Shown here: positions 1 to 64,000 of the stretch, piece by piece
How positions within the stretch are numbered: the first letter of the stretch is position 1
Layout of the letters: every line of letters begins with the position of its first letter
Assembly: GCF_056712565.1 (NCBI RefSeq)
Contig: NZ_CM160072.1
Direction: 5' to 3' (one strand)
Length of the DNA: 64,000 nt
Translations under genes and position numbers: made by a program
The notes under the pieces: generated by a model
Database searches by the model: none
What the model saw: the letters and a program-made list of their open reading frames with translations, nothing else
What the model was told of the DNA's origin: nothing

Positions 1-564
1 ATGACTTTCCCGCAGCTCCGCATCCGGATAGAGTTGGAGCATTAACGAATCTTTGCTCACCACTTTGCCATTATTGCGTATCAACGTTTCCATAATGGTG
101 TATTCGAACGCGGTCAGTTTGATCACTTCGTCATTAATAGATAATTCACGGCGGGAGAGATCAACCTGAAACGGTGGTAGCGAAATGACCTGTGAAGCCA
201 GACCACTATTACGCCGCATTAATGCCTGCATTCGCGCCATCACCTCTTCAATATGAAACGGTTTAGTCACGTAATCATCAGCACCGGCACTTAATACTTC
301 GACTTTGTCCTGCCAGCTCTCACGGGCGGTTAATACCAGAATCGGCAGTGAAACATCATTGCTACGCCAGCGGCGAATCAGTGACAGACCATCCTCGTCA
401 GGCAATCCGAGATCGACAATCGCAATATCAGGTAAATGTTCATTGAGATAATAATCGGCTTCTTTGGCATCTTCTGCGTCATCGACCTGATGACCAGCAT
501 CCTGTATCTGAACTTTAAGATGGTGACGTAACAACGCATTGTCTTCAACAACCAGTACGCGCAT
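1..564 (-). CDS. phoP: Response regulator PhoP, N-terminal ~188 codons (3' end lies outside the window)
   Basis: Reverse translation from ATG at 562-564 gives [36 protein letters not shown]..., which I recognise as PhoP; gene runs off the left edge. Confidence 0.9.
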
Positions 565-624
565 TTTTATTTCTCCCTGTCTTAATTATTAAAATAGTGT
601 AACGCGATTATGTGGTTATGGGGG

Positions 625-641
625 TAAACATTAAATAAACC
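625..641 (-). promoter_or_regulatory. PhoP box direct repeat (GGTTTA-n5-TGTTTA) upstream of phoP
   Basis: Minus-strand sequence GGTTTATTTAATGTTTA lies about 60 bp upstream of the phoP start; matches the PhoP box consensus. Confidence 0.7.
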
Positions 642-732
642 AGCGGGGAGGGGAGGTAAAGTGAAAAAACAAAAAGTGGATAATCTTAATAAGCAGGCCG
701 GACAGCATCGCCATCCGGCACTGTTTTGAGGC

Positions 733-2106
<1,374 letters not shown>

Positions 2107-2748
2107 TCACAACTCCGGGGTTAAATGAGCAAGAATTTGTTTTGCCTGAGTGGTCAGGCGATTACGAGAAAACATCAGTTGCAGACGACCGCCGCCGACC
2201 TGGTGCCAGAGCACGGCGGCGCGAATGCCTGCCAGCAGGGTTGCGCGAACTTTCGCCTGCACCTGTGGGCTTTGCAGTACAGCAGGGGAACCAGTGACCT
2301 GAATGCGCGGGCCAAGCGGGCTGATAACATCAACATAGATGGCAGCCATCGCGCTCATCAGCGTTTCGGACTGTAAATCGAAGTGTTCGAGCTGGCGTTG
2401 CAGGCCGTTGATCCGGTTGCCCAGAGTGTCGAGCGCACCTTTCGCTGAGGAGAGTTTGCGCTCAAGCACCATCAGACTGAGTGTGTAGCGGGTTAATTCG
2501 GCGTTTAAGCCCTGGCGACTGCTGGCATTGAGTACGCCGAGCAAGGTTTCCAGCCCGACGCGCAGGTTGGCTTCGCTACCGCCAAAAACCGCCAGCGTTG
2601 AGCTGGGGTTCATATCGATAATACTGTTGAGTGAGACGTGTAGCGCATCGCCATCACAATGCCCCTGGTGAGCGAGTTGTTGCACCAGGCGTGCCGACTG
2701 ACAAATACCGGCAAGGGCGAGGGTGATGTCATAGTAATTCTTTGCCAC
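2107..2748 (-). CDS. hflD: High-frequency lysogenization protein HflD
   Basis: ORF (MNV)[31 protein letters not shown]...; start probably the GTG two codons inside the tracked ORF. Confidence 0.85.
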
Positions 2749-2783
2749 GTTCACTGCTTCCTTGTTTTAAGTAAAGATAATAA

Positions 2784-4405
<1,622 letters not shown>

Positions 4406-4414
4406 TTTGCATCC

Positions 4415-5068
4415 TTAATCTGTCGCGTCTCGCCATTCGCCATTGGCAAGATTATCCAAAGAGTAATCCCCCATCGCATAGCGAATCAGTCGCAGCGTGG
4501 GGAAACCAACATGGGCGGTCATGCGGCGCACCTGGCGATTACGTCCCTCATATAAGGTGATCTTCAGCCAGCTGGTGGGAATACTTTTGCGCTCACGAAT
4601 TGGTGGATTCCGCGGCCATAACCACGCGGGTTCTTCAACCAGCTCCGCGCCTGCGGGCAGGGTAGGGCCATCATTTAAGGTTACGCCATTGCGCAAGGCT
4701 TCAAGTGCGTCTTGTGTGGGAATACCTTCCACCTGCACATAATAGATTTTTCCGGTGCGTTTACCCGGCTGGGTTAAACGCGCCTGCAACGCGCCGTTAT
4801 TGGTCAGCACCAGTAACCCTTCGCTGTCGCGGTCGAGACGACCTGCCGCATACACCCCCTGAACCGGGATGAATTCTTTTAATGTTTTGCGTCCGGCTTC
4901 ATCGGTGAACTGCGGAAGAACATCGTAGGGTTTATTGAACAGGATCACACGCGTGGGCTGGTTTTCAGGTTTACGCCTGGTAGAACGTTGCGAGCTGAAT
5001 CGCTTAACCTGGTGATTTCTAAAAGAAGTTTTTTGCATGGTATTTTCAGAGATTATGAATTGCCGCAT
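4415..5068 (-). CDS. rluE: 23S rRNA pseudouridine synthase RluE
   Basis: 217 aa ORF; RsuA/RluE family motifs ([17 protein letters not shown]); conserved position upstream of icd. Confidence 0.88.
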
Positions 5069-5239
5069 TATAGCCTAATAACGCGCATCTTTCATGACGG
5101 CAAACAATAGGGTAGTATTGACAAGCCAATTACAAATCATTAACAAAAAATTGCTCTAAAGCATCCGTATCGCAGGACGCAAACGCATATGCAACGTGGT
5201 GGTAGACGAGCAAACCAGTAGCGCTCGAAGGAGAGGTGA

Positions 5240-6490
5240 ATGGAAAGTAAAGTAGTTGTTCCGGCACAAGGCAAGAAGATCACCCTGCAAAACGGCAAAC
5301 TCAACGTTCCTGAAAATCCGATTATCCCTTACATTGAAGGTGATGGAATCGGTGTAGATGTAACCCCAGCCATGCTGAAAGTGGTCGACGCTGCAGTTGA
5401 GAAAGCCTATAAAGGCGAGCGTAAAATCTCCTGGATGGAAATTTACACCGGTGAAAAATCCACACAGGTTTATGGTCAGGACGTCTGGTTGCCTGCTGAA
5501 ACCCTTGATCTGATTCGTGAATATCGCGTTGCCATTAAAGGCCCGCTGACCACTCCGGTTGGTGGCGGTATTCGCTCTCTGAACGTTGCCCTGCGCCAGG
5601 AACTGGATCTCTACATCTGCCTGCGTCCGGTACGTTACTATCAGGGCACTCCAAGCCCGGTTAAACACCCTGAACTGACCGATATGGTTATCTTCCGTGA
5701 AAACTCGGAAGACATTTATGCGGGTATCGAATGGAAAGCAGACTCTGCCGACGCTGAGAAAGTGATTAAATTCCTGCGTGAAGAGATGGGCGTGAAGAAA
5801 ATTCGCTTCCCGGAACATTGCGGTATCGGTATTAAGCCGTGTTCGGAAGAAGGCACCAAACGTCTGGTTCGTGCAGCGATCGAATACGCAATTGCTAACG
5901 ATCGTGACTCTGTGACCCTGGTGCACAAAGGCAACATCATGAAGTTCACCGAAGGCGCGTTTAAAGACTGGGGCTACCAACTGGCGCGTGAAGAATTTGG
6001 CGGTGAACTGATCGACGGCGGCCCGTGGCTGAAAGTTAAAAACCCGAATACCGGCAAAGAGATCGTCATTAAAGACGTGATTGCTGATGCATTCCTGCAA
6101 CAGATCCTGCTGCGTCCGGCTGAATATGATGTTATCGCCTGTATGAACCTGAACGGTGACTACATTTCTGACGCCCTGGCAGCGCAGGTTGGTGGTATCG
6201 GTATCGCCCCTGGCGCAAACATCGGTGACGAATGCGCCCTGTTTGAAGCCACCCACGGTACTGCGCCGAAATATGCCGGACAGGACAAAGTAAACCCAGG
6301 CTCTATTATTCTCTCCGCTGAGATGATGCTGCGCCATATGGGTTGGACTGAAGCGGCTGACCTGATTGTTAAAGGTATGGAAGGCGCAATCAATGCCAAG
6401 ACCGTAACCTATGACTTCGAACGTCTGATGGAAGGCGCTAAACTGCTGAAATGTTCAGAGTTTGGTGACGCGATCATCAAGAATATGTAA
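5240..6490 (+). CDS. icd: Isocitrate dehydrogenase (NADP); 3' ~165 bp is the prophage-adjacent copy of the att duplication
   Basis: 416 aa [41 protein letters not shown]...; classic Icd. Confidence 0.95.
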
Positions 6491-6541
6491 TCACTACATG
6501 TGTTAAATATTGAAACGGGCGTATAACACGCCCGTTGTTTT
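6327..6541. repeat. Left copy of the icd 3'-end direct repeat (attL side of prophage)
   Basis: About 215 bp here are repeated with a few mismatches at 53750..53966, including the icd stop codon and terminator hairpin. Confidence 0.85.
6513..6541 (+). terminator. icd rho-independent terminator
   Basis: Hairpin AAACGGGCGTATAACACGCCCGTT followed by GTTTT, 22 bp after the icd stop. Confidence 0.75.
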
Positions 6542-6557
6542 ATGATGATGTAAAATC

Positions 6558-6593
6558 TTCCCCAAAACTTTCCCCAAAACCCTTCCCCAAAAC
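6558..6593. repeat. Three tandem TTCCCCAAAAC repeats, candidate integrase arm-type binding sites
   Basis: TTCCCCAAAAC occurs three times with ~12 bp period between icd terminator and int; one further copy at 53621..53631. Confidence 0.5.
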
Positions 6594-6603
6594 TGGCTAT
6601 TTT

Positions 6604-7746
6604 CTATGCTGTTTTGATATCTACGATAATCCAGTCTTTACCACGATCATCATTGTATCGGTCGGTCATTTTTCTGGATTTATGGCCTAACAACTTTTGC
6701 GTATCCAGACCCTGTTCCCGATATAACCGTTCTGACAGAGATCGCTGCTCATGAAATGTGGGCGCAGTTCCTTGCTCCCATTTTATGCCACATTTTTCCC
6801 GGGCCTTTTTAAAAGCCGTTGTCAGAGTATTCGCAGAAACCTGGTCTCCTCTGTTTGCTTGAGAGGTAGTGTGACGGTAATGGACCAGATATTTACTAAC
6901 AACAGCATCCCTGCACTGAGATATAACTTCACGAAGGGTAATATTCAGAGCATCGCATTTCAGGTTAAGCGGAATAGCAAGTTTTGAACCGGTTTTTTCC
7001 TGAGTAATGTGCAACATGTCGTCCCATATATCAGAGAATTTCAAATTGCAGATATCGCCTAAACGTTGTCCAGTAACAAGAGCAAGTAGCATGCCGCATT
7101 TTAAATAGGGCTGCCGTCTGCTTACGCTGTCAAATATTGCCTGCCATTCGGGCAGTGACAATCTTTGGCGGTTTACTCGATTTCGTGGTTGTTTTGTTGC
7201 CTGCGCTGGGTTAAATCCTGGCGGAACATGTCCTGCGTGTTGTGCTTCTTTGAAGACGTCGATCAACACCATTCTCACGACTTGCGCCATCCTGTTATGA
7301 CCTTCAGCCTTTACAGCATCAATTATTTCGGCAATATCAAGTGCGGTAATATCCTTGAGGTGTTGCATTCCACAATGCTCACGGAAAAGACGAATGGGTT
7401 TGCCTTTTTGCCGATAGGAGTTGGGTCTTAGTTCATTATGTTGCAGCCTGTCCTCTTGGATAGAAATATATTTATCAAGCCATTCTGTCACCGTAATGTC
7501 TGAGCGCCTGCCTTTCATTCTTTCCAGACGCTCATTGACGCTTAATATTTGTCTGGTACGTTGTTCAGCAATAATGGTATTTGCTTCAGTAGCAACTTGT
7601 TTTGCTTCATTCTCATCAGTTCCTAAGCTATGAAAACGACCGGATAGTGGATGTTTGTATTGCCAATATACCTTTCCGGTTCGCTTATCTAATTTGCAAT
7701 ATAAATTGGGTATAGAGATTTTGTGAGATCGGGGTCTAGCAGCCAT
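6604..7746 (-). CDS. int: Phage integrase (tyrosine recombinase)
   Basis: 380 aa ORF directly beside the att repeat; C-terminal R..HxxR..Y-type catalytic region (LGHKSRKMTDRY); lambda-like int-xis arrangement. Confidence 0.88.
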   Translation of the reverse strand: MAARPRSHKISIPNLYCKLDKRTGKVYWQYKHPLSGRFHSLGTDENEAKQVATEANTIIAEQRTRQILSVNERLERMKGRRSDITVTEWLDKYISIQEDRLQHNELRPNSYRQKGKPIRLFREHCGMQHLKDITALDIAEIIDAVKAEGHNRMAQVVRMVLIDVFKEAQHAGHVPPGFNPAQATKQPRNRVNRQRLSLPEWQAIFDSVSRRQPYLKCGMLLALVTGQRLGDICNLKFSDIWDDMLHITQEKTGSKLAIPLNLKCDALNITLREVISQCRDAVVSKYLVHYRHTTSQANRGDQVSANTLTTAFKKAREKCGIKWEQGTAPTFHEQRSLSERLYREQGLDTQKLLGHKSRKMTDRYNDDRGKDWIIVDIKTA

Positions 7747-7972
7747 CAGCGATTATCCTTTGGAGTTTTGGGTTTGCGTTTATTGGGAGTTGCGGTTCTG
7801 CAAGCGTTCCTACAAAACGGGAATTTCGGTCAATCATCCAGTAGCGACCAACTTTTATAGCGGGTGGGGCCATCATTTTCCCTTGCGCGTATTTTTTCAG
7901 AACTCGCTCACTTGGTGCTAAGTCCCCAAATTCTTCTTTAGCCCAGTCCTGTAAAGTGATTAGTCGAGACAT
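7736..7972 (-). CDS. xis: Excisionase
   Basis: 78 aa ORF overlapping int start; MSRLITLQDWAKEEFG... resembles lambda-family Xis. Confidence 0.75.
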   Translation of the reverse strand: MSRLITLQDWAKEEFGDLAPSERVLKKYAQGKMMAPPAIKVGRYWMIDRNSRFVGTLAEPQLPINANPKLQRIIADGC

Positions 7973-8111
7973 TTGTCCTCCTCTTAGCTGCTGAGGGAGT
8001 TTGTGACCGATATATCTGACATGATATTAAGCTCATGGCAGGTACATCTCTTGACTGGTCATAGAGATAAATTTAATGCTGAGAAATGCAGTATTGAATT
8101 TATCAATTTTT

Positions 8112-8351
8112 CTATTTCCTGCGCATGTCACGTAACTTCTTAATGTGTTCTGCCGTTTCGATCTCTTCTGCTATCCGATCTGCATCAGCTTTATTCACAG
8201 GTTCAAAGTCATGATTAAAGCGGAACATGCTGGCGATACATGTTCTGCCTTTTCGGATGTAGTGAACTTTGTTGTGGGTAGAACGCAGGATTTTGCAGGG
8301 AGTGCCGTGGTGGTCGACGTACCAGGTGTTAGGGTCAATCACTCTGAACAT
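8112..8351 (-). CDS. Hypothetical phage early protein
   Basis: 79 aa ORF in the leftward early operon; no recognised domain. Confidence 0.4.
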   Translation of the reverse strand: MFRVIDPNTWYVDHHGTPCKILRSTHNKVHYIRKGRTCIASMFRFNHDFEPVNKADADRIAEEIETAEHIKKLRDMRRK

Positions 8352-8664
8352 TCTTGACCTTGTGTTGTGCGGATTGATATTCAGTGCTGATATTCACCTT
8401 TATAGCGAACACCTTTACCGGTTTATCGCCAAAGTGCGGATGTGTGATTGTCTTCACTTCATATCCGTCATACGGAACATCAATTCTGCGACTGGAATCG
8501 TCGCGCTTCGGATATCCCTTTGTGATAATCAGGCGGTCATATTCCCGGAACATAATTCGCTTATTCCAGTAGTCATTACACAAGCGATACTCTTCCGTTT
8601 TCTCTCCGCGAATCATGGCATCGAAGTATTCACTTTTAACAGCAAGTTGCAGGTTAGCCATCAC
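8335..8664 (-). CDS. Hypothetical protein, possibly ASCH/PUA-like
   Basis: 109 aa ORF MMANLQLAVKSEYFDAMIRGEKTEEYR...; pattern resembles ASCH domain proteins; assignment tentative. Confidence 0.45.
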   Translation of the reverse strand: MMANLQLAVKSEYFDAMIRGEKTEEYRLCNDYWNKRIMFREYDRLIITKGYPKRDDSSRRIDVPYDGYEVKTITHPHFGDKPVKVFAIKVNISTEYQSAQHKVKNVQSD

Positions 8665-8882
8665 TTAATCCCCCTTTGTTTGCGGATAAGCTCCAGATCT
8701 TGCTGGCAACTGGCGCAAGTCCGACAACCCTGAACGGCCAGGCGTCTTCGTTCATCTATCGGATCGCCACACTCACAACAATGAGTGGCAGATACAGCCA
8801 GGTAGTTCAGGCGGCGCATTTTTATTGCTGTGTTGCGCTGTAATTCTTCTATTTCTGATGCTGAATCAATGATGTCTGCCAT
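8661..8882 (-). CDS. TraR/DksA-family C4 zinc-finger protein
   Basis: 73 aa ORF with CxxC-n17-CxxC (CCECGDPIDERRRLAVQGCRTCASC), typical of phage TraR-like proteins. Confidence 0.7.
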   Translation of the reverse strand: MADIIDSASEIEELQRNTAIKMRRLNYLAVSATHCCECGDPIDERRRLAVQGCRTCASCQQDLELIRKQRGIK

Positions 8883-9268
8883 CTTTCATTAATCCCTGAA
8901 CTGTTGGTTAATACGCTTGAGGGTGAATGCGAACAATAAAAAAGGAGCCTGTAGCTCCCTGATAATTTTGCTTTTCATGTTCATCGTTCCTTAAAGACGC
9001 CGTTTAACATGCCGATTGCCAGGCTTAAATGAGTCGGTGTGAATCCCTTCAGCGTTACCGTTTCGCGGTGCTTCTTCAGTACGCTACGGCAAATGTCATT
9101 GACGTTTTTGGAAACTGCTGTCTGACTTTTTTGATTTCAGAATTAGCCTGACGGGCAATGCTGCGAAGGGCGTTTTCTTGCTGAGGTGTCACTGAACAAG
9201 CCCCATGTCGGCAAGCATAAGCACACAGAATATGAAGCCCGCTGCCAGAAAAATGCATTCAGTGGTTG

Positions 9269-9460
9269 TCATACCTGGTCTCTCTCATCTGCTTCTGCTT
9301 TCGCCACCATCATTTCCAGCTTTTGTGAAAGGGATGTGGCTAACGTATGAAATTCTTCGTCTGTTTCTGCTGGTATTGGCACAAACCTGACTCCAATTTG
9401 AGCAAGGCTATGTGCCAAATCAATACTCGTTCTTAACTCAACAGGAGATGCTTTGTGCAT
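9269..9460 (-). CDS. Hypothetical small phage protein
   Basis: 63 aa ORF in early-left operon; no recognised domain. Confidence 0.3.
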   Translation of the reverse strand: MHKASPVELRTSIDLAHSLAQIGVRFVPIPAETDEEFHTLATSLSQKLEMMVAKAEADERDQV

Positions 9461-9621
9461 ACCGCCCCCCGTTTATTATTTATCTCCTCAGCCAGCCGCT
9501 GGGCTTTCAGCGGATTTCGGATAACAGAAAGACCGTGAAATACCCAGCCTCGCTTTGTAACGGAGTAGACGAAAGTGATCGCGCCTACCCGGATATTATC
9601 GTGAGGATGGGTCATCGCCAT
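9433..9621 (-). CDS. Hypothetical small phage protein
   Basis: 62 aa ORF immediately upstream of exo, overlapping its neighbour. Confidence 0.3.
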
Positions 9622-10292
9622 TGCTCTCCAAATACAAAACCAATTTCAGCCAGTGCTTCGTCCATTTTTTCGATGAACTCCGGCACCATCTCGTCAAAAC
9701 TCGCCATGTACTTTTCATCCCGCTCAACCACGACATAATGCAGGCCTTCACGCTTCATTCGTGGGTCATAGTTGGCAAAGTACCAGGCATCTTTTCGTGT
9801 CACCCACATGCTGTACTGCACCTGGGCCATGTAAGCCGACTTTATGGCCTCGAAACCACCGAGCCGGAACTTCATGAAATCCCGGGAGGTAAACGGGCAT
9901 TTCAGCTCAAGGCCATTGCCGTCACTGCATAAACCATCGGGAGAGCAGGCGGTGCGCATACTTTCGTCGCGATAGATGATCGGGGATTCAGTAACATTCA
10001 CGCCGGAAGTGAATTCAAACAGGGTTCTGGCGTCGTTCTCGTACTGTTTTCCCCACGCCAGCGCCTTAGCATTAACTTCCGGAGCCACACCGGTGCAAAC
10101 CTCAGCCAGCAGGGTGTGGAAGTAGGACATTTTCATGTCAGGCCACTTCTTTCCTGAGCGGGGCTTTGCTATCACGTTGTGAACTTCTGAAGCGGTGATG
10201 ACGCCGAGCCGTAATTTGTGCCATGCATCATCCCCCTGTTCGACAGCTCTCACGTCGATCCCGGTACGCTGCAGGATAATGTCCGGTGTCAT
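9612..10292 (-). CDS. exo: Lambda exonuclease (Red alpha)
   Basis: 226 aa; [54 protein letters not shown]... which I recognise as essentially identical to lambda Exo. Confidence 0.95.
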
Positions 10293-11074
10293 GCTGCCAC
10301 CTTCTGCTCAGTGGCTTTCTGTTTCAGGAATCCAAGAGCTTTCACTGCTTCGGCCTGTGTCAGTTCTGACGATGCGCGAATGTCGCGGCGAAATATCTGG
10401 GAACAGAGCGGCAATAAGTCGTCATCCCATGTTTTGTCCAGGGCAATCAGCAGAGTGTTAATCTCCTGCATGGTTTCATCGTTAACCGGAGTGATGTCGC
10501 GTTCCGGCTGACGTTCTGCAGTGTATGCGGTATTTTCGACAATGCGCTCGGCTTCATCCTTGTCATAGATACCAGCAAATCCGAAGGCCAGACGGGCACA
10601 CTGAATCATGGCTTTATGCCGTAACATCCGTTTGGGATGCGACTGCCACGGCCCCGTGATTTCTCTGCCTTCGCGGGTTTTGAATGGTTCGCGGCGGCAT
10701 TCATCCATCCACTCGGTAACGCAGATCGGATGATTGCGGTCTTTGCGGTAAATCCGGCATGTACATGATTCATTGTCCTGCTCAAAGTCCATACCATCAA
10801 ACTGCTGGTTTTCATTGATGATGCGGGACCAGCCATCAACGCCCACCACCGGAACAATGCCGTTCTGCTTATCAGGGAAGGCGTAAATTTCTTTCGTCCA
10901 CGGATTAAGGCCGTACTGGTTGGCGACGATCAACAATGCGATGAACTGCGCATCGCTGGCATCACCTTTAAATGCCGTCTGGCGAAGAGTGGTGATCAGT
11001 TCCTGTGGGTCGACAGAATCCATGCCGACACGTTCAGCCAGCTTCCCTGCCAGCGTTGCGAGTGCTGTACTCAT
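10289..11074 (-). CDS. bet: Recombinase Bet (Red beta)
   Basis: 261 aa; [89 protein letters not shown]... Confidence 0.95.
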
Positions 11075-11079
11075 CCGTT

Positions 11080-11376
11080 TTATACCTCTGAATCAATATC
11101 AGCCTGATGGTGAGCAATGGTTTCAACTATGTACCGGATGTGTTCTGCCATGCGCTCCTGAAACTCAACATCGTCATCAAACGCACGGGTAATGGCTTTT
11201 TTGCTGGCCCCGTGGCGTTGTAAATGATCGATGCATAGCGATTCAAACAGGTGCTGGGGCAGGCCTTTTTCCATGTCGTCTGCCAGTTCTGCCTCTTTCT
11301 CTTCACGGGCGATCTGCTGGTAGTGACGCGCCCAGCTCTGAGCCTCAAGACGATCCTGAATGTAATAAGCGTTCAT
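11080..11376 (-). CDS. gam: RecBCD inhibitor Gam (short form)
   Basis: 98 aa; [56 protein letters not shown]... Confidence 0.93.
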
Positions 11377-11451
11377 GGCTGAACTCCTGAAAATGGCTGT
11401 GAAAATATCGCCCGCGAAATGCCAGGCTGATTAGGAAAACAGGAAAGGGGG

Positions 11452-11595
11452 TTAGTGAATGCTTTTGCTTGATCTCAGTTTCAGTATTAATATCCATTTT
11501 TTATAAGCGTCGACGGCCTCACGAAACATCTTTTCATCGCCAATAAAAGTGGCGATAGTGAATTTAGTCTGGATAGCCATAATTGTTTGATCCAT
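11452..11595 (-). CDS. kil: Host-killing protein Kil
   Basis: 47 aa [47 protein letters not shown] within the 89 aa tracked ORF; overlaps cIII as in lambda. Confidence 0.85.
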
Positions 11596-11728
11596 TTTTT
11601 GGGACTCCTGGCTGATTAAGTATGTCGATAAGGCGTTTCCATCCGTCACGTAATTTACGGGTGATTCGTTCAAGTAAAGATTCGGAAGGGCAGCCAGCAA
11701 CAGGCCACCCTGCAATGGCATATTGCAT
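11564..11728 (-). CDS. cIII: Anti-FtsH regulator CIII
   Basis: Hand translation gives [54 protein letters not shown] (54 aa); below the 60 aa ORF-track cutoff. Confidence 0.85.
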   Translation of the reverse strand: MQYAIAGWPVAGCPSESLLERITRKLRDGWKRLIDILNQPGVPKNGSNNYGYPD

Positions 11729-11800
11729 GGTGTGCTCCTTATTTATACATAACGAAAAACGCCTCGAGTGAAGCGTAATTGGTATGCGGTAACGCCGCGC

Positions 11801-12169
11801 TCAGGCGGCCTTGATAGTCATATCATCTGAATCAAATATTCCTGATGTATCGATATCGGTAATTCTTATTCCTTCACTACCATCCATTGGAGGCCATCCT
11901 TCCTGACCATTTCCATCATTCCAGTCGAACTCACACACAACACCATATGCATTTAAGTCGCTTGAAATTGCTATAAGCAGAGCATGTTGCGCCAGCATGA
12001 TTAATACAGCATTTAATACAGAGCCGTGTTTATTGAGTCGGTATTCAGAGTCTGACCAGAAATTATTAATCTGGTGAAGTTTTTCCTCTGTCATTACGTC
12101 ATGGTCAATTTCAATTTCTATTGATGCTTTCCAGTCGTAATCAATGATGTATTTTTTGATGTTTGACAT
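11801..12169 (-). CDS. ea10: Lambda Ea10-like protein
   Basis: 122 aa ORF in the lambda ea10 position; I recall this sequence as lambda Ea10. Confidence 0.8.
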   Translation of the reverse strand: MSNIKKYIIDYDWKASIEIEIDHDVMTEEKLHQINNFWSDSEYRLNKHGSVLNAVLIMLAQHALLIAISSDLNAYGVVCEFDWNDGNGQEGWPPMDGSEGIRITDIDTSGIFDSDDMTIKAA

Positions 12170-12351
12170 CTATTCATATCCTCATAGATAAAAAATCGCC
12201 CTCACACTGGAGGGCAAAGAAGATTTCCAATAATCAGAACAAGTCGGCTCCTGTTTAGTTACGAGCGACATTGCTCCGTGTATTCACTCGTTGGAATGAA
12301 TACACAGTGCAGTGTTTATTCTGTTATTTATGCCAAAAATAAAGGCCACTA

Positions 12352-12552
12352 TCAGGCAGCTTTGTTGTTCTGTTTACCAAGTTCTCTGGCAATCATTGCC
12401 GTCGTTCGTATTGCCCATTTATCGACATATTTCCCATCTTCCATTACAGGAAACATTTCTTCAGGCTTAACCATGCATTCCGATTGCAGCTTGCATCCAT
12501 TGCATCGTTTGAATTGTCCACACCATTGATTTGTATCAATAGTCGTAGTCAT
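12352..12552 (-). CDS. ral: Restriction alleviation protein Ral
   Basis: 66 aa; MTTTIDTNQWCGQFKRCNGCKLQSECMVKPEEMFPVMEDGKYVDKWAIRTTAMIARELGKQNNKAA. Confidence 0.92.
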   Translation of the reverse strand: MTTTIDTNQWCGQFKRCNGCKLQSECMVKPEEMFPVMEDGKYVDKWAIRTTAMIARELGKQNNKAA

Positions 12553-12765
12553 ACGGATAGTCCTGGTATTGTTCCATCACATCTTGAGGATGCTCTTCGA
12601 ACTCTTCAAATTCTTCTTCCATATATCACCTTAAATAGTGGATTGCGGTAGTAAAGATTGTGCCTGTCTTTTAACCACATCAGGCTCGGTGGTTCTCGTG
12701 TACCCCTACAACGAGAAATCGGATAAACTCTATTCACCCCTACAGAGAGCAAAAGAGAAACGCCG

Positions 12766-13347
12766 ATGAACAACTCATGGTGGCAGGAACTAATGCATTT
12801 TTTCCTGCAAGGAATGACACTTAAACAGTTGATTCATATGCTAATCATCCTGATCATATTGATTATTGTTATGCCGGTAAGCGTAAAAGAATGGATAAAC
12901 CTGCATAATCCAGAAATCCTTCCTCATTACTGGATGTATTACATCCTGTTGTTTTGCGTTAGCTATGTGCTTAACGGCGTTGTTAATTCCGCTTATCACG
13001 CTGTGACTGAAAGAATTGAGGTATTCGCTGCTCAGAAGCGCAAATCTAAAGAAGAAAAATATGTGCAAGATTTGTTTGATTCGTTAACTCTTGGAGAAAG
13101 AGCGTATTTGGCATTCGCTGTAGCCGCTAATAACCAGCTACAAACGGAAAAGGGCGCTCATGAATCAATTTCATTGCTCAAAAAAGGACTCCTCGTTCGA
13201 AGGCCTCCTGCTGTTGGATATCCTGATACCGACCGTTTCGTTATCCCTGAAAGCTATAGACATGAGTGCTACATTAGGTTTGCCGGGAAGGCAGACAGCC
13301 TTATGGATGAACTTATCGCTCAGGATAAGCATGGCAAAAACAAGTAA
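12766..13347 (+). CDS. sieB: Superinfection exclusion protein B
   Basis: 193 aa membrane protein (LIHMLIILIILIIVMPV) in the lambda sieB position and orientation. Confidence 0.85.
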   Translation: MNNSWWQELMHFFLQGMTLKQLIHMLIILIILIIVMPVSVKEWINLHNPEILPHYWMYYILLFCVSYVLNGVVNSAYHAVTERIEVFAAQKRKSKEEKYVQDLFDSLTLGERAYLAFAVAANNQLQTEKGAHESISLLKKGLLVRRPPAVGYPDTDRFVIPESYRHECYIRFAGKADSLMDELIAQDKHGKNK

Positions 13348-13363
13348 TTAGCAAATGAATTTA

Positions 13364-13636
13364 TCATCTCGCCGTCAGTTGTTTTGATTTCCGGTAGCCT
13401 GCCGCGTAAAGAGCTACGTTCGGAAGACAAGTTGAACCTTCATATTTTCTGGTCAACGTTGTCAGAGTTATCACTTCTGCTCTCATTGCTGGTTTGAGCT
13501 TGCATTGCAAGACCACTCGTGAAGGGGTTGGCCTGTGTAGCTTGTCGGAGCTGATCGCCTCCTGACTTTGCAGATTTGCGCGACGAGCTCTACGGCGAGA
13601 AGCTGCGGTGCCTTTAAATTCTGTTTTTCTGGACAT
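13364..13636 (-). CDS. N: N-like transcription antiterminator
   Basis: Start chosen at MSRKTEFKGTAASRRRARRANLQSQEA (arginine-rich motif near N-terminus); lies just downstream of nutL on the leftward transcript. Confidence 0.7.
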   Translation of the reverse strand: MSRKTEFKGTAASRRRARRANLQSQEAISSDKLHRPTPSRVVLQCKLKPAMRAEVITLTTLTRKYEGSTCLPNVALYAAGYRKSKQLTAR

Positions 13637-13733
13637 GGATTCCTCCCGAATAAACTTTGGCGATGCAATCTCGAAGCTCCTCCTGAGACGGTTGCTTCGG
13701 CATTGCATCCCACAGCTTATGTGGTTGGGTGAT

Positions 13734-13779
13734 CTGGCTTTTCAGCCACGTAGTCGAGAGTCGACGTTGTTTAAAGAGC
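13734..13779 (-). promoter_or_regulatory. nutL (boxA GCUCUUUAAACAACG and boxB hairpin GGCUGAAAAGCC)
   Basis: Reverse complement of 13765..13779 matches boxA consensus; 13734..13745 forms a GAAA-loop hairpin resembling the nutR boxB of this phage. Confidence 0.6.
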
Positions 13780-14040
13780 CTGCCAGTCTGTTCCATTTGG
13801 CTTCCAGCGTCCTGCTGACGGTTAAATAGTACGATATGTACTTTACAAGATCAATACAATTTGTTGTAAGTTGGCGTGGTTTTTTATAACGCTTTGTATT
13901 TAATAGTGTTGTTTTTTAGCGTGGATGTATTGCCTCGGCGATGTAAGGAGAGATCAGAATTGCGTGGTTTAGTGGGTTGCATCTATTTATTTTTCAATAA
14001 ATATAATTGGTTATGTGTTTTTAGGTGGGCGAACGTGAGG

Positions 14041-14067
14041 CAAAGAAAACCCGGCGCTGAGGCCGGG
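14041..14067 (-). terminator. Rho-independent terminator after the two-gene operon
   Basis: Minus-strand hairpin CCCGGCCTCAGCGCCGGG followed by TTTTCTTT, 5 bp after the stop of the 250 aa gene. Confidence 0.7.
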
Positions 14068-14072
14068 TTGTA

Positions 14073-14825
14073 TTATGCTGCAAGTCTCTTAACCCAAGTC
14101 TCTCTTTTGGAGAATGGTAGAACTTGGCTTGATTCATGGAAGAGTAAGGAGAGTTGTTGCATTTGATCACCAATTGCTTCGCTGTCTATAACAACAAATC
14201 TGTTGTTATACTCCTCACTTGAAGCTTTAAGATCAATTAGTTTCCCAAGCAATGAGTAAGCACTATTCCAGCTTCCTCCGTGTTTCACGCTTGATGTAAA
14301 AACGTATTTAGGTATGTCGGTTTTTATTGTTACAGGGACGGTAATTTGATGTCCACTCAAGCCATATACGTTTTCACGAAGAGAAAGTGCGTCTCTAAGC
14401 TCTGTGTGATATAGATAATCAATAACCATACTTTCAAACTTTTCAGCTTGAACTGGCTGATACCAGTCTAACGACAAAGTTGATGCGAGTATACCAGCTC
14501 TAATTATGTTCGATGTAATCGCACCGACATCCTTTTCTGTTGCCCAAGCAATGATTTCTCCTCGAGCATTGAGTTCTGCGCCTTCTTTAAGCAGTAATTG
14601 TCGTATCTCATCAAGTCGTTTTTTGGTAAGCGAGATCCCTCTTGCCTCCATATTCATTAAGGCATCGCATCTGTCACTAACTAAATACCTACCATTGACT
14701 TCACGGATAAAGGCACCGACATGCTCTCCATCATCACAGTAAGTGAATGGACTGATAATTCTCAAGGTCTTGCCTATTGGATGGCATTCGAAACCTAGTT
14801 GTGAGATCACTGTTGAGCACATCAT
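14073..14825 (-). CDS. Unknown protein (250 aa), distal gene of immunity-region operon
   Basis: ORF MMCSTVISQLGFECHPIGKTLRIISPFTYCDDGEH...; AT-rich (~35% GC); start overlaps upstream gene stop by 4 bp; no motif I recognise. Confidence 0.65.
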   Translation of the reverse strand: MMCSTVISQLGFECHPIGKTLRIISPFTYCDDGEHVGAFIREVNGRYLVSDRCDALMNMEARGISLTKKRLDEIRQLLLKEGAELNARGEIIAWATEKDVGAITSNIIRAGILASTLSLDWYQPVQAEKFESMVIDYLYHTELRDALSLRENVYGLSGHQITVPVTIKTDIPKYVFTSSVKHGGSWNSAYSLLGKLIDLKASSEEYNNRFVVIDSEAIGDQMQQLSLLFHESSQVLPFSKRETWVKRLAA

Positions 14826-15379
14826 ATTCCAAACCCCATTTGCCCCGACTCATCTTCAAGCGGTAAAGGTATTCTCCCAGAGTAAGTTATGTTCAGATGT
14901 TTACAGAAGTAATTCCAATACCCTACCAGGTCATCTGGGTTTATGTCATCTTCGATTGGAAACGCTATTCTATCACTATAGTATCCAGCTTCTTCATAGT
15001 ATACATGGTAGTGAGCACCGTAAATGATATCTTGGTACTTCGGATGATCGACCTTGTAACTATTCGTGTGTTTGTCAAAGTGATAGGTATCTACCGCGAA
15101 AACCCTCTTGTTATGATAGAAAGCAATAATATTTATTTTAGGGTAAGAAATCGGGTCATCAGGTTCTGAATCCTGATCTGGTTTCCATTTCAGTTCAAAC
15201 TTTAGCCCTTGTATAGGTATACAATCCTCATCCAAGGGGATGATATGGGCTTGTAGCCACATATCAGAGCGACTTGGTTTCTGTTTCCATTTAACGCCAG
15301 AAAAGTTAACTATTTTTTTACAATAAAGTACTTTATCAACTTCTACTTGGCTTGGCTGATAATCATCTATTTTTGCCAA
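14822..15379 (-). CDS. Unknown protein (185 aa), proximal gene of immunity-region operon
   Basis: ORF MAKIDDYQPSQVEVDKVLYCKKIVNF...; begins 39 bp after the cI stop; AT-rich; no motif I recognise. Confidence 0.65.
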   Translation of the reverse strand: MAKIDDYQPSQVEVDKVLYCKKIVNFSGVKWKQKPSRSDMWLQAHIIPLDEDCIPIQGLKFELKWKPDQDSEPDDPISYPKINIIAFYHNKRVFAVDTYHFDKHTNSYKVDHPKYQDIIYGAHYHVYYEEAGYYSDRIAFPIEDDINPDDLVGYWNYFCKHLNITYSGRIPLPLEDESGQMGFGI

Positions 15380-15418
15380 TGTTTACCGCCCTGTAAATTG
15401 TAGATAAAAGTGGTTTCA

Positions 15419-16078
15419 TCACCCAAACGTCTCTTCAGGCCATTGGCTGGCGATAACTTTCCCCACAACGGAACAACTCTCATTGCATGGGATCATTGGG
15501 TATTGTGGGTTTAGTGGCTGTAGAAACACCTGACCGCTATCCCTGATCAGTTTCTTGAAGGTAAATTCATCACCACCAAGTCTGGCTATGCAGAAATCGC
15601 CGGGCTCAACAGCTTGCTCAGGGTCAACCAGAATTAACATCCCGTCAGGAAAGCTGGGTTTGGAACCTGTTGGTGCGGTCATTGAGTTACCTTCAACCTC
15701 AAGCCAGAATGCAGAGTCACTGGCTTTTTTGGTTGTGCTTACCAATCTCTCCGCATCGCCTTTGGTAAAGGTTCTGAGTTCTGGAGAGAACATCCCAGCC
15801 TGAACATGAGAAAAAACAGGGTACTCATATTGTTTTTTAACTGGGGCCGATGAGTATTCGCCAACAGGTGAAAATGTCCCGTCGTGGTTGAATGATATGT
15901 TATCAATACCAAGGTATTTAAACACCACACCAATATCACTAAGAGATGGATGACGAGATCCGCGCAACCAGTGTCCAATCCCACCCTGCGTCATACCTAG
16001 CTCTTCGGCTAACTTCTCTTGAGTTATGCCGAGCTCTTTCATTCTGGATCTAGCCAGTTCATACCATTTCATTTTCAT
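15419..16078 (-). CDS. cI: CI-like prophage repressor (HTH plus S24 LexA-like peptidase domain)
   Basis: [40 protein letters not shown]... and C-terminal autocleavage-type domain; start chosen at ATG with AAGGA RBS (tracked ORF extends to 16120). Confidence 0.85.
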
Positions 16079-16189
16079 GTCCTTATTATTACGCTCTGTA
16101 CTGGAACCATCCATGCACAATGTGTATTTTTACTTGTATTCGCAAAGTACATATTGTATTTTTTTATTCGTGTTTACTATGGAGGGCAT
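16079..16189. promoter_or_regulatory. Divergent pRM/pR region with OR operators
   Basis: 111 bp AT-rich intergenic region between divergent cI and cro, containing short inverted repeats (e.g. GTACTT...AAGTAC). Confidence 0.55.
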
Positions 16190-16405
16190 ATGAGCAACCT
16201 ACGAAAATATCGAGAGTCACTGAATATCTCTCAAACAACACTTGCTAAGGCAGTTGGATGCACACAGGGAGCTATCGGACATTGGGAATCTGGTCGTCGC
16301 TTCCCAGACCTTAAAACATGCCGTGCTCTTGTTGCGTGCCTAAACAAGTTAGGCGCAAAAGTCAGTCTTGATGACGTGTTCCCGCCGGAACACAAAGCCG
16401 CTTAA
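16190..16405 (+). CDS. cro: Cro-like HTH repressor
   Basis: 71 aa MSNLRKYRESLNISQTTLAKAVGCTQGAIGHWESGRR...; GGAGG RBS; divergent from cI. Confidence 0.8.
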   Translation: MSNLRKYRESLNISQTTLAKAVGCTQGAIGHWESGRRFPDLKTCRALVACLNKLGAKVSLDDVFPPEHKAA

Positions 16406-16415
16406 TAAGCGGATC

Positions 16416-16461
16416 CGCTCTTTGTAACAACGGACATTCGTCCTACGTCGCTGAAAAGCGA
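16416..16461 (+). promoter_or_regulatory. nutR (boxA CGCTCTTTGTAACAA and boxB hairpin TCGCTGAAAAGCGA)
   Basis: boxA-like sequence then GAAA-loop hairpin just downstream of cro, same geometry as nutL. Confidence 0.6.
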
Positions 16462-16546
16462 GTTCCAAGATATCTGACCAACTAAGGCCATATGCGTTTC
16501 CACGCATACCTTTCAACTAACTATTCACTATTGGAAATCTTAAGAA

Positions 16547-16843
16547 ATGGAAAGAACAAGTTACAGCAAACTATCACAGCGTGACGTTGATCGCGCAGAA
16601 ACAGATTTACTTATCAATCTGTCAGCTATTACCCAGCGCGGTCTGGCAAAGATGATTGGCTGTCATGAATCGAAGATAAGCAGAACGGACTGGAGATTTA
16701 TTGCTTCGGTCTTGTGTGCTTTCGGAATGGCATCAGACATCAGTCCGATTAGCAGGGCTTTTAAGTATGCGCTTGATGGACTCACCAATAAAAAACGCCC
16801 GGCGGCAACCGAGCGTTCTGAACAAATCCAGATGGAATTCTGA
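16547..16843 (+). CDS. cII: Transcriptional activator CII
   Basis: 98 aa; C-terminus ...ILTNKKRPAATERSEQIQMEF matches what I recall of lambda CII. Confidence 0.85.
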   Translation: MERTSYSKLSQRDVDRAETDLLINLSAITQRGLAKMIGCHESKISRTDWRFIASVLCAFGMASDISPISRAFKYALDGLTNKKRPAATERSEQIQMEF

Positions 16844-16862
16844 GGTCATTACTGGATCAATC
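16787..16862 (-). ncRNA. oop: oop antisense RNA
   Basis: Reverse complement GATTGATCCAGTAATGACCTCAGAATTCCATCTGGATTTGTTCAGAACGCTCGGTTGCCGCCGGGCGTTTTTTATT closely matches lambda oop including its terminator. Confidence 0.8.
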
Positions 16863-16875
16863 CACAGGAGTCATT

Positions 16876-17775
16876 ATGACAAATACAGCAAAAATACTCA
16901 ACTTCTGCAGAGGTAACTTTGCCAAACAGGAGCGTAATGTGGCAGATCTCGATGATGGTTACGCCAGACTATCAAATATGCTGCTTGAGGCTTATTCAGG
17001 CGCAGATCTGACCAAGCGACAGTTTAAAGTGCTGCTTGCCATTCTGCGTAAAACCTATGGATGGAATAAACCAATGGACAGAATCACCGATTCTCAACTT
17101 AGCGAGATTACAAAGTTACCCGTCAAACGGTGCAATGAAGCCAAGTTAGAACTCGTCAGAATGAATATTATCAAGCAGCAAGGCGGCATGTTTGGACCAA
17201 ATAAAAACATCTCAGAATGGTGTATCCCTCAAAACGAGGGAAAATCCCCTAAAACGAGGGATAAAACATCCCTCAAATTGGGGGATTGCTATCCCTCAAA
17301 ACAGGGGGACACAAAAGACACTATTACAAAAGAAAAAAGAAAAGATTATTCGTCAGAGAATTCTGGCGAATCCTCTGACCAGCCAGAAAACGACCTTTCT
17401 GTGGTGAAACCGGATGCTGCAATTCAGAGCGGCAGCAAGTGGGGGACAGCAGAAGACCTGACCGCCGCAGAATGGATGTTTGACATGGTGAAGACCATCG
17501 CGCCATCAGCCAGAAAACCGAATTTTGCAGGGTGGGCTAACGATATCCGCCTGATGCGTGAACGTGACGGACGTAACCATCGCGACATGTGTGTACTGTT
17601 CCGCTGGGCATGCCAGGACAACTTCTGGTCCGGTAACGTGCTGAGCCCGGCCAAACTCCGCGACAAGTGGACCCAGCTCGAAATCAACCGTAACAAGCAA
17701 CAGGCAGGTGTGACAGCCTGCAAACCAAAACTCGACCTGACAAACACTGACTGGATTTACGGGGTGGATTTATGA
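16876..17775 (+). CDS. O: Replication initiator O
   Basis: 299 aa; MTNTAKILNFCRGNFAKQERNVADLDDGYARLSNMLLEAYSGADL...; contains ori iterons. Confidence 0.95.
   Translation: MTNTAKILNFCRGNFAKQERNVADLDDGYARLSNMLLEAYSGADLTKRQFKVLLAILRKTYGWNKPMDRITDSQLSEITKLPVKRCNEAKLELVRMNIIKQQGGMFGPNKNISEWCIPQNEGKSPKTRDKTSLKLGDCYPSKQGDTKDTITKEKRKDYSSENSGESSDQPENDLSVVKPDAAIQSGSKWGTAEDLTAAEWMFDMVKTIAPSARKPNFAGWANDIRLMRERDGRNHRDMCVLFRWACQDNFWSGNVLSPAKLRDKWTQLEINRNKQQAGVTACKPKLDLTNTDWIYGVDL
17224..17350. repeat. ori-lambda: four iterons plus AT-rich region inside O
   Basis: Four ~19 bp ATCCCTCAAAACGAGGGA-type repeats then AAAGAAAAAAGAAAAGATTATT. Confidence 0.9.
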
Positions 17776-18473
17776 AAAACATCGCCGCACAGATGGTTAA
17801 TTTTGACCGTGAGCAGATGCGTCGGATCGCCAACAACATGCCGGAACAGTACGACGAAAAGCCGCAGGTACAGCAGGTAGCGCAGATCATCAACGGTGTG
17901 TTCAGCCAGTTACTGGCAACTTTCCCGGCGAGTCTGGCTAACCGTGACCAGAACGAACTGAACGAAATCCGCCGCCAGTGGGTTCTGGCTTTCCGGGAAA
18001 ACGGGATCACCACAATGGAACAGGTTAACGCAGGAATGCGCGTAGCCCGTCGGCAGAATCGACCATTTCTGCCATCACCCGGGCAGTTTGTTGCATGGTG
18101 CCGGGAAGAAGCATCCGTTATCGCCGGACTGCCAAACGTCAGCGAGCTGGTTGATATGGTTTACGAGTATTGCCGGAAGCGAGGCCTGTATCCGGATGCA
18201 GAGTCTTATCCGTGGAAATCGAACGCGCACTACTGGCTGGTTACCAACCTGTACCAGAACATGCGGGCCAATGCGCTGACTGACGCGGAATTACGACGCA
18301 AGGCTGCCGATGAACTGACCTGTATGACAGCGCGAATTAACCGTGGTGAGACGATACCTGAACCAGTAAAACAACTTCCTGTCATGGGCGGCAGACCTCT
18401 AAATCGTGTTCAGGCGCTGGCGAAGATCGTAGAAATTAAAGCTAAGTTAGGACTGAAAGGAGCAAGTGTATGA
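17772..18473 (+). CDS. P: Replication protein P (helicase loader)
   Basis: 233 aa; MKNIAAQMVNFDREQMRRIANNMPEQYDEKPQVQQVAQIINGV... Confidence 0.95.
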   Translation: MKNIAAQMVNFDREQMRRIANNMPEQYDEKPQVQQVAQIINGVFSQLLATFPASLANRDQNELNEIRRQWVLAFRENGITTMEQVNAGMRVARRQNRPFLPSPGQFVAWCREEASVIAGLPNVSELVDMVYEYCRKRGLYPDAESYPWKSNAHYWLVTNLYQNMRANALTDAELRRKAADELTCMTARINRGETIPEPVKQLPVMGGRPLNRVQALAKIVEIKAKLGLKGASV

Positions 18474-18760
18474 CGGGCAAAGAGGCAATTATTCATTACC
18501 TGGGGACGCATAATAGCTTCTGTGCGCCGGACGTTGCCGCGCTAACAGGCGCAACAGTAACCAGCATAAATCAGGCCGCGGCTAAAATGGCACGGGCAGG
18601 TCTTCTGGTTATCGAAGGTAAGGTCTGGCGAACGGTGTATTACCGGTTTGCTACCAAGGAAGAACGGGAAGGAAAGATGAGCACGAACCTGATTTTTAAG
18701 GAGTGTCGCCAGAGTGCCACGATGAAACGGATATTGGCGGTATATGGAGTTAAAAGATGA
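18470..18760 (+). CDS. ren: Ren (Rex exclusion relief protein)
   Basis: 96 aa; MTGKEAIIHYLGTHNSFCAPDVAALTGATVTSINQAAAKMARAGLLVIEGKVWRTVYYRF... Confidence 0.9.
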   Translation: MTGKEAIIHYLGTHNSFCAPDVAALTGATVTSINQAAAKMARAGLLVIEGKVWRTVYYRFATKEEREGKMSTNLIFKECRQSATMKRILAVYGVKR

Positions 18761-18833
18761 CCATCTACATCACTGAGCTAATAACAGGCCTGCAGGTAAT
18801 CGCAGGCCTTTTTATTTGGGGGAGAGGGAAGTC

Positions 18834-19274
18834 ATGAAAAAACTAACCTTTGAAATTCGATCTCCGGCACATCAGCAAAACGCTATTCACGCAGTACAGC
18901 AAATCCTTCCAGACCCAACCAAACCAATCGTAGTAACCATTCAGGAACGCAACCGCAGCTTAGACCAAAACAGGAAGCTATGGGCCTGCTTAGGTGACGT
19001 CTCTCGTCAGGTTGAATGGCATGGTCGCTGGCTGGATGCAGAAAGCTGGAAGTGTGTGTTTACCGCAGCATTAAAGCAGCAGGATGTTGTTCCTAACCTT
19101 GCCGGGAATGGCTTTGTGGTAATAGGCCAGTCAACCAGCAGGATGCGTGTAAGCGAATTTGCGGAGCTATTAGAGCTTATACAGGCATTCGGTACAGAGC
19201 GTGGCGTTAAGTGGTCAGACGAAGCGCGACTGGCTCTCGAATGGAAAGCGCGATGGGGAGATCGGGCTGCATGA
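18834..19274 (+). CDS. ninB: NinB recombination protein
   Basis: 146 aa from MKKLTFEIRSPAHQQNAIHAVQQILPDPTKPIVVTIQERNRSLDQNRKLWA... Confidence 0.88.
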   Translation: MKKLTFEIRSPAHQQNAIHAVQQILPDPTKPIVVTIQERNRSLDQNRKLWACLGDVSRQVEWHGRWLDAESWKCVFTAALKQQDVVPNLAGNGFVVIGQSTSRMRVSEFAELLELIQAFGTERGVKWSDEARLALEWKARWGDRAA

Positions 19275-19798
19275 CTATCAAATCAAATACGCCAGCACAC
19301 GACAAGGACTGCTGGCAAACGCCGCTTTGGCTTTTTGATGCACTGGATATTGAGTTTGGATTCTGGCTGGATTCGGCAGCGAGCGACAAAAATGCTCTGT
19401 GCGCTCACTGGCTAACTGAGGACGACGACGCGCTCAATTCTGAGTGGGTAAGCCACGGTGCAATCTGGAATAACCCACCGTACAGCAATATCAGGCCGTG
19501 GGTGGAAAAAGCCGCTGAGCAGTGTATACAACAGCGACAGACGGTAGTGATGCTTGTGCCAGAGGATATGTCTGTCGGATGGTTCAGCAAGGCTCTGGAG
19601 AGTGTTGACGAAGTTCGTATTATCACTGATGGACGGATTAATTTTATCGAACCATCGACAGGGCTGGAGAAGAAGGGAAACAGCAAAGGCTCCATGCTGC
19701 TGATTTGGCGACCGTTCATCAGTCCTCGACGGATGTTTACTACCGTATCCAAAGCGGCATTGATGGCGATCGGGCAGGGCGTCAGGAGGGCTGCATGA
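19271..19798 (+). CDS. Phage orphan DNA N6-adenine methyltransferase
   Basis: 175 aa from [25 protein letters not shown]...; contains the NPPY catalytic motif (IWNNPPYSN); start overlaps ninB stop (ATGA); occupies the lambda ninC slot. Confidence 0.8.
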
Positions 19799-19971
19799 GA
19801 CGACAGCGACGAAGCATCACCGACATAATCTGCGAAAACTGCAAATACCTTCCAACGAAACGCTCCAGAAATAAACGCAAGCTAATCCCAAAAGAATCTG
19901 ACGTAAAAACCTTCAATTACACAGCCCACCTGTGGGATATCCGGTGGCTAAGATATCGTGCGAGGAAATGA
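19795..19971 (+). CDS. ninE: NinE
   Basis: 58 aa [58 protein letters not shown]. Confidence 0.85.
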
Positions 19972-20315
19972 CAATGGATTATTCACAGTTAAGTGATTTT
20001 GAAATTAACAGAATGGTAGGAGACATAATTTTTAAAGGCCTTTGGGCAAGTAAACCGGAAACATCAGGGAATAACACCAACAAATGGTATTACGGAAATG
20101 CTGATACAACTTTTGAGCCATTAAATCATTTGCCTGACTACTGCAATGATCCGAGCGCTTCATGGCCGATTATTGAGAAATACAGGATTTCTATCTTAGA
20201 CCAGTTAACTGAATGGTGTGTGGATGCAAAAGGCGTAAGCCCAATATTTGATACCAGACCTCTCCGCGCCGCCATGATTGTCTTTCTCCTGATGCAGGAG
20301 GCCAATAATGCTTAG
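19968..20315 (+). CDS. Hypothetical nin-region protein
   Basis: 115 aa from [24 protein letters not shown]...; start overlaps ninE stop (ATGA); no recognised domain. Confidence 0.5.
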
Positions 20316-20525
20316 CCCATCTCAATCCCTTCAATACCTGAAAGAAAGCATAGAGCGGGCTTCAATGTGCACAGAGTGGATTCTATCTAGGTTTAGCGCA
20401 TACAGAAGATTGCCGGTAAAGGGCATGCCAAGCAAGTCGATGCTGCATATGCAAAAGAATGCGCGCTGGAAGGTATGGCGAGAACACAGGTTATGTGGCT
20501 GAAAGAGGGGGTTATTAAGGCGTGA
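20308..20525 (+). pseudogene. Mosaic remnant: NinF-like N-terminus joined to YbcO-like C-terminus in another frame
   Basis: Frame 1 starts [18 protein letters not shown] (NinF-like) then diverges; a second frame ends ...[29 protein letters not shown] which matches the C-terminus I recall for DLP12 YbcO. Confidence 0.5.
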
Positions 20526-20884
20526 ATACCTACAGCATCACATTACCCTGGCCTCCGAGCAATAATCGCTATTACCGCCATAATCGCGGGCGCACGCACG
20601 TCAGCGCAGAGGGGCAGGCATACCGCGATAACGTCGCCCGAATCATTAAAAACGCAATGCTGGATATCGGCCTGGCTATGCCTGTGAAAATCCGCATTGA
20701 GTGCCACATGCCGGATCGCCGTCGCCGTGACCTGGATAATCTGCAAAAAGCCGCTTTTGACGCACTCACTAAAGCAGGTTTCTGGCTGGATGATGCTCAG
20801 GTCGTTGATTACCGCGTTGTGAAGATGCCTGTTACCAAAGGTGGGAGGCTGGAACTGACCATCACCGAAATGGGGAATGAATGA
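20522..20884 (+). CDS. rusA: Holliday junction resolvase RusA
   Basis: 120 aa; [48 protein letters not shown]... Confidence 0.92.
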
Positions 20885-21021
20885 TGTTTGAGTTTAATAT
20901 GGCAGAACTTCTTCGCCACCGCTGGGGGCGTCTGCGCTTATATCGTTTCCTCGGTTCTGTTTTGACCGATTACCGAATACTGAAGAATTACGCCAAAACC
21001 CTGACAGGAACAGGAGTATGA
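20881..21021 (+). CDS. ylcG: YlcG-like small protein
   Basis: 46 aa [46 protein letters not shown]; below ORF-track cutoff; same position as ylcG after rusA in DLP12. Confidence 0.7.
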
Positions 21022-21106
21022 AGTCAGAGATAACAATCAACTAATACTGTTTTGTTGATTTTTGCTTGTAATTGGCGTTCTGGTCTGATTTTTGTGGAGT
21101 AAGTTG

Positions 21107-21490
21107 ATGCGTGATATTCAGATGGTTCTTGAGCGTTGGGGTGCGTGGGCGGCTAATAATCATGAAGATGTGACCTGGTCGTCCATTGCCGCCGGTTTTA
21201 AGGGATTAATTCCTTCAAAAGTAAAATCTCGCCCGCAATGTTGTGACGATGACGCGATGATCATTTGCGGGTGCATGGCCCGTCTGAAAAAGAACAACAG
21301 CGATTTACACGATTTATTAGTAGATTATTATGTATGTGGTATGACATTCATGTCACTGGCAAGTAAGCATTGCTGCTCGGATGGTTATATCGGGAAAAGG
21401 TTACAGAAGGCTGAGGGCATAATTGAAGGGATGTTAATGGCATTAGATATCCGGTTAGATATGGATATCGTTGCTAATAATTCTAATTGA
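21107..21490 (+). CDS. quuD: Late gene antiterminator Q (QuuD/phage 82-type)
   Basis: 127 aa from [60 protein letters not shown]...; GGAG RBS. Confidence 0.88.
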
Positions 21491-21626
21491 TATGCAATTG
21501 TTTACTAAAAGTTATTAAAAATGGGGCGTGGAAACGCCCCCAAAATAAAGGGTAATATATAACAGAAGGTTTATATAGTAAGAAGCAAGGTAGTGCTTCT
21601 AAAGGAAGTGGCTTGAGGGCTCCACT

Positions 21627-21669
21627 TATATGTTGCGGAGGCAAAGCCTCCCGCAACATATCTTTTTCG
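21627..21669. terminator. tR'-like terminator downstream of Q; also 10 bp past the porin stop
   Basis: Imperfect hairpin ATATGTTGCGGAGGCAAAGCCTCCCGCAACATAT followed by CTTTTTCG on the plus strand. Confidence 0.65.
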
Positions 21670-21678
21670 TAAGTCAGA

Positions 21679-22761
21679 TTAGAACTGATAAACCAGACCT
21701 ACAGCGACGATGTCGTCGGTATCAATACCAGCTGTTTTGGTAAACTTACTATCGTCAATTAAGTTGATTTTGTAATCAACAAAAGTGGACATGTTTTTAT
21801 TAAAGTAGTAAGTAGCACCGACATCGACATACTTGACTAAGTCTCGGTCACCATGAACACCAAGGTCTTTACCTTTTGACTGAAGGTAAGCAACAGATGG
21901 ACGCAGACCGAAGTCAAACTGATATTGTGCTACTGCTTCAAAGTTTTGTGCTTTGTTTGCAATATGGTTATTACCAAAAACGGTCATATTCTGAGTTTCA
22001 GAATATGTGGTAGCCAGATAGATATTGTTCGCATCATATTTCAGGCCTGCAGCCCATACTTCCGCATTTTTGCCGGAGGCATTGAATTTGCTCTTACCAT
22101 AGGCGACCTGACCGTCAGTGCGATCTGATTTAGCATAGGTTGCACCCACGCCGAATCCTTCATACTCATAAGTAGTGGAGAAACCGAAACCATCACCATT
22201 GGCTTCAGTTACGTCAGTGCGGTCATTTTTACCCTGATACTGAGCAGCAAAGTTCAGGCCATCGACCAGACCAAAGAAGTCGTTGTTACGATAAGTTGCA
22301 ACACCAGTAGTGCGACCAGTCATGAACACATCTGTTTGGGTCCAGGTATCACCACCGAATTCTGGCAGAACGTCAGTCCACGCACCGATGTCGTATGCTA
22401 CACCGTAGTTACGGCCGTAATCGATTGAGCCGTAATCACCAAATTTCAGGCCTGCAAATGCAAGACGGGTTTTGTCTTTGGAAGAACCTTGAGATTCAGC
22501 ACGGTTGCCTTTGAATTCATATTCCCACTGACCGAAACCAGTCAGTTGATCGTTGATTTGGGTTTCACCTTTGAAGCCAAGACGGGCATAAGTAGTATCA
22601 CCATCATCTGCATCATTAGAGGAGAAGTAGTGCTTGGCATTAACTTTCCCGTATAGATCCAGCTTGTTACTGTCTTTATTATAAATTTCAGCTGCCTGAG
22701 CAGACATCGCCATCAGTACTGATGCAGCTACAGCAGAAATTGCCACTGTTAATTTTTTCAT
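21679..22761 (-). CDS. nmpC: OmpC/NmpC-family outer membrane porin (prophage moron)
   Basis: Signal peptide [24 protein letters not shown]-terminal ...VGLVYQF beta-barrel terminus, porin-like body; inserted between Q and lysis genes on the opposite strand. Confidence 0.88.
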
Positions 22762-23187
22762 TGTACGCCCTTTTTTTGAACTATTATTAAAAAATGATGT
22801 CACTGCGCGATAAATATTCATCTAATCAATGTGATTATTTCAAGATGTAAGTTTTAGTTTCTCATTTAATTTGTGAAGTAGATCTCTATTTTTATCTGAA
22901 CCTTTTCTATCTAATCCTATTCATGGCTCTTGTCTGAACAAAAATAAATCTATTAGCTAATTTATATTAATGGCACTTATTTATAAGTGCTCTATAATTC
23001 TTTAGCTTAATTTAAACAAACTAAAAATAACATTGGAAATTATTAACTGGTTATTTGTTGAAGTTTTCTTATGCATTTGTGGTGGTGTTTTGAACACTCG
23101 GTGGCATTCTCACAAATATCATTTAGTAGTTTACGTACGTAAAAAATTGGTTATGCTGTTAAGAGTGGTTACTTCGTCACACAGCTT

Positions 23188-23220
23188 AAACCCGCCGTCG
23201 AGCGGGTTTTTCCATTTTTT
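23188..23220 (+). terminator. Orphan rho-independent terminator in porin-holin intergenic region
   Basis: AAACCCGCCGTCGAGCGGGTTTTTCCATTTTTT. Confidence 0.5.
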
Positions 23221-23349
23221 GAGTCTCGATATTAGCTGATAACCCAATACCTGAGTTATTCACTGACTCCGAATCTGTTACGTTTCTGCCTTTATTGCGA
23301 TACGTAGTATCCCCTTAATTTACACCCGCTTTGTCTGCGAGGTGGGGTT

Positions 23350-23565
23350 ATGAAATCCATGGATAAGTTAACAACGGGTGTCGCCTATGGTACCTCAGCA
23401 GGTAGTGCCGGGTACTGGTTTTTACAGTTGCTCGATAAAGTCACGCCCTCACAGTGGGCGGCAATAGGTGTGCTGGGTAGCCTGGTATTTGGCCTGCTGA
23501 CGTACCTGACAAACCTTTATTTCAAGATTAAAGAAGATAAGCGCAAGGCTGCGAGAGGTGAATAA
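23350..23565 (+). CDS. S: Class II pinholin (phage 21 S-type), dual-start
   Basis: 71 aa [71 protein letters not shown] with two TM segments. Confidence 0.9.
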
Positions 23566-24062
23566 TGCCTCCATCATTACGAAAAGCCGTTGCTGCTGCT
23601 ATTGGTGGCGGAGCAATTGCTATAGCATCAGTGTTAATCACTGGCCCAAGTGGTAACGATGGTCTGGAAGGTGTCAGCTACATACCATACAAAGATATTG
23701 TTGGTGTATGGACTGTATGTCACGGGCATACAGGAAAAGACATCATGCTCGGTAAAACGTATACCAAAGCAGAATGCAAAGCCCTCCTGAATAAAGACCT
23801 TGCCACGGTCGCCAGACAAATTAACCCGTACATCAAAGTCGATATACCGGAAACAATGCGCGGCGCTCTTTACTCATTCGTTTACAACGTGGGTGCTGGC
23901 AATTTCAGAACATCGACGCTTCTTCGCAAAATAAACCAGGGCGATATCAAAGGCGCATGTGATCAGCTACGTCGCTGGACATATGCTGGCGGTAAGCAAT
24001 GGAAAGGTCTCATGACTCGTCGTGAGATTGAGCGTGAAATCTGTTTGTGGGGTCAGCAATGA
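23565..24062 (+). CDS. R: SAR endolysin (T4 lysozyme-like, phage 21 R-type)
   Basis: 165 aa; N-terminal signal-anchor-release segment [20 protein letters not shown] followed by lysozyme fold. Confidence 0.88.
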
Positions 24063-24520
24063 ACAGAGTAACCGCGATTATCTCCGCTCTGGTTATCTGC
24101 ATCATCGTCTGCCTGTCATGGGCTGTTAATCATTACCGTGATAACGCCATTACCTACAAAGCCCAGCGCGACAAAAATGCCAGAGAACTGACGCTGGCGA
24201 ACGCGGTAATTACTGACATACAGATGCGTCAGCGTGATGTTGCTGCGCTCGATGCAAAATACACGAAGGAGTTAGCTGATGCGAAAGCTGAAAATGATGC
24301 TCTGCGTGATGATGTTGCCGCTGGTCGTCGTCGGTTGCACATCAAAGCAGTCTGTCAGTCAGTGCGTGAAGCCACCACCGCCTCCGGCGTGGATAATGCA
24401 GCCTCCCCCCGACTGGCAGACACCGCTGAACGGGATTATTTCACCCTCAGAGAGAGGCTGATCACTATGCAAAAACAACTGGAAGGAACCCAGAAGTATA
24501 TTAATGAGCAGTGCAGATAG
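24059..24520 (+). CDS. Rz: i-spanin Rz
   Basis: 153 aa from [19 protein letters not shown]... with N-terminal TM and coiled-coil region; overlaps endolysin stop. Confidence 0.85.
24279..24461 (+). CDS. Rz1: o-spanin Rz1 lipoprotein, embedded in Rz in the +1 frame
   Basis: 60 aa; lipobox LPLVVVGC and proline-rich stretch [15 protein letters not shown]. Confidence 0.85.
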
Positions 24521-24551
24521 AGCTGCCCATATCGATGGGCAACTCATGCAA

Positions 24552-24845
24552 TTATTGTGAGCAATACACACGCGCTTCCAGCGGAGTATAAATGCCTAAA
24601 GTAATAAAACCGAGCAATCCATTTACGAATGTTTGCTGGGTTTCTGTTTTAACAACATTTTCTGCACCACCACAAATTTTTGCTGCATCGACAGTTTTCT
24701 TCTGCCCAATTCCCGAAACGAAGAAATGATGGGTGATGGTTTCCTTTGGTGTTACTGCTGTAGGTTTGTTTCCAACAGTAAACGTCTGTTGAGCACATCC
24801 TGTAATAAGCATTGCCAGAGCGGCAGAAAACAACATTTTTTTCAT
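24552..24845 (-). CDS. bor: Bor lipoprotein (serum resistance, lysogenic conversion)
   Basis: 97 aa from MKKMLFSAALAMLITGCAQQTFTVGNKPTAVTPKETITHHFFVSGIGQKKTVDAAKICGG... Confidence 0.9.
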   Translation of the reverse strand: MKKMLFSAALAMLITGCAQQTFTVGNKPTAVTPKETITHHFFVSGIGQKKTVDAAKICGGAENVVKTETQQTFVNGLLGFITLGIYTPLEARVYCSQ

Positions 24846-25325
24846 CTTATTATCCTGCATTGTTAAAAACGGCAGAATCCTATGTGACAACAATTAAACG
24901 ATAGTTAAATGGATTGATGAAAATTAAAACTACACAGGTGGGCTCAGACTATTGGAGGAAGTTGGGGACACTCAGAATCCTGTGGAATGAAATAAACCGG
25001 TCTATCCGTCCATTACCCTTTTAGCTGCGCTGTATCGTCGCCGTATTCCCGCATTAACCATGACCGTAGCCCGACGGGGAATTCCTTCTGCGTGAGTGTG
25101 CGGGAATAATTAAAAACGATGCACACCGGGTTTTTACCGCGTTAATGATTCGCGGGTTTATCCCGGTGCGATGGTGGAAGAAACAGGAAGCTGTATTACA
25201 GAAAGTGCTACTACTGTATCCCGATGCGATGTATGTAATGTGAGTCAGATAATGGCACAGGATGTGGTGATGTGGCAGTCTGGAACACAGGATATATTGT
25301 CAGAATAAGACCCGTAGGAATAAAA

Positions 25326-25652
25326 ATGAAAAGACGCCTTTTACTACTTTTTCTGTTATCTGTCCTGGCAGTGGGATGCTCGCAGCAAAAAGCTGATGAG
25401 CCCCGGCAATTAGTGACGGTGTATCCACGATATCCGGAATATGCTGCAGCAAATTATATCAAGGGGCTGGTTGAGGTTAAGTTCGATATTGGTGCTGATG
25501 GGACTGTGACACGGATCGTTTTTCTCCGCTCAGAGCCTCATAATTTGTTTCGTGATGAAGTGGTGAAGGCCATGGCGAAATGGCGATTTGAAAAGAATCG
25601 CCCCTGTCAGGGAGTGAAGAGACAATTTATCTTTACGCCGTCACGTCCTTGA
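25326..25652 (+). CDS. Putative lipoprotein with TonB C-terminal-like domain
   Basis: 108 aa from MKRRLLLLFLLSVLAVGCSQ (lipobox); YPRYPEYAAANYIKGLVEVKFDIGADGTVTRIV resembles TonB C-terminal domain. Confidence 0.55.
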   Translation: MKRRLLLLFLLSVLAVGCSQQKADEPRQLVTVYPRYPEYAAANYIKGLVEVKFDIGADGTVTRIVFLRSEPHNLFRDEVVKAMAKWRFEKNRPCQGVKRQFIFTPSRP

Positions 25653-26015
25653 TGCTTCCAGGTAGAGAGGGGCTGGAAGCAGGAGAAAAATGAAAGAGCC
25701 AGCGGTTATATTTTTGTCATGGCTGACGAGGAATGATGGAAGAAGGCGTTGTATGCCACACAACGCCTCACTGTTCATTTCTTCTTTTTCTCTGGTGGAA
25801 CCCGATGAATAAGAGTTGCACTGGTTTCCGATGAGATGGCGATATACTCGGGCAAAGTATGCTGGCAGTTTTCCAACTGGTCAAAAATACCTGCTCTCGT
25901 CTGTTGCAATGCCTGCAGCATGCGGCGGCAATGCGCCTTGCTTTTACTAACCATCTTTCCTTCCTCTATCAGTCGCTGCGTGAACTCATCATGGAATACC
26001 AGGTAAATGCGGATG

Positions 26016-26267
26016 TTATCGGTTTTGGCTACGCAGCATAGTACAAAACGGACAGGTGCATCCCGGGACGGGGGAGGCGTCACATGTCCCTGTGATGGTT
26101 GTTCCGGGTAATGTACTGTGTGGGGCATAAAAATGTCCGATAATTTTACTTTCTACCGCAGTTAGTTGATTCGTTGGTCCTGGTAGCACATTGGGCGAGG
26201 ATTTAAATGCCAGGCAACTGAAGGATGATGTCGCAAGGGAGATAGCGAGAATATTTCTGATTTTCAT
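26016..26267 (-). CDS. Hypothetical small secreted cysteine-rich protein
   Basis: 83 aa from MKIRNILAISLATSSFSCLA (signal peptide); overlaps an alternative 117 aa ORF 25775..26128 in another frame. Confidence 0.3.
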   Translation of the reverse strand: MKIRNILAISLATSSFSCLAFKSSPNVLPGPTNQLTAVESKIIGHFYAPHSTLPGTTITGTCDASPVPGCTCPFCTMLRSQNR

Positions 26268-26415
26268 TTGATGATGCCTCTGTGTGAAATGACGGTAAAC
26301 GACGCACTTGTGCCGGCACATAATAGCAAGCACCATAATAGATCAGATTCGATTCTTGCTGTAAGTGATAATTATTCTCGTTTTCGGGTCCTTTCCGTCG
26401 ATCCAACAGGTTACG

Positions 26416-26427
26416 GGGCGGCGACCT
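26416..26427. other. cosN 12-nt cohesive end site GGGCGGCGACCT
   Basis: ACGGGGCGGCGACCTCGCGGTTTTTCACTATTTATGAAAATTTT matches the lambda cos left end; 188 bp upstream of nu1, as in lambda. Confidence 0.85.
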
Positions 26428-26603
26428 CGCGGTTTTTCACTATTTATGAAAATTTTTCAGGGAAAATCGTGTCGGTACTTCTCGAATATAACTTTTTGTT
26501 TTTTTTAATATTGCATCCGTAAAGGTCCGACATGAAAGTGTCCGAAAATGCCTTTTTCTGGCGTTTTCATGTCGGGCCTTGTATTTGATAATGGGTTGTT
26601 TTC

Positions 26604-27152
26604 ATGAAGGTTAATAAAAAGAGGCTTGCCGAAATTTTCAACGTGGACCCGCGGACGATTGAACGCTGGCAGTCTCAGGGACTCCCTTGCGTCTCCAAAG
26701 GCAGTAAGGGCATTGAATCTGTATTTGATACTGCCATGGCAATTCAGTGGTATGCGCAGAGGGAAACTGATATCGAAAACGAAAAGCTCCGCAAAGAACT
26801 GGCCGATTTGCGTGCGGCAGCGGAGTCAGATTTACAACCCGGCACCATTGACTATGAACGCTACCGGCTCACAAAAGCGCAGGCAGATGCGCAGGAACTG
26901 AAAAATGCCCGTGAAGACGGAGTAGTGCTGGAAACTGAACTGTTTACCTTCATTCTGCAACGTGTGGCACAGGAGATTTCGGGGATACTTGTGCGTGTGC
27001 CGTTGACATTACAGCGTAAATATCCGGACATTTCACCATCACACCTTGATGTGGTGAAAACTGAAATCGCGAAAGCCTCCAATGTTGCAGCTAAGGCCGG
27101 TGAAAACGTGGGCGGGTGGATCGATGATTTCAGACGCGCAGAAGGCAGCTAA
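26604..27152 (+). CDS. nu1: Terminase small subunit Nu1
   Basis: 182 aa; [28 protein letters not shown]... and AEIENEKLR...[26 protein letters not shown] match lambda Nu1. Confidence 0.92.
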
Positions 27153-29052
27153 TGCAGCCGGTGCGATAGCTACAGGGCTTTTATCTCTCATTATTCCTGT
27201 TCCACTGACGACAGTTCAGTGGGCCAATAAACATTATTACCTTCCTAAAGAGTCGTCTTATACCCCGGGGCGATGGGAAACACTGCCGTTTCAGGTTGGC
27301 ATCATGAACTGTATGGGCAACGATCTGATTCGCACGGTTAACCTGATTAAATCTGCCCGTGTTGGTTATACAAAGATGTTGCTGGGAGTGGAGGCTTATT
27401 TTATTGAGCATAAATCACGCAACAGCCTTCTTTTTCAGCCCACGGACTCAGCTGCTGAAGATTTTATGAAATCTCATGTTGAGCCAACGATAAGGGATGT
27501 TCCTGCATTGCTGGAGCTGGCTCCATGGTTCGGAAGAAAACACCGCGATAATACGCTCACCCTGAAGCGTTTTTCCTCCGGTGTGGGGTTCTGGTGTCTG
27601 GGTGGTGCGGCAGCAAAAAACTACCGTGAAAAATCCGTGGATGTGGTCTGTTATGACGAGCTTTCCTCGTTCGAACCGGATGTTGAAAAAGAGGGTTCGC
27701 CAACCCTGCTGGGGGATAAACGTATTGAGGGCTCTGTATGGCCAAAATCCATTCGCGGCTCGACGCCTAAAATCAAAGGCTCCTGCCAGATCGAAAAAGC
27801 CGCTAACGAGTCGGCACACTTCATGCGTTTTTATGTGCCCTGTCCGCACTGTGGGGAGGAGCAGTATCTGAAATTTGGCGATGATGCCTCGCCTTTCGGT
27901 CTTAAGTGGGAGAAGAATAAGCCAGAAAGTGTTTTCTACCTTTGTGAGCATCATGGCTGTGTGATCCATCAGTCTGAGCTTGACCAGAGTAACGGGCGGT
28001 GGATCTGTGAAAACACGGGCATGTGGACTCGTGACGGTCTGACATTTTTCAGCGCCGCGGATAATGAAATTCCGCCGCCGCGCTCCATCACTTTCCATAT
28101 CTGGACGGCGTACAGTCCGTTCACCACCTGGGTACAGATTGTCTATGACTGGCTGGATGCACTGAAAGATCCCAACGGCCTGAAAACCTTTGTGAACACC
28201 ACGCTGGGCGAGACCTGGGAAGAGGCTGTGGGCGAAAAACTCGATCACCAGGTGCTGATGGATAAGGTTGTGCGTTACACGGCGGCGGTGCCTGCCCGGG
28301 TGGTTTATCTGACGGCGGGCATTGACTCGCAGCGAAACCGTTTTGAGATGTATGTCTGGGGATGGGCTCCGGGAGAGGAAGCCTTTCTGGTGGATAAAAT
28401 CATCATTATGGGGCGTCCCGATGAGGAAGAGACGCTGTTACGTGTGGATGCGGCGATCAACAAAAAATACCGCCATGCAGACGGAACCGAAATGACCATT
28501 TCCCGTGTCTGCTGGGACATCGGGGGGATCGATGGCGAAATCGTTTATCAGAGGTCAAAAAAACACGGTGTTTTCCGGGTGCTGCCGGTAAAAGGCGCAT
28601 CTGTCTATGGCAAGCCGGTGATCACCATGCCAAAAACCCGCAATCAGCGGGGCGTGTATCTGTGTGAAGTGGGGACGGACACCGCAAAAGAAATTCTCTA
28701 TGCCCGTATGAAAGCCGATCCCACGCCTGTGGATGAAGCCACGTCGTATGCTATCCGTTTTCCTGATGATCCGGAGATTTTTTCGCAGACAGAGGCGCAG
28801 CAACTGGTCGCGGAAGAGCTTGTGGAGAAGTGGGAAAAAGGAAAGATGCGTCTGCTGTGGGATAACAAAAAGCGGCGTAACGAAGCGCTGGACTGCCTGG
28901 TGTATGCCTACGCGGCATTACGTGTGTCCGTGCAACGCTGGCAGCTTGATCTGGCTGTACTGGCAAAATCCCGGGAAGAAGAGACGACCCGGCCAACCCT
29001 TAAAGAACTGGCAGCGAAGCTGTCCGGAGGAGTGAATGGTTACAGTCGCTGA
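27124..29052 (+). CDS. A: Terminase large subunit A
   Basis: 642 aa from [10 protein letters not shown]...; long lambda gpA-like stretches ([41 protein letters not shown]). Confidence 0.93.
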
Positions 29053-29242
29053 ACTGCAGGCGCTGCGTCAGGCGCGCCTTGATTTATTAACCGGTAAACG
29101 GGTGGTGTCTGTCCAGAAAGATGGTCGCAGAATTGAATATACGGCGGCTTCTCTGGATGAGCTTAACCGGGCGATCAATGATGCGGAGTCGGTACTGGGG
29201 ACAACCCGGTGTCGCCGTCGTCCGCTGGGAGTGAGGTTATGA
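29036..29242 (+). CDS. W: Head-tail joining protein W
   Basis: 68 aa; ...LLTGKRVVSVQKDGRRIEYTAASLDEL... matches lambda gpW. Confidence 0.88.
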   Translation: MVTVAELQALRQARLDLLTGKRVVSVQKDGRRIEYTAASLDELNRAINDAESVLGTTRCRRRPLGVRL

Positions 29243-30831
29243 AACGAACGCCTGTCCTGATTGATGTGAACGGCGTTCCGCTTCGTGAGAGTCTCAGCTA
29301 CAACGGGGGCGGTGCAGGATTTGGCGGGCAAATGGCTGAGTGGTTGCCACCGGCGCAGAGTGCCGATGCGGCCCTGCTGCCCGCGTTGCGTCTGGGGAAT
29401 GCCCGGGCAGATGATCTGGTGCGCAATAACGGAATAGCGGCTAATGCGGTGGCTCTGCATAAGGATCACATTGTCGGGCATATGTTTCTGATTAGCTACC
29501 GTCCGAACTGGCGCTGGCTGGGGATGCGGGAGACCGCAGCAAAAAGCTTTGTCGATGAGGTGGAGGCGGCCTGGTCGGAATACGCCGAAGGGATGTTTGG
29601 CGAGATCGACGTGGAAGGAAAACGCACGTTCACGGAATTTATCCGTGAAGGTGTGGGCGTTCATGCGTTTAACGGCGAAATCTTTGTGCAGCCGGTCTGG
29701 GATACGGAGAGTACGCAACTGTTTCGTACGCGTTTTAAAGCCGTGAGTCCGAAACGGGTGGACACGCCAGGACACGGTATCGGGAACCGTTTTCTGCGGG
29801 CCGGTGTGGAGGTTGATCGATATGGCCGTGCCGTCGCGTACCATATCTGTGAGGATGATTTTCCGTTCTCTGGTAGTGGACGATGGGAACGGATCCCGCG
29901 TGAACTTCCCACCGGGCGTCCGGCCATGCTGCATATTTTCGAGCCGGTGGAGGACGGGCAGACCCGTGGGGCTAATCAGTTTTACAGCGTTATGGAACGG
30001 CTGAAGATGCTCGATTCCCTGCAGGCAACACAGCTTCAGTCGGCCATAGTGAAGGCGATGTATGCAGCGACGATTGAAAGTGAACTTGATACCGAAAAGG
30101 CCTTTGAATATATCGCCGGCGCGCCACAGGAGCAGAAGGATAATCCGCTTATTAATATTCTGGAGAAGTTTTCCAGCTGGTATGACACGAATAGCGTGAC
30201 GCTGGGCGGTGTCAAAATTCCGCACCTTTTCCCTGGTGATGATCTGAAACTACAGACTGCGCAGGATTCAGACAATGGATTTTCTGCGCTTGAACAGGCG
30301 CTGCTGCGGTATATCGCCGCCGGTCTTGGCGTTTCCTACGAACAGTTGTCCCGTGATTACTCGAAGGTCAGTTACTCAAGTGCCCGCGCCTCCGCCAATG
30401 AGTCGTGGCGCTATTTTATGGGGCGGCGAAAATTTATTGCGGCCCGGCTGGCCACGCAGATGTTTTCCTGCTGGCTGGAAGAGGCACTTCTTCGGGGGAT
30501 TATTCGTCCGCCACGGGCACGTTTTGATTTTTATCAGGCGCGATCAGCCTGGTCACGGGCAGAGTGGATTGGTGCCGGAAGAATGGCCATTGACGGGCTC
30601 AAGGAAGTCCAGGAATCAGTGATGCGCATTGAGGCCGGACTGAGCACGTATGAGAAAGAGCTGGCGCTGATGGGCGAGGATTATCAGGACATTTTCCGCC
30701 AGCAGGTCAGGGAATCTGCTGAGCGGCAAAAAGCCGGACTCTCACGTCCGGTGTGGATAGAGCAGGCGTATCAGCAGCAGATAGCGGAGAGTCGCAGGCC
30801 GGAAGAGGAGACAACACCACGTGAGACGTAA
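29239..30831 (+). CDS. B: Portal protein B
   Basis: 530 aa from MKRTPVLIDVNGVPLRESLSYNGGGAGFGGQMAEW (lambda gpB-like). Confidence 0.92.
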   Translation: MKRTPVLIDVNGVPLRESLSYNGGGAGFGGQMAEWLPPAQSADAALLPALRLGNARADDLVRNNGIAANAVALHKDHIVGHMFLISYRPNWRWLGMRETAAKSFVDEVEAAWSEYAEGMFGEIDVEGKRTFTEFIREGVGVHAFNGEIFVQPVWDTESTQLFRTRFKAVSPKRVDTPGHGIGNRFLRAGVEVDRYGRAVAYHICEDDFPFSGSGRWERIPRELPTGRPAMLHIFEPVEDGQTRGANQFYSVMERLKMLDSLQATQLQSAIVKAMYAATIESELDTEKAFEYIAGAPQEQKDNPLINILEKFSSWYDTNSVTLGGVKIPHLFPGDDLKLQTAQDSDNGFSALEQALLRYIAAGLGVSYEQLSRDYSKVSYSSARASANESWRYFMGRRKFIAARLATQMFSCWLEEALLRGIIRPPRARFDFYQARSAWSRAEWIGAGRMAIDGLKEVQESVMRIEAGLSTYEKELALMGEDYQDIFRQQVRESAERQKAGLSRPVWIEQAYQQQIAESRRPEEETTPRET

Positions 30832-32326
30832 TCTTTCACACATTATTGCCGCAGCATTCAATGAACCGCTGCTTCTGGAGCCCGCCTATGCGCGGGTTTT
30901 CTTTTGCGCGCTCGGGCGCGAGATGGGGGCAGCAAGTCTTTCGGTACCACAACAGCAGGTACAGTTTGATGCTCCCGGAATGCTGGCTGAAACGGACGAG
31001 TACATGGCCGGAGGTAAACGACCGGCCCGTGTTTACCGGGTGGTGAACGGTATTGCTGTACTGCCGGTGACCGGCACGCTGGTGCACCGGCTGGGTGGTA
31101 TGCGGCCATTTTCCGGAATGACAGGCTATGACGGCATTGTCGCCTGTCTTCAGCAGGCAATGGCGGATAGCCAGGTGCGGGGCGTACTGCTGGACATTGA
31201 CAGTCCGGGCGGGCAGGCCGCCGGCGCGTTTGACTGCGCTGACATGATTTACCGCCTCCGTCAGCAGAAGCCGGTCTGGGCACTGTGCAATGACACGGCC
31301 TGTTCTGCAGCCATGCTGCTGGCGTCGGCCTGCTCCCGACGGCTGGTTACCCAGACATCCCGTATCGGCTCCATTGGCGTGATGATGAGCCATGTCAGCT
31401 ATGCCGGTCATCTGGCGCAGGCCGGTGTGGATATCACGCTGATTTACTCAGGGGCGCACAAGGTGGATGGCAATCAGTTTGAAGCGTTGCCGGCAGAGGT
31501 TCGCCAGGACATGCAGCAGCGGATTGATGCGGCGCGCCGGATGTTTGCCGAAAAAGTGGCGATGTATACCGGTCTGTCTGTTGATGCCGTCACGGGAACA
31601 GAGGCTGCCGTTTTTGAAGGTCAGTCCGGCATTGAGGCCGGGCTGGCGGATGAATTAATCAATGCGTCGGATGCCATCAGTGTGATGGCCACGGCGCTGA
31701 ACAGTAATGTCAGAGGAGGCACTATGCCGCAATTAACTGCAACGGAAGCCGCCGCGCAGGAGAACCAGCGAGTGATGGGGATCCTGACATGCCAGGAAGC
31801 GAAAGGACGTGAACAGCTTGCCACGATGCTGGCAGGACAACAGGGCATGAGCGTTGAACAGGCCCGGGCGATTCTGGCCGCGGCGGCACCGCAGCAGCCG
31901 GTGGCATCCACGCAGAGTGAAGCCGATCGCATTATGGTGTGTGAAGAAGCGAACGGTCGTGAACAACTGGCGGCAACGCTGGCGGCGATGCCGGAGATGA
32001 CGGTGGAAAAAGCCCGCCCGATCCTGGCGGCTGCACCACTGGCGGATGCCGGACCATCACTCCGTGATCAGATCATGGCCCTGGATGAGGCAAAAGGGGC
32101 TGAGGCGCAGGCTGAACAGCTGGCTGCCTGCCCGGGAATGACAGTGGAGAGCGCCCGGGCTGTGCTGGCTGCGGGATCAGGTAAGGCAGAACCGGTCTCT
32201 GCATCCACAACCGCCATGTTTGAACATTTCATGGCGAACCATTCACCGGCAGCGGTACAGGGTGGCGTGGCACAGACGTCAGCAGACGGTGATGCGGACG
32301 TGAAAATGCTCATGGCCATGCCATGA
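30821..32326 (+). CDS. C: Capsid assembly protease C (S49 family) with in-frame scaffold (Nu3) region
   Basis: 501 aa; N-terminus AAFNEPLLLEPAYARVFFCAL and S49 core match lambda gpC; C-terminal part carries three tandem ~45 aa repeats. Confidence 0.88.
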   Translation: MRRNLSHIIAAAFNEPLLLEPAYARVFFCALGREMGAASLSVPQQQVQFDAPGMLAETDEYMAGGKRPARVYRVVNGIAVLPVTGTLVHRLGGMRPFSGMTGYDGIVACLQQAMADSQVRGVLLDIDSPGGQAAGAFDCADMIYRLRQQKPVWALCNDTACSAAMLLASACSRRLVTQTSRIGSIGVMMSHVSYAGHLAQAGVDITLIYSGAHKVDGNQFEALPAEVRQDMQQRIDAARRMFAEKVAMYTGLSVDAVTGTEAAVFEGQSGIEAGLADELINASDAISVMATALNSNVRGGTMPQLTATEAAAQENQRVMGILTCQEAKGREQLATMLAGQQGMSVEQARAILAAAAPQQPVASTQSEADRIMVCEEANGREQLAATLAAMPEMTVEKARPILAAAPLADAGPSLRDQIMALDEAKGAEAQAEQLAACPGMTVESARAVLAAGSGKAEPVSASTTAMFEHFMANHSPAAVQGGVAQTSADGDADVKMLMAMP

Positions 32327-32362
32327 AGTCAGTGCTGACCATCAATAGGAGGTTTTTACAAT

Positions 32363-32710
32363 ATGGTGACGAAAACCATCACTGAACAGCGTGCGGAAGT
32401 ACGTATTTTTGCCGGTAATGATCCGGCTCATACCGCCACAGGCAGCAGCGGGATTTCCTCGCCAACACCGGCACTGACGCCCCTGATGCTGGATGAAGCC
32501 ACCGGGAAACTGGTGGTCTGGGACGGACAGAAAGCCGGTAGTGCGGTTGGCATACTGGTACTGCCGCTTGAAGGCACAGAGACGGCGCTGACGTATTACA
32601 AGTCGGGAACCTTTGCGACGGAGGCAATCCACTGGCCTGAAAGTGTGGATGAACACAAAAAGGCCAACGCCTTTGCTGGCAGTGCCCTGAGTCACGCGGC
32701 GCTGCCGTAA
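32363..32710 (+). CDS. D: Head decoration protein D
   Basis: 115 aa; GNDPAHTATGSSG...TPLMLDEATGKLVVWDG...AVGILV...YYKSGTF matches lambda gpD. Confidence 0.92.
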   Translation: MVTKTITEQRAEVRIFAGNDPAHTATGSSGISSPTPALTPLMLDEATGKLVVWDGQKAGSAVGILVLPLEGTETALTYYKSGTFATEAIHWPESVDEHKKANAFAGSALSHAALP

Positions 32711-32767
32711 CACGTTATCAGGCCACCGCGGTGGCCTGACTGATTTCTGAATGAAAGGAACTGATTT

Positions 32768-33796
32768 ATGGGATTGTTTACGACCCGCCAGTTACTCGGT
32801 TATACCGAACAAAAAGTTAAATTTCGTGCGCTGTTTCTGGAGCTGTTTTTCCGCCGTACGGTGAATTTCCATACCGAAGAGGTGATGCTGGACAAAATTA
32901 CCGGAAAAACGCCGGTGGCGGCCTATGTCTCCCCGGTTGTTGAAGGAAAAGTGCTGCGTCATCGTGGTGGTGAAACCCGCGTGTTGCGTCCGGGCTACGT
33001 CAAGCCGAAACACGAATTTAATTACCAGCAGGCGGTTGAGCGCCTTCCTGGTGAAGATCCATCTCAACTGAATGATCCGGCTTACCGCCGTCTGCGTATC
33101 ATTACCGATAACCTCAAACAGGAAGAGCACGCGATTGTCCAGGTGGAAGAAATGCAGGCGGTAAATGCTGTGTTGTATGGCAAATACACCATGGAAGGAG
33201 ACCAGTTCGAGAAAATTGAGGTCGATTTTGGCAGGTCGACGAAGAATAACATCACTCAGGGTAGTGGTAAGGAGTGGTCAAAACAGGATCGTGACACGTT
33301 CGATCCTACACATGATATTGACCTCTACTGCGACCTGGCCAGCGGTCTTGTGAATATTGCCATTATGGACGGTACCGTCTGGCGTCTTCTGAATGGCTTT
33401 AAGCTGTTCCGCGAAAAACTGGATACCCGTCGCGGTTCAAATTCTCAACTCGAAACGGCAGTGAAAGATCTGGGCGCAGTGGTGTCCTTCAAGGGGTATT
33501 ACGGCGATCTGGCCATTGTGGTGGCGAAAACGTCTTATATAGCAGAAGACGGTACCGAAAAACGTTATCTTCCAGATGGCATGCTGGTTCTGGGGAATAC
33601 TGCTGCAGATGGGATCCGTTGTTACGGTGCCATTCAGGATGCTCAGGCGTTGTCCGAAGGTGTGGTGGCCTCTTCCCGTTATCCGAAACACTGGCTGACG
33701 GTAGGGGATCCCGCCCGTGAATTTACCATGACGCAGTCCGCGCCGCTGATGGTGTTGCCGGACCCGGATGAGTTTGTGGTGGTACAGGTGAAATAA
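32768..33796 (+). CDS. E: Major capsid protein E
   Basis: 342 aa; closely matches lambda gpE (PGYVKPKHE, QVEEMQAVNAVLYGKYTMEGD, TGDPAREFTMTQSAPLM). Confidence 0.95.
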   Translation: MGLFTTRQLLGYTEQKVKFRALFLELFFRRTVNFHTEEVMLDKITGKTPVAAYVSPVVEGKVLRHRGGETRVLRPGYVKPKHEFNYQQAVERLPGEDPSQLNDPAYRRLRIITDNLKQEEHAIVQVEEMQAVNAVLYGKYTMEGDQFEKIEVDFGRSTKNNITQGSGKEWSKQDRDTFDPTHDIDLYCDLASGLVNIAIMDGTVWRLLNGFKLFREKLDTRRGSNSQLETAVKDLGAVVSFKGYYGDLAIVVAKTSYIAEDGTEKRYLPDGMLVLGNTAADGIRCYGAIQDAQALSEGVVASSRYPKHWLTVGDPAREFTMTQSAPLMVLPDPDEFVVVQVK

Positions 33797-33847
33797 TCCG
33801 TGAGCGGGGGCGAAATGCCCCCGTGTCTTTTTTCACAGGGGGCTGAT

Positions 33848-34222
33848 ATGGCAACGAAAGAGCAAAATCTGAAACGGCTTGATGAACTGGCCCTGATTCT
33901 GGGGCGTGAGCCGGATATATCCGGGAGTGCCGCAGAGATAGCGCAGCGGGTGGCAGAATGGGAAGAGGAAATGCAGTCATCCGGCGATGATGTACAGGTT
34001 ATGAATATGGATATCCGGGAGCGGGAAACCGCGGCTCATGATGTTCGTGAGGAAACATCCGGCGCGTTAACGCGCATCAGAGTTCTGACCTGCCTCCATC
34101 TCTGTGGCGTTGATGGTGAAACGGGGGAATCCGTTGAGCTTGCGGATGTTGGTCGGGTGATTCTGATTATGTCCTCAGATGCAAAAACACACGTTGATGG
34201 TGGAATGGCTGTTTATGCGTGA
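33848..34222 (+). CDS. FI: DNA packaging protein FI
   Basis: 124 aa from MATKEQNLKRLDELALILGREPD...; lambda FI position. Confidence 0.75.
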   Translation: MATKEQNLKRLDELALILGREPDISGSAAEIAQRVAEWEEEMQSSGDDVQVMNMDIRERETAAHDVREETSGALTRIRVLTCLHLCGVDGETGESVELADVGRVILIMSSDAKTHVDGGMAVYA

Positions 34223-34568
34223 TTTTCAGAATGCCTTTGATGCCGCCCTTGCCGGGGTGGACAGTACGATTGTTGAAGTGATGGGCATCAGTGCGCAGTT
34301 CACCTCCGGTGCACAGCGTGGCGGCGAGGTTCATGGCGTTTTTGACGATCCGGAGTCGCTGGGTTTTGCCAGTAGTGGGATCCGTATTGAAGGAAGTAAC
34401 CCGTCATTATTTGTGCTTACGGATACGGTTTGTGCTGTACGGCGTGGTGACACGCTGACCATTAACGGCGAGATGTTCTGGGTGGACCGTGTTTCTCCGG
34501 ATGACGGAGGGAGTTGTTATCTCTGGCTCAACCGGGGGCAACCACCTGCCGCCAGCCGTCGCCGCTGA
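34215..34568 (+). CDS. FII: Head-tail connector FII
   Basis: 117 aa from MRDFQNAFDAALAG...; C-terminus WVDRVSPDDGGSCYLWL matches lambda FII. Confidence 0.88.
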   Translation: MRDFQNAFDAALAGVDSTIVEVMGISAQFTSGAQRGGEVHGVFDDPESLGFASSGIRIEGSNPSLFVLTDTVCAVRRGDTLTINGEMFWVDRVSPDDGGSCYLWLNRGQPPAASRRR

Positions 34569-34579
34569 AAGGGGGATGT

Positions 34580-35158
34580 ATGGCCATAAAAGGTCTTGAG
34601 CAGGCCGTTGAAAACCTCAGCCGTATCAGCAAAACGGCAGTGCCTGGTGCCGCCGCAATGGCCATTAACCGCGTTGCTTCATCCGCGATATCGCAGTCGG
34701 CGTCACTGGTTGCCCGTGAGACAAAGGTACGCCGGAAACTGGTAAAGGAAAGGGCCAGGCTGAAAAGGGCCACGGTCAAAAATCCGCAGGCCAGAATCAA
34801 AGTTAACCGGGGGGATTTGCCCGTAATCAGGCTGGGTAACGCGCGGGTTGTCCTGTCCCGACGCAGGCGTCGTAAAAAGGGGCAGCGTTCATCCCTGAAA
34901 GGTGGCGGCAGCGTGCTTGTGGTGGGAAACCGTCGTATTCCCGGCGCGTTTATTCAGCAACTGAAAAATGGCCGGTGGCATGTCATGCAGCGTGTGGCCG
35001 GGAAAAACCGTTACCCCATTGATGTGGTGAAAATCCCGATGGCGGTGCCGCTGACCACGGCGTTTAAACAGAATATTGAGCGGATACGGCGTGAGCGTCT
35101 TCCGAAAGAGCTGGGCTATGCGCTGCAGCATCAACTGAGAATGGTAATAAAGCGATGA
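34580..35158 (+). CDS. Z: Tail completion protein Z
   Basis: 192 aa from MAIKGLEQAVENLSRISKTAVPGAAAMAINRVASSAIS...; near-identical to lambda Z. Confidence 0.92.
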   Translation: MAIKGLEQAVENLSRISKTAVPGAAAMAINRVASSAISQSASLVARETKVRRKLVKERARLKRATVKNPQARIKVNRGDLPVIRLGNARVVLSRRRRRKKGQRSSLKGGGSVLVVGNRRIPGAFIQQLKNGRWHVMQRVAGKNRYPIDVVKIPMAVPLTTAFKQNIERIRRERLPKELGYALQHQLRMVIKR

Positions 35159-35550
35159 AACATACTGAACTCCGTGCAGCCGTACTGGATGCACTGGAGA
35201 AGCATGACACCGGGGCGACGCTTTTTGATGGTCGCCCTGCTGTTTTTGATGAGGAAGATTTTCCGGCAATTGCCGTTTATCTCACCGGCGCTGAATACAC
35301 GGGCGAAGAGCTGGACAGCGATACCTGGCAGGCGGAGCTGCATATTGAAGTTTTCCTGCCTGCTCAGGTGCCGGATTCAGAGCTGGATTCGTGGATGGAG
35401 TCCCGGATTTATCCGGTGATGAGCGATATCCCGGCACTGTCAGATTTGATCACCAGTATGGTGGCCAGTGGCTATGACTACCGGCGCGACGATGATGCGG
35501 GCCTGTGGAGTTCAGCCGATCTGACTTATGTCATTACCTATGAAATGTGA
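35155..35550 (+). CDS. U: Tail terminator U
   Basis: 131 aa [48 protein letters not shown]... Confidence 0.9.
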
Positions 35551-35557
35551 GGACGAT

Positions 35558-36298
35558 ATGCCAACACCAAATCCTCGGGCACCGGTGAAAGGGGCCGGGA
35601 CCACACTGTGGGTTTATAACGGGAGCGGCGACCCTTATGCAAACCCGCTTTCAGACAATGACTGGTCGCGTCTGGCAAAAATTAAAGACCTGACGCCCGG
35701 CGAACTGACCGCTGAGTCCTATGACGACAGTTATCTCGATGATGAAGATGCGGACTGGACCGCGACCGGGCAGGGGCAGAAATCCGCCGGAGATACCAGC
35801 TTCACGCTGGCGTGGATGCCCGGAGAGCAGGGGCAGCAGGCGCTGCTGGCGTGGTTTAATGAAGGTGATACCCGTGCCTATAAAATCCGCTTCCCGAACG
35901 GCACGGTCGATGTGTTCCGTGGCTGGGTCAGCAGTATCGGTAAGGCGGTGACGGCGAAGGAAGTGATCACCCGTACGGTGAAGGTCACCAATGTGGGCCG
36001 TCCGTCAATGGCAGAAGATCGCAGTACGGTGACGGCGGCAACCGGTATGACCGTGACGCCTGCCAGCTCCTCGGTGGTGAAAGGGCAGAGCACCACGCTG
36101 ACCGTGGCCTTCCAGCCGGAGGGCGCAACTGACAAGAGCTTCCGTGCGGTGTCAGCGGATAAAACAAAAGCCACCGTGTCGGTCAGTGGTATGACCATCA
36201 CCGTGAACGGCGTTGCTGCAGGCAAGGTCAACATTCCGGTTGTATCCGGTAATGGTGAACTTGCTGCGGTTGCAGAAATCACTGTCACCGACAGTTAA
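35558..36298 (+). CDS. V: Major tail tube protein V (with C-terminal Ig-like domain)
   Basis: 246 aa from [45 protein letters not shown]... Confidence 0.93.
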
Positions 36299-36313
36299 TC
36301 CGGAGAGTCAGCG

Positions 36314-36736
36314 ATGTTCCTGAAAACCGAATCATTTGAACATAACGGCGTGACCGTCACGCTTTCTGAACTGTCAGCCCTGCAGCGTATTGAGCATCTC
36401 GCCCTGATGAAACAGCAGGCAGAACAGGCGGAGTCAGACAGCAACCGGCAGGTTACTGTGGAAGACGCCATCAGAACCGGTGCTTTTGTGGTGGCGATGT
36501 CCCTGTGGCATAACCATCCGCAGAAGACAAAGCAGCCTTCCATGAATGAAGCCGTTAAACAGATTGAGCAGGAAGTGCTTACCACCTGGCCCGCGGAGGC
36601 AATTTCTCATGCTGAAAACGTGGTGTACCGGCTGTCCGGTATGTATGGGTTTGTGGTGAATGATGCCCCTGACCAGGCAGAGGACTCCGGGCCTGCAGAG
36701 CCTGTTTCTGCGGGAAAGTGTTCGACGGTGAGCTGA
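36314..36736 (+). CDS. G: Tail assembly chaperone G
   Basis: 140 aa MFLKTESFEHNGVTVTLSELSALQRIEHLALMK... ending ...VSAGKCSTVS. Confidence 0.92.
   Translation: MFLKTESFEHNGVTVTLSELSALQRIEHLALMKQQAEQAESDSNRQVTVEDAIRTGAFVVAMSLWHNHPQKTKQPSMNEAVKQIEQEVLTTWPAEAISHAENVVYRLSGMYGFVVNDAPDQAEDSGPAEPVSAGKCSTVS
36712..36718 (+). promoter_or_regulatory. Slippery heptamer G GGA AAG for -1 programmed frameshift producing G-T fusion
   Basis: GGGAAAG in the G zero frame (codons GCG GGA AAG), 6 codons before the G stop; T ORF opens in the -1 frame here. Confidence 0.85.
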
Positions 36737-37152
36737 GTTTTGCCCTGAAACTGGCGCGAGAGATGGGGCGACCTGACTGGCGCGCCATGCTTGCCGGGAT
36801 GTCATCCACGGAGTATGCCGACTGGCACCGCTTTTACAGTACCCATTATTTTCATGATGTTCTGCTGAATATGCACTTTTCCGGGCTGACGTACACTGTG
36901 CTCAGCCTGTTTTTCAGCGATCCGGATATGCATCCGCTGGATTTCAGTTTGCTGAACCGGCGTGAGGATGACGAAGAGCCTGAAGATGATGTGCTGATGC
37001 AGAAAGCGGCAGGGCTTACCGGAGGCGTCCGCTTTGACCCGGACGGAAATGAAGTTATCCCCGCTTCCCCGGATATGGCGGGCATGACGGAGGATGACGT
37101 AATGCTGATGACAGTATCAGAAGGGATCGCAGGAGGAGTCCGGTATGGCTGA
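36718..37152 (+). CDS. T: T-frame segment of tail assembly chaperone GT (expressed only by -1 frameshift from G)
   Basis: 144 aa ORF in -1 frame overlapping the G 3' end and running to the H start. Confidence 0.85.
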   Translation: MFDGELSFALKLAREMGRPDWRAMLAGMSSTEYADWHRFYSTHYFHDVLLNMHFSGLTYTVLSLFFSDPDMHPLDFSLLNRREDDEEPEDDVLMQKAAGLTGGVRFDPDGNEVIPASPDMAGMTEDDVMLMTVSEGIAGGVRYG

Positions 37153-39706
37153 ACCGGTAGGCGATCTGGTCGTTGATTTAAGTCTGGATGCGGCCAGATT
37201 TGACGAGCAGATGGCCAGAGTCAGGCGTCATTTTTCCGGTACGGAAAGTGATGCGAAAAAAACAGCGGCAGTCGTTGAACAGTCGCTGAGCCGACAGGCG
37301 CTGGCTGCACAGAAAGCGGGGATTTCCGTCGGGCAGTATAAAGCCGCCATGCGTATGCTGCCTGCACAGTTCACCGACGTGGCCACGCAGCTTGCAGGCG
37401 GGCAAAGCCCGTGGCTGATCCTGCTGCAACAGGGTGGTCAGGTTAAGGACTCCTTCGGCGGGATGATCCCCATGTTCCGGGGGCTTGCCGGTGCGATCAC
37501 CCTGCCGATGGTCGGGGCCACCTCGCTGGCGGTGGCGACCGGTGCGCTGGCGTATGCCTGGTATCAGGGTAACTCAACCCTGTCCGATTTCAACAAAACG
37601 CTGGTCCTTTCCGGCAATCAGTCGGGTCTGACGGCAGATCGTATGCTGGTCCTGTCCAGAGCCGGGCAGGCGGCAGGGCTGACGTTTAACCAGACCAGCG
37701 AGTCACTCAGCGCACTGGTTAAGGCGGGAGTAAGCGGTGAGGCTCAGATTGCATCCATCAGCCAGAGTGTGGCGCGTTTCTCCTCTGCATCCGGCGTGGA
37801 GGTGGACAAGGTCGCTGAAGCCTTCGGGAAGCTGACCACTGACCCGACGTCGGGGCTGACGGCGATGGCGCGCCAGTTCCATAACGTAACGGCGGAGCAG
37901 ATTGCGTATGTTGCTCAGTTGCAGCGTTCCGGCGATGAATCCGGGGCATTGCAGGCGGCGAACGAGGCCGCAACGAAAGGGTTTGATGACCAGACCCGAC
38001 GCCTGAAAGAGAACATGGGCACGCTGGAAACCTGGGCAGACAGGACAGCACGGGCATTCAAATCCATGTGGGATGCGGTGCTGGATATTGGTCGTCCTGA
38101 TACCGCTCAGGAGATGCTGATTAAGGCAGAGGCTGCGTTTAAGAAAGCGGACGACATCTGGAATCTGCGCAAGGATGATTATTTTGTTAACGATGAAGCG
38201 CGGGCGCGTTACTGGGATGATCGTGAAAAGGCCCGTCTTGCGCTTGAAGCCGCCCGAAAGAAGGCTGAACAGCAGAGTCAACAGGACAAAAATGCGCAGC
38301 AGCAGAGCGATACCGAAGCATCACGGCTGAAATATACCGAAGAGGCGCAGAAGGCTTACGAACGGCTGCAGACACCGCTGGAGAAATATACCGCCCGTCA
38401 GGAAGAACTGAACAAGGCACTGAAAGACGGGAAAATCCTGCAGGCAGATTACAACACGCTGATGGCGGCGGCGAAAAAGGATTATGAAGCGACGCTGAAA
38501 AAGCCGAAACAGTCCGGCGTGAAGGTGTCTGCGGGCGATCGTCAGGAAGACAGTGCTCATGCTGCCCTGCTGACGCTTCAGGCTGAACTCCGGACGCTGG
38601 AGAAGCATGCCGGAGCAAATGAGAAAATCAGCCAGCAGCGCCGGGATTTGTGGAAGGCGGAGAGTCAGTTCGCGGTACTGGAGGAGGCGGCGCAACGTCG
38701 CCAGCTGTCTGCACAGGAGAAATCCCTGCTGGCGCATAAAGATGAGACGCTGGAGTACAAACGCCAGCTGGCTGCACTTGGCGACAAGGTTACGTATCAG
38801 GAGCGCCTGAACGCGCTGGCGCAGCAGGCGGATAAATTCGCACAGCAGCAACGGGCAAAACGGGCCGCTATTGATGCGAAAAGCCGGGGGCTGACTGACC
38901 GGCAGGCAGAACGGGAAGCCACGGAACAGCGCCTGAAGGAACAGTATGGCGATAATCCTCTGGCGCTGAATAACGTCATGTCAGAGCAGAAAAAGACCTG
39001 GGCGGCTGAAGACCTGCTTCGCGGGAACTGGATGGCAGGCCTGAAGTCCGGCTGGAGTGAGTGGGAAGAGAGTGCCACGGACAGTATGTCGCAGGTTAAA
39101 AGTGCTGCCACGCAGACCTTTGATGGTATTGCGCAGAATATGGCGGCGATGCTGACCGGCAGTGAACAGAACTGGCGCAGCTTCACCCGTTCCGTGCTGT
39201 CCATGATGACAGAAATTCTGCTTAAGCAGGCAATGGTGGGGATTGTCGGGAGTATCGGCAGCGCTATTGGCGGGGCTGTTGGTGGCGGCGCATCCGCGTC
39301 AGGCGGTACAGCCATTCAGGCCGCTGCGGCGAAACTCCATTTTGCAACCGGAGGATTTACGGGAACCGGCGGCAAATATGAGCCAGCGGGGATTGTTCAC
39401 CGTGGTGAATTTGTCTTCACGAAGGAGGCAACCAGCCGGATTGGCGTGGGAAATCTCTACCGGCTGATGCGCGGCTATGCCACCGGCGGTTATGTCGGTG
39501 GCACCGGAAGTCCGGCGCAAATGCGGCGTTCAGAGGGTATCAGGTTTGAGCAGAACAACAACGTGGTGATTCAGAACGACGGTACGAATGGTCTGCCAGG
39601 TCCACAGATGATGAAGGCGGTGTATGACATGGCCCGCAAGGGTGCCCGTGATGAAATCCAGGCACAGATGCGCGATGGTGGTCTGTTCTCCGGAGGTGGA
39701 CGATGA
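37145..39706 (+). CDS. H: Tail tape measure protein H
   Basis: 853 aa (same length as lambda gpH); MAEPVGDLVVDLSLDAARFDEQMARVRRHF... Confidence 0.93.
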   Translation: MAEPVGDLVVDLSLDAARFDEQMARVRRHFSGTESDAKKTAAVVEQSLSRQALAAQKAGISVGQYKAAMRMLPAQFTDVATQLAGGQSPWLILLQQGGQVKDSFGGMIPMFRGLAGAITLPMVGATSLAVATGALAYAWYQGNSTLSDFNKTLVLSGNQSGLTADRMLVLSRAGQAAGLTFNQTSESLSALVKAGVSGEAQIASISQSVARFSSASGVEVDKVAEAFGKLTTDPTSGLTAMARQFHNVTAEQIAYVAQLQRSGDESGALQAANEAATKGFDDQTRRLKENMGTLETWADRTARAFKSMWDAVLDIGRPDTAQEMLIKAEAAFKKADDIWNLRKDDYFVNDEARARYWDDREKARLALEAARKKAEQQSQQDKNAQQQSDTEASRLKYTEEAQKAYERLQTPLEKYTARQEELNKALKDGKILQADYNTLMAAAKKDYEATLKKPKQSGVKVSAGDRQEDSAHAALLTLQAELRTLEKHAGANEKISQQRRDLWKAESQFAVLEEAAQRRQLSAQEKSLLAHKDETLEYKRQLAALGDKVTYQERLNALAQQADKFAQQQRAKRAAIDAKSRGLTDRQAEREATEQRLKEQYGDNPLALNNVMSEQKKTWAAEDLLRGNWMAGLKSGWSEWEESATDSMSQVKSAATQTFDGIAQNMAAMLTGSEQNWRSFTRSVLSMMTEILLKQAMVGIVGSIGSAIGGAVGGGASASGGTAIQAAAAKLHFATGGFTGTGGKYEPAGIVHRGEFVFTKEATSRIGVGNLYRLMRGYATGGYVGGTGSPAQMRRSEGIRFEQNNNVVIQNDGTNGLPGPQMMKAVYDMARKGARDEIQAQMRDGGLFSGGGR

Positions 39707-40032
39707 AAACCTTCCGCTGGAAAGTGAAACCCGGGATGGATGTGACATCGGCTCCTTCCGTCAGGGAGGTGCGCTTTGGTGATGGCTATTCCCAGCGTGC
39801 GCCTGCCGGGCTGAACGCTGACCTGAAAACGTACAGCGTGACGCTGTCTGTCTCCCGTGAGGAGGCCACGGCGCTGGAGTCGTTTCTGGCTGAGCACGGG
39901 GGCTGGAAGGCCTTTCTGTGGACGCCGCCTTATGGTTACAGGCAGATAAAGGTGACCTGCGCAAAATGGTCGTCGCGGGTCAGTATGCTGCGTGTTGAGT
40001 TCAGCGCAGAGTTTGAACAGGTGGTGAACTGA
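39703..40032 (+). CDS. M: Tail tip protein M
   Basis: 109 aa; MKTFRWKVKPGMDVTSAPSVREVRFGDGYSQRAPAGLNADLKTYSVTLSV... Confidence 0.9.
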   Translation: MKTFRWKVKPGMDVTSAPSVREVRFGDGYSQRAPAGLNADLKTYSVTLSVSREEATALESFLAEHGGWKAFLWTPPYGYRQIKVTCAKWSSRVSMLRVEFSAEFEQVVN

Positions 40033-40730
40033 TGCAGGATATCCGGCAGGAAACATTGAATGAATGCACCCGTGCGGAGCAGTCGGCCAGCGTGGTGCTC
40101 TGGGAAATCGATCTGACAGAGGTCGGTGGAGAACGTTATTTTTTCTGTAATGAGCAGAACGAAAAAGGTGAGCCGGTCACCTGGCAGGGGCGACAGTATC
40201 AGCCGTATCCCATTCAGGGGAGTAGTTTTGAACTGAATGGCAAAGGCACCAGTACGCGCCCCACGCTGACGGTTTCTAACCTGTACGGTATGGTCACCGG
40301 GATGGTGGAAGATCTGCAGAGTCTGGTCGGCGGAACGGTGGTCAGGCGTAAGGTTTACGCCCGTTTTCTGGATGCGGTGAACTTCGTCAACGGAAACAGC
40401 GACGCCGATCCGGAGCAGGAGGTGATCAGCCGCTGGCGCATCGAGCAGTGCAGCGAACTGAGTGCGGTCAGTGCCTCCTTTGTACTGTCCACACCGACGG
40501 AAACGGATGGTGCCGTTTTTCCGGGGCGCATCATGCTGGCTAATACCTGCACCTGGACCTATCGCGGTGATGAGTGCGGTTATCACGGTCCGGCGGTCGC
40601 GGATGAATATGATCAGCCGACTTCCGATATCACGAAGGATAAATGCAGCAAATGCCTGAGCGGCTGTAAGTTTCGCAATAACGTCGGCAACTTTGGCGGC
40701 TTCCTTTCCATTAACAAACTTTCGCAGTAA
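40032..40730 (+). CDS. L: Tail tip protein L
   Basis: 232 aa; MQDIRQETLNECTRAEQSASVVLWEIDLTEVGGERYFFCNEQNEKGEPVTWQG... Confidence 0.9.
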   Translation: MQDIRQETLNECTRAEQSASVVLWEIDLTEVGGERYFFCNEQNEKGEPVTWQGRQYQPYPIQGSSFELNGKGTSTRPTLTVSNLYGMVTGMVEDLQSLVGGTVVRRKVYARFLDAVNFVNGNSDADPEQEVISRWRIEQCSELSAVSASFVLSTPTETDGAVFPGRIMLANTCTWTYRGDECGYHGPAVADEYDQPTSDITKDKCSKCLSGCKFRNNVGNFGGFLSINKLSQ

Positions 40731-40735
40731 ATCCC

Positions 40736-41479
40736 ATGACAGAGACAGAATCAGCGATTCTGGCGCATGCCCGGCGATGTGCGCCAGCGGAGTCGTGCGG
40801 CTTCGTGGTGAGAGCGCCGGAGGGGGAAAGATATTTTCCCTGCGTGAATATCTCCGGTGAGCCGGAGGCGTATTTCCGGATGGCTCCGGAGGACTGGCTG
40901 CAGGCAGAGATGCAGGGTGAGATTGTGGCGCTGGTCCACAGTCATCCCGGTGGTCTGCCCTGGCTGAGTGAGGCCGACCGGCGGCTGCAGGTGCAGAGTG
41001 ATTTGCCGTGGTGGCTGGTCTGCCGGGGGGCGATTCATAAGTTCCGCTGTGTGCCGCATCTCACCGGGCGGCGCTTTGAGCACGGGGTGACGGACTGTTA
41101 CACGCTGTTCCGGGACGCTTACCATCTGGCGGGGATTGAGATGCCGGACTTTCATCGTGAGGATGACTGGTGGCGTAACGGCCAGAATCTCTATCTTGAT
41201 AATCTGGAGGCCACAGGGCTGTATCAGGTGCCGTTGTCAGCGGCGCAGCCGGGCGATGTGCTGCTGTGCTGCTTTGGTTCATCGGTGCCGAATCATGCCG
41301 CTATTTACTGTGGTGACGGCGAGCTGCTGCACCATATTCCTGAACAACTGAGTAAACGAGAGAGGTATACCGACAAATGGCAGCGACGCACACACTCCCT
41401 CTGGCGTCACCGGGCATGGCGCGCATCTGCCTTTACGGGGATTTACAACGATTTGGCCGCCGCATCGACCTTCGTGTGA
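40736..41479 (+). CDS. K: Tail tip assembly protein K (JAB/MPN plus NlpC/P60-like); start uncertain
   Basis: 247 aa ORF with HSHPGG motif and C...H peptidase-like region; an internal start MAPEDW at 40880 would give 199 aa. Confidence 0.85.
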   Translation: MTETESAILAHARRCAPAESCGFVVRAPEGERYFPCVNISGEPEAYFRMAPEDWLQAEMQGEIVALVHSHPGGLPWLSEADRRLQVQSDLPWWLVCRGAIHKFRCVPHLTGRRFEHGVTDCYTLFRDAYHLAGIEMPDFHREDDWWRNGQNLYLDNLEATGLYQVPLSAAQPGDVLLCCFGSSVPNHAAIYCGDGELLHHIPEQLSKRERYTDKWQRRTHSLWRHRAWRASAFTGIYNDLAAASTFV

Positions 41480-42048
41480 AAACGGGGGCTGAAGCCATCC
41501 GCGCACTGGCCACACAGCTCCCGGTGTTTCGTCAGAAACTGAGCGACGGCTGGTATCAGGTACGGATTGCCGGGCGGGACGTCAGCACGTCCGGGTTAAC
41601 GGCGCAGTTACATGAGACTCTGCCTGATGGCGCTGTGATTCATATTGTTCCCAGAGTCGCCGGGGCCAAGTCAGGTGGCGTATTCCAGATTGTCCTGGGG
41701 GCTGCCGCCATTGCCGGATCATTCTTTACCGCCGGAGCCACCCTTGCAGCATGGGGGGCAGCCATTGGGGCCGGTGGTATGACCGGCATCCTGTTTTCTC
41801 TCGGTGCCAGTATGGTGCTCGGTGGTGTGGCGCAGATGCTGGCACCGAAAGCCAGAACTCCCCGTACACAGACAACGGATAACGGCAAACAGAACACCTA
41901 TTTCTCCTCACTGGATAACATGGTTGCCCAGGGCAATGTTCTGCCGGTTCTGTACGGTGAAATGCGCGTGGGGTCACGCGTGGTTTCTCAGGAGATCAGC
42001 ACGGCAGACGAAGGGGATGGTGGTCAGGTTGTGGTGATTGGTCGCTGA
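41377..42048 (+). CDS. I: Tail tip assembly protein I
   Basis: 223 aa; MAATHTLPLASPGMARICLYGDLQRFGRRIDLRVKTGAEAIRALATQLPVF... Confidence 0.9.
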   Translation: MAATHTLPLASPGMARICLYGDLQRFGRRIDLRVKTGAEAIRALATQLPVFRQKLSDGWYQVRIAGRDVSTSGLTAQLHETLPDGAVIHIVPRVAGAKSGGVFQIVLGAAAIAGSFFTAGATLAAWGAAIGAGGMTGILFSLGASMVLGGVAQMLAPKARTPRTQTTDNGKQNTYFSSLDNMVAQGNVLPVLYGEMRVGSRVVSQEISTADEGDGGQVVVIGR

Positions 42049-42108
42049 TGCAAAATGTTTTATGTGAAACCGCCTCCGGGCGGTTTTATCGTTTATGGAG
42101 CATGAGGA

Positions 42109-45100
42109 ATGGGTAAAGGCAGCAGTAAGGGGCATACCCCGCGCGAAGCGAAGGACAACCTGAAATCATCCCAGATGCTGAGCGTGATAGACGCCATCAG
42201 CGAAGGGCCGGTTGAAGGTCCGGTGGATGGATTAAAAAGCGTGCTGCTGAACAGTACGCCGGTGCTGGACAGTGAGGGGAATACCAATATATTCGGCGTC
42301 ACGGTGGTGTTCCGGGCCGGTGAGCAGGAGCAGACTCCGCCGGAGGGATTTGAATCCTCCGGCTCCGAGACGGTGCTCGGTACGGAAGTGAAATATGACA
42401 CGCCGATCACCCGGACCATCACGTCGGCAAACATTGACCGTCTGCGTTTTACTTTCGGCGTGCAGGCACTGGTGGAAACCACCTCAAAGGGGGACAGGAA
42501 TCCATCGGAAGTCCGCCTGCTGGTTCAGATTCAACGTAACGGTGGCTGGGTGACGGAAAAAGACATCACCATTAAGGGCAAAACCACCTCGCAGTATCTG
42601 GCCTCGGTGGTGGTGGATAACCTGCCGCCGCGCCCGTTTAATATCCGGATGCGCAGGATGACGCCGGACAGCACCACAGACCAGTTGCAGAACAAAACGC
42701 TCTGGTCGTCATACACCGAAATCATCGATGTGAAACAGTGCTACCCGAACACGGCACTGGTCGGCGTACAGGTGGACTCGGAGCAGTTCGGCAGCCAGCA
42801 GGTGAGCCGTAATTATCATCTTCGCGGGCGCATTCTGCAGGTGCCGTCGAACTATAACCCGCAGACGCGGCAATACAGCGGTATCTGGGACGGAACGTTT
42901 AAGCCAGCATACAGCAACAACATGGCCTGGTGTCTGTGGGATATGCTGACCCATCCGCGCTACGGCATGGGGAAACGTCTTGGTGCGGCAGATGTGGATA
43001 AATGGGCGCTGTATGTCATCGGCCAGAATTGCGACCAGTCAGTGCCGGACGGCTTTGGCGGCACGGAGCCGCGCATCACCTGTAATGCGTACCTGACCAC
43101 ACAGCGCAAGGCGTGGGATGTGCTCAGTGATTTCTGCTCGGCGATGCGCTGTATGCCGGTATGGAACGGGCAGACGCTGACGTTCGTGCAGGACCGACCG
43201 TCGGATAAGGTGTGGACCTATAACCGCAGTAATGTGGTGATGCCGGATGATGGTGCGCCGTTCCGCTACAGCTTCAGCGCCCTGAAAGACCGCCATAATG
43301 CTGTTGAGGTGAACTGGATTGACCCGGATAACGGCTGGGAGACGGCGACAGAGCTTGTGGAGGACACGCAGGCCATTGCCCGTTACGGTCGTAACGTCAC
43401 GAAGATGGATGCCTTTGGCTGTACCAGCCGGGGGCAGGCACACCGCGCCGGGCTGTGGCTGATTAAAACGGAACTGCTGGAGACGCAGACCGTGGATTTC
43501 AGCGTCGGCGCAGAAGGGCTTCGCCATGTACCGGGTGATGTTATTGAAATCTGCGATGATGACTATGCGGGGATCAGCATTGGCGGGCGCGTGCTGGCGG
43601 TGAACAGCCAGACCCGGACGCTGACGCTCGACCGTGAAATCACGCTGCCATCCTCCGGTACCACGCTGATAAGCCTGGTTGACGGTCAGGGTAATCCGGT
43701 CAGCGTGGAGGTCCAGTCCGTCACCGACGGCGTGAAGGTGAAAGTGAGCCGTGTTCCTGACGGCGTTGCAGAATACAGCGTGTGGGGGCTGAAGCTGCCG
43801 ACGCTGCGCCAGCGCCTGTTCCGCTGCGTGAGTATCCGTGAGAACGATGACGGCACGTATGCCATCACCGCCGTGCAGCATGTACCGGAGAAAGAAGCCA
43901 TCGTGGATAACGGGGCGCACTTTGACGGTGACCAGAGCGGCACGGTGAATGGTGTCACGCCGCCAGCAGTGCAGCACCTGACCGCCGAAGTCACTGCAGA
44001 CAGCGGGGAATATCAGGTGCTGGCGCGATGGGACACACCGAAGGTGGTGAAGGGCGTGAGCTTCCTGCTCCGTCTGACCGTAACAGCGGACGACGGCAGT
44101 GAGCGACTGGTCAGCACGGCCCGGACGACGGAAACCACATACCGCTTCACGCAACTGGCGCTGGGGAACTACAGGCTGACAGTCCGGGCGGTAAATGCCC
44201 GGGGGCAGCAGGGCGATCCGGCGTCGGTATCGTTCCGGATTGCCGCACCGGCAGCACCGTCGAGGATTGAGCTGACGCCGGGCTATTTTCAGATAACCGC
44301 CACGCCGCATCTTGCGGTTTATGATCCGACGGTACAGTTTGAGTTCTGGTTCTCGGAAAAGCGGATTACCGATATCAGGCAGGTTGAAACCACAGCCCGC
44401 TATCTTGGTACGGCGCTGTACTGGATAGCCGCCAGTATCAATATCAAACCGGGCCATGATTATTATTTTTACGTTCGCAGTGTGAACACCGTTGGCAAAT
44501 CGGCATTCGTGGAGGCTGTCGGTCGGGCGAGCGATGATGCGGAAGGTTACCTGGATTTTTTCAAAGGAGAAATCGGGAAAACACATCTGGCCCAGGAGTT
44601 GTGGACGCAGATTGATAACGGTCAGCTTGCGCCGGACCTGGCTGAAATCAGGACGTCCATTACGAATGTCAGCAATGAAATCACGCAGACCGTCAATAAA
44701 AAACTGGAAGACCAGAGTGCGGCAATCCAGCAGATACAGAAAGTTCAGGTTGATACAAATAATAACCTGAACAGCATGTGGGCCGTGAAACTGCAGCAGA
44801 TGAAGGACGGACGCCTTTATATTGCGGGTATTGGTGCCGGTGTTGAGAATACTCCTGACGGTATGCAGAGTCAGGTGCTGCTGGCGGCGGACAGGATTGC
44901 GATGATTAATCCTGCGAATGGCAACACAAAGCCGATGTTTGTTGGGCAGGGCGATCAGATATTCATGAACGAAGTGTTCCTGAAATATCTGACGGCTCCC
45001 ACCATTACCAGCGGTGGCAATCCCCCAACGTTTTCACTGACACCTGATGGTCGACTTTCTGCGAAAAATGCGGATATCAGCGGTAACGTGAACGCGAACT

Positions 45101-45591
45101 CCGGGACGCTCAACAACGTCACGATTAATCAGAACTGTCGGATTCTGGGAAAACTGTCAGCTAACCAGATTGAAGGTGATATTGTCAAAACGGTGGGAAA
45201 AGCCTTTCCGAGAAATGGCAGTTATGCCAGCGGTACAATAACGGTCACTGTGTACGATGACCAGGCTTTTGACCGTCAGATAGTAGTCCCCCCCGTTCTG
45301 TTTCGTGGGGGTAAGCATGAAAACTTCAACAGCAACAACCAACAGTCATACTGGTATTCAACCTGTAAGCTGCAGGTACTGAAGAACGGACAGGAAATCT
45401 TTCAGCAACCCGCGACGGATGTCAGCAGGGTATTTTCATCAGTCATTGATATGCCTGCCGGACACGGCCATGTCACCCTGACTTTCAATGTTTCTTCATA
45501 TGGTGCTAATAACTGGACGCCAACGACCAGTATCAGCGACCTTCTTGTTGTTGTGATGAAGAAATCTACAGCCGGTATCAGTATCAGTTGA
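42109..45591 (+). CDS. J: Central tail fibre / host specificity protein J
   Basis: 1160 aa; lambda J-like throughout, with fibronectin-III-like repeats and a C-terminal receptor-binding region that looks diverged from lambda. Confidence 0.93.
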
Positions 45592-45643
45592 ATTTTATAA
45601 CCCAGATACGGGCGCCAGAAATGGCGCCTTTTTTATTTGTGGA

Positions 45644-47710
45644 GTGAATATGGCAGTACAGATTTCAGGCGTGCTGAAAGACGGTGCAGGAAAACCGATA
45701 CAGAACTGCACCATTCAGCTCAAAGCAAAACGTAACAGCACCACGGTTGTGGTGAACACGGTGGCCTCAGAAAATCCGGATGAAGCCGGACGTTACAGCA
45801 TGGATGTCGAGTATGGCCAGTACAGCGTTATCCTGCTGGTTGAAGGTTTTCCGCCTTCACATGCCGGGGCCATCACCGTGTATGAGGATTCTAAGCCGGG
45901 GACATTGAATGATTTTCTGGGCGCTGCAACAGAAGATGATGTTCGTCCGGAGGCACTGTATCGTTTTGAAAAGATGGTGGAAGAGGTGGCACGCAACGCT
46001 GAAGCCGCCTCTCAGAGCGCAGCGGCAGCAAAGAAATCAGAAACAGCAGCGGCATCGTCCAGGAATGCGGCGAAAACATCAGAGACGAATGCAGGTAACA
46101 GCGCGAAAGCGGCAGCTTCTTCAAAAACAGCCGCACAAAACGCAGCAACAGCGGCAGAACGTTCAGAGACAAATGCCCGTGCGTCAGAAGAAGCCTCCGC
46201 AGACAGTGAAGAGGCTTCCCGCCGTAATGCAGAGTCAGCCGCTGAAAATGCCGGAGTCGCCACCACAAAAGCGCGGGAGGCCGCAGCAGACGCAACAAAG
46301 GCCGGGCAGAAAAAGGATGAGGCTCTGTCGGCAGCGACACGGGCTGAAAAGGCGGCAGACCGCGCAGAAGTCGCAGCGGAAGTGACTGCAGAGCCCTATG
46401 CGAATATAGTGCCGCCGCTGCCTGATGTGTGGATACCGTTTAACGATTCACTGGATATGATTGCGGGTTTTTCTCCGGGCTATAAAAAAATAGCTATTGG
46501 TGACGATGTGGTTCAGGTCGCCAGTGATAAACAGGTTAATTTCAGTCGCGCATCAACGGCAACATATATCAACAAATCTGGCGAACTGAAAACGGCGGAA
46601 ATTAATGAGCCGCGATTTGAGTGTGATGGCCTGCTTATTGAGGGACAAAGAACGAACTACATGCTCAATTCGGAAAGTCCAGCCAGCTGGGGGAAGTCAT
46701 CAAACATGGATGTGCCCGAAACCGGGACAGATAGTTTTGGTTTTACTTATGGAAAGTTTGTCTGCAACGATTCTCTGGTTGGGCAAACTTCGGCTATTAA
46801 TATGGCATCAATTGCTGCAACAAAGTCAGTTGATGTCTCAGGCGATAACAAGTACGTGACAACCTCATGCCGTTTTAAAACAGAACGACAGGTAAGGTTA
46901 CGTATACGGTTTGATAAGTATGATGGTAGTGCAACAACTTTTCTTGGCGATGCGTACATTGATACGCAAACGCTTGAAATTAATATGACAGGTGGGGCTG
47001 CCGGCAGAATTACGGCACGAGTCAGGAAGGATAAGACCACAGGCTGGATTTTTGCAGAGGCAACGATTCAGGCAATTGATGGTGAGTTAAAAATAGGCTC
47101 TCAGATACAGTATTCTCCTGAGCGGGGTGGGGCAACAGTATCTGGTGACTATATTTATCTTGCCACCCCACAAGTAGAGAATGGGCCGTGTGTATCATCA
47201 TTTATTATTTCAGGAGGCAGCGCAACGACAAGAGCCAGTGATTTGGTTAGTATCCCCACCAGAAATAATCTTTATAAGTTACCATTTACTTTTTTACTTG
47301 AGATTCATAAAAACTGGGATATTGCACCAAACGCCGCACCCCGCGTGTGGGATATAGCAGCAGCCAATACCGGGCAATCAGCAATTGCAGCAATCAACAG
47401 AGGTAGTGGTAAGTTATATATGAGTCTGTCAAACCCTTCAGGCTTGTATGTTAATAGCGCAGCGACAGATGTATTTGCAGAGAAAACCACATTTGGATGT
47501 ATTGCAAAAGCTGATGGTCACTTTCATGTGGTGACAAATGGTAAAGCGGTTAATGAAGTTTATTGTGAATATAATGGTGTGACCGCTGATAAAAATATCC
47601 GATTTGGAGGGCAGACGAATACTGGAGAACGACATCTGTTTGGCCATATTCGCAATTTCCGCATATGGCATAAAGAATTAAATGACAGGCAATTAAAAGA
47701 GGTCGTATGA
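45644..47710 (+). CDS. stf: Side tail fibre protein, chimeric: lambda Stf-like N-terminus, Ala-rich linker, novel AT-rich C-terminal domain
   Basis: N-terminal ~110 aa (M)AVQISGVLKDGAGKPIQNCTIQLKAKRNSTTVVVNTVASENPDEAGRYSMDVEYGQYSVIL match lambda Stf; C-terminal ~400 aa unrelated to lambda. Confidence 0.85.
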   Translation: MNMAVQISGVLKDGAGKPIQNCTIQLKAKRNSTTVVVNTVASENPDEAGRYSMDVEYGQYSVILLVEGFPPSHAGAITVYEDSKPGTLNDFLGAATEDDVRPEALYRFEKMVEEVARNAEAASQSAAAAKKSETAAASSRNAAKTSETNAGNSAKAAASSKTAAQNAATAAERSETNARASEEASADSEEASRRNAESAAENAGVATTKAREAAADATKAGQKKDEALSAATRAEKAADRAEVAAEVTAEPYANIVPPLPDVWIPFNDSLDMIAGFSPGYKKIAIGDDVVQVASDKQVNFSRASTATYINKSGELKTAEINEPRFECDGLLIEGQRTNYMLNSESPASWGKSSNMDVPETGTDSFGFTYGKFVCNDSLVGQTSAINMASIAATKSVDVSGDNKYVTTSCRFKTERQVRLRIRFDKYDGSATTFLGDAYIDTQTLEINMTGGAAGRITARVRKDKTTGWIFAEATIQAIDGELKIGSQIQYSPERGGATVSGDYIYLATPQVENGPCVSSFIISGGSATTRASDLVSIPTRNNLYKLPFTFLLEIHKNWDIAPNAAPRVWDIAAANTGQSAIAAINRGSGKLYMSLSNPSGLYVNSAATDVFAEKTTFGCIAKADGHFHVVTNGKAVNEVYCEYNGVTADKNIRFGGQTNTGERHLFGHIRNFRIWHKELNDRQLKEVV

Positions 47711-47985
47711 AAGATTTAACTTTGAAGTTTCATGACAAACTGCAGTTTAAGGCCTTCCTGTCATCTCTTGACTGGGAGGAGGATGAAGACTTCCAGAATA
47801 AACTGTTAGTCGATGAAATTGGTTTCACCTACACAGAAACAGGGGTAACAGAAGAGGGAGAACCTGTCTGTGTCCGGAATGACGGTTATTTTGTCAACAT
47901 TCGCATTCTTGATGACTTGTTTGATGTTTCTGTATTCTCTGATTATGTCGTGGAGCTGGAAACACCGCTTCGGGAATGGAGCTGA
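47707..47985 (+). CDS. Hypothetical acidic protein following the tail fibre
   Basis: 92 aa; start overlaps stf stop; not recognisable as a Tfa-type fibre chaperone. Confidence 0.45.
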   Translation: MKDLTLKFHDKLQFKAFLSSLDWEEDEDFQNKLLVDEIGFTYTETGVTEEGEPVCVRNDGYFVNIRILDDLFDVSVFSDYVVELETPLREWS

Positions 47986-47997
47986 AAGGAGGAAATA

Positions 47998-48291
47998 ATG
48001 GATATAAGCCCCTTACTTCATGCGCTTTGTGCTGTGGCTGCGCAGATACTGGTTGGTCTTTTTACCGGAAACTGGGCTTACGGAGCGATAGCCGGTTGTA
48101 CGTTCTTCATTGCGCGTGAACATACCCAGGCAGAATATCGCTGGATTGAAATGTTCGGGCATGGCAAGCGAATGAATATGCCGTGGTGGGGCGGTTTTGA
48201 TCCGCGAGCTTGGGATGTGGCAAGCCTGATGGATTTTGCTGTGCCGGTGGTGGCGTGTCTGCTGGTCTGGCTGTTGGTTAATCGTGGGTGA
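47998..48291 (+). CDS. Hypothetical small membrane protein
   Basis: 97 aa with hydrophobic segments at both ends (LLHALCAVAAQILVGLF...AVPVVACLLVWLLV). Confidence 0.45.
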   Translation: MDISPLLHALCAVAAQILVGLFTGNWAYGAIAGCTFFIAREHTQAEYRWIEMFGHGKRMNMPWWGGFDPRAWDVASLMDFAVPVVACLLVWLLVNRG

Positions 48292-48382
48292 AAAAAGGTG
48301 AGCTGTATATGCAACGGAGGAAGAAACCCCGTTGCTGGAAGCCAGGAAAAAGTATCGGGTGTTGCTGTCCTCGGATGTTGTG

Positions 48383-49240
48383 CTAATTGGGTGATAACAG
48401 ATCCTGTGTATGGGAGTTTCCCTTTTTGCGTGCGTTGATGCTGGTAACGGCAAACGTCATGATGAACAAAACCGCGAATAAGACGACAATCGTCGGAGCT
48501 GGTGCGCTGTCGATAAAAAAGGACAACCAGACACCAGTCATTGACACTATTACCGATATGCCAGTCGCCAGTAGGAGCGCAATATGAAAGCGTTGTGTCA
48601 GGAGTACCGCAATGGCGCCAGGCGCAATGAGCAGAGAAATGGAGAGAATGATACCTACCGCTTTCAGCGTCGCCACAATGGTCAGAGAGACCATGCACAG
48701 CAGCCCATAATGCAGCCATCTCGTATGCAAACCGCTTACCTGCGCCTGTTGATAATCAAAGCTGAACAGCAAAAAATCCCGCCATTTTACGCTAATAACA
48801 AGTGTAACCAGCCCGGCAATAATCATCGTCTGGATTATATCGCCGATGGTTATCCCGAGCATGTCGCCGAAAAGAATATGGTCAAGATGTACGTCTGGTT
48901 TGACTGCAATATACAAGATCAGACCTGCGGCAAACATGCCAGAAAAAACAATCCCCATCACTGTATCTTGCTTGATTCGGCTGTTGTCTTTCAGGTATCC
49001 CGTCGCCACCGCGCAGAATACTCCGGCGACGAATGCCCCTGTAGCCAAAGGTAACCCCAGAATCCAGGCAAGCACGATTCCAGGAAAAACCGCATGACTC
49101 ATCGCGTCACCCATCAGTGCCCAACCTTTCAGGACCAGAAAGACCGACAGCAGCGCACAGGGTATGGAAACTACCAGTGAAATCAGCAGTGCGTGACTCA
49201 TAAAGGTGAACTGCAGTGGCTCCAGTAATAATGCCATCAT
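48383..49240 (-). CDS. sitD: Mn/Fe ABC transporter permease SitD
   Basis: 285 aa polytopic membrane protein of the ABC-3 permease family, last gene of a four-gene operon. Confidence 0.85.
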   Translation of the reverse strand: MMALLLEPLQFTFMSHALLISLVVSIPCALLSVFLVLKGWALMGDAMSHAVFPGIVLAWILGLPLATGAFVAGVFCAVATGYLKDNSRIKQDTVMGIVFSGMFAAGLILYIAVKPDVHLDHILFGDMLGITIGDIIQTMIIAGLVTLVISVKWRDFLLFSFDYQQAQVSGLHTRWLHYGLLCMVSLTIVATLKAVGIILSISLLIAPGAIAVLLTQRFHIALLLATGISVIVSMTGVWLSFFIDSAPAPTIVVLFAVLFIMTFAVTSINARKKGNSHTQDLLSPN

Positions 49241-50094
49241 GAGCGATCCTCCAGCGCCTTATGCGCACGCCGACGATTTGCCAAAAGCCCATGGGTGGGC
49301 GCAAAGACAAATGCTAAAAGAAACAGCAGTGTCTGCGCCACCACGATGATTCCACCTGTCGCGCCGTCCAGAAAGTAACTGACCCACGCGCCGAGGAAAC
49401 TAGTTACACTGCCAATAGTTACAGCAATCATGAGCAGGCGGGGAAAACGATCGGTTAACAACCATGCTGTTGCACCGGGAGTCACCACCAGACAGATCAC
49501 CAGAAAGGCACCAACCGTTTGCAGCGCCGCAACGGTCGAAACCGACAGCAGGGTGAAGAAGATGAGTTTTAATCTGCCCGGATGCAATCCAATAGCACGG
49601 GCGTGATTCTCGTCGAAAAAGGTCACCATAAGATCTTTCCATTTGAAAAAAAGCACGATGATCGAGAGAATGCCAATGATAGTGAGTTGCAGGATATCCG
49701 CCGGATCGATTGCCAGAATATTGCCCAGGACGATGGTCTGAATGTTCACAGATGTCGGGTTCAATGACACCATAAACAGCCCCAGGCCAAAAAAGGACGA
49801 GAAGATCAGACCGATGATGGCATCTTCTTTTAAGCGGGTGCGTTGGTTAAGAAACAGCATGCTGCCCGCAGCCAGTCCGCCGGAAAAGAAGGCTCCCAGA
49901 GAAAACGGAAGCCCCAGCATATATGCCCCCGCAACACCCGGGACAATAGAGTGCGACAACGCATCGCCAATCAGCGACCAGCCTTTTAGCATCAGATAGC
50001 ATGACAGGAAAGCGCAGAGACCGCCGACCATCGCCGAGACCCACATCGCATTGAGCATATATTCATAGCTGAAGGGTTCCAGTAGCACGTTCAT
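49237..50094 (-). CDS. sitC: Mn/Fe ABC transporter permease SitC
   Basis: 285 aa ABC-3 family permease, paralogous to SitD. Confidence 0.85.
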
Positions 50095-50918
50095 CTTTCT
50101 TCCCTCTGCACCGCTGACGGTCGATGAGCCACAAAAGGGCGTTCATCGTCAGTAATAATGCTTTCTTCCGAGCCGTTAAGTGTGACATGGCGCAGTACGC
50201 CGCTAAAAGCCAGCTCCAGGTTCTCGGCTGTAAAAGTGGTGTCTGTCGGCCCGCTTGCCAGGACGGTGCCTTTGACCATGACCGTATAATCGCAAAATGT
50301 CGTGACGGATCCGAGATTGTGTGTTGAGACAAGCATCGTTTTGCCTTCCGCGCGTAACTCCCTCAACAGGCTGATGATTTTGGCTTCGGTTTTCACATCA
50401 ACGCCGGTAAAAGGTTCATCCAGCAGGATCACATCACCCTGCTGTGCAATCGCTCTCGCCAGAAAGACGCGTTTCTTTTGTCCACCGGAAAGCTCGCCGA
50501 TTTGTCGATGGCGAAAATTCACCATATCGACACGTTCCAGCGCATCGGTGACAATCTGACGATCCCTCTTTTTGGCGATACGCAACATACCCATATGCCC
50601 ATAGCGGCCCATCATCACCACATCTTCCACCAGTACAGGAAATGACCAGTCAACATCTTCTGACTGAGGGACGTAGGCAACCAGGTTTTTCTGTAACGCC
50701 TGTCGCGTGGGAATACCCAGAACAGATATCTTTCCGCTGGTCAGACGCACAAATCCCATAATCGCTTTAAACAACGTCGATTTTCCGGAACCGTTTACCC
50801 CAACCAGAGCGGCAATAGATCCGCCTGGTACTGTGAAGGATGCATCGCGCAGTGCTGTGTGCCCGTTACGCCAGGTGACAGTAACATCATTAACGACAAT
50901 GCCTGCAGATTGCATCAT
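50091..50918 (-). CDS. sitB: Mn/Fe ABC transporter ATP-binding protein SitB
   Basis: 275 aa; Walker [13 protein letters not shown] signature LSGGQKKR, Walker B ILLDEP. Confidence 0.9.
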
Positions 50919-51832
50919 TATTTCTCCCTTTTCCCAGCTTTAATTCCCTGTACCAGCGTACTGGTAGTAACCTTAAGAAGGTCGATATACGTCGGTACCG
51001 GGCCGTTTTCTGTGCTCAGGGAATCGACATAGAGCACACCGCCGTAGTGTGCGCCGGTTTCACGCGCAACCTGACGCGCTGGTTTATCGGAAATCGTACT
51101 CTCGCTAAAGACTGCCGGGATATGATTTTTCTTAACTATATCAACAACCTTACGTACCTGCTGCGGTGTTCCTTGTTGATCGGCATTAATCGGCCACAGA
51201 TAAAGCTCTTTTAGCCCCAAATCGCGTGCGAGATAAGAAAAAGCCCCTTCACTGGTGACCATCCATCGCTGATTCTCAGGGAGTTCCGTAATCTGCTTAC
51301 GCAGGGGGGCAAGGGTTTGGGTAATCTTGGCTTTATAAGTATCGGCATTGCGTTGGTAGGTTTGTGCATTTGCCGGATCGTATTTTATCAACGCATCACG
51401 AATATTATCGACGTAAATCAGAGCATTATCTGGCGACATCCATGCATGGGGGTTAGGTTTGCCCTCATAGGGTCCTTCGGTGATCCCTACAGGCGTCACA
51501 CCCGAAGAGACAATTACTTCTGGAACCCCATTGAGATGCTGGTAAAAGCGTTGGAACCACAATTCCAGATTCATACCATTGGCGAGAATCAGTTGTGCCC
51601 CCTGCGCACGTTTAATATCGCCAGGGGTAGGCTGATACTCATGAATTTCTGCACCAGGCTTGGTTATGGATGAGACTTCTGCAGCATCTCCCGCCACGTT
51701 TTTGGCCATATCCGCGATGATGGTAAATGTTGTAATGACCTTGAATTTTTCAGTTGCACTTGCCTGAAATGCGATCGAGCAGGTGAGTGCGAGGCCCCCC
51801 AAGAGCATGGTTACTTTTTTTATCGAGTGCAT
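50918..51832 (-). CDS. sitA: Periplasmic Mn/Fe-binding protein SitA
   Basis: 304 aa with signal peptide; cluster 9 (TroA/ZnuA-like) solute-binding protein. Confidence 0.88.
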
Positions 51833-51864
51833 AATTTAGTACCTATAGTGAGCAAAATTAGAAC

Positions 51865-51886
51865 AAACATAGCAACGGCTATGTTT
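51865..51886. promoter_or_regulatory. MntR operator: perfect inverted repeat AAACATAGC-n4-GCTATGTTT
   Basis: Palindrome about 35 bp upstream of the sitA start. Confidence 0.75.
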
Positions 51887-51908
51887 TATAGCACAACCTA
51901 TACAAAAT

Positions 51909-51927
51909 GAAAATGATTATCATTAGC
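51909..51927. promoter_or_regulatory. Fur box
   Basis: GAAAATGATTATCATTAGC matches 16 of 19 positions of GATAATGATAATCATTATC, in the sitA promoter region. Confidence 0.7.
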
Positions 51928-52239
51928 GGTTTTGAGGCCCAAAACAGGGATTAGGTTGTTTCCGGCTGGCGACGCGTTATTGAGGAAAAAAGTAAGGCAG
52001 CTAGTAGGCTTTGAAATAACGTTTTGCGGTTGGCTGATGCAATTTCGAGAGTGCATGTATTGAATGATTTCTAGCCGTTACTGATTTTCGTATTTTTTGT
52101 ATGGGAGGATTTGCACCTCTCCCCACCGAGCCTCCATGACTTTACTCCACTGTCTCTAGGGCTGCTGTGTGCCAGGAGCGGAAGCAGGGGGGCCAGAGAC
52201 TCCTTAAAAGTTGATAGCTCGTTTTGCAGGGAGACTTAC

Positions 52240-52330
52240 ACGGTAAGCGTTATTCCGAAGAGCTTAAAATTGAAGCAGTCAAACGGGTTGTTGAGCGTGT
52301 TTATGCGCTGCCATCTGATTAATCGACGGA
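52240..52330 (+). mobile_element. Short remnant of an IS3-family transposase orfA N-terminus
   Basis: Frame translating HGKRYSEELKIEAVKRVVER resembles the SGKRYPEEFKIEAVKQVVDRG motif of IS150/IS3-group OrfA; only ~25 codons then a stop. Confidence 0.4.
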
Positions 52331-52518
52331 AGCAGTTCCGTTTGGTCTATGATGCAGTTGTCCGGCAGGCGCTCTGTGACGCAAAAGAACGATAGGAGTA
52401 GCATTGAAGTGAACGAGGTTATGCTTGTCTTATATTATCCTCTATTTTAAAAACATCAGCTGGTTGTGTAAGAGTTTTTATTGTTTTATCTTGTTGACTT
52501 TGCTTTTATGAAAACAGA

Positions 52519-53289
52519 GTGATTGATACAATGAAAACCTTAAGTGGGAAAGAGTTTAGGAAATTATTTAATCGTTATGAGACAGGATTCTATCTAAGTG
52601 AGTTTGAATACTTAAAGGACTTTGATCCTTTGTTTCCTGAATGCGTAGGGAAAGAATTAAAGTTGGGTTATAAACGAAAAGTTGATGTATGGTGCGAAGA
52701 GGATGCTGCGCTATATGCAGAATTTATAGCTACAAAAGAAAGGCTGAAAAGAGGCCGGTTAATCCTAAAAATAAACCAAGTGTGGTCGCGTGTATATCCT
52801 GCTTATATTTATGCAATTGAAGAAAGAATAAATGTCAGGGCAAAGGGGAGAGAGTCATTTAAGTATGAAACTGTGCAAGAAAAACAATGTAAACTTTCCA
52901 TAATGTTAGATGGTCTGAAAGACCTTGAATGTGAAATAGCTATGATTTCAAGTGAGTTTGAAATTGAAAAACACTCTATGCACTATTTTTATATGATTTT
53001 TGATATTGAACGCTATATAAATGACTGCAGTTACTTTGTTTTTTCTGCTGCTAAAGTTGTTAAAGGCGTGATTCAATGCATTGGTTACATTGACAAAAAT
53101 AACAAAGCAAGTTGCGATGAATTTTATTCAGGCAGCTATGAATGCTTGGATGATGATCAGGAAACACTGAACTATTTAAATGAATCATGCGCAGAGGGTA
53201 TAGACGCTGATAAAGATCTCATCAGGAAGAATGAGTTATTAGCCTTATCCCTGAAGGAATTGTATCAACTTCTCGTTTCAAAAAAATAA
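52519..53289 (+). CDS. Hypothetical protein (256 aa), AT-rich orphan cargo gene
   Basis: Long ORF in ~33% GC DNA between sit operon and attR; no recognisable domain; start could be Met1 or Met5. Confidence 0.6.
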   Translation: MIDTMKTLSGKEFRKLFNRYETGFYLSEFEYLKDFDPLFPECVGKELKLGYKRKVDVWCEEDAALYAEFIATKERLKRGRLILKINQVWSRVYPAYIYAIEERINVRAKGRESFKYETVQEKQCKLSIMLDGLKDLECEIAMISSEFEIEKHSMHYFYMIFDIERYINDCSYFVFSAAKVVKGVIQCIGYIDKNNKASCDEFYSGSYECLDDDQETLNYLNESCAEGIDADKDLIRKNELLALSLKELYQLLVSKK

Positions 53290-53749
53290 CAAGTAATACG
53301 GCGAGCGATATGACGTGCCATGGGATATCCGCACCCAGCAGCATGTTGTCTCCACGATGTCCGCAGTTCGCTCATAATAGACATTCACTACAGTTATAGT
53401 AGAAGGTATGCATGCTGCTGAGTGGGGAAAGTGTGAAAGAAAAGAAGACAGCTGCTTTGTTTGTCGTCACGTTTATCTTCATTGGCTATGCAAGTCGTAA
53501 TACAAGGCGGGACAAAACTGAGACACATAAGGCCTCGCAATGGCTTGCAAGGCCACACATGTATTGAGATGTTAATAAAATGTAGACTTGTAATTTTGAT
53601 ATAAATGGTAGAGAAAATCTTTCCCCAAAATAAAAACGAACGTCAATGAAATCAAACGGTTGAATAAAGTTGATTTTGGCTAATACAAAGACAAGAAAAT
53701 AATATTTATGATTAAATATCAGCGAGTTGAATACATAATTTTTATATAC

Positions 53750-53913
53750 TGCTGCGCCATATGGGCTGGACTGAAGCCGCAGACCTGATTGTTAAAGGTA
53801 TGGAAGGTGCAATCAACGCGAAGACCGTAACCTATGACTTCGAACGTCTGATGGAAGGCGCTAAACTGCTGAAATGTTCAGAGTTTGGTGACGCGATCAT
53901 CAAGAACATGTAA
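53750..53913 (+). pseudogene. icdC: Displaced icd 3' fragment (icdC-like) = right copy of att duplication
   Basis: Encodes ...[53 protein letters not shown] with no upstream icd body; repeat of 6327..6490. Confidence 0.88.
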
Positions 53914-53966
53914 TCTCTACATGTGTTAAATATTGAAACGGGCGTATAACACGCCCGTTGTTTTTA
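53750..53966. repeat. Right copy of icd 3'-end direct repeat (attR side)
   Basis: See 6327..6541; includes a copy of the icd terminator hairpin. Confidence 0.85.
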
Positions 53967-54174
53967 TAAATATGTTAACCGTTATAAAATAACGTATCAA
54001 AAGTCAAGTGAACACATTTCAAATATCAATTTGATCGTATTGGTCTGGTGATTATTTATGGGGAGCAATAAAAAGACAGTATTAATCATCCATAGGGATA
54101 GTCTCTGCACTTTTATTTCCATTATGCTAATGCCTTACTGAATTATGAAGCATTTTTTAAGCTCCCAACTTTAG

Positions 54175-54579
54175 CTAGATTAATGGTTTATTATTTTCTA
54201 CATCTTCAATATATAAAAGCGTATTATCAATGGCGTAGTAACTGCGTTTGTTATGATTAACATCAGTAACCCACCGGAAAACGCCAGCGCCTGCCAGTGT
54301 TGAACAGTATTCCCGAAATGTAGATTTTCCGCGAATATGAAGCAATGCGGCCTCTTTTATTTTAGCTGGGTTCTTGGTCGTACTAACTTTTAACAGGTTC
54401 CTGGTTCCTCTTAATAACAAAACCGTGTCATCGTGAGTAATAATTCTGATGTTATCCGTAGCCAGATAATAAATGTAATGTGCAATACGGTGATGTTTTA
54501 ATTCTGAATAAAACCAGGAGAAGTTTTGCTCTTTTCTCACTTGCTCAAACATCTTTTGAAAAACAACGACCTGATCCAT
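54175..54579 (-). CDS. ycgX: YcgX (DUF1398 family)
   Basis: 134 aa MDQVVVFQKMFEQVRKEQNFSWFYSELKHHRIAHYIYYL... Confidence 0.8.
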   Translation of the reverse strand: MDQVVVFQKMFEQVRKEQNFSWFYSELKHHRIAHYIYYLATDNIRIITHDDTVLLLRGTRNLLKVSTTKNPAKIKEAALLHIRGKSTFREYCSTLAGAGVFRWVTDVNHNKRSYYAIDNTLLYIEDVENNKPLI

Positions 54580-54799
54580 CAGGATAATAACCTCTTGTTA
54601 GGTGTGAGACTGCGTAGTGTGCACGATCGGTTTTACCACTTCAATCTGGTCTGTCCTTTGGCTGTGATATGTACAAAGTGTGAAAGGGGGATTACCTGAA
54701 TTCTCCCGGTGGGCATTTTGCAACGGACCAGCTCCGCTACAAACGCTGGTGTGGGTTCAGATTATAACATTCTGTCTAAGGGGCGGGATAAAGGTGAAT

Positions 54800-55531
54800 T
54801 TAGGGGGCATGAAAGATGACTTTATAACCTTGCTCACCCCAGTGTTGTAAAAGTTCGTTTTGCCTTCTCGTTGGTGCCATGCCTGTCCAGACAATCAATG
54901 TTTGCGTTGGGAACAGTTCCGGGCGCGGCGATTCAATGGGATCAGCAAGAACAGAAATGTGCCATCCTGACAATGATAAACGCCATGCTTCCAGCCACAA
55001 TCGTGCTCTCTCTTCAACATTCCACGCCATCAGAATGGCCTCTTTACCGGGCTTACGGCGCATTTCGAAAAGTGAGGCCGCTGCGTATTCAATTAATGCG
55101 CCGTCAAACATACTGCTCATAATGCGGGAGGTGTTGTGATCAAGCACGAGACGCTGGCGAACAGGAAGGTAAACATGATTAATCAATTGATCTACTGGGT
55201 ACTCTCGACCCAGTGAAATAATTCGCGCGCGTAGTTTGGCTGGATTAGCCATACGAAGAATTGACATCATCTCTTCTTGCAGGCGGTTCCAGTCATCTTG
55301 CGTATCCTGGCTGGTAGTTTCCAGTAATGCTTTAACTTTGCCTACAGGAACGCCATTACTTATCCAACGCTTAATCTCTTCGATGCGTTGTATGTCTTCT
55401 TCATCAAAGAGTCGGTGTCCGCCTTCACTGCGTTGTGGTTTTAACAAACCGTAGCGGCGTTGCCAGGCCCGGAGAGTGACAGGATTAATCCCGCAACGTT
55501 CAGCAACATCACCAATGCTGTAATAAGCCAC
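54800..55531 (-). CDS. bluR: MerR-family repressor BluR (YcgE)
   Basis: 243 aa; N-terminal Mer[60 protein letters not shown]. Confidence 0.88.
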
Positions 55532-55735
55532 AATTCCTCCTTGCGATCATAAATCTCCGTCGCCTCTACACGACCCAATAATACTTTGTACAATATATGC
55601 TAAAATTGTACAAAGTATAAATAAGATTTCAGCTAAATTGGATGAAACATTATTTTTAATGTGGATTAAATTAAAACATAACGTATTCATTTTCACGATG
55701 ATTTCCAGAAATCATGCGAAATAATGTGCTGAAAA

Positions 55736-56947
55736 TTATTTTTTCTCCGGCCACGCAACTGAAGGGATACCATTCAATTTAGCTTTGGAAAACAGATCTC
55801 CCTGAAACATCTCAATTCCTGCAGATTCAAGCCACATCCACTCTTCTGGTGTTGCCACGCCCATAGCAGAGACTTGAATTTCAAGTGATGTACAGCATTT
55901 CATGATCGCCTGAATAATTGCCTGCCGTGGTCCGCTTTTATGAACATTGGTAATCAATTCCTGACTGATTTTAATTCTGTCAGGCTGGAAGCGTGACAGG
56001 AGTAACAAACCAGCAAAACCTGCGCCAAAATGATCAATTGCTACACTGATACCGGCCGCCTTTAGCGATTTAACCGCTTCGGCAAACTCATCAAACCGAG
56101 ATATGACTTCACTTTCAGTAAATTCAACGATGATTTGTTCAGGTACCAGAGCATTGGCCTTTATTTCATCAAGTAAAAAAGAGACTGCGTCAGGTTTGTT
56201 AACCAGGGTCATAGGTAATAGATTGATTGAAATCATTTTATCACCGAGCTTAAGTGCGTGTGCCATCGCAAATGCAAGCGCCTTACTTTTGAGATCCGCT
56301 GTGTAGATTTCCTCGTCTTTACGCTGCCCAACCGCTATAGCTGACGGGCTGTCTTCATTTTTTTGCACAATGGCTTCAAAAGCGATTATCCGCCGCGATA
56401 AAGGGTCGACAATAGGATGAAAGGCAAAGTGGTCGTTTATATTTGATGAAAGGGTACAAGAATCAAGTTCTTTATCAGATCCGTCAGCGATAAAAAGCCA
56501 GGAGTCTTCAGCAGGAATCTCGAAATAGGTTGATTGTTCAGTTGCAAGGACAAAAGTACGAAAAAATTGTAGCGCTCTGTCATCATAAGTTAGCTGAAAT
56601 TTTGATGTGCCTTTGTCGAATACGGCCTGTAAAACGTCATCTCGCTCGTGCAGGCGTAAATCAAATAATTCCATTCCTGCTTTGCCAAAACGGCGAGCAG
56701 GCGCGTAATCGCACAACAGTTCAACAATATTATAGTGCCGTGGATCCTGGCATATGGCCCGATATATCATTTGAACCTGTTCTTCCGGACCTTCCAGAAG
56801 CTGGAAAAAATGAGAACCATTAAACAGTAAGATCCCTGTTACGTCAGACCGCATGTTCCTGCGATTTGCTATCGAAACCATTTCTTCAATTTTTTTGACA
56901 GGTTCGTCGCCACGTATATGGCTACGATAAATAAGGGTGGTAAGCAT
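55736..56947 (-). CDS. bluF: Blue-light sensor BluF (BLUF-EAL, YcgF)
   Basis: 403 aa from MLTTLIYRSHIRGDEPVKKIEEMVSIANRRNMRSDVTGILLFNGSHFFQLLEG (BLUF domain) plus degenerate EAL domain. Confidence 0.88.
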   Translation of the reverse strand: MLTTLIYRSHIRGDEPVKKIEEMVSIANRRNMRSDVTGILLFNGSHFFQLLEGPEEQVQMIYRAICQDPRHYNIVELLCDYAPARRFGKAGMELFDLRLHERDDVLQAVFDKGTSKFQLTYDDRALQFFRTFVLATEQSTYFEIPAEDSWLFIADGSDKELDSCTLSSNINDHFAFHPIVDPLSRRIIAFEAIVQKNEDSPSAIAVGQRKDEEIYTADLKSKALAFAMAHALKLGDKMISINLLPMTLVNKPDAVSFLLDEIKANALVPEQIIVEFTESEVISRFDEFAEAVKSLKAAGISVAIDHFGAGFAGLLLLSRFQPDRIKISQELITNVHKSGPRQAIIQAIMKCCTSLEIQVSAMGVATPEEWMWLESAGIEMFQGDLFSKAKLNGIPSVAWPEKK

Positions 56948-57260
56948 TAACAATCCAGGGTAATGGGCGAGGCGAGAGTAAGACGGTAACAGACATATCT
57001 TCTTGTGTCTTTCTTTTAATACCAAAACATAACCGTTTCTTTACATTGATAAAAAGTGGAAAAGGTTGAAGACGGTTTGGCGAAAAAACCTGTATAGGTT
57101 GTCATTTAAATGATGCAATATGTTTTATCGTAATGCATTGTTTTATATGAATTAGCACTAATTGCGAAAAATTAATTTATCATTCTGTACACATATTTCG
57201 TACAAGTTTGCTATTGTTACCTCACTTAACATTGATTAACATTTTTAACAGAGGCGTAGC

Positions 57261-57497
57261 ATGCATCAAAATTCAGTGACTTCAGATTCTGCAGGAGCAA
57301 TCACTCGTTACTTTGCAAAAGCTAACTTGCCTACTCAGCAGGAAACTCTCGGAGAAATTGTGACTGAGATTTTGAAAGATGGACGTAATCTGAGTCGAAA
57401 GTCGCTTTGTGCCAAACTTCTTTGCCGGCTGGAACAAGCGACAGGGGAAGAGGAACAGAAACATTATAATGCACTAATTGGGTTGCTTTTTGAATAA
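57261..57497 (+). CDS. ycgZ: YcgZ connector protein
   Basis: 78 aa MHQNSVTSDSAGAITRYFAKANLPTQQETLGEIVTEILKDGRNLSRKSL... Confidence 0.85.
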   Translation: MHQNSVTSDSAGAITRYFAKANLPTQQETLGEIVTEILKDGRNLSRKSLCAKLLCRLEQATGEEEQKHYNALIGLLFE

Positions 57498-57539
57498 TGC
57501 AACAGCCTGATTATTTAACAGGTTAGCTATGAAGTCGTT

Positions 57540-57812
57540 ATGAAGACATCTGATAATGAAAGTATAAAATATGAAATTACTGGCCAGGCGGTGCTCCAGA
57601 TACTGCGCATGAAGATAAATTTTTCGTTGCAGACTCTTATTAAGCAATTACTCGTAATGAAATCGGCTGAGGAAAATACTTTCCGACGAGATTTAATTGA
57701 CAGCATAATTCGTGATTTTAGCAACAGTGATACAGGAGGGCCAAACCGAAGAACAGCGATAGCTGACAATAAAAGTATGTTCACTGGTAAGAAAATAAAC
57801 AGAATACATTAA
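57540..57812 (+). CDS. ymgA: YmgA connector protein
   Basis: 90 aa MKTSDNESIKYEITGQAVLQILRMKINFSLQTLIKQLLVMKSAEEN... Confidence 0.85.
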   Translation: MKTSDNESIKYEITGQAVLQILRMKINFSLQTLIKQLLVMKSAEENTFRRDLIDSIIRDFSNSDTGGPNRRTAIADNKSMFTGKKINRIH

Positions 57813-57840
57813 AATTTCATAAGTAAGATGAGAGGTTACC

Positions 57841-58107
57841 ATGCTTGAAGATACTACTATTCATAATGCAATATCTGATAAAGCGTTATCAAGTTACTTT
57901 CGTAGTTCAGGTAATTTGTTAGAAGAAGAGTCTGCTGTGTTAGGGCAGGCTGTGACCAATTTAATGCTTTCAGGCGATAATGTTAATAATAAAAATATTA
58001 TCTTAAGTCTGATACACTCCCTGGAAACAACAAGTGATATTCTCAAAGCTGATGTGATTAGAAAAACACTGGAAATCGTGTTGCGATACACAGCTGATGA
58101 TATGTAA
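57841..58107 (+). CDS. ariR: AriR (YmgB) acid-resistance/biofilm regulator
   Basis: 88 aa [49 protein letters not shown]... Confidence 0.85.
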
Positions 58108-58219
58108 CTTTTAATTATAAAGTATAAGTTTATAGAAAACTCATTCATCTTATTTTTGTCTGTCGCTTTAGACTATACACAGCATAATTTTATTGGATCA
58201 CTATTCCTGCGAGGCTGAC

Positions 58220-58468
58220 ATGAATAATTCAATCCCAGAGAGATTTATTTTTCAATGTGCTTTGTTTAAAAATCTCGAGAGGGAGGTGTTCATGACACAT
58301 GGATATGTTGATAGTCATATTATTGCTCAGGCTTTACGCTTGCGTTTAAAAGATGAGACCAGTGTTATTCTTTCTGATCTCTATCTGCAAATCTTGCAGT
58401 ACATTGAAATGCATAAGACTACACTAACGGATATCATTATTAATGACAGGGAATCTGTGCTCTCTTAA
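58220..58468 (+). CDS. ymgC: YmgC
   Basis: 82 aa from MNNSIPERFIFQCALFKNLEREVFMTHGYVDSHIIAQALRLRLKDE... Confidence 0.75.
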   Translation: MNNSIPERFIFQCALFKNLEREVFMTHGYVDSHIIAQALRLRLKDETSVILSDLYLQILQYIEMHKTTLTDIIINDRESVLS

Positions 58469-58807
58469 AACTTGAGTAAGGTTTTTGAATAAACATCAGC
58501 TGTATCACTATGCTGATGCAAAGTGAGCATTTCAGGCGTTATGCTTTCTTAATATATCCGCAATATCAGAGGGCAAACAGGAATGGAGAGCGCTCGTTTT
58601 CCATTCTTGACGCCTGATATCCCGCCTAATTTGTTTAATTCTGCCTACATTGTGCTAAAAAATTAATAGGCTAGATGAAGTTGGAGAAAATTTTATCTTC
58701 GGCGTGGATATTTGTGATGCTCTCTACCATGCTCTCTGTAGACCCCAGCGCGAGCGAATGAACGTCTCTTTAGCTTCTACAGACTTATCGATAAAGGCTT
58801 TGGGATT

Positions 58808-59659
58808 TTGATATTTATTCTGTTAATCGCCTGCGCCGCTGCCTTCCTGCTTGATAGGTATTTCAATAAAAGCGCAACGCCTGAAGAGATCCTGCGACGG
58901 GCTATAAATAATGGGGAGATCGTCCCTTTTTACCAACCTGTGGTAAATGGTCGGGAAGGGACATTGCGGGGAGTTGAGGTGTTAGCCCGCTGGAAACAAC
59001 CTCACGGTGGATATATATCACCCGCGGCATTTATTCCACTTGCTGAAAAATGCGGATTAATCGTTCCGCTTACGCAAAGCCTGATGAATCAGGTTGCCAG
59101 ACAGATGAACGCTATCGCGAGTAAACTGCCGGAAGGTTTTCATATTGGGATTAATTTTAGCGCCTCGCATATTATTTCGCCGACGTTTGTCGACGAGTGC
59201 TTAAATTACCGTGACAGTTTTACCCGCCGCGATTTAAACCTTGTTCTGGAAGTCACCGAGCGTGAGCCATTAAATGTTGATGAAAGTCTGGTTCAGCGGT
59301 TGAACATTCTGCATGAAAATGGTTTTGTCATCGCGCTGGATGATTTCGGTACTGGTTACTCAGGGCTTTCTTATCTGCATGACTTGCATATTGATTATAT
59401 CAAAATTGATCATAGTTTCGTTGGCCGCGTCAACGCAGACCCAGCATCAACCCGAATTCTGGATTGTGTATTGGATCTGGCGCGTAAACTTTCGATCAGT
59501 ATCGTCGCTGAAGATGTCGAAACGAAAGAACAATTTGACTATCTGAACCAAAATAATATCACATTTCAGCAGGGTTATTATTTCTATAAACCTGTTACAT
59601 ACATCGACCTGGTCAAGATTATCCTTTCTAAACCGAAGGTGAAGATTGTGGTTGAGTGA
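58808..59659 (+). CDS. pdeG: EAL-domain c-di-GMP phosphodiesterase (PdeG/YcgG-like), apparently lacking the N-terminal sensor region
   Basis: 283 aa ORF with one N-terminal TM helix and EAL domain (EVLARW...LEVTEREPL...DDFGTGYSGLSYL...KIDHSFV); only ~340 bp of non-coding DNA upstream. Confidence 0.7.
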   Translation: MIFILLIACAAAFLLDRYFNKSATPEEILRRAINNGEIVPFYQPVVNGREGTLRGVEVLARWKQPHGGYISPAAFIPLAEKCGLIVPLTQSLMNQVARQMNAIASKLPEGFHIGINFSASHIISPTFVDECLNYRDSFTRRDLNLVLEVTEREPLNVDESLVQRLNILHENGFVIALDDFGTGYSGLSYLHDLHIDYIKIDHSFVGRVNADPASTRILDCVLDLARKLSISIVAEDVETKEQFDYLNQNNITFQQGYYFYKPVTYIDLVKIILSKPKVKIVVE

Positions 59660-59790
59660 AAATTGATCAGCAAGGCCATGGTGCGGTGTAATTATAGACA
59701 GCTAATTAGCTCGTTGCCTCTTGTTACTATTGTTCATTCTTTTGTTTGCTATAATTGTGTGAAAGTTTTGACTGGATTGCCATTAGTAGC

Positions 59791-60009
59791 ATGAACAATA
59801 GTAATAATCTGGATTATTTCACTCTCTATATCATCTTTTCCATTGCATTTATGCTGATCACTCTCCTGGTCATCCTTATTGCAAAACCCAGCACCGGGCT
59901 GGGAGAAGTGCTTGTGACGATAAATTTGCTTAATGCCCTGGTTTGGCTGGCGATCAATCTGGTTAATCGATTAAGGGAAAGACTCGTCAGCCACAGGGAT
60001 CAGCACTAA
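59791..60009 (+). CDS. ymgF: YmgF inner-membrane protein
   Basis: 72 aa from MNNSNNLDYFTLYIIFSIAFMLITLLVILIAKPSTGLGEVLVTINLLNALVWLAINLVNRL... Confidence 0.8.
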   Translation: MNNSNNLDYFTLYIIFSIAFMLITLLVILIAKPSTGLGEVLVTINLLNALVWLAINLVNRLRERLVSHRDQH

Positions 60010-60406
60010 TCTTTCAGTTTCTCACTGCCAGTATGCGGCTGAATGGGTTGCTGGCAGTGAACCCCTGGATCATTGAAGGAAAGGAATTATTGCACAAATA
60101 GTTGTCAACCCTGGTGTTATCACAGTTGTTTTATATATCAGTGAAATAATTTCCATGGCAACTGTTGATAATTTTGATGTCGAAGAGTTATTTGTTAAAC
60201 AAAATAGTTACCCCAAAGTGATCAATGTCATGAAAATAAGCTAAAAATGATAATGCTGGCTTATTTATCATTTAAATATTGTCGCTGTTTATCTATTTAA
60301 ATTTCTTGTGCTTTTGTTTTTATCTTTGCCTTCCGTTTTGGTAATCTGAACTCATAGGTTATTTGACCAGGAATGTTTGTTAATCCAATGAATGGATGGT
60401 TAATCT

Positions 60407-61926
60407 ATGAAACTGAAAAAACTCCCCGGATTTAGTTTAGGACTTATTGCTCTGGCGGTGGGTAATGCATATGTAACGCAATTGTTGGATATTTATAGTA
60501 TAATTTCCTATATAACCGATGAAGAATCACCGATTGAAATCAAAAATAATACTTCTACAAGTAATGGGGAGTATCTAATCACTTAAGACGAAAGCCATGC
60601 TGTGAAAGTGGATGACGGTGTAACTGGATATATACATAATGCCAGTGTGATGACTAGTGGTGATGGATCTTATGGTATTTCTGTTGATAGCCAAAACAAA
60701 GTATTATATATAAGCGATAGCAATATTAAGACGCTCTGAAAGCGTATCTGACAAAGAAAATGGAGGGATAACAGCCAGCGCAGTAGTCAGTGAATTTGGT
60801 GGCACCATCGTTATGAATGGTGATAATTCAGTCGAGACGAGGGGGCATATTCAGCGGGACTTTTAAGTCAGATTAATGATTCTGGGACTGTGGAAAATAA
60901 CACCCGTCTTGAAACCACAGATAAAACGAACATTGTTACCTATGGGGAAAAATGCAGTAGGAGTTCTTGCATGTTCAAGTCCTGGAGAGTCTCGAACATG
61001 TGTCGATGCTGTAGATGATGAAGTTTGTGATTCTAACAGTTACGAAGTTATTAGCCGTGCTGATTTAAAAATGAATGGTGGTTCCATAACAACTAATGGT
61101 ATTAATAGCTATGGTGCTTATGCTAATGGGAAAAAAGCATATATTAATTTAGATTATGTGGTACTTGAAACTGTGGCTGATGGAAGTTATGCAGTTGCTA
61201 TTCGACAAGGTAACATTGATATAAAAAAGTTCTATTACAACAAATGGCACTAAAGCCCCCATTGCAAAAATATACAATGGTAGAGAGTTATTTTTTTCCA
61301 ATGTCACTTCAGAATCAACAGAAACGCCTACCCCCGTCCTGCGACCCGAAGCTGGCAGTTACGTCGCCAACCTGGCAGCCGCTAACACTCTTTTTGTTAT
61401 GCGTCTGAACGATCGTGCAGATGAAACGCGCTATATCGATCCTGTAACTGAACAGGAGCGTTCAAGCCGATTTTGGCTACGTCAAATTGGCGGGCATAAT
61501 GCCTGGCGTGACAGCAACGGACAGTTGAGAACGACCTCGGCACAGGCCATCTGGATGGGCGTCGATCATAATGTGCACACGGAAGCCAATGGCTCACGTA
61601 TTGAGAATGACGCAAATAACAATATCCAGACCCGACTTGGTTTCCACACCTTTATTCGTACTCAGGAGAAAAACAGCGGTCCGCACGGTGACGACTTTGA
61701 ACCTTTTGTTGAAATGAACGGGATCCATAACAGTAAAGATTTTGCTGTCTCAATAAACGGTGTGAAAGTTGAACAAGCCGGGGCGCGTAATCTGGGGGAA
61801 ATTAAACATGGCGTAAATGGCAATCTGAATCCTGCGGCCAGCGTCTGGGGTAATGTGGGCGTGCAGCTGGGTGATAATGGCTACAATGACAACGCAATGA
61901 TGGTGGGCCTGAAATATAAGTTCTGA
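60407..61926 (+). pseudogene. ycgH: Disrupted autotransporter gene (ycgH-like), multiple frameshifts and stops
   Basis: Signal-peptide-like start MKLKKLPGFSLGLIALAVGNA then several in-frame stops; later fragments 60876..61253 and 61399..61926 end in an autotransporter beta-barrel terminus (...MMVGLKYKF). Confidence 0.65.
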
Positions 61927-61983
61927 TCCCGCCATTAGCTAAAAAACCGCGTCGAATTCATCGACGCGGTAACATATGAAATA

Positions 61984-62310
61984 TTATTTTTTGCCGATAG
62001 CACGCATGGTGTCATCAATTGCCGTGATCAACAGCATTTGCGGATCTTTAGCGCAAACCTGATTCAGTTTTTCTACCACTTTGGCGCTCAGTTCCGGAGA
62101 TTGCTCAATTTTTAAATCACGGCTGGCAACGCTGGCATTACCCATTACCGCAACAATTTCTGCAACCTGTGCGCTGTCAGTTTTTGCCATTTCGTTGGCT
62201 TCTGCGCAAGTAATATAGGTTTCTGATGGCAAACCGTTCTTAATATTGTAGTCCTGCGCCCAGGTCATTGGTGCGAAAACAAACAGACCCGCCAGTAAAG
62301 CAAATTTTTT
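61984..62310 (-). CDS. ymgD: YmgD periplasmic protein
   Basis: Signal peptide MKKFALLAGLFVFAPMTWAQ then conserved YmgD body. Confidence 0.8.
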   Translation of the reverse strand, partial: KKFALLAGLFVFAPMTWAQDYNIKNGLPSETYITCAEANEMAKTDSAQVAEIVAVMGNASVASRDLKIEQSPELSAKVVEKLNQVCAKDPQMLLITAIDDTMRAIGKK

Positions 62311-62322
62311 CATCATCATTCC

Positions 62323-62667
62323 TTATTTCATTTTACCCAGAATTGCACCACCCGTACCGCCAATCACGGCACCTTTAATCGCCCCTTCGAGGCCATTGCC
62401 GGTCAGAACGCCAGTGACAGCACCAACGGCGGCACCCACTTTTGCACCTTTACGCGCATTTTTACCGTCGCGGCCTTTTTCTGTTACTGCACCAACACCA
62501 GCGCCAACAGCTGCACCTTTCAGTACGCCATTAACACCATTGCCAGTAAGTAAACCAACGCCTGCGCCTAGCAATGCACCTTTCGTGGTGCGATTCATAT
62601 CCGCCATCGCTGGCGTGGAGCAGAACAATGCTGAGATAAGCCCGAAGGCAAGTATTTTTTTCTTCAA
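62323..62667 (-). CDS. ymgG: YmgG glycine-rich protein
   Basis: 114 aa; signal peptide plus GxxxG-rich repeats ([32 protein letters not shown]). Confidence 0.8.
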
Positions 62668-63259
62668 CTTAGTTGTCCGGTATTAAGTAAGTTGCACACA
62701 CAATAATTTCGTCTTCAATTAAGATCTGCTTAACTAAAGAACGCTCGCTATTATTCAGATAATTCAAAATGAGCGTGACTGTGATGATAGGAATTATGTT
62801 TTTTACGGGAATGAGAATAATCTCAAATGAGAAATAACTCATTGATTGACAATATTTTTATTCAAGAAGTGTCATTGACTGTTAACGCAATGTTGTAAAG
62901 GTAAGATAATCTGATTTATCAATATTATTGTGTGATTGTTATGTGAGCAGAAGATATTCATTAGCAACGATTACATTAGTCATTTTATTTTGTGGACGGC
63001 CTCATTGTCGAAAAATAAGCGTACGACAGTATTATCAGAAAAGAGTGATTTTTTATCCAACAACACTTCAGCGCACTGCGTTTAAAAAATACCTCTTTCT
63101 TATACGGGATATCATCATTTCATCATGATGTCTTTGATGAGCGGTGAACACAATACATTTGCGCTGTCTCTTCAGGATGAATCCCCTGGTCTGGTTCCTG
63201 CGGGCTGATGTTGCAGCAGAGCTAAGGTCACTTAGACGCTACTATCATTTATCCAATGC

Positions 63260-63586
63260 ATGGAATCGAAATCAGTCGATACCCGCAGTATATATCGTGA
63301 ACTGGGCGCAACGCTGAGTTACAACATGCGTCTGGGGAACGGTATGGAAATTGAACCCTGGCTGAAGGCGGCTGTGCGCAAAGAATTTGTCGATGATAAT
63401 CGAGTGAAAGTGAATAGTGACGGTAATTTTATCAATGATTTGTCGGGTAGACGTGGAATATACCAGGCAGGTATTAAAGCCTCATTCAGCAGTACGTTAA
63501 GCGGGCATCTCGGGGTGGGGTATAGCCGTGGTGCCGGTGTGGAGTCCCCGTGGAATGCGGTGGTCGGTGTGAACTGGTCGTTCTGA
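63260..63586 (+). pseudogene. ycgI: Autotransporter C-terminal fragment (ycgI-like)
   Basis: 108 aa ORF ending ...VGVNWSF, a beta-barrel terminus without passenger domain or signal peptide. Confidence 0.55.
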
Positions 63587-63960
63587 CCATCAACGATTAA
63601 ACTGCGTTTCGGCGCTGTTTTTGTTTACCGGGTGCTAAAAGGGAAAATTCTGGGGCAAAAAAAAGCCCGTCAGTTACGGCGGGAAACCTCATCCTATGGG
63701 AGAACAATGAATAATGAAATTGCGGGGTTATCATCTCCCAGGATATCCACGCTAACAATAAGGTTATTTACTCAACCAGGCGTAAACATTTTGTTCTGTG
63801 CGTGGGAACAGCCTTAAGGTGTAAAGGGGGAGGGGGAAATAGCAATGAATAGTATCAGCAAGAATACTCGCCGCTTTACCACAACGTGGATGAGAGGGAT
63901 GAAAAACTCAAGGCAGAGATGACTCTGCCTTGAAGATAAATGCGCTTTTACAGGGGGCTT

Positions 63961-64000
63961 ATTTCAGCTCTTCTGCTTCCGGTAAGGTCACGTTCAGCTC
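63961..64000 (-). CDS. minE: Cell division topological specificity factor MinE, 3' end only
   Basis: Reverse translation gives ...ELNVTLPEAEELK*; gene continues beyond the right edge. Confidence 0.75.

Follow-up and report, generated by a model that had tools for sequence, protein, structure and literature searches.

Two junctions in the window (the 64,000-nucleotide stretch of contig NZ_CM160072.1 analyzed here) are very probably attL and attR of a phage 21-type lambdoid prophage that is integrated inside icd. The phage 21/e14-icd arrangement is known, having been described since 1989-1997, and the island has been catalogued. The window offers a clean and complete case of a temperate phage that lands inside a gene of an essential pathway, leaves its host unharmed, and carries the replacement part along.

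The 3′ end of icd is present twice

Across the 64-kb window, the sole direct repeat of at least 40 nt is a 215-nt segment of icd, found at 6327-6541 and again at 53750-53964. The two copies align without gaps at 96% identity, in agreement with the preliminary description, according to which the icd 3′ end occurs twice with a handful of mismatches. In the pairwise alignment, the sequences are unrelated up to 6326/53749, become identical from 6327/53750 onward, and lose their identity past the T-tract of a terminator. The repeat thus defined comprises the last 164 nt of icd (codons 363-416 and the stop codon, at 6488-6490 in the left copy and 53911-53913 in the right copy), followed by a hairpin terminator. 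Between the copies we counted eight mismatches and one extra T in the T-tract of the right copy. Seven of the eight mismatches are coding, and every one of these is at a third codon position and synonymous; the eighth lies 3 nt past the stop codon. A terminator scan placed a G+C-rich hairpin of 9 pairs at 6514-6536, with a T-run extending to 6541, and RNA folding predicts the hairpin to be stable in both copies. The features of the locus are as follows.

5240..6490, plus strand: functional icd, 416 codons plus stop; a hybrid, with 5240-6326 bacterial and 6327-6490 prophage-supplied
6327..6541, plus strand: attL replacement cassette, the last 164 nt of icd with its stop codon and an intrinsic terminator, carrying free-phage alleles
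53750..53913, plus strand: displaced native icd 3′ fragment, a pseudogene without its own start codon or promoter
53937..53965, plus strand: native icd terminator; same hairpin, T-run longer by one T
6327..53749: prophage unit, 47,423 bp from the repeat spacing

The prophage had been given a length of ∼47.6 kb, a figure that holds only when both copies of the repeat are counted; measured by the repeat spacing, the unit is the 47,423 bp listed above. An Rfam search at the junctions returned no match, and no tRNA genes are found there; a tRNA-type att site is therefore ruled out.

Reconstruction of attP and attB

Joining the prophage ends in silico (53150-53749 plus 6327-6700) produces an attP that is colinear with the phage 21 genome (OL657228) over 974 bp, gap-free and at 98.7% identity. 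Compared with phage Perceval, the reconstructed attP shows 2 mismatches over ∼584 bp. In the virion genomes of Perceval, 4A7, ev017, and 2E9, attP lies mid-genome, and the predicted excision junction therefore exists in packaged DNA. Conversely, joining the flanks (5700-6326 plus 53750-54600) restores icd-ymgL-ycgX as an uninterrupted locus, which the complete genomes of SF-166, SCU-122, and 19AR1321 match at 100% identity. The prophage boundary proposed from the sequence is borne out by both reconstructions, and the icd loci of these three prophage-free strains, a comparison named beforehand as a check, have contiguous flanks.

The empty icd locus is covered in one piece, at at least 80%, in 2,897 of 5,426 complete Escherichia coli genomes, and the left junction together with int and xis is present at at least 80% coverage in 1,307 complete E. 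coli genomes. The late half of the prophage with the right junction was found in 360 genomes; the best complete-genome match of this half is 99.8% identical, and none reaches 100%.

By Pfam matches and the annotation of strain S88, the prophage has a lambdoid gene order that begins with int-xis and leads to the tail genes, and its cargo comprises a porin, bor/iss, and sitABCD (Bor/Iss at 24552-24893, PF06291, E=1.7e-30; sitDCBA at 48383-51832). S88 is colinear with the window at 99.5-99.98% identity. Its RefSeq annotation runs from int-xis through exo/bet/gam, N, cI, cro, cII, O, P, and the nin genes to Q, the lysis genes, terminase, head and tail genes, and sitABCD. The S88 prophage ends in a partial "isocitrate/isopropylmalate family dehydrogenase" pseudogene, the counterpart of 53750-53913. 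The sitABCD genes adjoin the P arm in the window, as they do in ev017, 2E9, and Perceval. The reconstructions thereby set exact limits for an extraintestinal pathogenic E. coli (ExPEC) prophage with virulence-associated cargo, namely the Sit iron/manganese transporter, Iss/Bor, and the porin, and such precise boundaries are useful in annotation, curing experiments, and typing.

An element that is likewise integrated at icd, measures 46-49 kb, and carries Iss and the Sit system is known from ExPEC as "PAI-icd" and has been catalogued for S88, APEC O1, UTI89, 536, RS218, IHE3034, and LF82 (PMC7545054). The NC-SV prophage also occupies the phage 21 site in icd (PMC12803456). Nothing substantive sets the element in the window apart from the PAI-icd and NC-SV-like prophages.

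That the element is counted among the pathogenicity islands of many ExPEC strains (PMC7545054) would fit a different reading, in which the junctions are relics, the element is a fixed, non-excising island, and the repeats and core are without present function. The S88 annotation, moreover, gives replication gene O and one tail-fibre gene as frameshifted or partial, and a related icd prophage reached an induction of only 7-11% and yielded no plaques (PMC10111431). In the window, however, both genes are intact (O at 16876-17775, 299 aa; the tail-fibre ORF at 45644-47710, 688 aa), as are int, xis, and all four copies of the repeat motif described below. Virion-derived GenBank genomes are 99.7-99.9% identical over the sit-attP region, and for the same related icd prophage the formation of attB and attP after mitomycin C was measured (PMC10111431). 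We therefore consider a fixed island unlikely and favor an integrated prophage flanked by attachment sites that are probably still functional.

Integrase and excisionase

The genes expected to serve these sites lie directly inside attL.

6604..7746, minus strand: int, lambda-type tyrosine integrase of 380 aa (PF09003 and PF00589)
7736..7972, minus strand: xis, excisionase of 78 aa (PF07825 Exc, E=6.7e-6)

Int combines an N-terminal arm-binding domain (PF09003 Arm-DNA-bind_1, E=1.8e-28; Int residues 1-71 matching profile positions 1-72 of 74) with a catalytic domain that follows it (PF00589, E=8.9e-24). The protein aligns over its full length to the lambda Int structures (1z1b/5j0n, E=2e-55), and the catalytic residues R, K, H, R, H, and Y are conserved: the Int segments VTGQRLGD, EKTGSK, FHEQRSLS, LLGHKS, and RYNDDRG align to lambda R212, K235, H308/R311, H333, and Y342, respectively (1z1b). 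Like the heterobivalent integrase of lambda, the Int of the window therefore has the same domain order and catalytic residues, and as in lambda, xis adjoins int. The product of xis is annotated as an excisionase in both phage 21 and S88.

The segment 6327-8000 is 98.0-99.2% identical to its counterparts in ∼28 lambdoid phage genomes. Phage 21 (M61865, OL657228) shares the insertion point of the window prophage in icd. Its icd′-int-xis segment is 98.6% identical to 6327-8000 over 1,674 bp, with orthologous Int and Xis, and it has the same three P′ repeats, the same P-arm repeat, and the same cassette of icd pseudogene plus terminator. The phage 21 record also gives the order seen here, namely an "ICDH-like" pseudogene, a terminator, attP, a tyrosine integrase, and an excisionase.

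Candidate arm-type and IHF sites

Short direct repeats lie on both sides of the prophage ends.

6558-6568, 6570-6580, and 6583-6593, plus strand: three tandem TTCCCCAAAAC, candidate P′ arm-type integrase sites
53621..53631, plus strand: TTCCCCAAAAT, candidate arm-type site in the P arm, located 129 bp upstream of the core block
53650..53662, plus strand: AATCAAACGGTTG, match to the IHF consensus WATCAANNNNTTR, candidate site

The three P′ repeats start at +231, +243, and +256 from the beginning of the core block, and all four copies have the same orientation. The exact 10-mer TTCCCCAAAA that they share occurs at these four places only in the window, compared with ∼0.1 occurrences expected by chance; further matches with one mismatch, at 15459 and 33587, break the 10-mer core. 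Three tandem repeats and one further copy at 53621..53631 had been described, with coordinates that are right, but the right-arm copy differs from the others at its last base. The P′ repeats are invariant in 7 free-phage attPs, and the P-arm repeat is kept in 4A7/3W although the P arm of these phages has otherwise diverged at many positions.

The IHF-consensus match follows the P site by 29 bp and precedes the core by 100 bp. It is the one match in the 773-bp reconstructed attP, compared with 5 in the whole window on both strands, and IHF would probably occupy it.

The overall layout resembles that of lambda, where the arm sites of attP are arranged as P1, P2 / core / P′1-P′3. Here, three tandem arm sites are found on the int side, and one arm site plus the IHF-like site are found on the opposite side. 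Unlike in lambda, the core is inside a protein-coding gene, and ∼200 bp of gene-replacement sequence separate it from the P′ arm sites. Also unlike lambda, which has two, a single P-arm site is visible; a search for a second P-arm repeat found only a reverse-strand candidate with 2 mismatches at 53674-53683, which we judged to be a chance match. The outermost repeats span 396 bp (53621 to 6593), whereas a functional lambda attP measures ∼240 bp; the attP owes its unusual length to the gene-replacement cassette lying between core and P′ arm. Wang and colleagues (1997) reportedly placed the minimal attP of phage 21 between 366 and 418 bp, a length that takes in the outermost repeated dodecamers.

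A close structural parallel is provided by e14, the cryptic prophage at icd/icdC in E. coli K-12, a case that goes back to Hill et al. 1989 in the summary given in PMC6379469. This 15-kb defective remnant uses the same attB position and likewise brings along a substitute 3′ end of icd with a terminator. Its P′ arm contains three TTATCAAAA at +234, +245, and +258, as against the TTCCCCAAAA positions given above; its P-arm motif lies at −127 from its own core, compared with −129 here. An IHF-consensus match follows the e14 P site by 28 bp and precedes the core by 99 bp, a near-identical offset to that in the window. The e14 Int is homologous to the Int of the window, including an arm-binding domain, with 60% identity. 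Phage 21 and e14 show poor cross-excision. With the motif TTCCCCAAAA rather than TTATCAAAA and an Int only 60% identical to IntE, the window prophage works like e14 without being the e14 element.

It is very unlikely, in our judgment, that the att sites are correctly assigned while the TTCCCCAAAAC repeats serve some other role, such as binding of Xis, Fis, or another accessory factor or a function at the 3′ end of the int transcript. The repeats do lie directly downstream of int on the transcribed strand, starting 10 nt past the int stop codon, and the P arm has one copy of the motif only. However, RNA folding of the int 3′ region gives no unusual stability (z = −1.0), and the three tandem P′ copies together with the P copy mirror the arrangement of the lambda arm sites. 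In e14, a different motif occupies the same four positions alongside a 60%-identical Int with a diverged arm-binding domain. The phage 21 GenBank record, furthermore, annotates the TTCCCCAAAAC repeats as attP subsites (OL657228: an attP of 3 subsites P1P2P3, consensus YYTTCCCCAAAA). The earlier suggestion that the repeats are consistent with arm-type sites is thus strengthened by their geometry and conservation, by the e14 parallel, and by the arm-binding domain of Int. We regard the repeats as putative arm-type sites that Int probably binds.

We also considered whether the native flank at 53966-54010 retains a remnant of an e14-like arm (GTTATAAAAT, CGTATCAAAAG). When up to one mismatch is allowed, the 9-mer turns up 36 times across the window, and the resemblance is therefore not significant.

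Phage and native copies of icd and the position of the crossover

Which of the two icd copies belongs to the phage was read from a first alignment of six sites (attL, attR, phage 21 attP, SF-166 attB, and the attL and attR of K-12 e14) and from a second alignment, in which six further free-phage attPs were added. The right copy, attR, agrees with the empty-site allele throughout the block and further out. The left copy, attL, has the alleles of the 4A7, 3W, and Perceval attPs at 6343, 6355, 6358, 6385, 6397, and 6484, and it matches the same three attPs at the base following the stop codon and in T-tract length. Sequence to the left of 53750 corresponds to the phage P arm, and sequence to the right of 6541 corresponds to the phage P′ arm, into which, and on into int, the left copy runs directly. 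The left copy thus carries phage alleles and the right copy the empty-site allele, and the working icd therefore ends in phage DNA. Both parts of the original proposal hold: the functional icd has a phage-supplied 3′ end, shown by the free-phage attP alleles of the left copy, and 53750..53913 is the displaced original, identical to the icd 3′ end of the empty site in SF-166.

Although the left copy equals the native K-12 icdC allele at the first 16 variable sites, the probability of a reversed assignment (left native, right phage-borne) or of an ordinary segmental duplication is practically nil, the right copy and its flank being 100% identical to empty sites and both versions being already refuted by the attP and attB reconstructions and the multi-phage alignment.

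The crossover can be confined to a short block at the start of the homology.

6327..6342: attL crossover block, 16 bp, TGCTGCGCCATATGGG, from the start of homology to the first phage/native difference
53750..53765: attR crossover block, 16 bp, from the same alignments

Strand exchange must, as judged from the alignments, have occurred within TGCTGCGCCATATGGG (6327-6342), because homology starts at 6327 and the first difference between phage and native sequence is at 6343; this bound assumes that no later gene conversion took place between the two icd copies. The annotated start of e14 in K-12 maps to 6326/6327 of the window. Phage 21 itself carries the native-like bases C/C/A at 6343, 6355, and 6358, and the bound therefore rests on Perceval, 4A7, and 3W.

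Two variants might narrow the crossover further. At the 5′ edge of the block, phages of the 2E9 group read TGTTACGCC, which would place the overlap at 6332 or later, and a difference between the attL and attR of K-12 at 6337 (CAC versus CAT) would put the crossover before that position. Jointly, these variants leave only 5 bp, and at least one of them therefore arose after integration; we dropped this refinement on account of the conflicting bounds. A dyad-symmetry scan for core-type inverted repeats around any 7-bp overlap, covering 6317-6346 in both attB and attP, gave a best score of 5/9, which is within background.

Proposed mechanism of integration

In the free phage, attP lies next to int, and its P arm contributes one TTCCCCAAAA site and the IHF-like site. 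A short core follows within TGCTGCGCCATATGGG, identical to icd codons 363-368, and past the core ∼200 bp copying the rest of icd and its terminator lead to the P′ arm with its three tandem TTCCCCAAAAC. The N-terminal domain of Int probably binds the arm repeats and its C-terminal domains the core, and strand exchange by Int, with attP and the icd of the chromosome as partners, would take place inside the 16-bp block. Integration cuts icd 164 nt before its end and joins the 5′ part to the phage-borne 3′ end and terminator, so that a full-length, unchanged Icd is still made. The original 3′ end of icd is left behind as a dead fragment 47.4 kb away, and excision by Int and Xis would exactly reverse the integration. 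The exchange presumably uses a 7-bp overlap, and this prophage is presumably still inducible.

For integration at icd in general, an identity block of ∼250 bp between the att sites has been described and explained by a replacement sequence in attP, through which the target gene stays functional (PMC10111431; PMC7192596).

The hybrid icd gene and variation of the cassette

The 416-residue protein encoded by the hybrid icd is identical to that of the reconstructed native gene, and icd is annotated under the same accession, WP_000444487.1, in the lysogen S88 and in SF-166, where the site is empty. The window cassette differs in this respect from that of e14, which alters Icd residues. We compared 12 copies of the icd fragment (eight 21-type phage-borne copies, the e14 copy, and three native copies). 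Among these copies, 24 of the 54 codons vary, 20 of them synonymously only, and the sole amino-acid change among the eight 21-type phage copies is T370V in ev207. The free phage does not express the fragment, a pseudogene, and yet the fragment is kept translatable, as expected if it completes a needed gene in every lysogen.

The cassettes are mosaics, with 31 variable sites. The K-12 icdC-like stretch of the window cassette noted above extends from 6329 to 6403 and is followed by phage-type alleles; the host of this prophage is a B2-type strain. The phage 21 cassette is a different allele, with TGC AGC for Cys-Ser in place of the TGT TCA found here, and its first three diagnostic sites are of the B2-native type. 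The cassettes of ev207, ev017, and 2E9 each differ again. Free phages have at least five different mosaic alleles. This mosaicism points to repeated exchange between phage and host within the 215-bp homology. Phage-host exchange at icd had already been deduced in the 1990s from the population genetics of this gene.

It is possible, and we suggest this tentatively, that the last 54 codons of icd circulate as a phage-borne cassette and that the "native" 3′ ends are themselves earlier phage replacements. In that case, it would be prophage traffic, and not point mutation, that determines which allele this part of a core metabolic gene has. Downstream of icdC and its terminator, K-12 has an iraM-containing segment of ∼815 bp and, past it, a second, decayed icd terminator; the arrangement resembles a scar left when an older element inserted at the same site.

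Mosaic icd 3' ends and the K-12 attachment site

The icd 3' end supplied by the phage (window 6327-6490) is itself a mosaic. At its first 16 variable sites (window 6329-6403), it carries the allele of the "native" icdC of K-12 (16417-16491 of the MG1655 locus, L006), the icd end displaced there by e14. Beyond these sites, it changes over to phage-type alleles. Other mosaics of the icd end are found in each of phage 21, ev207, ev017, and 2E9. This mixture of phage-borne and native alleles suggests, at the level of sequence, that icd ends have been exchanged repeatedly between phages and chromosomes.

Variation also extends into the 16-bp core block, the presumed crossover region. In free phages of the 2E9 group, the 5' edge of the attP core block reads TGTTACGCC in place of TGCTGCGCC (phage 2E9 locus, L012; corresponding to window 6329-6331). 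This group comprises 11 of the 25 phage records listed, with matches that begin at query base 6. The change converts a CTG leucine codon to TTA and is synonymous, and it constitutes a heterology to attB, the empty icd site, within the presumed crossover block.

In K-12 MG1655 (L006 16579-17500), an ∼815-bp segment containing iraM comes after icdC and its terminator. On the 3' side of the iraM segment, the icd terminator recurs in degenerate form (about 87% identity, near L006 17445-17500) and continues into the sequence found immediately after icd in B2 strains. The iraM segment has the appearance of a scar left at this same site by an older insertion.

Immunity region and accessory genes

Regulatory and accessory features of the prophage (window coordinates)
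11683-11741, minus strand: Lambda_thermo, the Rfam cIII thermoregulator
14073-15379, minus strand: two-gene pair, directly downstream of the repressor gene
15419-16120: cI-like repressor gene
21679-22821, minus strand: OmpC-like porin gene, after Q
24552-24893, minus strand: gene for a Bor/Iss lipoprotein, following the lysis genes
48383-51832, minus strand: sitDCBA, iron/manganese ABC transporter, after the tail-fibre genes and before the P arm
52519-53289, plus strand: 256-amino acid ORF, in the interval from sitA to the P arm, at the b-region position adjoining attP

The gene pair next to the cI-like repressor gene takes the place that rexA/rexB occupy in lambda. It encodes a 250-amino acid DUF1828 protein and a 185-amino acid protein, and it matches a PADLOC candidate anti-phage defence pair (PDC-M24B, full length, E = 4.7e-10; PDC-M24A, partial, E = 4.8e-4). 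Judged by these profile matches, the pair may serve as a defence cassette in the immunity region. The cIII thermoregulator was matched over its full length (88.5 bits, E = 3e-20) and was the only Rfam family to reach its gathering score in the window.

Toward the right end of the prophage, the sit block adjoining attP is shared with the virion genomes ev017, 2E9, 1H12, Perceval, and PhiR63_2 at 99.7-99.9% identity. The 256-amino acid ORF that lies beyond sitA had no match in Pfam or PADLOC; its conserved counterpart in phage 21 is CPT_21_31, a hypothetical protein.

Integrity of the prophage copy

The replication gene O (window 16876-17775, 299 amino acids) and the side tail-fibre ORF (window 45644-47710, 688 amino acids) are both intact in the window, whereas RefSeq marks their counterparts in the colinear E. 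coli lysogen S88 as frameshifted or partial. On this evidence, the prophage copy in the window looks less decayed than that of S88. Within O, S88 is 67 bp shorter than the window at about 17240-17290.

Follow-up and report, generated by a model that had tools for sequence, protein, structure and literature searches.

The stretch between exo and xis in the window (the whole 64,000-nt piece of DNA that was analyzed) is very probably part of a phage-21-like lambdoid prophage located at icd; as the exo-xis region of that prophage, it would tune host physiology and phage development. Tightly packed small ORFs, all on the minus strand, filled positions 8112-9621 between xis and exo on the ORF map, exactly the place given in the preliminary description; the last gene ended at 8112, and the first could start no farther upstream than 9621. 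However, the five small ORFs counted in that description were in fact six minus-strand ORFs of at least 60 codons (9433-9615/9621, 9269-9460, 9076-9258, 8661-8882, 8338-8661, and 8112-8351), plus a conserved 31-codon ORF. The matches to curated Pfam and PHROG families were far beyond chance for 6/6 ORFs, with PHROG E-values among the six of 2.5e-51 (PHROG 625) and 1.4e-32 (PHROG 26061). Five of the six were intact and belonged to large conserved families, and the sixth, an orf61 homolog, was a frameshifted remnant. The upstream boundary of the cluster was exo (9612-10292, minus strand), whose product was identical to lambda Exo at 223/226 positions (99%) and matched Pfam YqaJ with an E-value of 4.3e-30. 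The downstream boundary was a phage-21-type xis (7736-7972, minus strand), with 78/78 residues identical to phage 21 Xis and a PHROG 629 excisionase match of 5.4e-36.

The small genes are tightly packed and partly overlap, and they share their strand with gam-bet-exo, which lies upstream, and xis-int, which lies downstream. By analogy with lambda, the cluster would form the distal portion of the N-antiterminated pL operon and be transcribed soon after infection or induction. It would be dispensable for plaque formation and would influence host physiology, the choice between lysis and lysogeny, and induction kinetics. The earlier view of the stretch as a non-essential accessory part of the early-left (pL) operon was thus correct, and the literature name for it is the exo-xis region (PMC8614690, PMC3824215). 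The conserved exo-xis block has been reported to be expressed from pL and non-essential, with pro-lytic or pro-lysogenic phenotypes (PMC8614690, PMC4195576), and the region, known in lambda and the Stx phages from the Wegrzyn and Donaldson laboratories, has been studied for over a decade.

The prophage was integrated at the 3' end of E. coli icd, and icd, int, and xis directly adjoined the cluster according to the ORF map and the RefSeq annotation. Over positions 7700-9700, the DNA identity was 100% to PhiR63_2, 99.9% to ev207, and 97.3% to phage 21. Furthermore, PhiR63_2, a phage isolated as a virion, was 99.9% identical to the prophage over 24.5 kb. Judged from its sequence, the element is a phage-21-like lambdoid prophage of the genus Jouyvirus. 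Many complete E. coli genomes carried the same DNA (100% identity), and an exact copy of the module (100% identical) was found in many ExPEC/B2 genomes, among them ATCC 11775, NU14, and APEC O18. In ev207, the counter-defence gene ral was annotated nearby.

The genes nearest exo formed a conserved block, orf60a - orf63 - orf61 - 31-codon ORF - orf73, which was almost base-for-base as in lambda and the Stx phages. The remaining genes, the ASCH gene and the DUF4222 gene, formed a variable block adjoining xis, where lambda has ea22, ea8.5, and orf55. No ea22 followed orf73 in the window, the next genes being those for the ASCH and DUF4222 proteins, and no Ea22-type match was obtained with Pfam or PHROG. 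By its gene complement, the block is an exo-xis variant without ea22, although the literature definition of the conserved block (PMC8614690) includes ea22. The cluster is already known: an ordinary exo-xis block, with most of its genes near-identical to named lambda genes. It is not a "dark" region either, having long been studied, and the structure of Orf63 is solved (8DSB). The two tentative calls made earlier, a TraR/DksA zinc finger (Pfam, PDB) and an ASCH/PUA-like protein (fold, motif), were both right, whereas the ORFs said to be unclassifiable were orthologs of lambda orf60a, orf63, and orf61, and a DUF4222 protein.

The orf60a ortholog (9433-9615, minus strand, 60 aa) began at an ATG overlapping the exo stop (ATGA), and its longest ORF extended to 9621 (62 aa). 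It was identical to lambda orf60a at 61/62 positions (98%), matched Pfam DUF1317 with an E-value of 8.5e-39, was annotated in RefSeq as 183 nt, and had pN/pS values of 0.04-0.25. The orf63 ortholog (9269-9460, minus strand, 63 aa) overlapped orf60a by 28 nt and shared 89% identity with its lambda counterpart and 94% with that of phage 21; the E-values were 9.1e-29 for Pfam DUF1382 and 2.1e-31 for PDB 8DSB, the NMR structure of lambda Orf63. Orf63 forms a small helical dimer and Orf60a folds as a small beta-sheet protein; pro-lytic phenotypes have been published for both.

The orf61 homolog occupied 8981-9258 on the minus strand, with an open frame of 60 aa at 9076-9258. When the DNA was aligned to that of lambda, phi24B, and phage 21, four nucleotides (GGAT) proved to be deleted between 9110 and 9109, so that the conserved C-terminal half was shifted to another frame. 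The protein is 93 aa long in phi24B and phage 21. RefSeq likewise labels the gene a "frameshifted" pseudogene; over the retained part it was 95% identical to lambda. The alignment indicates that orf61 is inactivated here by the frameshift. The deletion allele was found in 117/2481 E. coli records and was lineage-specific. In lambda, orf61 was frameshifted independently, by an extra A in an A-run instead of the 4-nt deletion of the window. The RefSeq name ZapA for this gene was rejected: with Pfam ZapA, the window ORF scored 18.5 bits and full-length Orf61 of phi24B 16.0, both below the gathering cutoff of 23.8.

Between orf61 and orf73, the 31-codon ORF (8889-8984, minus strand) started at an ATG that overlapped the stop of full-length orf61. 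Its product was identical to that of lambda at 31/31 positions, the 2 differences between the genes both being synonymous (0 non-synonymous), and a 31-aa peptide gene in the exo-xis block of lambda has been detected by ribosome profiling (PMC8614690). In lambda (NC_001416), orf73 and the 31-codon ORF were present as ORFs without annotation. A terminator-like hairpin with a T-run was located within the ORF by consensus scan (8942-8960, minus strand; fold -10.2 kcal/mol, z -2.96) and was invariant in 4/4 aligned phages; its stem matched that of "t2", which Bloch et al. 2014 (PMC4195576) had predicted in lambda and phi24B. The t1/tL3-type hairpin inside orf60a was weakened in the window (-8.8 vs -17.6 kcal/mol). 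In the consensus scan, sigma-70 sites were no commoner than in shuffled sequence, and the minus strand of the cluster had none. The p1 promoter of Bloch et al. had a substitution in each hexamer in the window and was not counted as evidence. No non-coding RNA was found in the cluster, either by the Rfam E-value scan of 6400-14000 or by the gathering scan of the whole window; the sole Rfam match, the lambda cIII thermoregulator (11683-11741), lay outside it, and no tRNA was found.

The frameshifts of orf61 in the window and independently in lambda, the degraded tL3-type hairpin within orf60a, and the dispensability of the region in the laboratory (PMC8614690) would fit small ORFs that are decaying, functionless remnants hitch-hiking between essential recombination genes. 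Nevertheless, we regard such decay as most improbable. The remaining five ORFs were intact and in large conserved families, and, counted per site, synonymous changes outnumbered non-synonymous ones in the majority of comparisons. The pN/pS was below 0.5 in 11/13 small-gene comparisons, the exceptions being orf63 against lambda (1.93) and DUF4222 against 4A7 (0.94); for exo, it was 0.02-0.05. Moreover, the prophage is nearly identical (99.9%) to a virion-isolated phage, and deletion and over-expression phenotypes have been published for the lambda and phi24B orthologs.

The orf73 ortholog (8661-8882, minus strand) encoded a TraR-family C4 zinc-finger protein of 73 aa, identical to lambda Orf73 at 66/73 positions (90%) and to phage 21 at 73/73. 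Pfam zf-dskA_traR was matched with an E-value of 6.7e-9 (36.0 bits vs a gathering cutoff of 24.9), PHROG 54 with 2.5e-25, and the PDB TraR structures 5W1S/6N57 with 1e-4; NCBIfam TIGR02419 reached 55.1 bits, slightly below its cutoff of 59.7. The translation contained an N-terminal DxxDxA motif as defined in PMC9239242 (D3-I-I-D6-S-A8) and a zinc site of C35xxC38, 17 residues, and C56xxC59. In addition, R46/R47 aligned with the "ARRK" segment of TraR and were the equivalent of TraR R48/R49. The DxxDxA tip, the CxxC-17-CxxC arrangement, the Arg pair, and the C-terminal helix were all common to TraR, lambda Orf73, and the window protein. Lambda Orf73 also had six cysteines, as in the window, and differed by seven substitutions, including ELISK to ELIRK at the C-terminus.

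Lambda Orf73 binds RNA polymerase and inhibits rRNA and ribosomal-protein promoters (PMC9239242). It also slows host growth, and the burst was raised about 4-fold (PMC9239242). The orf73 phenotypes in the literature conflict, being pro-lysogenic in the Wegrzyn-lab assays and an increased burst in those of Gopalkrishnan et al. By inference from the 90%-identical lambda protein, Orf73 of the window would bind RNA polymerase and inhibit rRNA promoters. Like TraR of the F plasmid, it would insert its N-terminal helix, with the DxxDxA tip, into the secondary channel of RNA polymerase, and would shut down rRNA and ribosomal-protein promoters without ppGpp, diverting resources to phage production. 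The region had been expected to be enriched for host-takeover or anti-defence functions. The host-takeover part was supported for Orf73 only (PMC9239242), and the anti-defence part gained no support from PADLOC or the literature. The ORFs were not all homologs of housekeeping proteins lacking a host role, so the idea itself was not refuted; for four of the genes it is already explored.

The next gene (8338-8661, minus strand), whose start ATG overlapped the orf73 stop by 1 nt, encoded a divergent ASCH/PUA-like protein of 108 aa, the final ~15 residues of which were a non-conserved tail. The Pfam ASCH score was below cutoff (14.3 bits vs gathering 21.2, E 0.068), and 6/87 homologs had a Pfam ASCH E-value of 0.01 or less. 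A PDB sequence search with the protein and its 87-sequence profile gave nothing significant, and the fold was recovered solely by structure comparison. The AF2 model (pLDDT 88) placed E3-8, H10-17, and E23-27, that is, alpha1 between beta1 and beta2, and the best Foldseek match was 3IUW (E 0.038). The GxKxxExR motif, as defined in PMC6803910, was found in the alpha1-beta2 region (G19, K21, E24, and R26); among the 87 homologs, K21 was invariant and G19, E24, and R26 were at least 90% conserved. The ASCH assignment is thus supported at the level of the predicted fold and the motif. The beta-barrel with alpha1 between beta1 and beta2 was shared with 3IUW (E. faecalis), ZmASCH, E. coli YqfB, and human EOLA1/TRIP4, and EOLA1 carried GxKxxExR at the same numbered positions. 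However, the identity to known ASCH proteins was about 16-20%, and the window family added an H74-x-x-F77-G78 motif and a GYP motif. The protein may be a PUA-like barrel that binds nucleotides or RNA and is possibly hydrolytic.

The cluster, especially its ASCH and DUF4222 genes, might alternatively be an anti-defence module acting against host restriction or abortive infection early in infection. Its place in the early-left operon beside the counter-defence genes gam (11080-11376) and, in ev207, ral would suit such a role. So would the ASCH cassette, which was present in some sibling phages and, unlike the window, absent from others (1H12 and 4A7), as accessory "moron"-type genes often are. 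However, PADLOC gave no match at E <= 0.1 for 7/7 ORFs, a result that excludes a defence role only, since PADLOC models defence proteins. Literature searches on DUF4222 and on ASCH with phage brought up no such link for these families, and the fold similarity was limited to a reader domain, with no effector. Furthermore, the phenotypes published for the conserved genes lie in development and transcription; those of orf60a, orf61, orf63, and orf73 concern the lysis-lysogeny decision and the timing of induction rather than evasion of defence. An anti-defence module is therefore considered very unlikely, and the tuning of host physiology and phage development is preferred.

The last gene before xis (8112-8351, minus strand), overlapping the ASCH gene by 14 nt, encoded a DUF4222 protein of 79 aa (Pfam DUF4222 3.6e-19, 68.5 bits vs gathering 27). 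The gene was last or second-last before xis/int in 7/7 phages inspected, and across 128 phage records DUF4222 lay near the int end where the record started there. The diversity for the DUF4222 model was taken from phage loci, and the second homolog search listed close relatives only. The family includes RgdR (ECs1581; 82 bits, Pfam 2.1e-23), likewise a small prophage-encoded protein, from prophage Sp7/CP-933C of EHEC O157:H7. A fusion protein of TraR and DUF4222 (P0356) was rejected as a functional link, being a read-through ORF in phages without the ASCH cassette, with the DUF4222 start Met retained.

RgdR is a pleiotropic regulator of EHEC that activates LEE1/T3SS, represses motility, and binds DNA weakly and non-specifically (PMC3378721). 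With this precedent, and with an identical (100%) module fixed in many ExPEC/B2 genomes, the DUF4222 protein, perhaps together with the ASCH protein, could be a lysogenic-conversion regulator, produced by the resident prophage and altering host gene expression (motility, adhesion, and secretion). We consider this unlikely. The two DUF4222 proteins were only 24% identical (99 aa for RgdR vs 79 aa), and the RGD motif, important for T3SS activation, was missing in the window, where "DPNTWYVD" aligned with "MRGDIYRD". The contexts also differed, a P4-like remnant for RgdR and the lambdoid early-left region here. No promoter-like site was found by consensus scan upstream of the DUF4222 gene on its strand; the gene overlaps the preceding one and therefore should not be expressed while CI represses pL. 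Its pN/pS was not low either (0.46-0.94, small counts).

The predicted fold of the DUF4222 protein was an SH3/Tudor-like barrel plus a helix. Such a fold is generic and tells little about the partner. The DUF4222 protein would be an SH3/Tudor-like adaptor modulating transcription through protein-protein contacts, after the pattern proposed for RgdR. Through domains of the Tudor/SH3-like class, the UvrD/PcrA C-terminal domain, CarD, and Mfd dock on the RNA polymerase beta subunit. A bolder proposal, which we hold to be quite improbable as a whole, is that it binds RNA polymerase and forms with Orf73 a two-part module reprogramming host transcription, and that, separately, the ASCH protein could have a modified host nucleotide or RNA as its target. 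If true, the module would supply a mechanism for RgdR as a virulence regulator.

With the exo-xis region as the preferred reading, four "hypothetical" ORFs can be named in the annotation (orf60a, orf63, the orf61 pseudogene, and orf73/TraR-like), and the RefSeq "ZapA" label is unsupported. The residual interest lies in the ASCH and DUF4222 proteins, both of which recur beside xis in many lambdoid and Stx phages, the latter sharing its family with an EHEC virulence regulator. Compared with the exo-xis regions of lambda and phi24B/933W, the small genes of the window likewise lay between exo and xis, on the corresponding strand, and followed the same order from orf60a to orf73, with proteins 89-100% identical to those of lambda. 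However, lambda has ea22, ea8.5, and orf55 where the window has the ASCH and DUF4222 genes, while in phi24B a DUF4222 gene (vb_24B_1c) is likewise the last before xis. Phage 21 (OL657228), ev207, and PhiR63_2 had int/xis, the att site at icd, and gene content in common with the prophage, at a DNA identity of 97-100%. The ASCH and Orf73 proteins of phage 21 were 100% identical to those of the window and its DUF4222 protein 89% identical, and its orf61, frameshifted in the window, was intact.

The cluster on the minus strand at 8112-9621 belonged to a lambdoid prophage whose insertion site is the 3' end of icd (5240-6490, plus strand). On the minus strand, int (6604-7746) and xis (7736-7972) were followed by the cluster and then by exo (9612-10292), bet, gam and kil/cIII, and the placement between xis and exo in the preliminary description was correct. 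The DNA at 7700-9700 was 100%, 99.9% and 97.3% identical to that of Escherichia phage PhiR63_2, ev207 and phage 21, respectively, all of which are Jouyvirus or phage-21-like, and PhiR63_2 matched the prophage with 99.9% identity across 24.5 kb. Furthermore, many complete E. coli genomes, among them those of NU14, APEC O18 and the type strain ATCC 11775, carried the 1.5-kb cluster DNA at 100% identity, and 3655 of 5426 genomes matched some part of it. In E. coli O157:H7 Sakai, prophage Sp8 (38293-50000 of the retrieved locus) used the same icd site, and its int (1143 nt) and xis (237 nt) had the sizes found in the window prophage. Sp8 carried no exo-xis or early-left genes and its replication genes came directly after xis, indicating that the entire block was deleted.

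The cluster contained six ORFs that were 60 codons or longer and one 31-codon ORF, rather than the five small ORFs described before. Only two of those had been considered classifiable; all six longer ORFs matched curated families (Pfam, PHROG) with E-values far beyond chance, the ASCH ORF via PHROG. All on the minus strand, these were orf60a (9433-9615/9621; DUF1317, 8.5e-39), orf63 (9269-9460; DUF1382, 9.1e-29), the orf61 remnant (9076-9258; PHROG 26061, 1.4e-32, and PHROG 303, residues 1-54 of the 101-position profile), orf73 (8661-8882), the ASCH gene (8338-8661; PHROG 625, 2.5e-51) and the DUF4222 gene (8112-8351; DUF4222, 3.6e-19). The exo/orf60a junction was ATGA, and the overlaps were 28 nt for orf60a/orf63, 1 nt for orf73/ASCH gene and 14 nt for ASCH/DUF4222 gene. 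As judged from the sequence, this is the arrangement of a presumably co-transcribed and translationally coupled block. The window genes were compared with those of phage 21, lambda, phi24B and 4A7, and 11 of the 13 comparisons of small genes showed more synonymous than non-synonymous change per site (pN/pS 0.00-0.47). The exceptions were orf63 against lambda (1.93) and the DUF4222 gene against 4A7 (0.94), both with very few substitutions. Since the pN/pS of exo was 0.02-0.05, the small genes are coding, though under weaker constraint than exo.

The ORFs of lambda were listed over 27500-33500 and aligned to those of the window. The identities were 61/62 for orf60a, 56/63 for orf63, 66/73 for orf73, 31/31 for the 31-codon ORF and 223/226 for exo. 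Lambda orf73 has no annotation in NC_001416, yet it was present at 2893-3114 of the retrieved lambda segment. The cluster is thus the exo-xis region of the Wegrzyn and Donaldson laboratories, whose genes are orf60a, orf63, orf61, orf73 and ea22. These early genes, transcribed from pL, are non-essential, as the preliminary description had held, and affect lysogenisation and induction, and a 31-aa peptide of the lambda region was seen by ribosome profiling (PMC8614690; PMC4195576). In addition, the NMR structure of Orf63 has been solved (8DSB; PMC10869804), and window Orf63 matched it with an E-value of 2.1e-31. Both the idea of such an accessory block and this very sequence were on record before, and the cluster is an ordinary one for a prophage of the phage-21/lambda type.

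Four-way DNA alignment and translations revealed three orf61 alleles: that of phi24B and phage 21, that of lambda, and that of the window. In phi24B and phage 21, Orf61 has 93 aa. In lambda, an A-run is one base longer (A7 vs A6), and the product ends after 61 aa. The window allele kept A6 and lacked four bases (GGAT) 20 nt past the A-run, with the junction between 9110 and 9109 on the minus strand (within 9070-9150), giving a 60-aa product without the C-terminal half. The truncation is independent of that in lambda, and the DNA beyond both frameshifts was nearly 100% conserved. The window product should be non-functional, because the C-terminal half is lost and the homeodomain-like fold predicted by Donaldson spans residues 24-93. 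RefSeq also flags the ATCC 11775 locus as a frameshifted pseudogene. Of 2481 E. coli records with this segment, 117 matched an 81-nt probe spanning the deletion at 99% or more and thus carried this allele; in a sample of the remaining records, the probe aligned over 85-86 record bases instead of 81, which fits undeleted orf61. The RefSeq/PGAP name "cell division protein ZapA" for the remnant (3370-3581 of a retrieved locus) looks unfounded, as the Pfam ZapA scores of the remnant (18.5 bits) and of the full-length 93-aa protein (16.0 bits) were below the cutoff of 23.8. In ev207 (NC_049949), the remnant is unannotated and an ORF of 40 codons on the plus strand (window 9029-9151), antisense to orf61, is annotated as hypothetical; the frameshift probably explains this as an artefact of annotation.

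Two hairpins, t1 and t2, were predicted by Bloch et al. (PMC4195576). The predicted terminator t2 corresponded to a hairpin with a T-run at 8942-8960 (minus strand), inside the 31-codon ORF (-10.2 kcal/mol, z -2.96), invariant in four of four aligned phages. The t1 hairpin fell within orf60a (9515-9560, minus strand) and carried two substitutions in the 3' arm (CCCGGCC to CACGGTC), one of which gives P29H in Orf60a. Its stability was -8.8 kcal/mol in the window, no better than shuffles, against -17.6 kcal/mol in lambda; more transcription may thus pass into the distal genes than in lambda. This hairpin presumably occupies the classical lambda tL3 position. Scans of the cluster for Rfam families were negative, and those for promoters gave no signal above chance. 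In all 64 kb of the window, Rfam matched a single element, the lambda cIII thermoregulator RNA (RF01804, 88.5 bits; 11683-11741, minus strand). The 139-nt gap that separates the stop of the DUF4222 gene from the start of xis contained, at 8066-8104, an imperfect, AT-rich inverted repeat of 16 pairs (-8.4 kcal/mol when folded as RNA, z -2.0). A T-run comes after it on the plus strand, which is why the scan flagged it as a rightward terminator.

The product of 8338-8661 matched Pfam ASCH weakly (E 0.068) and had no NCBIfam matches and no PDB matches by sequence search. In an exhaustive HMMER search, 750 cluster representatives reached E <= 1e-3, with a conserved core at residues 1-92 and a lineage-specific tail of the final ~15 residues. 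The AF2 model (87-sequence alignment) had a mean pLDDT of 88, and the Foldseek comparison, proposed in the preliminary description, gave ASCH structures as the best PDB matches: 3IUW (E 0.038), ZmASCH and TTHA0113. The ASCH signature GxKxxExR (PMC6803910) was present as G19-K21-E24-R26 in the alpha1-beta2 segment and was (near-)invariant in the same alignment. On the family searches, model, Foldseek matches and signature, the assignment as a divergent ASCH/PUA-like protein, guessed earlier, is accepted as a predicted one. The gene was a presence/absence cassette: the sibling phages 1H12 and 4A7 shared int-xis-DUF4222 and orf73 and lacked it. In phages without it, orf73 reads on into the frame of the DUF4222 gene, and databases then list apparent "fusion" proteins such as the 167-aa P0356.

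The DUF4222 protein was found by tblastn in 128 phage records, including phi24B (vb_24B_1c, 37% identity), phiP27, YYZ-2008, phi467 and one Klebsiella phage, and its gene was last or second-last before xis/int in all seven phages with inspected annotation. The TraR-DUF4222 adjacency recurs beyond E. coli phages, since in Klebsiella phage ST13-OXA48phi12.5 a TraR/DksA gene abuts the following DUF4222 gene next to int (2283-2740 of the retrieved locus). Two DNA methyltransferase genes were located just upstream of this pair. The AF2 model (pLDDT 89, 33-sequence alignment) was a small five-stranded barrel (residues 10-52) with a long C-terminal helix (54-78). For this protein, a role as a Tudor-like partner of Orf73, the TraR homolog, that binds RNAP is quite improbable. 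The only characterised member is RgdR (ECs1581) of EHEC prophage Sp7, a pleiotropic protein which activates LEE1/T3SS, represses motility and binds DNA weakly and non-specifically (PMC3378721; PMC10877973). ECs1581 from the Sakai genome was confirmed as a DUF4222 protein (2.1e-23), but it shared only 24% identity with the window protein, in which PNT occupied the position of the RGD motif.

Host-takeover and anti-defence functions had both been suggested. The latter gained no support from PADLOC, models of defence proteins, or the literature on ASCH with phage and on DUF4222, and for the ASCH and DUF4222 genes it is an unlikely but conceivable role; the former held for Orf73, through experiments on its lambda ortholog. 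In the work of Gopalkrishnan et al. (PMC9239242), lambda Orf73 was shown to bind RNA polymerase and to inhibit the promoters for rRNA and r-proteins; it also slowed the growth of the host and increased the phage yield about 4-fold. By analogy with this close ortholog, on which the experiment was done, the window protein would act likewise, and this is the only step in the cluster with a direct experimental basis. The 73-aa window Orf73 was 100% identical to the phage 21 protein and 90% to lambda Orf73, and the TraR/DksA-type zinc finger had been recognised rightly (zf-dskA_traR, 6.7e-9; PHROG 54 "DksA-like zinc-finger protein", 2.5e-25). Every listed hallmark of TraR and lambda Orf73 was also present: the DxxDxA motif (D3-A8), the zinc site C35xxC38-17-C56xxC59, an Arg pair aligned with TraR R48/R49, and the two extra cysteines typical of the lambda protein.

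Follow-up and report, generated by a model that had tools for sequence, protein, structure and literature searches.

The window, meaning the whole 64,000-nucleotide stretch of contig NZ_CM160072.1 (assembly GCF_056712565.1) that was analyzed, contains an Escherichia coli lambda-like prophage in which two genes, here called A and B, lie directly behind the repressor gene cI on the minus strand. The cI gene (15419..16114, minus strand) encodes a LexA-like protein with an HTH and an S24 peptidase domain. It is the 696-nt "LexA family" gene in the annotation of phage ev017 and strain CFT073, and its product matches PHROGs family phrog_4, "transcriptional repressor" (E 1e-62). A spacer of 37 nt (15382..15418, within the intergenic stretch 15380..15418, minus strand) separates the cI stop codon from the TTG start codon of gene A (14822..15379, minus strand), which encodes 185 aa. 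Gene B (14073..14825, minus strand) begins with ATG and encodes 250 aa. The stop codon of A and the start codon of B overlap by 4 bp in the sequence ATGA (14822..14825, minus strand), an arrangement that would couple their translation. An earlier reading made from the sequence only (hereafter the sequence-only reading) had described two coupled minus-strand genes of these sizes with this overlap, and the open reading frames and the ATGA agree with that description.

Downstream of B, a rho-independent terminator-like hairpin with a T-run (14041..14069, minus strand) would end a cI-A-B transcript. Its stem, located at 14069..14048 by terminator scan, has eight pairs, six of them G-C, with the tail TTCTTTGCCT. 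A spacer of about 170 nt leads from the terminator to operator-like repeats (oL; 13824..13864, minus strand), which are inverted matches to the cI/cro intergenic region and overlap a putative pL promoter. The putative pL hexamers, read by eye, are TTGATC at -35 (13854..13849) and TACTAT at -10 (13831..13826) with a 17-nt spacer, and they score 8 of 12, which is under the promoter-scan threshold. The operator-like sequence at 13824-13844 reappears inverted at 16144-16164, between cI and cro, and its presence at both places confirms that A and B are between cI and oL/pL. A large hairpin lies between the operator-like repeats and putative pL on one side and an N-like antiterminator gene on the other (13364..13636, minus strand; 90 aa, arginine-rich N-terminus). 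This gene opens the pL operon and closes the slot on its downstream side; it is annotated in CFT073 and in the Stx2a_WGPS8 homologue. The order of the open reading frames and the shared operator-like repeats bear out the earlier placement of the pair between cI and oL/pL/N on the same strand.

A terminator scan of the cI-A spacer found no terminator-like site. The promoter scan returned 5 promoter-like hits against 6.3 expected by chance and gave no sign of a separate cassette promoter; the sole hit near the cI-A spacer (15397..15369) overlaps the start codon of A. Because the spacer has no terminator-like site and promoter hits are below chance, the simplest reading would be that the maintenance promoter drives cI, A, and B as one transcript, with cI as its first gene. 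A search of 12500-16600 against Rfam found no credible RNA family.

Cargo exchange and distribution of the cassette

Published work treats the cI-to-N interval as a hotspot of mosaic diversity: lambda has rexAB there and the prophage BTP1 has bstA, in both cases expressed with the repressor (PMC8585504). The sequence-only reading had assigned A and B to the rexAB slot, and they do occupy the cI-to-pL interval that holds rexAB and bstA in these phages. Window positions 13300-16250 are 100% identical in Escherichia phages ev017, ev207, PhiR57_1, and PhiR63_2. In phage 2G7b, this cI and N backbone carries other cargo, and BLAST homology to the window covers 13300-14069 and 15417-16250. These breakpoints define the exchanged segment as 14070..15416 (unstranded), which comprises A, B, and the spacer, and they assign the terminator to the common phage backbone rather than to the cassette. 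The swap thus has exact limits, the cI stop codon on one side and the common terminator on the other, as expected for the mobile cargo proposed earlier. The claim that it has its own terminator had to be abandoned, because 2G7b homology reaches 14069.

Phages with the same backbone carry alternative cargo in this slot, namely a 283-aa protein in 2G7b (no PADLOC match) and a 173-aa protein in Stx2a_WGPS8. Identical A and B proteins are encoded in the Stx1a phage Stx1_121427, with a different S24 repressor before them and a different N after them; the cassette, 1.35 kb in size, therefore passes from one immunity region to another. A and B together have a GC content of 39.6%, below cI (46.3%), N (49.5%), and the window (48.6%). 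The AT-rich dip that had been described is real, but the values given for it (about 35% against about 50% in the flanking genes) were wrong. Together, A and B are best explained as a two-protein cytoplasmic cargo module ("moron") of the prophage.

At an identity of at least 99%, the cassette is present in 249 of 5426 complete E. coli genomes (about 4.6%). All of these copies are chromosomal, and no plasmid carriage of the cassette was found. Carriers include CFT073, Nissle 1917, S88, and the type strain, and an identical protein is annotated in UTI89. Eight of 50,697 phage records carry B. In Pseudomonas phage phPA-G, the pair is inside a CI-like repressor operon, where the A gene is unannotated. 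Truncated copies are also found in E. coli (partial proteins P0013 and P0051, and a 146-aa form in APEC O1). The "phage repressor pr" of Nissle 1917 (PMC5987069) was considered as prior evidence and set aside; its primers map to a cII-like gene (16501-16802), not to cI, A, or B.

Conservation and genomic contexts of the pair

Homologues of A and B come from Escherichia, Salmonella, Klebsiella, Yersinia, Serratia, Photorhabdus, Xenorhabdus, Pectobacterium, Aeromonas, and others. The pair is also found in Pasteurellaceae, one Pseudomonas phage, and environmental metagenomes. A database of 5.8 billion proteins yielded 21 cluster representatives for A and 47 for B. An exhaustive search of 1.84 billion representatives returned only 16 relatives of A at E ≤1e-3, so the family is small.

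The order A then B was intact in all 80 of the IMG/VR viral contigs recovered with the B profile, with A ending 4 bp past the position of the first residue of B. The sequence-only reading had named, beforehand, a lack of conservation as a pair as an observation that would count against it. The two genes were found together and adjacent at every locus examined, which included these viral contigs as well as genomic and metagenomic loci. In Salmonella and Aeromonas prophages, the pair immediately follows the repressor and has the same 4-bp overlap. Genes upstream of A fall into 20 sequence clusters, about 18 of which are CI-type repressors (HTH with S24 peptidase, or HTH only). Homologues of A at 22-26% identity still precede a DUF1828 protein.

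Among 36 distinct pairs, identities of A and B are correlated (r = 0.95), and A diverges faster than B, with about 71% identity in B corresponding to about 57% in A. Among closer relatives dN lies at 0.09-0.3, and it reaches 0.68 in the Aeromonas pair, while dS is saturated. Homologues in many genera and dN far below saturated dS indicate that both open reading frames are real genes, and both are under purifying selection. Proteobacterial homologues of the two proteins retain clusters of invariant residues even where identity has fallen to 22-30%.

A clade with B at about 30% identity is found outside prophages, and some distant copies of the pair have no phage genes nearby. At one locus (L098), the pair is flanked by type I restriction HsdR, YgjP-like, and HEPN/RES proteins on one side and by AbiTii on the other. 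At another (L102), it is beside a SIR2-like gene, and A is present there though uncalled. No known defense system was found around the window copy, which is in a prophage immunity region, whereas the distant L098 copy has such neighbors. An IS1595-family transposase follows the pair in four independent metagenomic contexts. In one locus (L103), 45-nt terminal inverted repeats (6410-6454 and 8854-8898) enclose A, B, and the transposase, which makes the pair there a transposable-element passenger. At a further locus (L104), the A-B-transposase unit splits a phage tail-gene module. Carriage by prophages, genomic islands, and an IS element would also suit addiction modules or other selfish cargo.

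Predicted folds and relatives of A and B

Searches for a transmembrane segment, a Walker A motif, and an Rx4-6H motif were negative for both proteins; averaged over 19-residue segments, Kyte-Doolittle hydropathy peaks at 0.45 in A and 1.19 in B. Both are predicted to be cytoplasmic, as neither a secretion signal nor a transmembrane segment is present. PHROGs assigns the two proteins to families 2017 and 1960, whose functions are unknown. NCBIfam has no family for A or B, toxin-antitoxin families included, and neither a DNA-binding antitoxin domain nor an effector domain is recognizable in either protein. The earlier statement that no motif could be assigned was correct for Walker A, transmembrane, and Rx4-6H motifs, but it missed DUF1828 in B, a weak DUF6978 match in A, and matches to PHROGs and PDC-M24. 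In the literature covered, nothing on function was found for DUF1828, DUF6978, PDC-M24, the RefSeq proteins, or the PhiR phages. A 2025 study by Brenes and Laub (Cell Host Microbe), reported to be an E. coli prophage-defense screen, probably used the ECOR-derived phages PhiR57_1 and PhiR63_2 and may have tested this cassette.

The structural model of A has a pLDDT of 88 and a pTM of 0.84. Invariant residues in A are K22, W31, R92, D97, N106, G121, H123, H125, F158, and P173, and H104 is nearly invariant. In the model, D97, N106, H123, and H125 sit with H104 on adjacent strands. This cluster, with its HxH arrangement, suggests a metal-binding or catalytic site. No solved structural counterpart of the predicted fold was found. 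In AFDB50, A has about 45 significant matches, which are proteobacterial and all uncharacterized save one labelled "Phage tail protein." The match of A to Pfam DUF6978 (PF22398) is weak (E 4.6e-4, residues 104-164); within the A family, 2 of 23 members match at E ≤1e-3 and 15 of 23 at E ≤0.1. Designed Kelch-repeat proteins from the PDB profile search were rejected as relatives of A, since six insignificant repeat matches had been summed.

The model of B (pLDDT 85) has two domains. Its N-terminal domain (approximately residues 1-116) is assigned to DUF1828 and is predicted to have a YbjN/type-III-chaperone-like fold. B matches Pfam DUF1828 (PF08861) at E 9.1e-8 over residues 26-110, and 10 of 11 aligned family members match as well. 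Invariant residues in this domain are S25, P26, Y29, D32, G33, D51, R70, and E90, the first five forming the motif S25-P26-x2-Y29-x2-D32-G33. YbjN, DUF2170, and type III secretion chaperones resemble the B N-terminus in fold, but they are unrelated in sequence, and the invariant motif of B is its own. By analogy, this domain may have a binding function.

The C-terminal domain of B (approximately residues 128-250) is predicted to adopt a restriction-endonuclease-like fold in which the alpha-beta-beta-beta-alpha-beta core is present. The core resembles PD-(D/E)xK nucleases (Can2/Card1, PspGI, NgoMIV, AF1548), but their conserved catalytic residues are absent. The family as a whole conserves no D...(D/E)xK; strands 2 and 3 have no invariant acidic residue, and position K181 varies. 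The residues that never vary are G155, S157, G158, P164, W186, and D198; H159 and K173 are nearly invariant, and the loop at 155-159 reads GxSG(H). Given the absent catalytic signature, a canonical nuclease role for B was rejected, and nuclease activity should not be assumed. The sequence-only reading had seen no nuclease signature, which the predicted fold contradicts even though the catalytic residues are unconserved. A PDB sequence-profile search with B returned nothing.

PDC-M24 is one of 145 untested candidates predicted because they lie embedded within BREX, DISARM, or type I RM loci ("guilt-by-embedding"), and its cassette, FAM_00129>>FAM_00065, has 153 occurrences in RefSeq (Payne et al., 2024, bioRxiv 10.1101/2024.01.29.577857). 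Judged by HMM E-value and not by PADLOC's own cut-offs, B matches the PADLOC PDC-M24B HMM PDLC04540 (E 4.7e-10), with residues 2-249 aligned to positions 4-254 of the 256 in the profile, and it also matches PDLC04539 (E 1.5e-7). Homologues of B down to 27% identity likewise match PDC-M24B. The match of A to the PDC-M24A HMM PDLC04536 is weak and partial (E 4.8e-4), covering only residues 104-163 in the conserved C-terminal half; of nine distant A homologues, four gave similarly weak matches and five gave none. As in PDC-M24, a small A protein comes first and a B protein of roughly 255 aa second, both encoded on one strand. The two differ in setting, since the copies that define PDC-M24 lie within those BREX, DISARM, or type I RM loci and the window copy is prophage immunity-region cargo behind cI, and the sequence matches of A and B are remote. 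These matches point weakly to A-B as a divergent relative of this catalogued candidate kind. The pair had been called unrecognized and novel, a description that no longer fits, as PHROGs and Pfam already include the family and the related PDC-M24 cassette is catalogued.

Lambda RexAB is the classical exclusion or abortive-infection system (PMC8585504). A-B resembles it as two-gene cargo in the identical slot, after cI on the same strand and before pL/N, and probably also in lysogen expression. The two differ in gene sizes and order, and RexB is a membrane protein, whereas A and B have no transmembrane segment. No match named Rex was found for A or B in PADLOC, PHROGs, NCBIfam, or Pfam. A-B appears to be a positional analogue of RexAB and not a homologue, because it has no membrane component. 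BstA, from the Salmonella prophage BTP1, is encoded downstream of many repressor types, presumably under the repressor promoter, and mediates abortive infection (PMC8585504). Like BstA, A-B is encoded directly after prophage repressors. Unlike A-B, BstA is one protein; it is unrelated in sequence, and no counterpart to its self-immunity element, aba, was identified here. HepS of Gifsy-1 was also considered as a relative; it is unrelated and is a single HEPN protein.

Possible functions of the cassette

The cassette most likely protects the lysogen against superinfecting phages, a reading from association that we consider probable. It draws on a slot proven for defense, linkage to many unrelated repressors, kinship with PDC-M24, and the defense neighbors of distant copies. 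Defense had been proposed by the sequence-only reading, and the association behind that proposal is strengthened by the PDC-M24 kinship and by HsdR, HEPN/RES, and AbiTii at L098; the functional claim itself we infer.

If A-B is a defense module, transcription from pRM (and pRE) would pass through cI, A, and B, and an A-B complex would be inactive until infection. B could act as a sensor or scaffold, with its chaperone-like N-terminus binding a phage protein or peptide or binding A, and its endonuclease-like C-terminal domain might bind nucleic acid. A would provide a metal-dependent enzymatic activity via D97, H104, N106, H123, and H125. The outcome would be abortive infection, or phage or host nucleic acid would be destroyed. 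This division of labor, in which B senses and binds nucleic acid and A contributes the metal-dependent activity, is suggested by the models and is rather doubtful. The faster divergence of A is compatible with A being the specificity subunit. Tentatively, the cassette may represent a new mechanism, in which A is a novel fold with a His/Asp metal center and B combines a chaperone-like sensor with a degenerate endonuclease. Such a system would be spread by repressor operons, defense islands, and IS1595, and it would be active in CFT073 and Nissle 1917; we regard this broader proposal as possible, at somewhat less than even likelihood.

Many toxin-antitoxin systems are themselves defense systems, so an explanation of A-B as a toxin-antitoxin-like addiction module overlaps with the main one. 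In such a module, one protein would be toxic, its partner would neutralize it, and the carrier element would be stabilized. The small size and tight coupling of the two genes, which overlap by 4 bp, their co-divergence as a unit, and their occurrence in three mobile contexts (prophage, island, and IS, including the IS1595-family element with 45-nt terminal inverted repeats) are in keeping with addiction. We nevertheless consider it unlikely, since NCBIfam gave no match even among toxin-antitoxin families, no antitoxin DNA-binding domain is recognizable, and proteins of 185 and 250 aa are large for a type II pair. The steady placement behind CI-type repressors also suits lysogen-expressed conversion genes better than addiction.

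Conversion genes may benefit the host in ways that have nothing to do with phages, for example through stress tolerance or through the virulence of extraintestinal E. coli. The wide range of the pair (Salmonella, Aeromonas, Yersinia, Photorhabdus, Pasteurellaceae, a Pseudomonas phage, and metagenomes) argues against a niche-specific trait of this kind. Defense genes adjoin a non-prophage copy, and both proteins are apparently cytoplasmic, with no secretion signal or transmembrane segment. Against these observations stand the probable expression from the lysogenic operon and the carriage of nearly identical cassettes by the 249 E. coli genomes, with CFT073, S88, UTI89, and Nissle 1917 among them. 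On balance, a lysogenic-conversion factor unrelated to phages is improbable.

The location of the pair in the repressor operon would also suit a protein pair that helps to regulate replication or the lysis-lysogeny switch of the phage itself, with no role in defense. There is a precedent in RexA, for which modulation of the lambda switch and binding at pRM are reported in literature cited in PMC12894663. Among phages with the same backbone, however, the cassette is dispensable and interchangeable; an identical cassette is found behind different repressors, and distant copies lack nearby phage genes. Such transfer across repressors and contexts is unlike a regulator tuned to one switch, and we consider this role very unlikely. 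Finally, the TTG start of A and the truncated E. coli copies (P0013, P0051, and the 146-aa APEC O1 form) could be expected of chance or decaying, functionless reading frames, but this explanation is effectively refuted by the conservation of A and B to 22-30% identity with invariant residue clusters, by dN far below saturated dS, and by the confident predicted folds of both proteins.

Should the preferred reading of A-B as a defense module be true, the candidate family PDC-M24 would be validated, and the cI-to-N slot would gain a new occupant beside rexAB and bstA. It would also give a function to the fold of gene A, which has no solved relative. Because about 4.6% of complete E. coli genomes carry the cassette, including Nissle 1917, CFT073, and UTI89, it could matter for phage therapy, and it may have an effect on the phage resistance reported for Nissle.

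Mobility of the A-B cassette

The cassette formed by gene A (185 aa, 14822..15379, minus strand) and gene B (250 aa, 14073..14825, minus strand) is found behind repressors other than the cI of the window. Stx1a-converting phage Stx1_121427 (L017, LC645425.1) encodes A and B proteins identical to those of the window, with a different S24 repressor upstream and a different N protein (127 aa) downstream. This combination indicates that the cassette was exchanged recently between lambdoid immunity regions. In Pseudomonas phage VB_PaD_phPA-G (PP083311.1), an unannotated ORF (L107:3264-4004) matches the A family profile (E 4e-21), and it lies immediately 5' of an annotated B-like gene within a CI-like repressor operon.

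Distant A-B pairs are followed downstream by an IS1595-family transposase in L103, L100, L104, and L105/L106. In L103, A, B, and the transposase are enclosed by 45-nt terminal inverted repeats (L103:6410-8898), meaning that a 2.5-kb transposable element carries the pair as a passenger. A unit similar to this element splits a phage tail-gene module in L104.

Shortened E. coli copies of A (102-146 aa) and B (155-173 aa) have also been deposited (protein records P0013, P0020, P0051, and P0057; locus L041; and A0A0H2YYK9 of APEC O1). The truncation may reflect disruption of the genes, or fragmentation during assembly or annotation. Cassette coverage was below 80% in 11 of the 249 complete E. coli genomes with a match.

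The N region and an adjoining exclusion gene

The N leader contains an inverted repeat at 13662-13709, just 5' of the N start codon, with 16-nt arms that are 88% complementary and a loop of 16 nt. This structure could represent either a nutL hairpin of the boxB kind or a processing hairpin of the RNase III type. The N leader is also overlapped by a 60-aa ORF (13614..13796) that is annotated in CFT073. Just past N, on the opposite (plus) strand, is a sieB-type superinfection-exclusion gene (12766-13347); thus the prophage already has at least one other exclusion function adjoining the cI-to-N interval.

The repressor region and reported anti-phage functions

The Nissle 1917 gene EcN_1294, termed "phage repressor pr," was reported to lower plating of lambda and Stx phages more than 200-fold (Bury et al., 2018; PMC5987069). 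Because the primers used for this gene map to 16501-16802 of the window, EcN_1294 corresponds to the cII-like gene (16547..16843, plus strand) that prophages of this type carry, and not to cI. The prophage in the window and Nissle prophage 3 appear to belong to one type.

A 77-nt anti-phage sRNA, svsR, has been described at the cI 3' end in NC-SV, a lambdoid prophage of E. coli NC101 (2026; PMC12803456). An Rfam search gave no match at the cI 3' end in the window (15419-15500). If NC-SV has the same cI as the window, svsR would adjoin gene A, and phenotypes of NC-SV prophage deletion could also involve A-B.

Follow-up and report, generated by a model that had tools for sequence, protein, structure and literature searches.

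A small Dam-like N6-adenine methyltransferase gene in the nin region of a lambda-like Escherichia coli prophage

Between ninB and ninE of a lambda-like E. coli prophage lies a gene for a 175 aa protein that is very probably an active orphan methyltransferase of the small phage Dam type, directed at GATC and made during lytic growth, when it would top up the methylation of phage DNA. The gene was found in a 64,000 nt stretch of contig NZ_CM160072.1 (RefSeq assembly GCF_056712565.1), here called the window, and both its open reading frame and its family matches are far beyond chance. It is an already known, annotated and widespread small phage Dam-like enzyme, and nothing about the gene as such is new.

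The methyltransferase gene and its place in the prophage

The window is a piece of E. coli chromosome with a lambda-like prophage beside icd, which extends from ~6600 to ~53900 (~47 kb) and is 99.7% identical to a prophage of strain Nissle 1917 over 27 kb. The elements of the gene and its immediate surroundings are the following:

18786–18817, plus strand: tR2-like intrinsic terminator between ren and ninB, an 8-bp GC-rich stem (18786–18809) followed by a T-run (terminator scan)
18834–19274, plus strand: ninB/orf (recombination mediator), the upstream gene (Pfam NinB PF05772, 1.1e-54)
19255–19260, plus strand: Shine-Dalgarno-like GGGGAG, 10 nt 5′ of the ATG and within the 3′ end of ninB (read from the sequence)
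19271–19798, plus strand: coding sequence of the phage N-6-adenine DNA methyltransferase, 175 aa (open reading frame and translation; identical to RefSeq WP_000153286.1)
19307–19324, plus strand: codons of D13-C-W15-Q-T17-P18, the N-terminal 'xxTP' element, putatively motif X in gamma-class terms
19367–19384, plus strand: codons of L33-D34-S-A-A-S38, the AdoMet-binding strand-loop, putatively motif I
19472–19483, plus strand: codons of motif IV, N68-P69-P70-Y71 (catalytic, adenine-binding), located by a regular expression on the translation and invariant in alignments
19795–19971, plus strand: ninE, the downstream gene (Pfam NinE PF05322, 1.8e-41)

The reading frame runs from the ATG at 19271 to the TGA at 19796–19798 (175 codons plus stop). 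Its ATG (19271–19273) overlaps the TGA of ninB (19272–19274), its own TGA overlaps the ATG of ninE (19795–19797), and the sequence gctgcATGA is present at both junctions, with the ATGA at 19271–19274 in the first and at 19795–19798 in the second. The ATGA overlaps on both sides, described in the first-pass annotation of this DNA together with the placement between ninB and ninE, were thus confirmed by the coordinates and by the Pfam matches of the two flanking proteins. Downstream of ninE the order continues with NinX, RusA and the Q antiterminator (Pfam search), and every immediate neighbour is a standard nin gene. A longer frame of 195 aa, beginning with a GTG at 19211, was rejected as the true start; homologues start at the position of the ATG at 19271, share the beginning M-T/M-x-K-S-N-T (HP1 Dam included) and are mostly 173–183 aa long. 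Rfam and tRNA scans returned nothing within or adjoining the gene.

Nucleotide identity to lambda is ~97% from cII via O, P and ren to ninB (97.2% through the ninB stop), ends exactly at the stop codon of ninB (window 19274, lambda 41084) and restarts inside ninE at 94.6% (window 19802, lambda 42097). On this alignment, the methyltransferase gene is a clean swap for lambda ninC together with most of ninD (lambda 41085–42096). The earlier description of the gene as a replacement of ninC is therefore right about the slot between ninB and ninE but too narrow about what was exchanged, as most of ninD was replaced along with ninC. Lambda NinC (PAPS-reductase-like, 290 aa) occupies the same slot and has the same overlapping start after ninB, but the two proteins are unrelated, NinC belonging to PF01507 (PAPS_reduct), as expected for a mosaic module swap and not for divergence.

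Homologues with 66–73% identity are located in prophages of Providencia, Yersinia and Edwardsiella (P0043, P0056 and P0032), within tightly packed early operons. NinB is not a neighbour of the methyltransferase in any of these loci, and the linkage to ninB is therefore local rather than functional; a functional coupling with NinB, considered on account of the adjacency in the window, is not supported. No nuclease partner was found beside the homologues in the three genera, and no restriction endonuclease is annotated in the whole ~47 kb prophage according to the RefSeq annotation of Nissle 1917 and S88, where the methyltransferase gene is 100% identical. That annotation agrees with the initial statement that a partner endonuclease is lacking. 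Judged by its NinB and NinE flanks, the RefSeq prophage annotation and the PADLOC oMTase label, the enzyme is an orphan (solitary) methyltransferase, and a partner gene as in Type II restriction-modification was found neither in the flanks nor in the prophage annotation nor in the homologue loci.

The state of preservation differs among closely related prophages. The replication gene O is intact in the window (16876–17775, plus strand, 299 aa, lambda-like). In E. coli S88 it is frameshifted and 67 bp shorter (S88 region positions 10377–11209), and in Nissle 1917 the region from int to gam is replaced by an IS3-family element and the integrase is truncated. The copy in the window looks less decayed than these two relatives. 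A truncated DUF1364 (ninF/ybcO-like) fragment at ~20436–20525 on the plus strand, just 5′ of rusA and annotated in near-identical genomes, is a small scar of earlier recombination in the nin region.

Family membership, conservation and predicted fold

Pfam, NCBIfam, PHROG and PADLOC each contain a family model that matches the protein. The PF05869 "Dam" match covers its full length (residues 4–169, profile positions 1–167 of 169) with 219.1 bits against a cutoff of 28.1 (3.7e-65), and the NCBIfam equivalog TIGR01712 "phage N-6-adenine-methyltransferase" is matched over all 165 profile positions (1–165) with 265.6 bits against a cutoff of 97.05 (1.2e-79). It also matches PHROG 111 (DNA methyltransferase), while the best PADLOC match is the oMTase "orphan methyltransferase" model (1.6e-19) and the MTase_II models respond weakly (5.3e-08).

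In an alignment of 32 sequences, which includes T1 Dam and HP1 orf13 (themselves PF05869 members), no variation occurs at the residues N68-P-P-Y-S72, T17-P18 and L33-D34, while A36 is conserved at ≥90%; the segment L33–S38 lies at the end of the predicted strand E31–36. NPPY is invariant as well in an alignment of five sequences with the enzymes of VT2-Sakai, 933W, HP1 and T1. In these comparisons with characterised methyltransferases, the conserved motifs are all intact. The 175 aa protein with NPPY that the first-pass annotation had reported is thus located precisely (residues 68–71, nt 19472–19483), and its identification as an N6-adenine DNA methyltransferase is upheld by the family assignment, the PADLOC label, the conserved motifs and the predicted fold.

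The AlphaFold2 model (pLDDT 90, pTM 0.87) predicts an N6-adenine methyltransferase fold of the Class I (Rossmann-like) AdoMet-dependent type, in which the 175 aa leave no separate target-recognition domain. In PDB sequence searches, both with the single protein and with a profile of the 32 sequences, only chance-level matches were obtained. In the structural comparison, 104–107 residues of the model align with Dam or T4 Dam versus 134–148 for the top matches, and by this measure gamma-class enzymes (M.TaqI, HsdM) resemble the model more closely than Dam and T4 Dam do. With these two alpha-class enzymes of PF02086 the window protein has in common N6-adenine methylation, the expected GATC target and the orphan status. 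However, it shows none of the hallmarks of the canonical Dam family: it lacks a PF02086 match, has NPPY in place of DPPY, is without an inserted target-recognition domain and is ~100 residues shorter. We conclude that it is a single-domain N6-adenine methyltransferase with a predicted Rossmann-type fold, belonging to a small phage family of its own and not to PF02086.

The closest known counterparts come from Shiga-toxin phages. VT2-Sakai orf32 (NP_050531) and 933W gp34 (NP_049494) are likewise orphan PF05869 proteins of 175 aa, whose genes follow ninB immediately and overlap it at their start, with ninE coming next in VT2-Sakai, and each protein differs from the window protein in one residue (99.4% identity), namely residue 51, which is D in the window, A in VT2-Sakai and V in 933W. 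Synonymous to non-synonymous differences amount to 10:1 against 933W and 8:1 against VT2-Sakai, an excess that indicates purifying selection. The phages as such are dissimilar, VT2-Sakai and 933W being Stx-converting short-tailed phages, whereas the prophage at icd in the window, from an ExPEC-type E. coli, is a lambda-like, non-Stx element with a lambda-like O/P/ren/ninB module. More distant are T1 Dam (M.EcoT1Dam, 237 aa, 32% identity) and HP1 orf13 (173 aa, 35% identity), orphan phage enzymes of PF05869 that share DxWxTP, LDxxA and NPPYS with the window protein. T1 Dam differs by an N-terminal extension of ~45 residues and an internal insertion, and the genomic contexts are different too, T1 being a virulent siphovirus and HP1 a P2-like phage.

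Among complete E. coli genomes, the gene is present in 1565 of 5426 (~29%), under the RefSeq name 'phage N-6-adenine-methyltransferase' (WP_000153286.1). E. coli Nissle 1917, S88, ATCC 11775, NU14 and others carry it with 100% nucleotide identity, and the 1135-bp stretch from ninB via the methyltransferase gene to ninE is 100% identical in the phages ev207, ev017, PhiR57_1 and PhiR63_2.

Target sequence, expression and likely role

Methylation of GATC adenines in DNA to m6A is predicted for the window protein by analogy to its relatives, as GATC is the main target of every characterised member of the PF05869 family that we found (M.EcoVT2Dam, T1 Dam, M.Btr190III and PamA). A passage of PMC6602927, citing PMID 11720311, gives M.EcoVT2Dam as an orphan methyltransferase of prophage VT2-Sa that is 'known to target GATC'. 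In VT2-Sakai, orf32 is the only annotated methyltransferase gene; a second one is not annotated, and a scan of five unannotated early ORFs, run with the 2806 aa orf71 left aside, found no methyltransferase domain among them. Since orf32 is the sole annotated candidate, we infer that it encodes M.EcoVT2Dam, so that the near-identical counterpart of the window protein would have the reported GATC target. T1 Dam is described as GATC-modifying in PMC4996451. The same paper reports that M.Btr190III, which shares 35% identity with M.EcoT1Dam, has GATC as its target but shows marked off-target activity as a cloned enzyme, and that it seems to be silent in the lysogen.

PamA of the S. aureus prophage mPhi11 (141 aa, NPPY at 64–67) also methylates GATC; GATC methylation of S. 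aureus DNA, seen as DpnI sensitivity, appeared only with PamA present, and under native control PamA increases both the expression of fnbA and the size of abscesses (PMC12435837). A phage 52A protein with the exact features of PamA (141 aa, ending in Q141, NPPY at 64–67) matches PF05869 with 8.9e-32 and is ~34% identical to the window protein, and on this ground we place PamA in PF05869. Like the window protein, PamA is a small orphan enzyme with NPPY at nearly the same position and a GATC target. It lacks the C-terminal ~35 residues of the window protein, and it gives S. aureus DNA a methylation pattern not otherwise present and alters transcription, an effect that would be masked in Dam-positive E. 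coli.

Several other links were examined and rejected. The non-specific enzymes Hia5 and Hin1523 are grouped in PMC3299994 with canonical Dam, DpnM and T4 Dam (DPPY), outside PF05869. M.EcoGIX ('SAY') is, according to PMC7736820, a plasmid-borne, single-strand-specific enzyme. A tblastn match in Klebsiella phage Soft, which hinted at a fusion of or link between the methyltransferase and a NinC-type PAPS reductase, was discarded as a mis-annotation. The Soft protein gp34 (locus positions 2456–3166) is a 236 aa homologue of the family that carries the RefSeq label 'phosphoadenosine phosphosulfate reductase' while its own note reads 'Conserved DNA methylase'; the label is apparently an annotation error in the public record. 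GATC is somewhat depleted in the prophage of the window (142 sites observed versus 183–222 expected), which says nothing decisive about the role of the enzyme.

The terminator at 18786–18817, which we take to be the equivalent of lambda tR2, is located in the gap between ren and ninB, as in lambda. Promoter-like sites number 11 in the region versus 15.6 in shuffled sequences, and none was found just 5′ of the methyltransferase gene. With the gene downstream of the terminator in the pR operon, delayed-early, N-dependent lytic expression is most likely, a conclusion drawn solely from gene order. The protein would then be made from pR after infection or induction and not in a stable lysogen.

In N6-adenine methyltransferases, the flipped-out adenine is held by NPPY and AdoMet is the methyl donor. 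By comparison with its characterised relatives, the window enzyme would flip out the GATC adenine, accommodate it in the NPPY pocket and methylate it at N6 in an AdoMet-dependent reaction. Lambda and P22 virion DNA is undermethylated by Dam (PMC8022706), which makes the topping up of progeny GATC methylation the simplest role. In this role the enzyme would complete the methylation of fast-replicating phage DNA that limiting host Dam leaves undermethylated; this would make progeny genomes resistant to restriction at unmethylated GATC and render phage methylation independent of the Dam status of the host. The selective benefit is not obvious, because the host already methylates GATC.

A different possibility is a relaxed or altered specificity, extending to near-cognate GATC sites or to adenines broadly, which would turn the enzyme into a broad anti-restriction device against many systems. 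Some off-target activity may indeed be expected of a 175 aa protein modelled without a separate target-recognition domain; M.Btr190III behaves in this way (PMC4996451), and promiscuity is frequent among the methyltransferases of prophages and plasmids (PMC4659465). We nevertheless regard this possibility as unlikely, given that GATC is the main target of all the characterised members that we found and that phage enzymes without any real specificity (Hia5/Hin1523, M.EcoGII) are assigned to the relatives of canonical Dam or to other types, and not to PF05869 (PMC3299994).

Of the two roles that had been proposed at the outset, protection of phage DNA from host restriction and modulation of host gene expression in the lysogen, the second has become the weaker one. 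A main action in the lysogen, altering host DNA methylation, gene expression or virulence, has a precedent within PF05869 in the S. aureus prophage enzyme PamA, which acts in the lysogen under native control (PMC12435837); a phage 'Dam methyltransferase' was also among the genes detected in Phi24B lysogen cultures (PMC3342100), and the prophage of the window carries other lysogenic-conversion cargo (an ompC-like porin gene, iss and sitABCD). However, host Dam already methylates ~99.9% of the E. coli GATC sites (PMC6602927), so that a further GATC enzyme would be masked in an E. coli lysogen unless off-target sites exist, and the gene follows a terminator in the pR operon, which is repressed by CI, and no separate promoter for it was detected. 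Both observations disfavour a lysogen role, and similar prophage methyltransferases have repeatedly been reported as silent in lysogens (PMC4996451, PMC4659465). We consider it quite improbable that the enzyme acts mainly in this way.

Similarly little credit is due to a further proposal, by which the enzyme would do more than duplicate host Dam: acting on phage DNA as it replicates during lytic growth, it would methylate GATC and near-cognate sites to excess, block GATC-directed restriction and render recombination intermediates resistant to MutH. Its link to mismatch repair is speculation, based on the position among the recombination genes ninB and rusA, an adjacency that is not conserved in other genera. 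If it were true, resistance to MutH nicking would promote homeologous recombination, the process by which lambdoid mosaics arise.

That the gene, in a defective prophage, is decaying or inactive and carried along without current function, as the IS3 insertion and truncated integrase of Nissle 1917, the frameshifted O of S88 and the truncated DUF1364 of the nin region might suggest, is extremely improbable in view of its full-length frame with all invariant residues intact, the far greater number of synonymous than non-synonymous differences, and the identical sequence in genome records of sequenced phages (ev207, ev017, PhiR57_1).

Accompanying prophage genes and significance

The prophage carries further genes outside the replication and recombination functions. 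Two overlapping genes at 14073–14825 and 14822–15379 (both minus strand) are located 3′ of a cI-like repressor gene, in the slot of lambda rexA/rexB, and encode a 250 aa DUF1828 protein and a 185 aa protein with a weak DUF6978 match. They match the PADLOC candidate defence system PDC-M24 (subunit B 4.7e-10, subunit A 4.8e-04), and the pair is probably a prophage-encoded anti-phage system. A Ral antirestriction gene at ~12352–12552 (minus strand) is annotated in the 100% identical region of S88, which gives the prophage a second restriction-evasion function besides the methyltransferase. The only Rfam match in the window is the lambda cIII thermoregulator RNA element RF01804 at 11683–11741 on the minus strand (88.5 bits, 3e-20), and no tRNA genes were found in the 64,000 nt.

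An OmpC-like porin gene (21679–22821, minus strand) separates the Q antiterminator from the lysis genes; in the near-identical prophages of Nissle and S88, RefSeq names it 'porin OmpC'. The arrangement is that of nmpC in DLP12, and the gene is likely lysogenic-conversion cargo. Just after the lysis cassette follows an iss/bor gene (24552–24845, minus strand; RefSeq 'increased serum survival lipoprotein Iss'), and after iss a gene at 25272–25652 (plus strand) whose product, a small protein, matches the TonB C-terminal domain (1.1e-12). The sitABCD operon (48383–51832, minus strand), a virulence-associated phage cargo that encodes an iron/manganese ABC transporter, is located in the right arm between tail-fibre genes and the partial icd duplicate (~53746–53913) that marks the right end of the prophage.

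The methyltransferase gene is an ordinary, long-annotated gene that is carried by Shiga-toxin phages and E. coli prophages alike; gp34 of the Stx2 phage 933W is already annotated as 'similar to methylases of bacteriophage HP1 and T1'. Its discovery value is small, given that a RefSeq name and dedicated Pfam, NCBIfam, PHROG and PADLOC models exist, and the VT2-Sakai phage already supplies a cloned, near-identical counterpart in M.EcoVT2Dam, presumably the product of orf32.

Follow-up and report, generated by a model that had tools for sequence, protein, structure and literature searches.

The question raised by this locus is what lies between the ninX and rusA genes of a lambdoid prophage, where a 218-bp segment begins in one frame like the phage protein NinF and ends in another like YbcO. 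The prophage lies in a window of 64,000 nucleotides (contig NZ_CM160072.1 of assembly GCF_056712565.1), this being the whole stretch of DNA that was analyzed, and an identical copy in E. coli Nissle 1917 adjoins icd. The segment had been described from its letters and open reading frames (ORFs) only (hereafter the sequence-only reading) as a non-functional hybrid left at a recombination junction, and the coordinates and frames given there all held when they were re-checked. Positions 20308-20525 are very probably a relic left by two events of illegitimate recombination in the dispensable nin region, with ninX intact and both ninF and ybcO dead.

The early-right region of the prophage runs in the order O (16876-17775), P, ren, ninB, a Dam-type methyltransferase gene, ninE, ninX, the segment in question (hereafter the scar), rusA, ylcG and quuD (21107-21490), followed by a porin gene on the reverse strand. 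Lambdoid nin genes are dispensable for lytic growth and are exchanged and truncated, as in the lambda nin5 deletion. To judge from lambda biology, the scar would be transcribed within the delayed-early pR operon. The features in and around the scar were located as follows.

19795-19971, plus strand: ninE, intact, 58 aa, annotated as a member of the NinE family in Nissle 1917 and in phage ev207, whose sequences are identical here
19968-20315, plus strand: ninX, intact, 115 aa from an ATG that overlaps the ninE stop (ATGA, 19968-19971)
20308-20370, plus strand: P22-type ninF 5' fragment, 21 codons (63 nt); identity to P22 stops at 20370
20371-20435, plus strand: 65-nt orphan "middle" segment, matching neither ninF nor ybcO
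20436-20525, plus strand: ybcO (DUF1364) 3' fragment, last 29 codons and stop, a pseudogene with DLP12 homology
20308-20502, plus strand: chimeric ORF, 64 aa, composed of NinF residues 1-21, read-through of the middle segment and out-of-frame ybcO, with its stop at 20500-20502
20505-20511, plus strand: rusA Shine-Dalgarno sequence GAGGGGG, within the retained ybcO remnant
20522-20884, plus strand: rusA, Holliday-junction resolvase gene, intact, its GTG start overlapping the ybcO stop (GTGA)

Some parts of the prophage farther from the scar also differed among relatives. At about 11000-12743 the window departs from the Nissle 1917 copy, which there holds a truncated integrase gene and a frameshifted ISEc52; the window, HS13-1 and D8 carry other DNA at this place, and the two copies are identical from about 12743 onward. 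Decayed relatives that match the window in this interval carry gam, kil, cIII and ral there. Two genes of prophage cargo lie on the reverse strand, namely an intact phage-borne porin gene at 21679-22761 (named ompC by PGAP in the identical Nissle copy) and, at 24552-24845, iss (PGAP name in the same copy), a homologue of bor that encodes a serum-survival lipoprotein. The gene at the porin position in K-12 DLP12 is nmpC and is interrupted by IS5, whereas the porin gene here is intact; in some relatives the porin gene between quuD and the holin gene is replaced by genes for a lipocalin, a YbgA/DUF1722 protein and an AraC-type regulator.

The genes to the left of the scar are complete. The DNA of ninE is 94.6% identical to lambda and 94.7% identical to P22. 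The 115-aa ORF that follows had been located correctly (19968-20315) but called unrecognized; compared with the Pfam family PF10765 (Phage_P22_NinX, DUF2591), it scored 62 bits against a cut-off of 22.6 (E 8e-17) over profile positions 1-114 of 114, and its predicted product is a full-length member of the known NinX family. PGAP starts the gene at 19974 (113 aa) and names the product "phage protein NinX family protein". The gene overlaps both of its neighbors, by the ATGA with ninE and by 8 nt with the start of ninF (20308-20315). The order ninE-ninX-ninF, the ATGA overlap and the 8-nt overlap are the same in P22, whereas lambda lacks ninX. The N-terminal 14 and C-terminal approximately 55 residues of the product are near-identical to P22 NinX and the central third is diverged. 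Across approximately 20011-20160 the DNA has no nucleotide similarity to P22 ninX, and both flanks are about 94% identical. The central third is thus a mosaic patch within the gene, in a predicted protein that still fits the NinX profile from end to end.

The 218-bp segment was dissected by using local BLAST and an ungapped five-way comparison. In these comparisons P22 homology ended at 20370 and DLP12/ybcO homology began at 20436. The proposed junction of two modules is supported, but it is not a simple fusion: because a third piece of 65 nt separates the ninF and ybcO fragments, there are two junctions, and a two-parent fusion was ruled out by the finding that 20371-20435 is homologous to neither gene. 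The modules had been given as lambda-like and DLP12-like; the right one is indeed of DLP12 type and the left one is P22-like. No single intact frame homologous to one known protein runs across 20308-20525.

Two frames that each resemble a known protein can also mimic a frameshift error, introduced by sequencing or assembly into an intact gene. However, the two frames here belong to unrelated families with 65 nt of unrelated DNA between them, and the arrangement recurs without a single base change in hundreds of independent complete genomes as well as in phages. This replication across assemblies already refutes an artefact, to which we give practically no credence.

The left piece had been likened to lambda NinF. 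It does start like a NinF, though of the P22 type: the P22 protein has the same start and the same ninX overlap, 17 of its first 21 residues are identical to those in the window, and divergence begins after codon 21. RefSeq lambda NinF begins VIDQNRSYEQESVERA (VIDQNRSYEQ...), a different N-terminus. DNA identity to P22 is 93.8% over 20161-20370, from the 3' end of ninX into ninF, and about 91% for the ninF fragment up to 20370. The fragment retains its native AGGAGG Shine-Dalgarno sequence at 20296-20301 (6 nt upstream of the start) and the 8-nt overlap with the ninX stop. The NinF family profile (PF05810) covers residues 20-44 of P22 NinF at 50.4 bits, and the window ORF at 20308-20502 gave no match to it at E <= 1, because divergence sets in ahead of the cysteine-rich segment (CANCG...CEACC within P22 residues 20-44), which is lost in the window. 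A P22-type N-terminal leader and start context do not by themselves make this ORF a NinF.

The right piece ends as the sequence-only reading had it, in that the frame closing at 20523-20525 agrees with the end of K-12 YbcO. From 20436 through rusA and ylcG into quuD (compared to 21100), the window is 99.1% identical to K-12 DLP12. Intact ybcO alleles in other genomes matched 20436-20470 at 100% and nothing upstream, and by tblastn the homology of the 42-aa frame to YbcO set in at residue 14 (position 20436). Relative to K-12 DLP12 ybcO (b0549; orf96 of phage 82; a putative nuclease), the first 67 codons, including the cysteine-rich part, are absent. The fragment covered profile positions 62-92 of 92 of the YbcO family (PF07102) at 17.7 bits against a cut-off of 29.9, while K-12 YbcO scores 144.8 bits. 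A TAG at 20394-20396 closes its frame upstream, and no start codon precedes the ATG at 20475. PGAP labels it "DUF1364 ... incomplete; missing N-terminus". With no NinF match on one side and a partial, sub-cut-off YbcO match in a frame without a start on the other, the description of the segment as a non-functional hybrid stands.

What follows ybcO is preserved. DLP12 and phage 82 both have ybcO followed by rusA with the GTGA stop/start overlap seen in the window, and in DLP12 these are likewise followed by ylcG and quuD. In the record for phage 82 (X92588), the ribosome-binding site of rus lies 11-16 nt ahead of its start codon, corresponding to 20506-20511 of the window. This ribosome-binding site of rusA is the one evident functional element left in the scar, and about 90 nt of ybcO probably survived because they contain it; deletions extending further to the right would have abolished translation of rusA. 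Between the stop of the chimeric ORF and the Shine-Dalgarno sequence of rusA there are 3 nt, whereas an intact ybcO ends in overlap with the start of rusA.

Of 5426 complete E. coli genomes, 834 contain the middle piece, which takes only two forms, one at 99% identity or more (583 genomes; the scar form) and one at 90.8% (249 genomes; the EHEC/Stx1-phage form). No gene is annotated over it in any of the 834 occurrences. A diverged ybcO or ninF allele was considered as its source and rejected, since, in every phage, the tblastn match of the 42-aa frame to YbcO began no earlier than residue 11-14. A parent gene was found neither by tblastn in phages nor in the 5426 complete E. coli genomes.

The second form places the same piece in other surroundings. 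In the Stx1 phages SH2026Stx1 and AU6Stx1 (Traversvirus), ninF is likewise broken after codon ~21, at the identical nucleotide, and is followed by the same 65 nt at 88-91% identity; however, the ninF 5' end is lambda-type there and P22-type in the window. The 65 nt are joined to ybcO in the window, whereas in the Stx1 phages they run into an AT-rich insert of approximately 2.8 kb in place of the ninF core, and beyond this insert the last ~40 nt of ninF reappear, followed by an HNH gene and ninG. Judged by eye, the 65 nt look more GC-rich than the AT-rich DNA after them; they may be native to the insert or left over from yet another gene. The insert was examined in SH2026Stx1 (NC_049919.1, positions 1400-4230 of the locus) and is also present in about 249 EHEC-type genomes. 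It carries a reverse-strand ORF of 590 aa that matched no Pfam family, and upstream of this ORF lies a run of approximately 20 repeats of the hexamer TTTCTA.

The shared piece suggests an order for the two breaks. Junction A (ninF to middle) would be the older, because it is common to two lineages that have different ninF 5' types and are about 9% apart in the middle piece; junction B (middle to ybcO) appears specific to the lineage of the window. On this account, an ancestral P22-type ninE-ninX-ninF array would have been broken after ninF codon 21 and joined to foreign DNA, of which 65 nt survive, and a second break would have joined this foreign DNA to codon 68 of ybcO in a ybcO-rusA-ylcG-quuD module of the DLP12/phage-82 type. 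Recombination and lysogeny would then have carried the resulting single junction into a large number of E. coli genomes and into several genera of phages. Microhomology was absent at junction A. At junction B the candidate was CGATG (20438-20442), also present in the Stx1-phage form; it lies to the right of the break, with 20436-20437 already ybcO, and is unconvincing.

The present distribution of the scar was surveyed in genomes and phages. The interval 19790-20900 is covered by at least 80% in 561 complete E. coli genomes; those listed are 100% identical and include Nissle 1917, UTI89, APEC O1, S88, ATCC 25922 and the type strain. The phages ev207, ev017 and PhiR57_1 are also 100% identical over this interval, and mEp332 (98.6%), ev243, ev099, 2G7b and others are 98-99.8% identical. 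Five phage variants spanning 98-100% identity show no indels in the scar, which fits a single origin and later recombinational spread into Jouyvirus, Nesevirus and Radostvirus. The scar is tolerated, since about 580 complete E. coli genomes carry it without a base change, as do phages that form plaques or can be induced. The arrangement is compatible with a viable phage, since the host fields in the records of phages with exactly this scar name K-12 MG1655, E. coli C or ECOR13.

Given that the start signals of ninF are intact, the chimeric 64-aa ORF is probably translated, and its predicted product is probably functionless. The contrary reading, that the fusion created a genuine small protein gene ("NinF-like") which is now maintained, draws on the same start: a strong Shine-Dalgarno sequence (AGGAGG) and a start coupled to the ninX stop. 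The ORF is also unbroken in about 580 genomes and remains open in each of the five phage variants; one substitution turns its stop from TGA to TAA in the same place, and the ORF bears the name "protein ninF" in RefSeq phage records (NC_049949.1, 41367-41561, and NC_049953.1, 41057-41251, both equivalent to 20308-20502). Its content argues otherwise. Two-thirds of the ORF is an out-of-frame reading of other sequence, it belongs to no Pfam family, and the segment that carries the NinF domain in P22 (residues 20-44) is unmatched. A search of 5.8 billion proteins returned near-identical E. coli copies and other accidental fusions only, with no diverged homologues. Substitutions among the phage variants, though small in number, were six non-synonymous against one synonymous and one stop-to-stop.

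Disruptions in other strains bear on the same reading. The scar has been hit in other assemblies by two IS insertions, by frameshifts (database proteins P0006 and P0007) and by deletions that remove part of it and spare the neighboring nin or late-region genes. The insertions fit dispensability of the scar. One and the same IS has inserted twice independently, following 20420 and following 20452, in two draft assemblies whose contigs both end in the IS; from its end (TGTCACGAACGGTGCAATAGTGATCCAC...) we take the element to be of the IS21 family. The two insertions bring to mind those IS insertions upstream of rusA by which the gene is activated in K-12. A maintained small protein is unlikely, and the "protein ninF" label is likely a propagated misannotation. 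The chimeric ORF does not encode a NinF and is unsuitable as a seed for alignments of that family.

The two frames could still be joined in expression if a programmed -1 ribosomal frameshift within 20397-20500 produced a NinF'-YbcO' fusion. The geometry allows it: the YbcO frame lies at -1 to that of ninF, neither is interrupted over 20397-20499, and the database protein P0006 spans both frames. P0006 differs in sequence from the window, though, and so represents a mutant or an error and not evidence of recoding. A slippery heptamer of the form X XXY YYZ is absent from 20397-20500, no stable structure was found over 20355-20450 (z = +0.37), and such a fusion would lack the cysteine-rich N-terminal part of YbcO. 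We regard recoding as extremely improbable.

A function in the DNA or RNA itself was weighed against similar evidence. The middle piece, or the scar as a whole, could act as a terminator, a small RNA or a "linker" for module exchange, given that the 65 nt are conserved in two different genomic contexts and that an inner site (20417/18) is a recurrent deletion end-point. On the other hand, no promoter-like or terminator-like sites were found in 20308-20525, an Rfam search of 19700-21700 returned no match with E < 0.35 and none in the scar, and folding was no better than that of shuffled sequences on either strand (z-scores +0.37 and +0.19). The two contexts differ by 9%, without a compensatory pattern to examine. 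A functional non-coding element is thus very unlikely, and at the level of sequence no sign of either protein-level or RNA-level constraint on the scar is apparent. As a fossil of two recombination events, the scar is ordinary lambdoid mosaicism in a non-essential region, known in kind and already flagged by the annotation pipeline. No paper found in a literature search mentioned ninF and ybcO together.

The recurrent end-point inside the middle piece came to light through the protein search, which returned fusion ORFs with different left partners (P codon 33, P codon 47, a 434-type cro and a P22-type cro via P), all joined to the scar at 20417/18. Clean deletions were subsequently mapped against the window in four isolate drafts, gut-metagenome scaffolds, the complete genome HKUOPY1 and DLP12 of K-12 MG1655. 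The sites concerned were as follows, no strand being assigned.

20413-20422: CCGG-TA-AAGG, recurrent deletion end-point, at which four distinct deletions end exactly
20413-20422, 17865-17875, 17908-17915, 18160-18165, 18238-18256, 20489-20495 and 20968-20975: TA-junction sites
9584-9590, 9887-9893, 10262-10268, 12465-12471, 17571-17577 and 8170-8177: further TA-junction sites

The four deletions at CCGG-TA-AAGG join P codon 47 to 20417, P codon 33 to 20417, the 434-type cro to 20417, and 20418 to 20971. The sample of junctions is small and was partly reached from a single biased starting point; within it, a TA lay inside the 2-5 nt common to both parents at 12 of the 14 distinct deletion junctions that were fully resolved, against a background in which TA makes up 5.2% of positions in the region. 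Both junctions flanking the exoD remnant in DLP12 of K-12 MG1655 are among the 12, and both non-TA junctions come from one strain, EC130. The 15 parental sites gave the palindromic consensus C-N-G-K-TA-M-C-N-G. Binomial comparison with all 706 TA sites of the region gave p = 0.011 (G at -2), 0.013 (G/T at -1) and 0.005 (C at +1). Several sites were reused with different partners: 20417/18 four times (the most reused), 17869-17873 three times, and 20971 and 9586-9588 twice each. The two junctions of the scar itself are not of the TA type.

Taken together, the TA excess, the palindromic consensus and the reuse of sites would point to a dimeric, site-preferring enzyme and not to random slippage between short repeats; a recombinase, a transposase or a nuclease would be the candidate kinds. 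A recombinase with a palindromic crossover dinucleotide would be expected to give inversions, and no inversion bounded by TA sites was seen in 15 loci. The metagenome scan for further left partners at 20417/18 returned no matches; the unconstrained pattern was found in only nine contigs, which, as the null scan implies, carry the window's G three bases upstream of the pattern. The junction of P to 20417 occurs in no complete E. coli genome and that of cro to 20417 in one (HKUOPY1). A literature search for prophage deletions at TA dinucleotides returned only mariner Tn-seq papers. The lambda nin5 deletion was considered as a precedent and set aside: it lies between 10-bp direct repeats and is a different kind of junction from the TA type. 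No such repeat is present at the two junctions of the scar either.

We record the TA-junction pattern as a by-product of the analysis and not as a finding. It is possible, though we consider it doubtful, that the inert scar contains in its middle piece the most reused site of an undescribed, TA-specific breakage-and-joining process that erodes lambdoid prophages of the DLP12 type.

The scar is a convenient and unique lineage marker, in which a single junction event can be traced across the prophages of E. coli B2 and several newly named phage genera. The side observation on TA matters more than the scar itself: if TA-centered palindromic junctions proved true in a systematic survey, they would offer a mechanistic handle on how cryptic prophages like DLP12 are whittled down.
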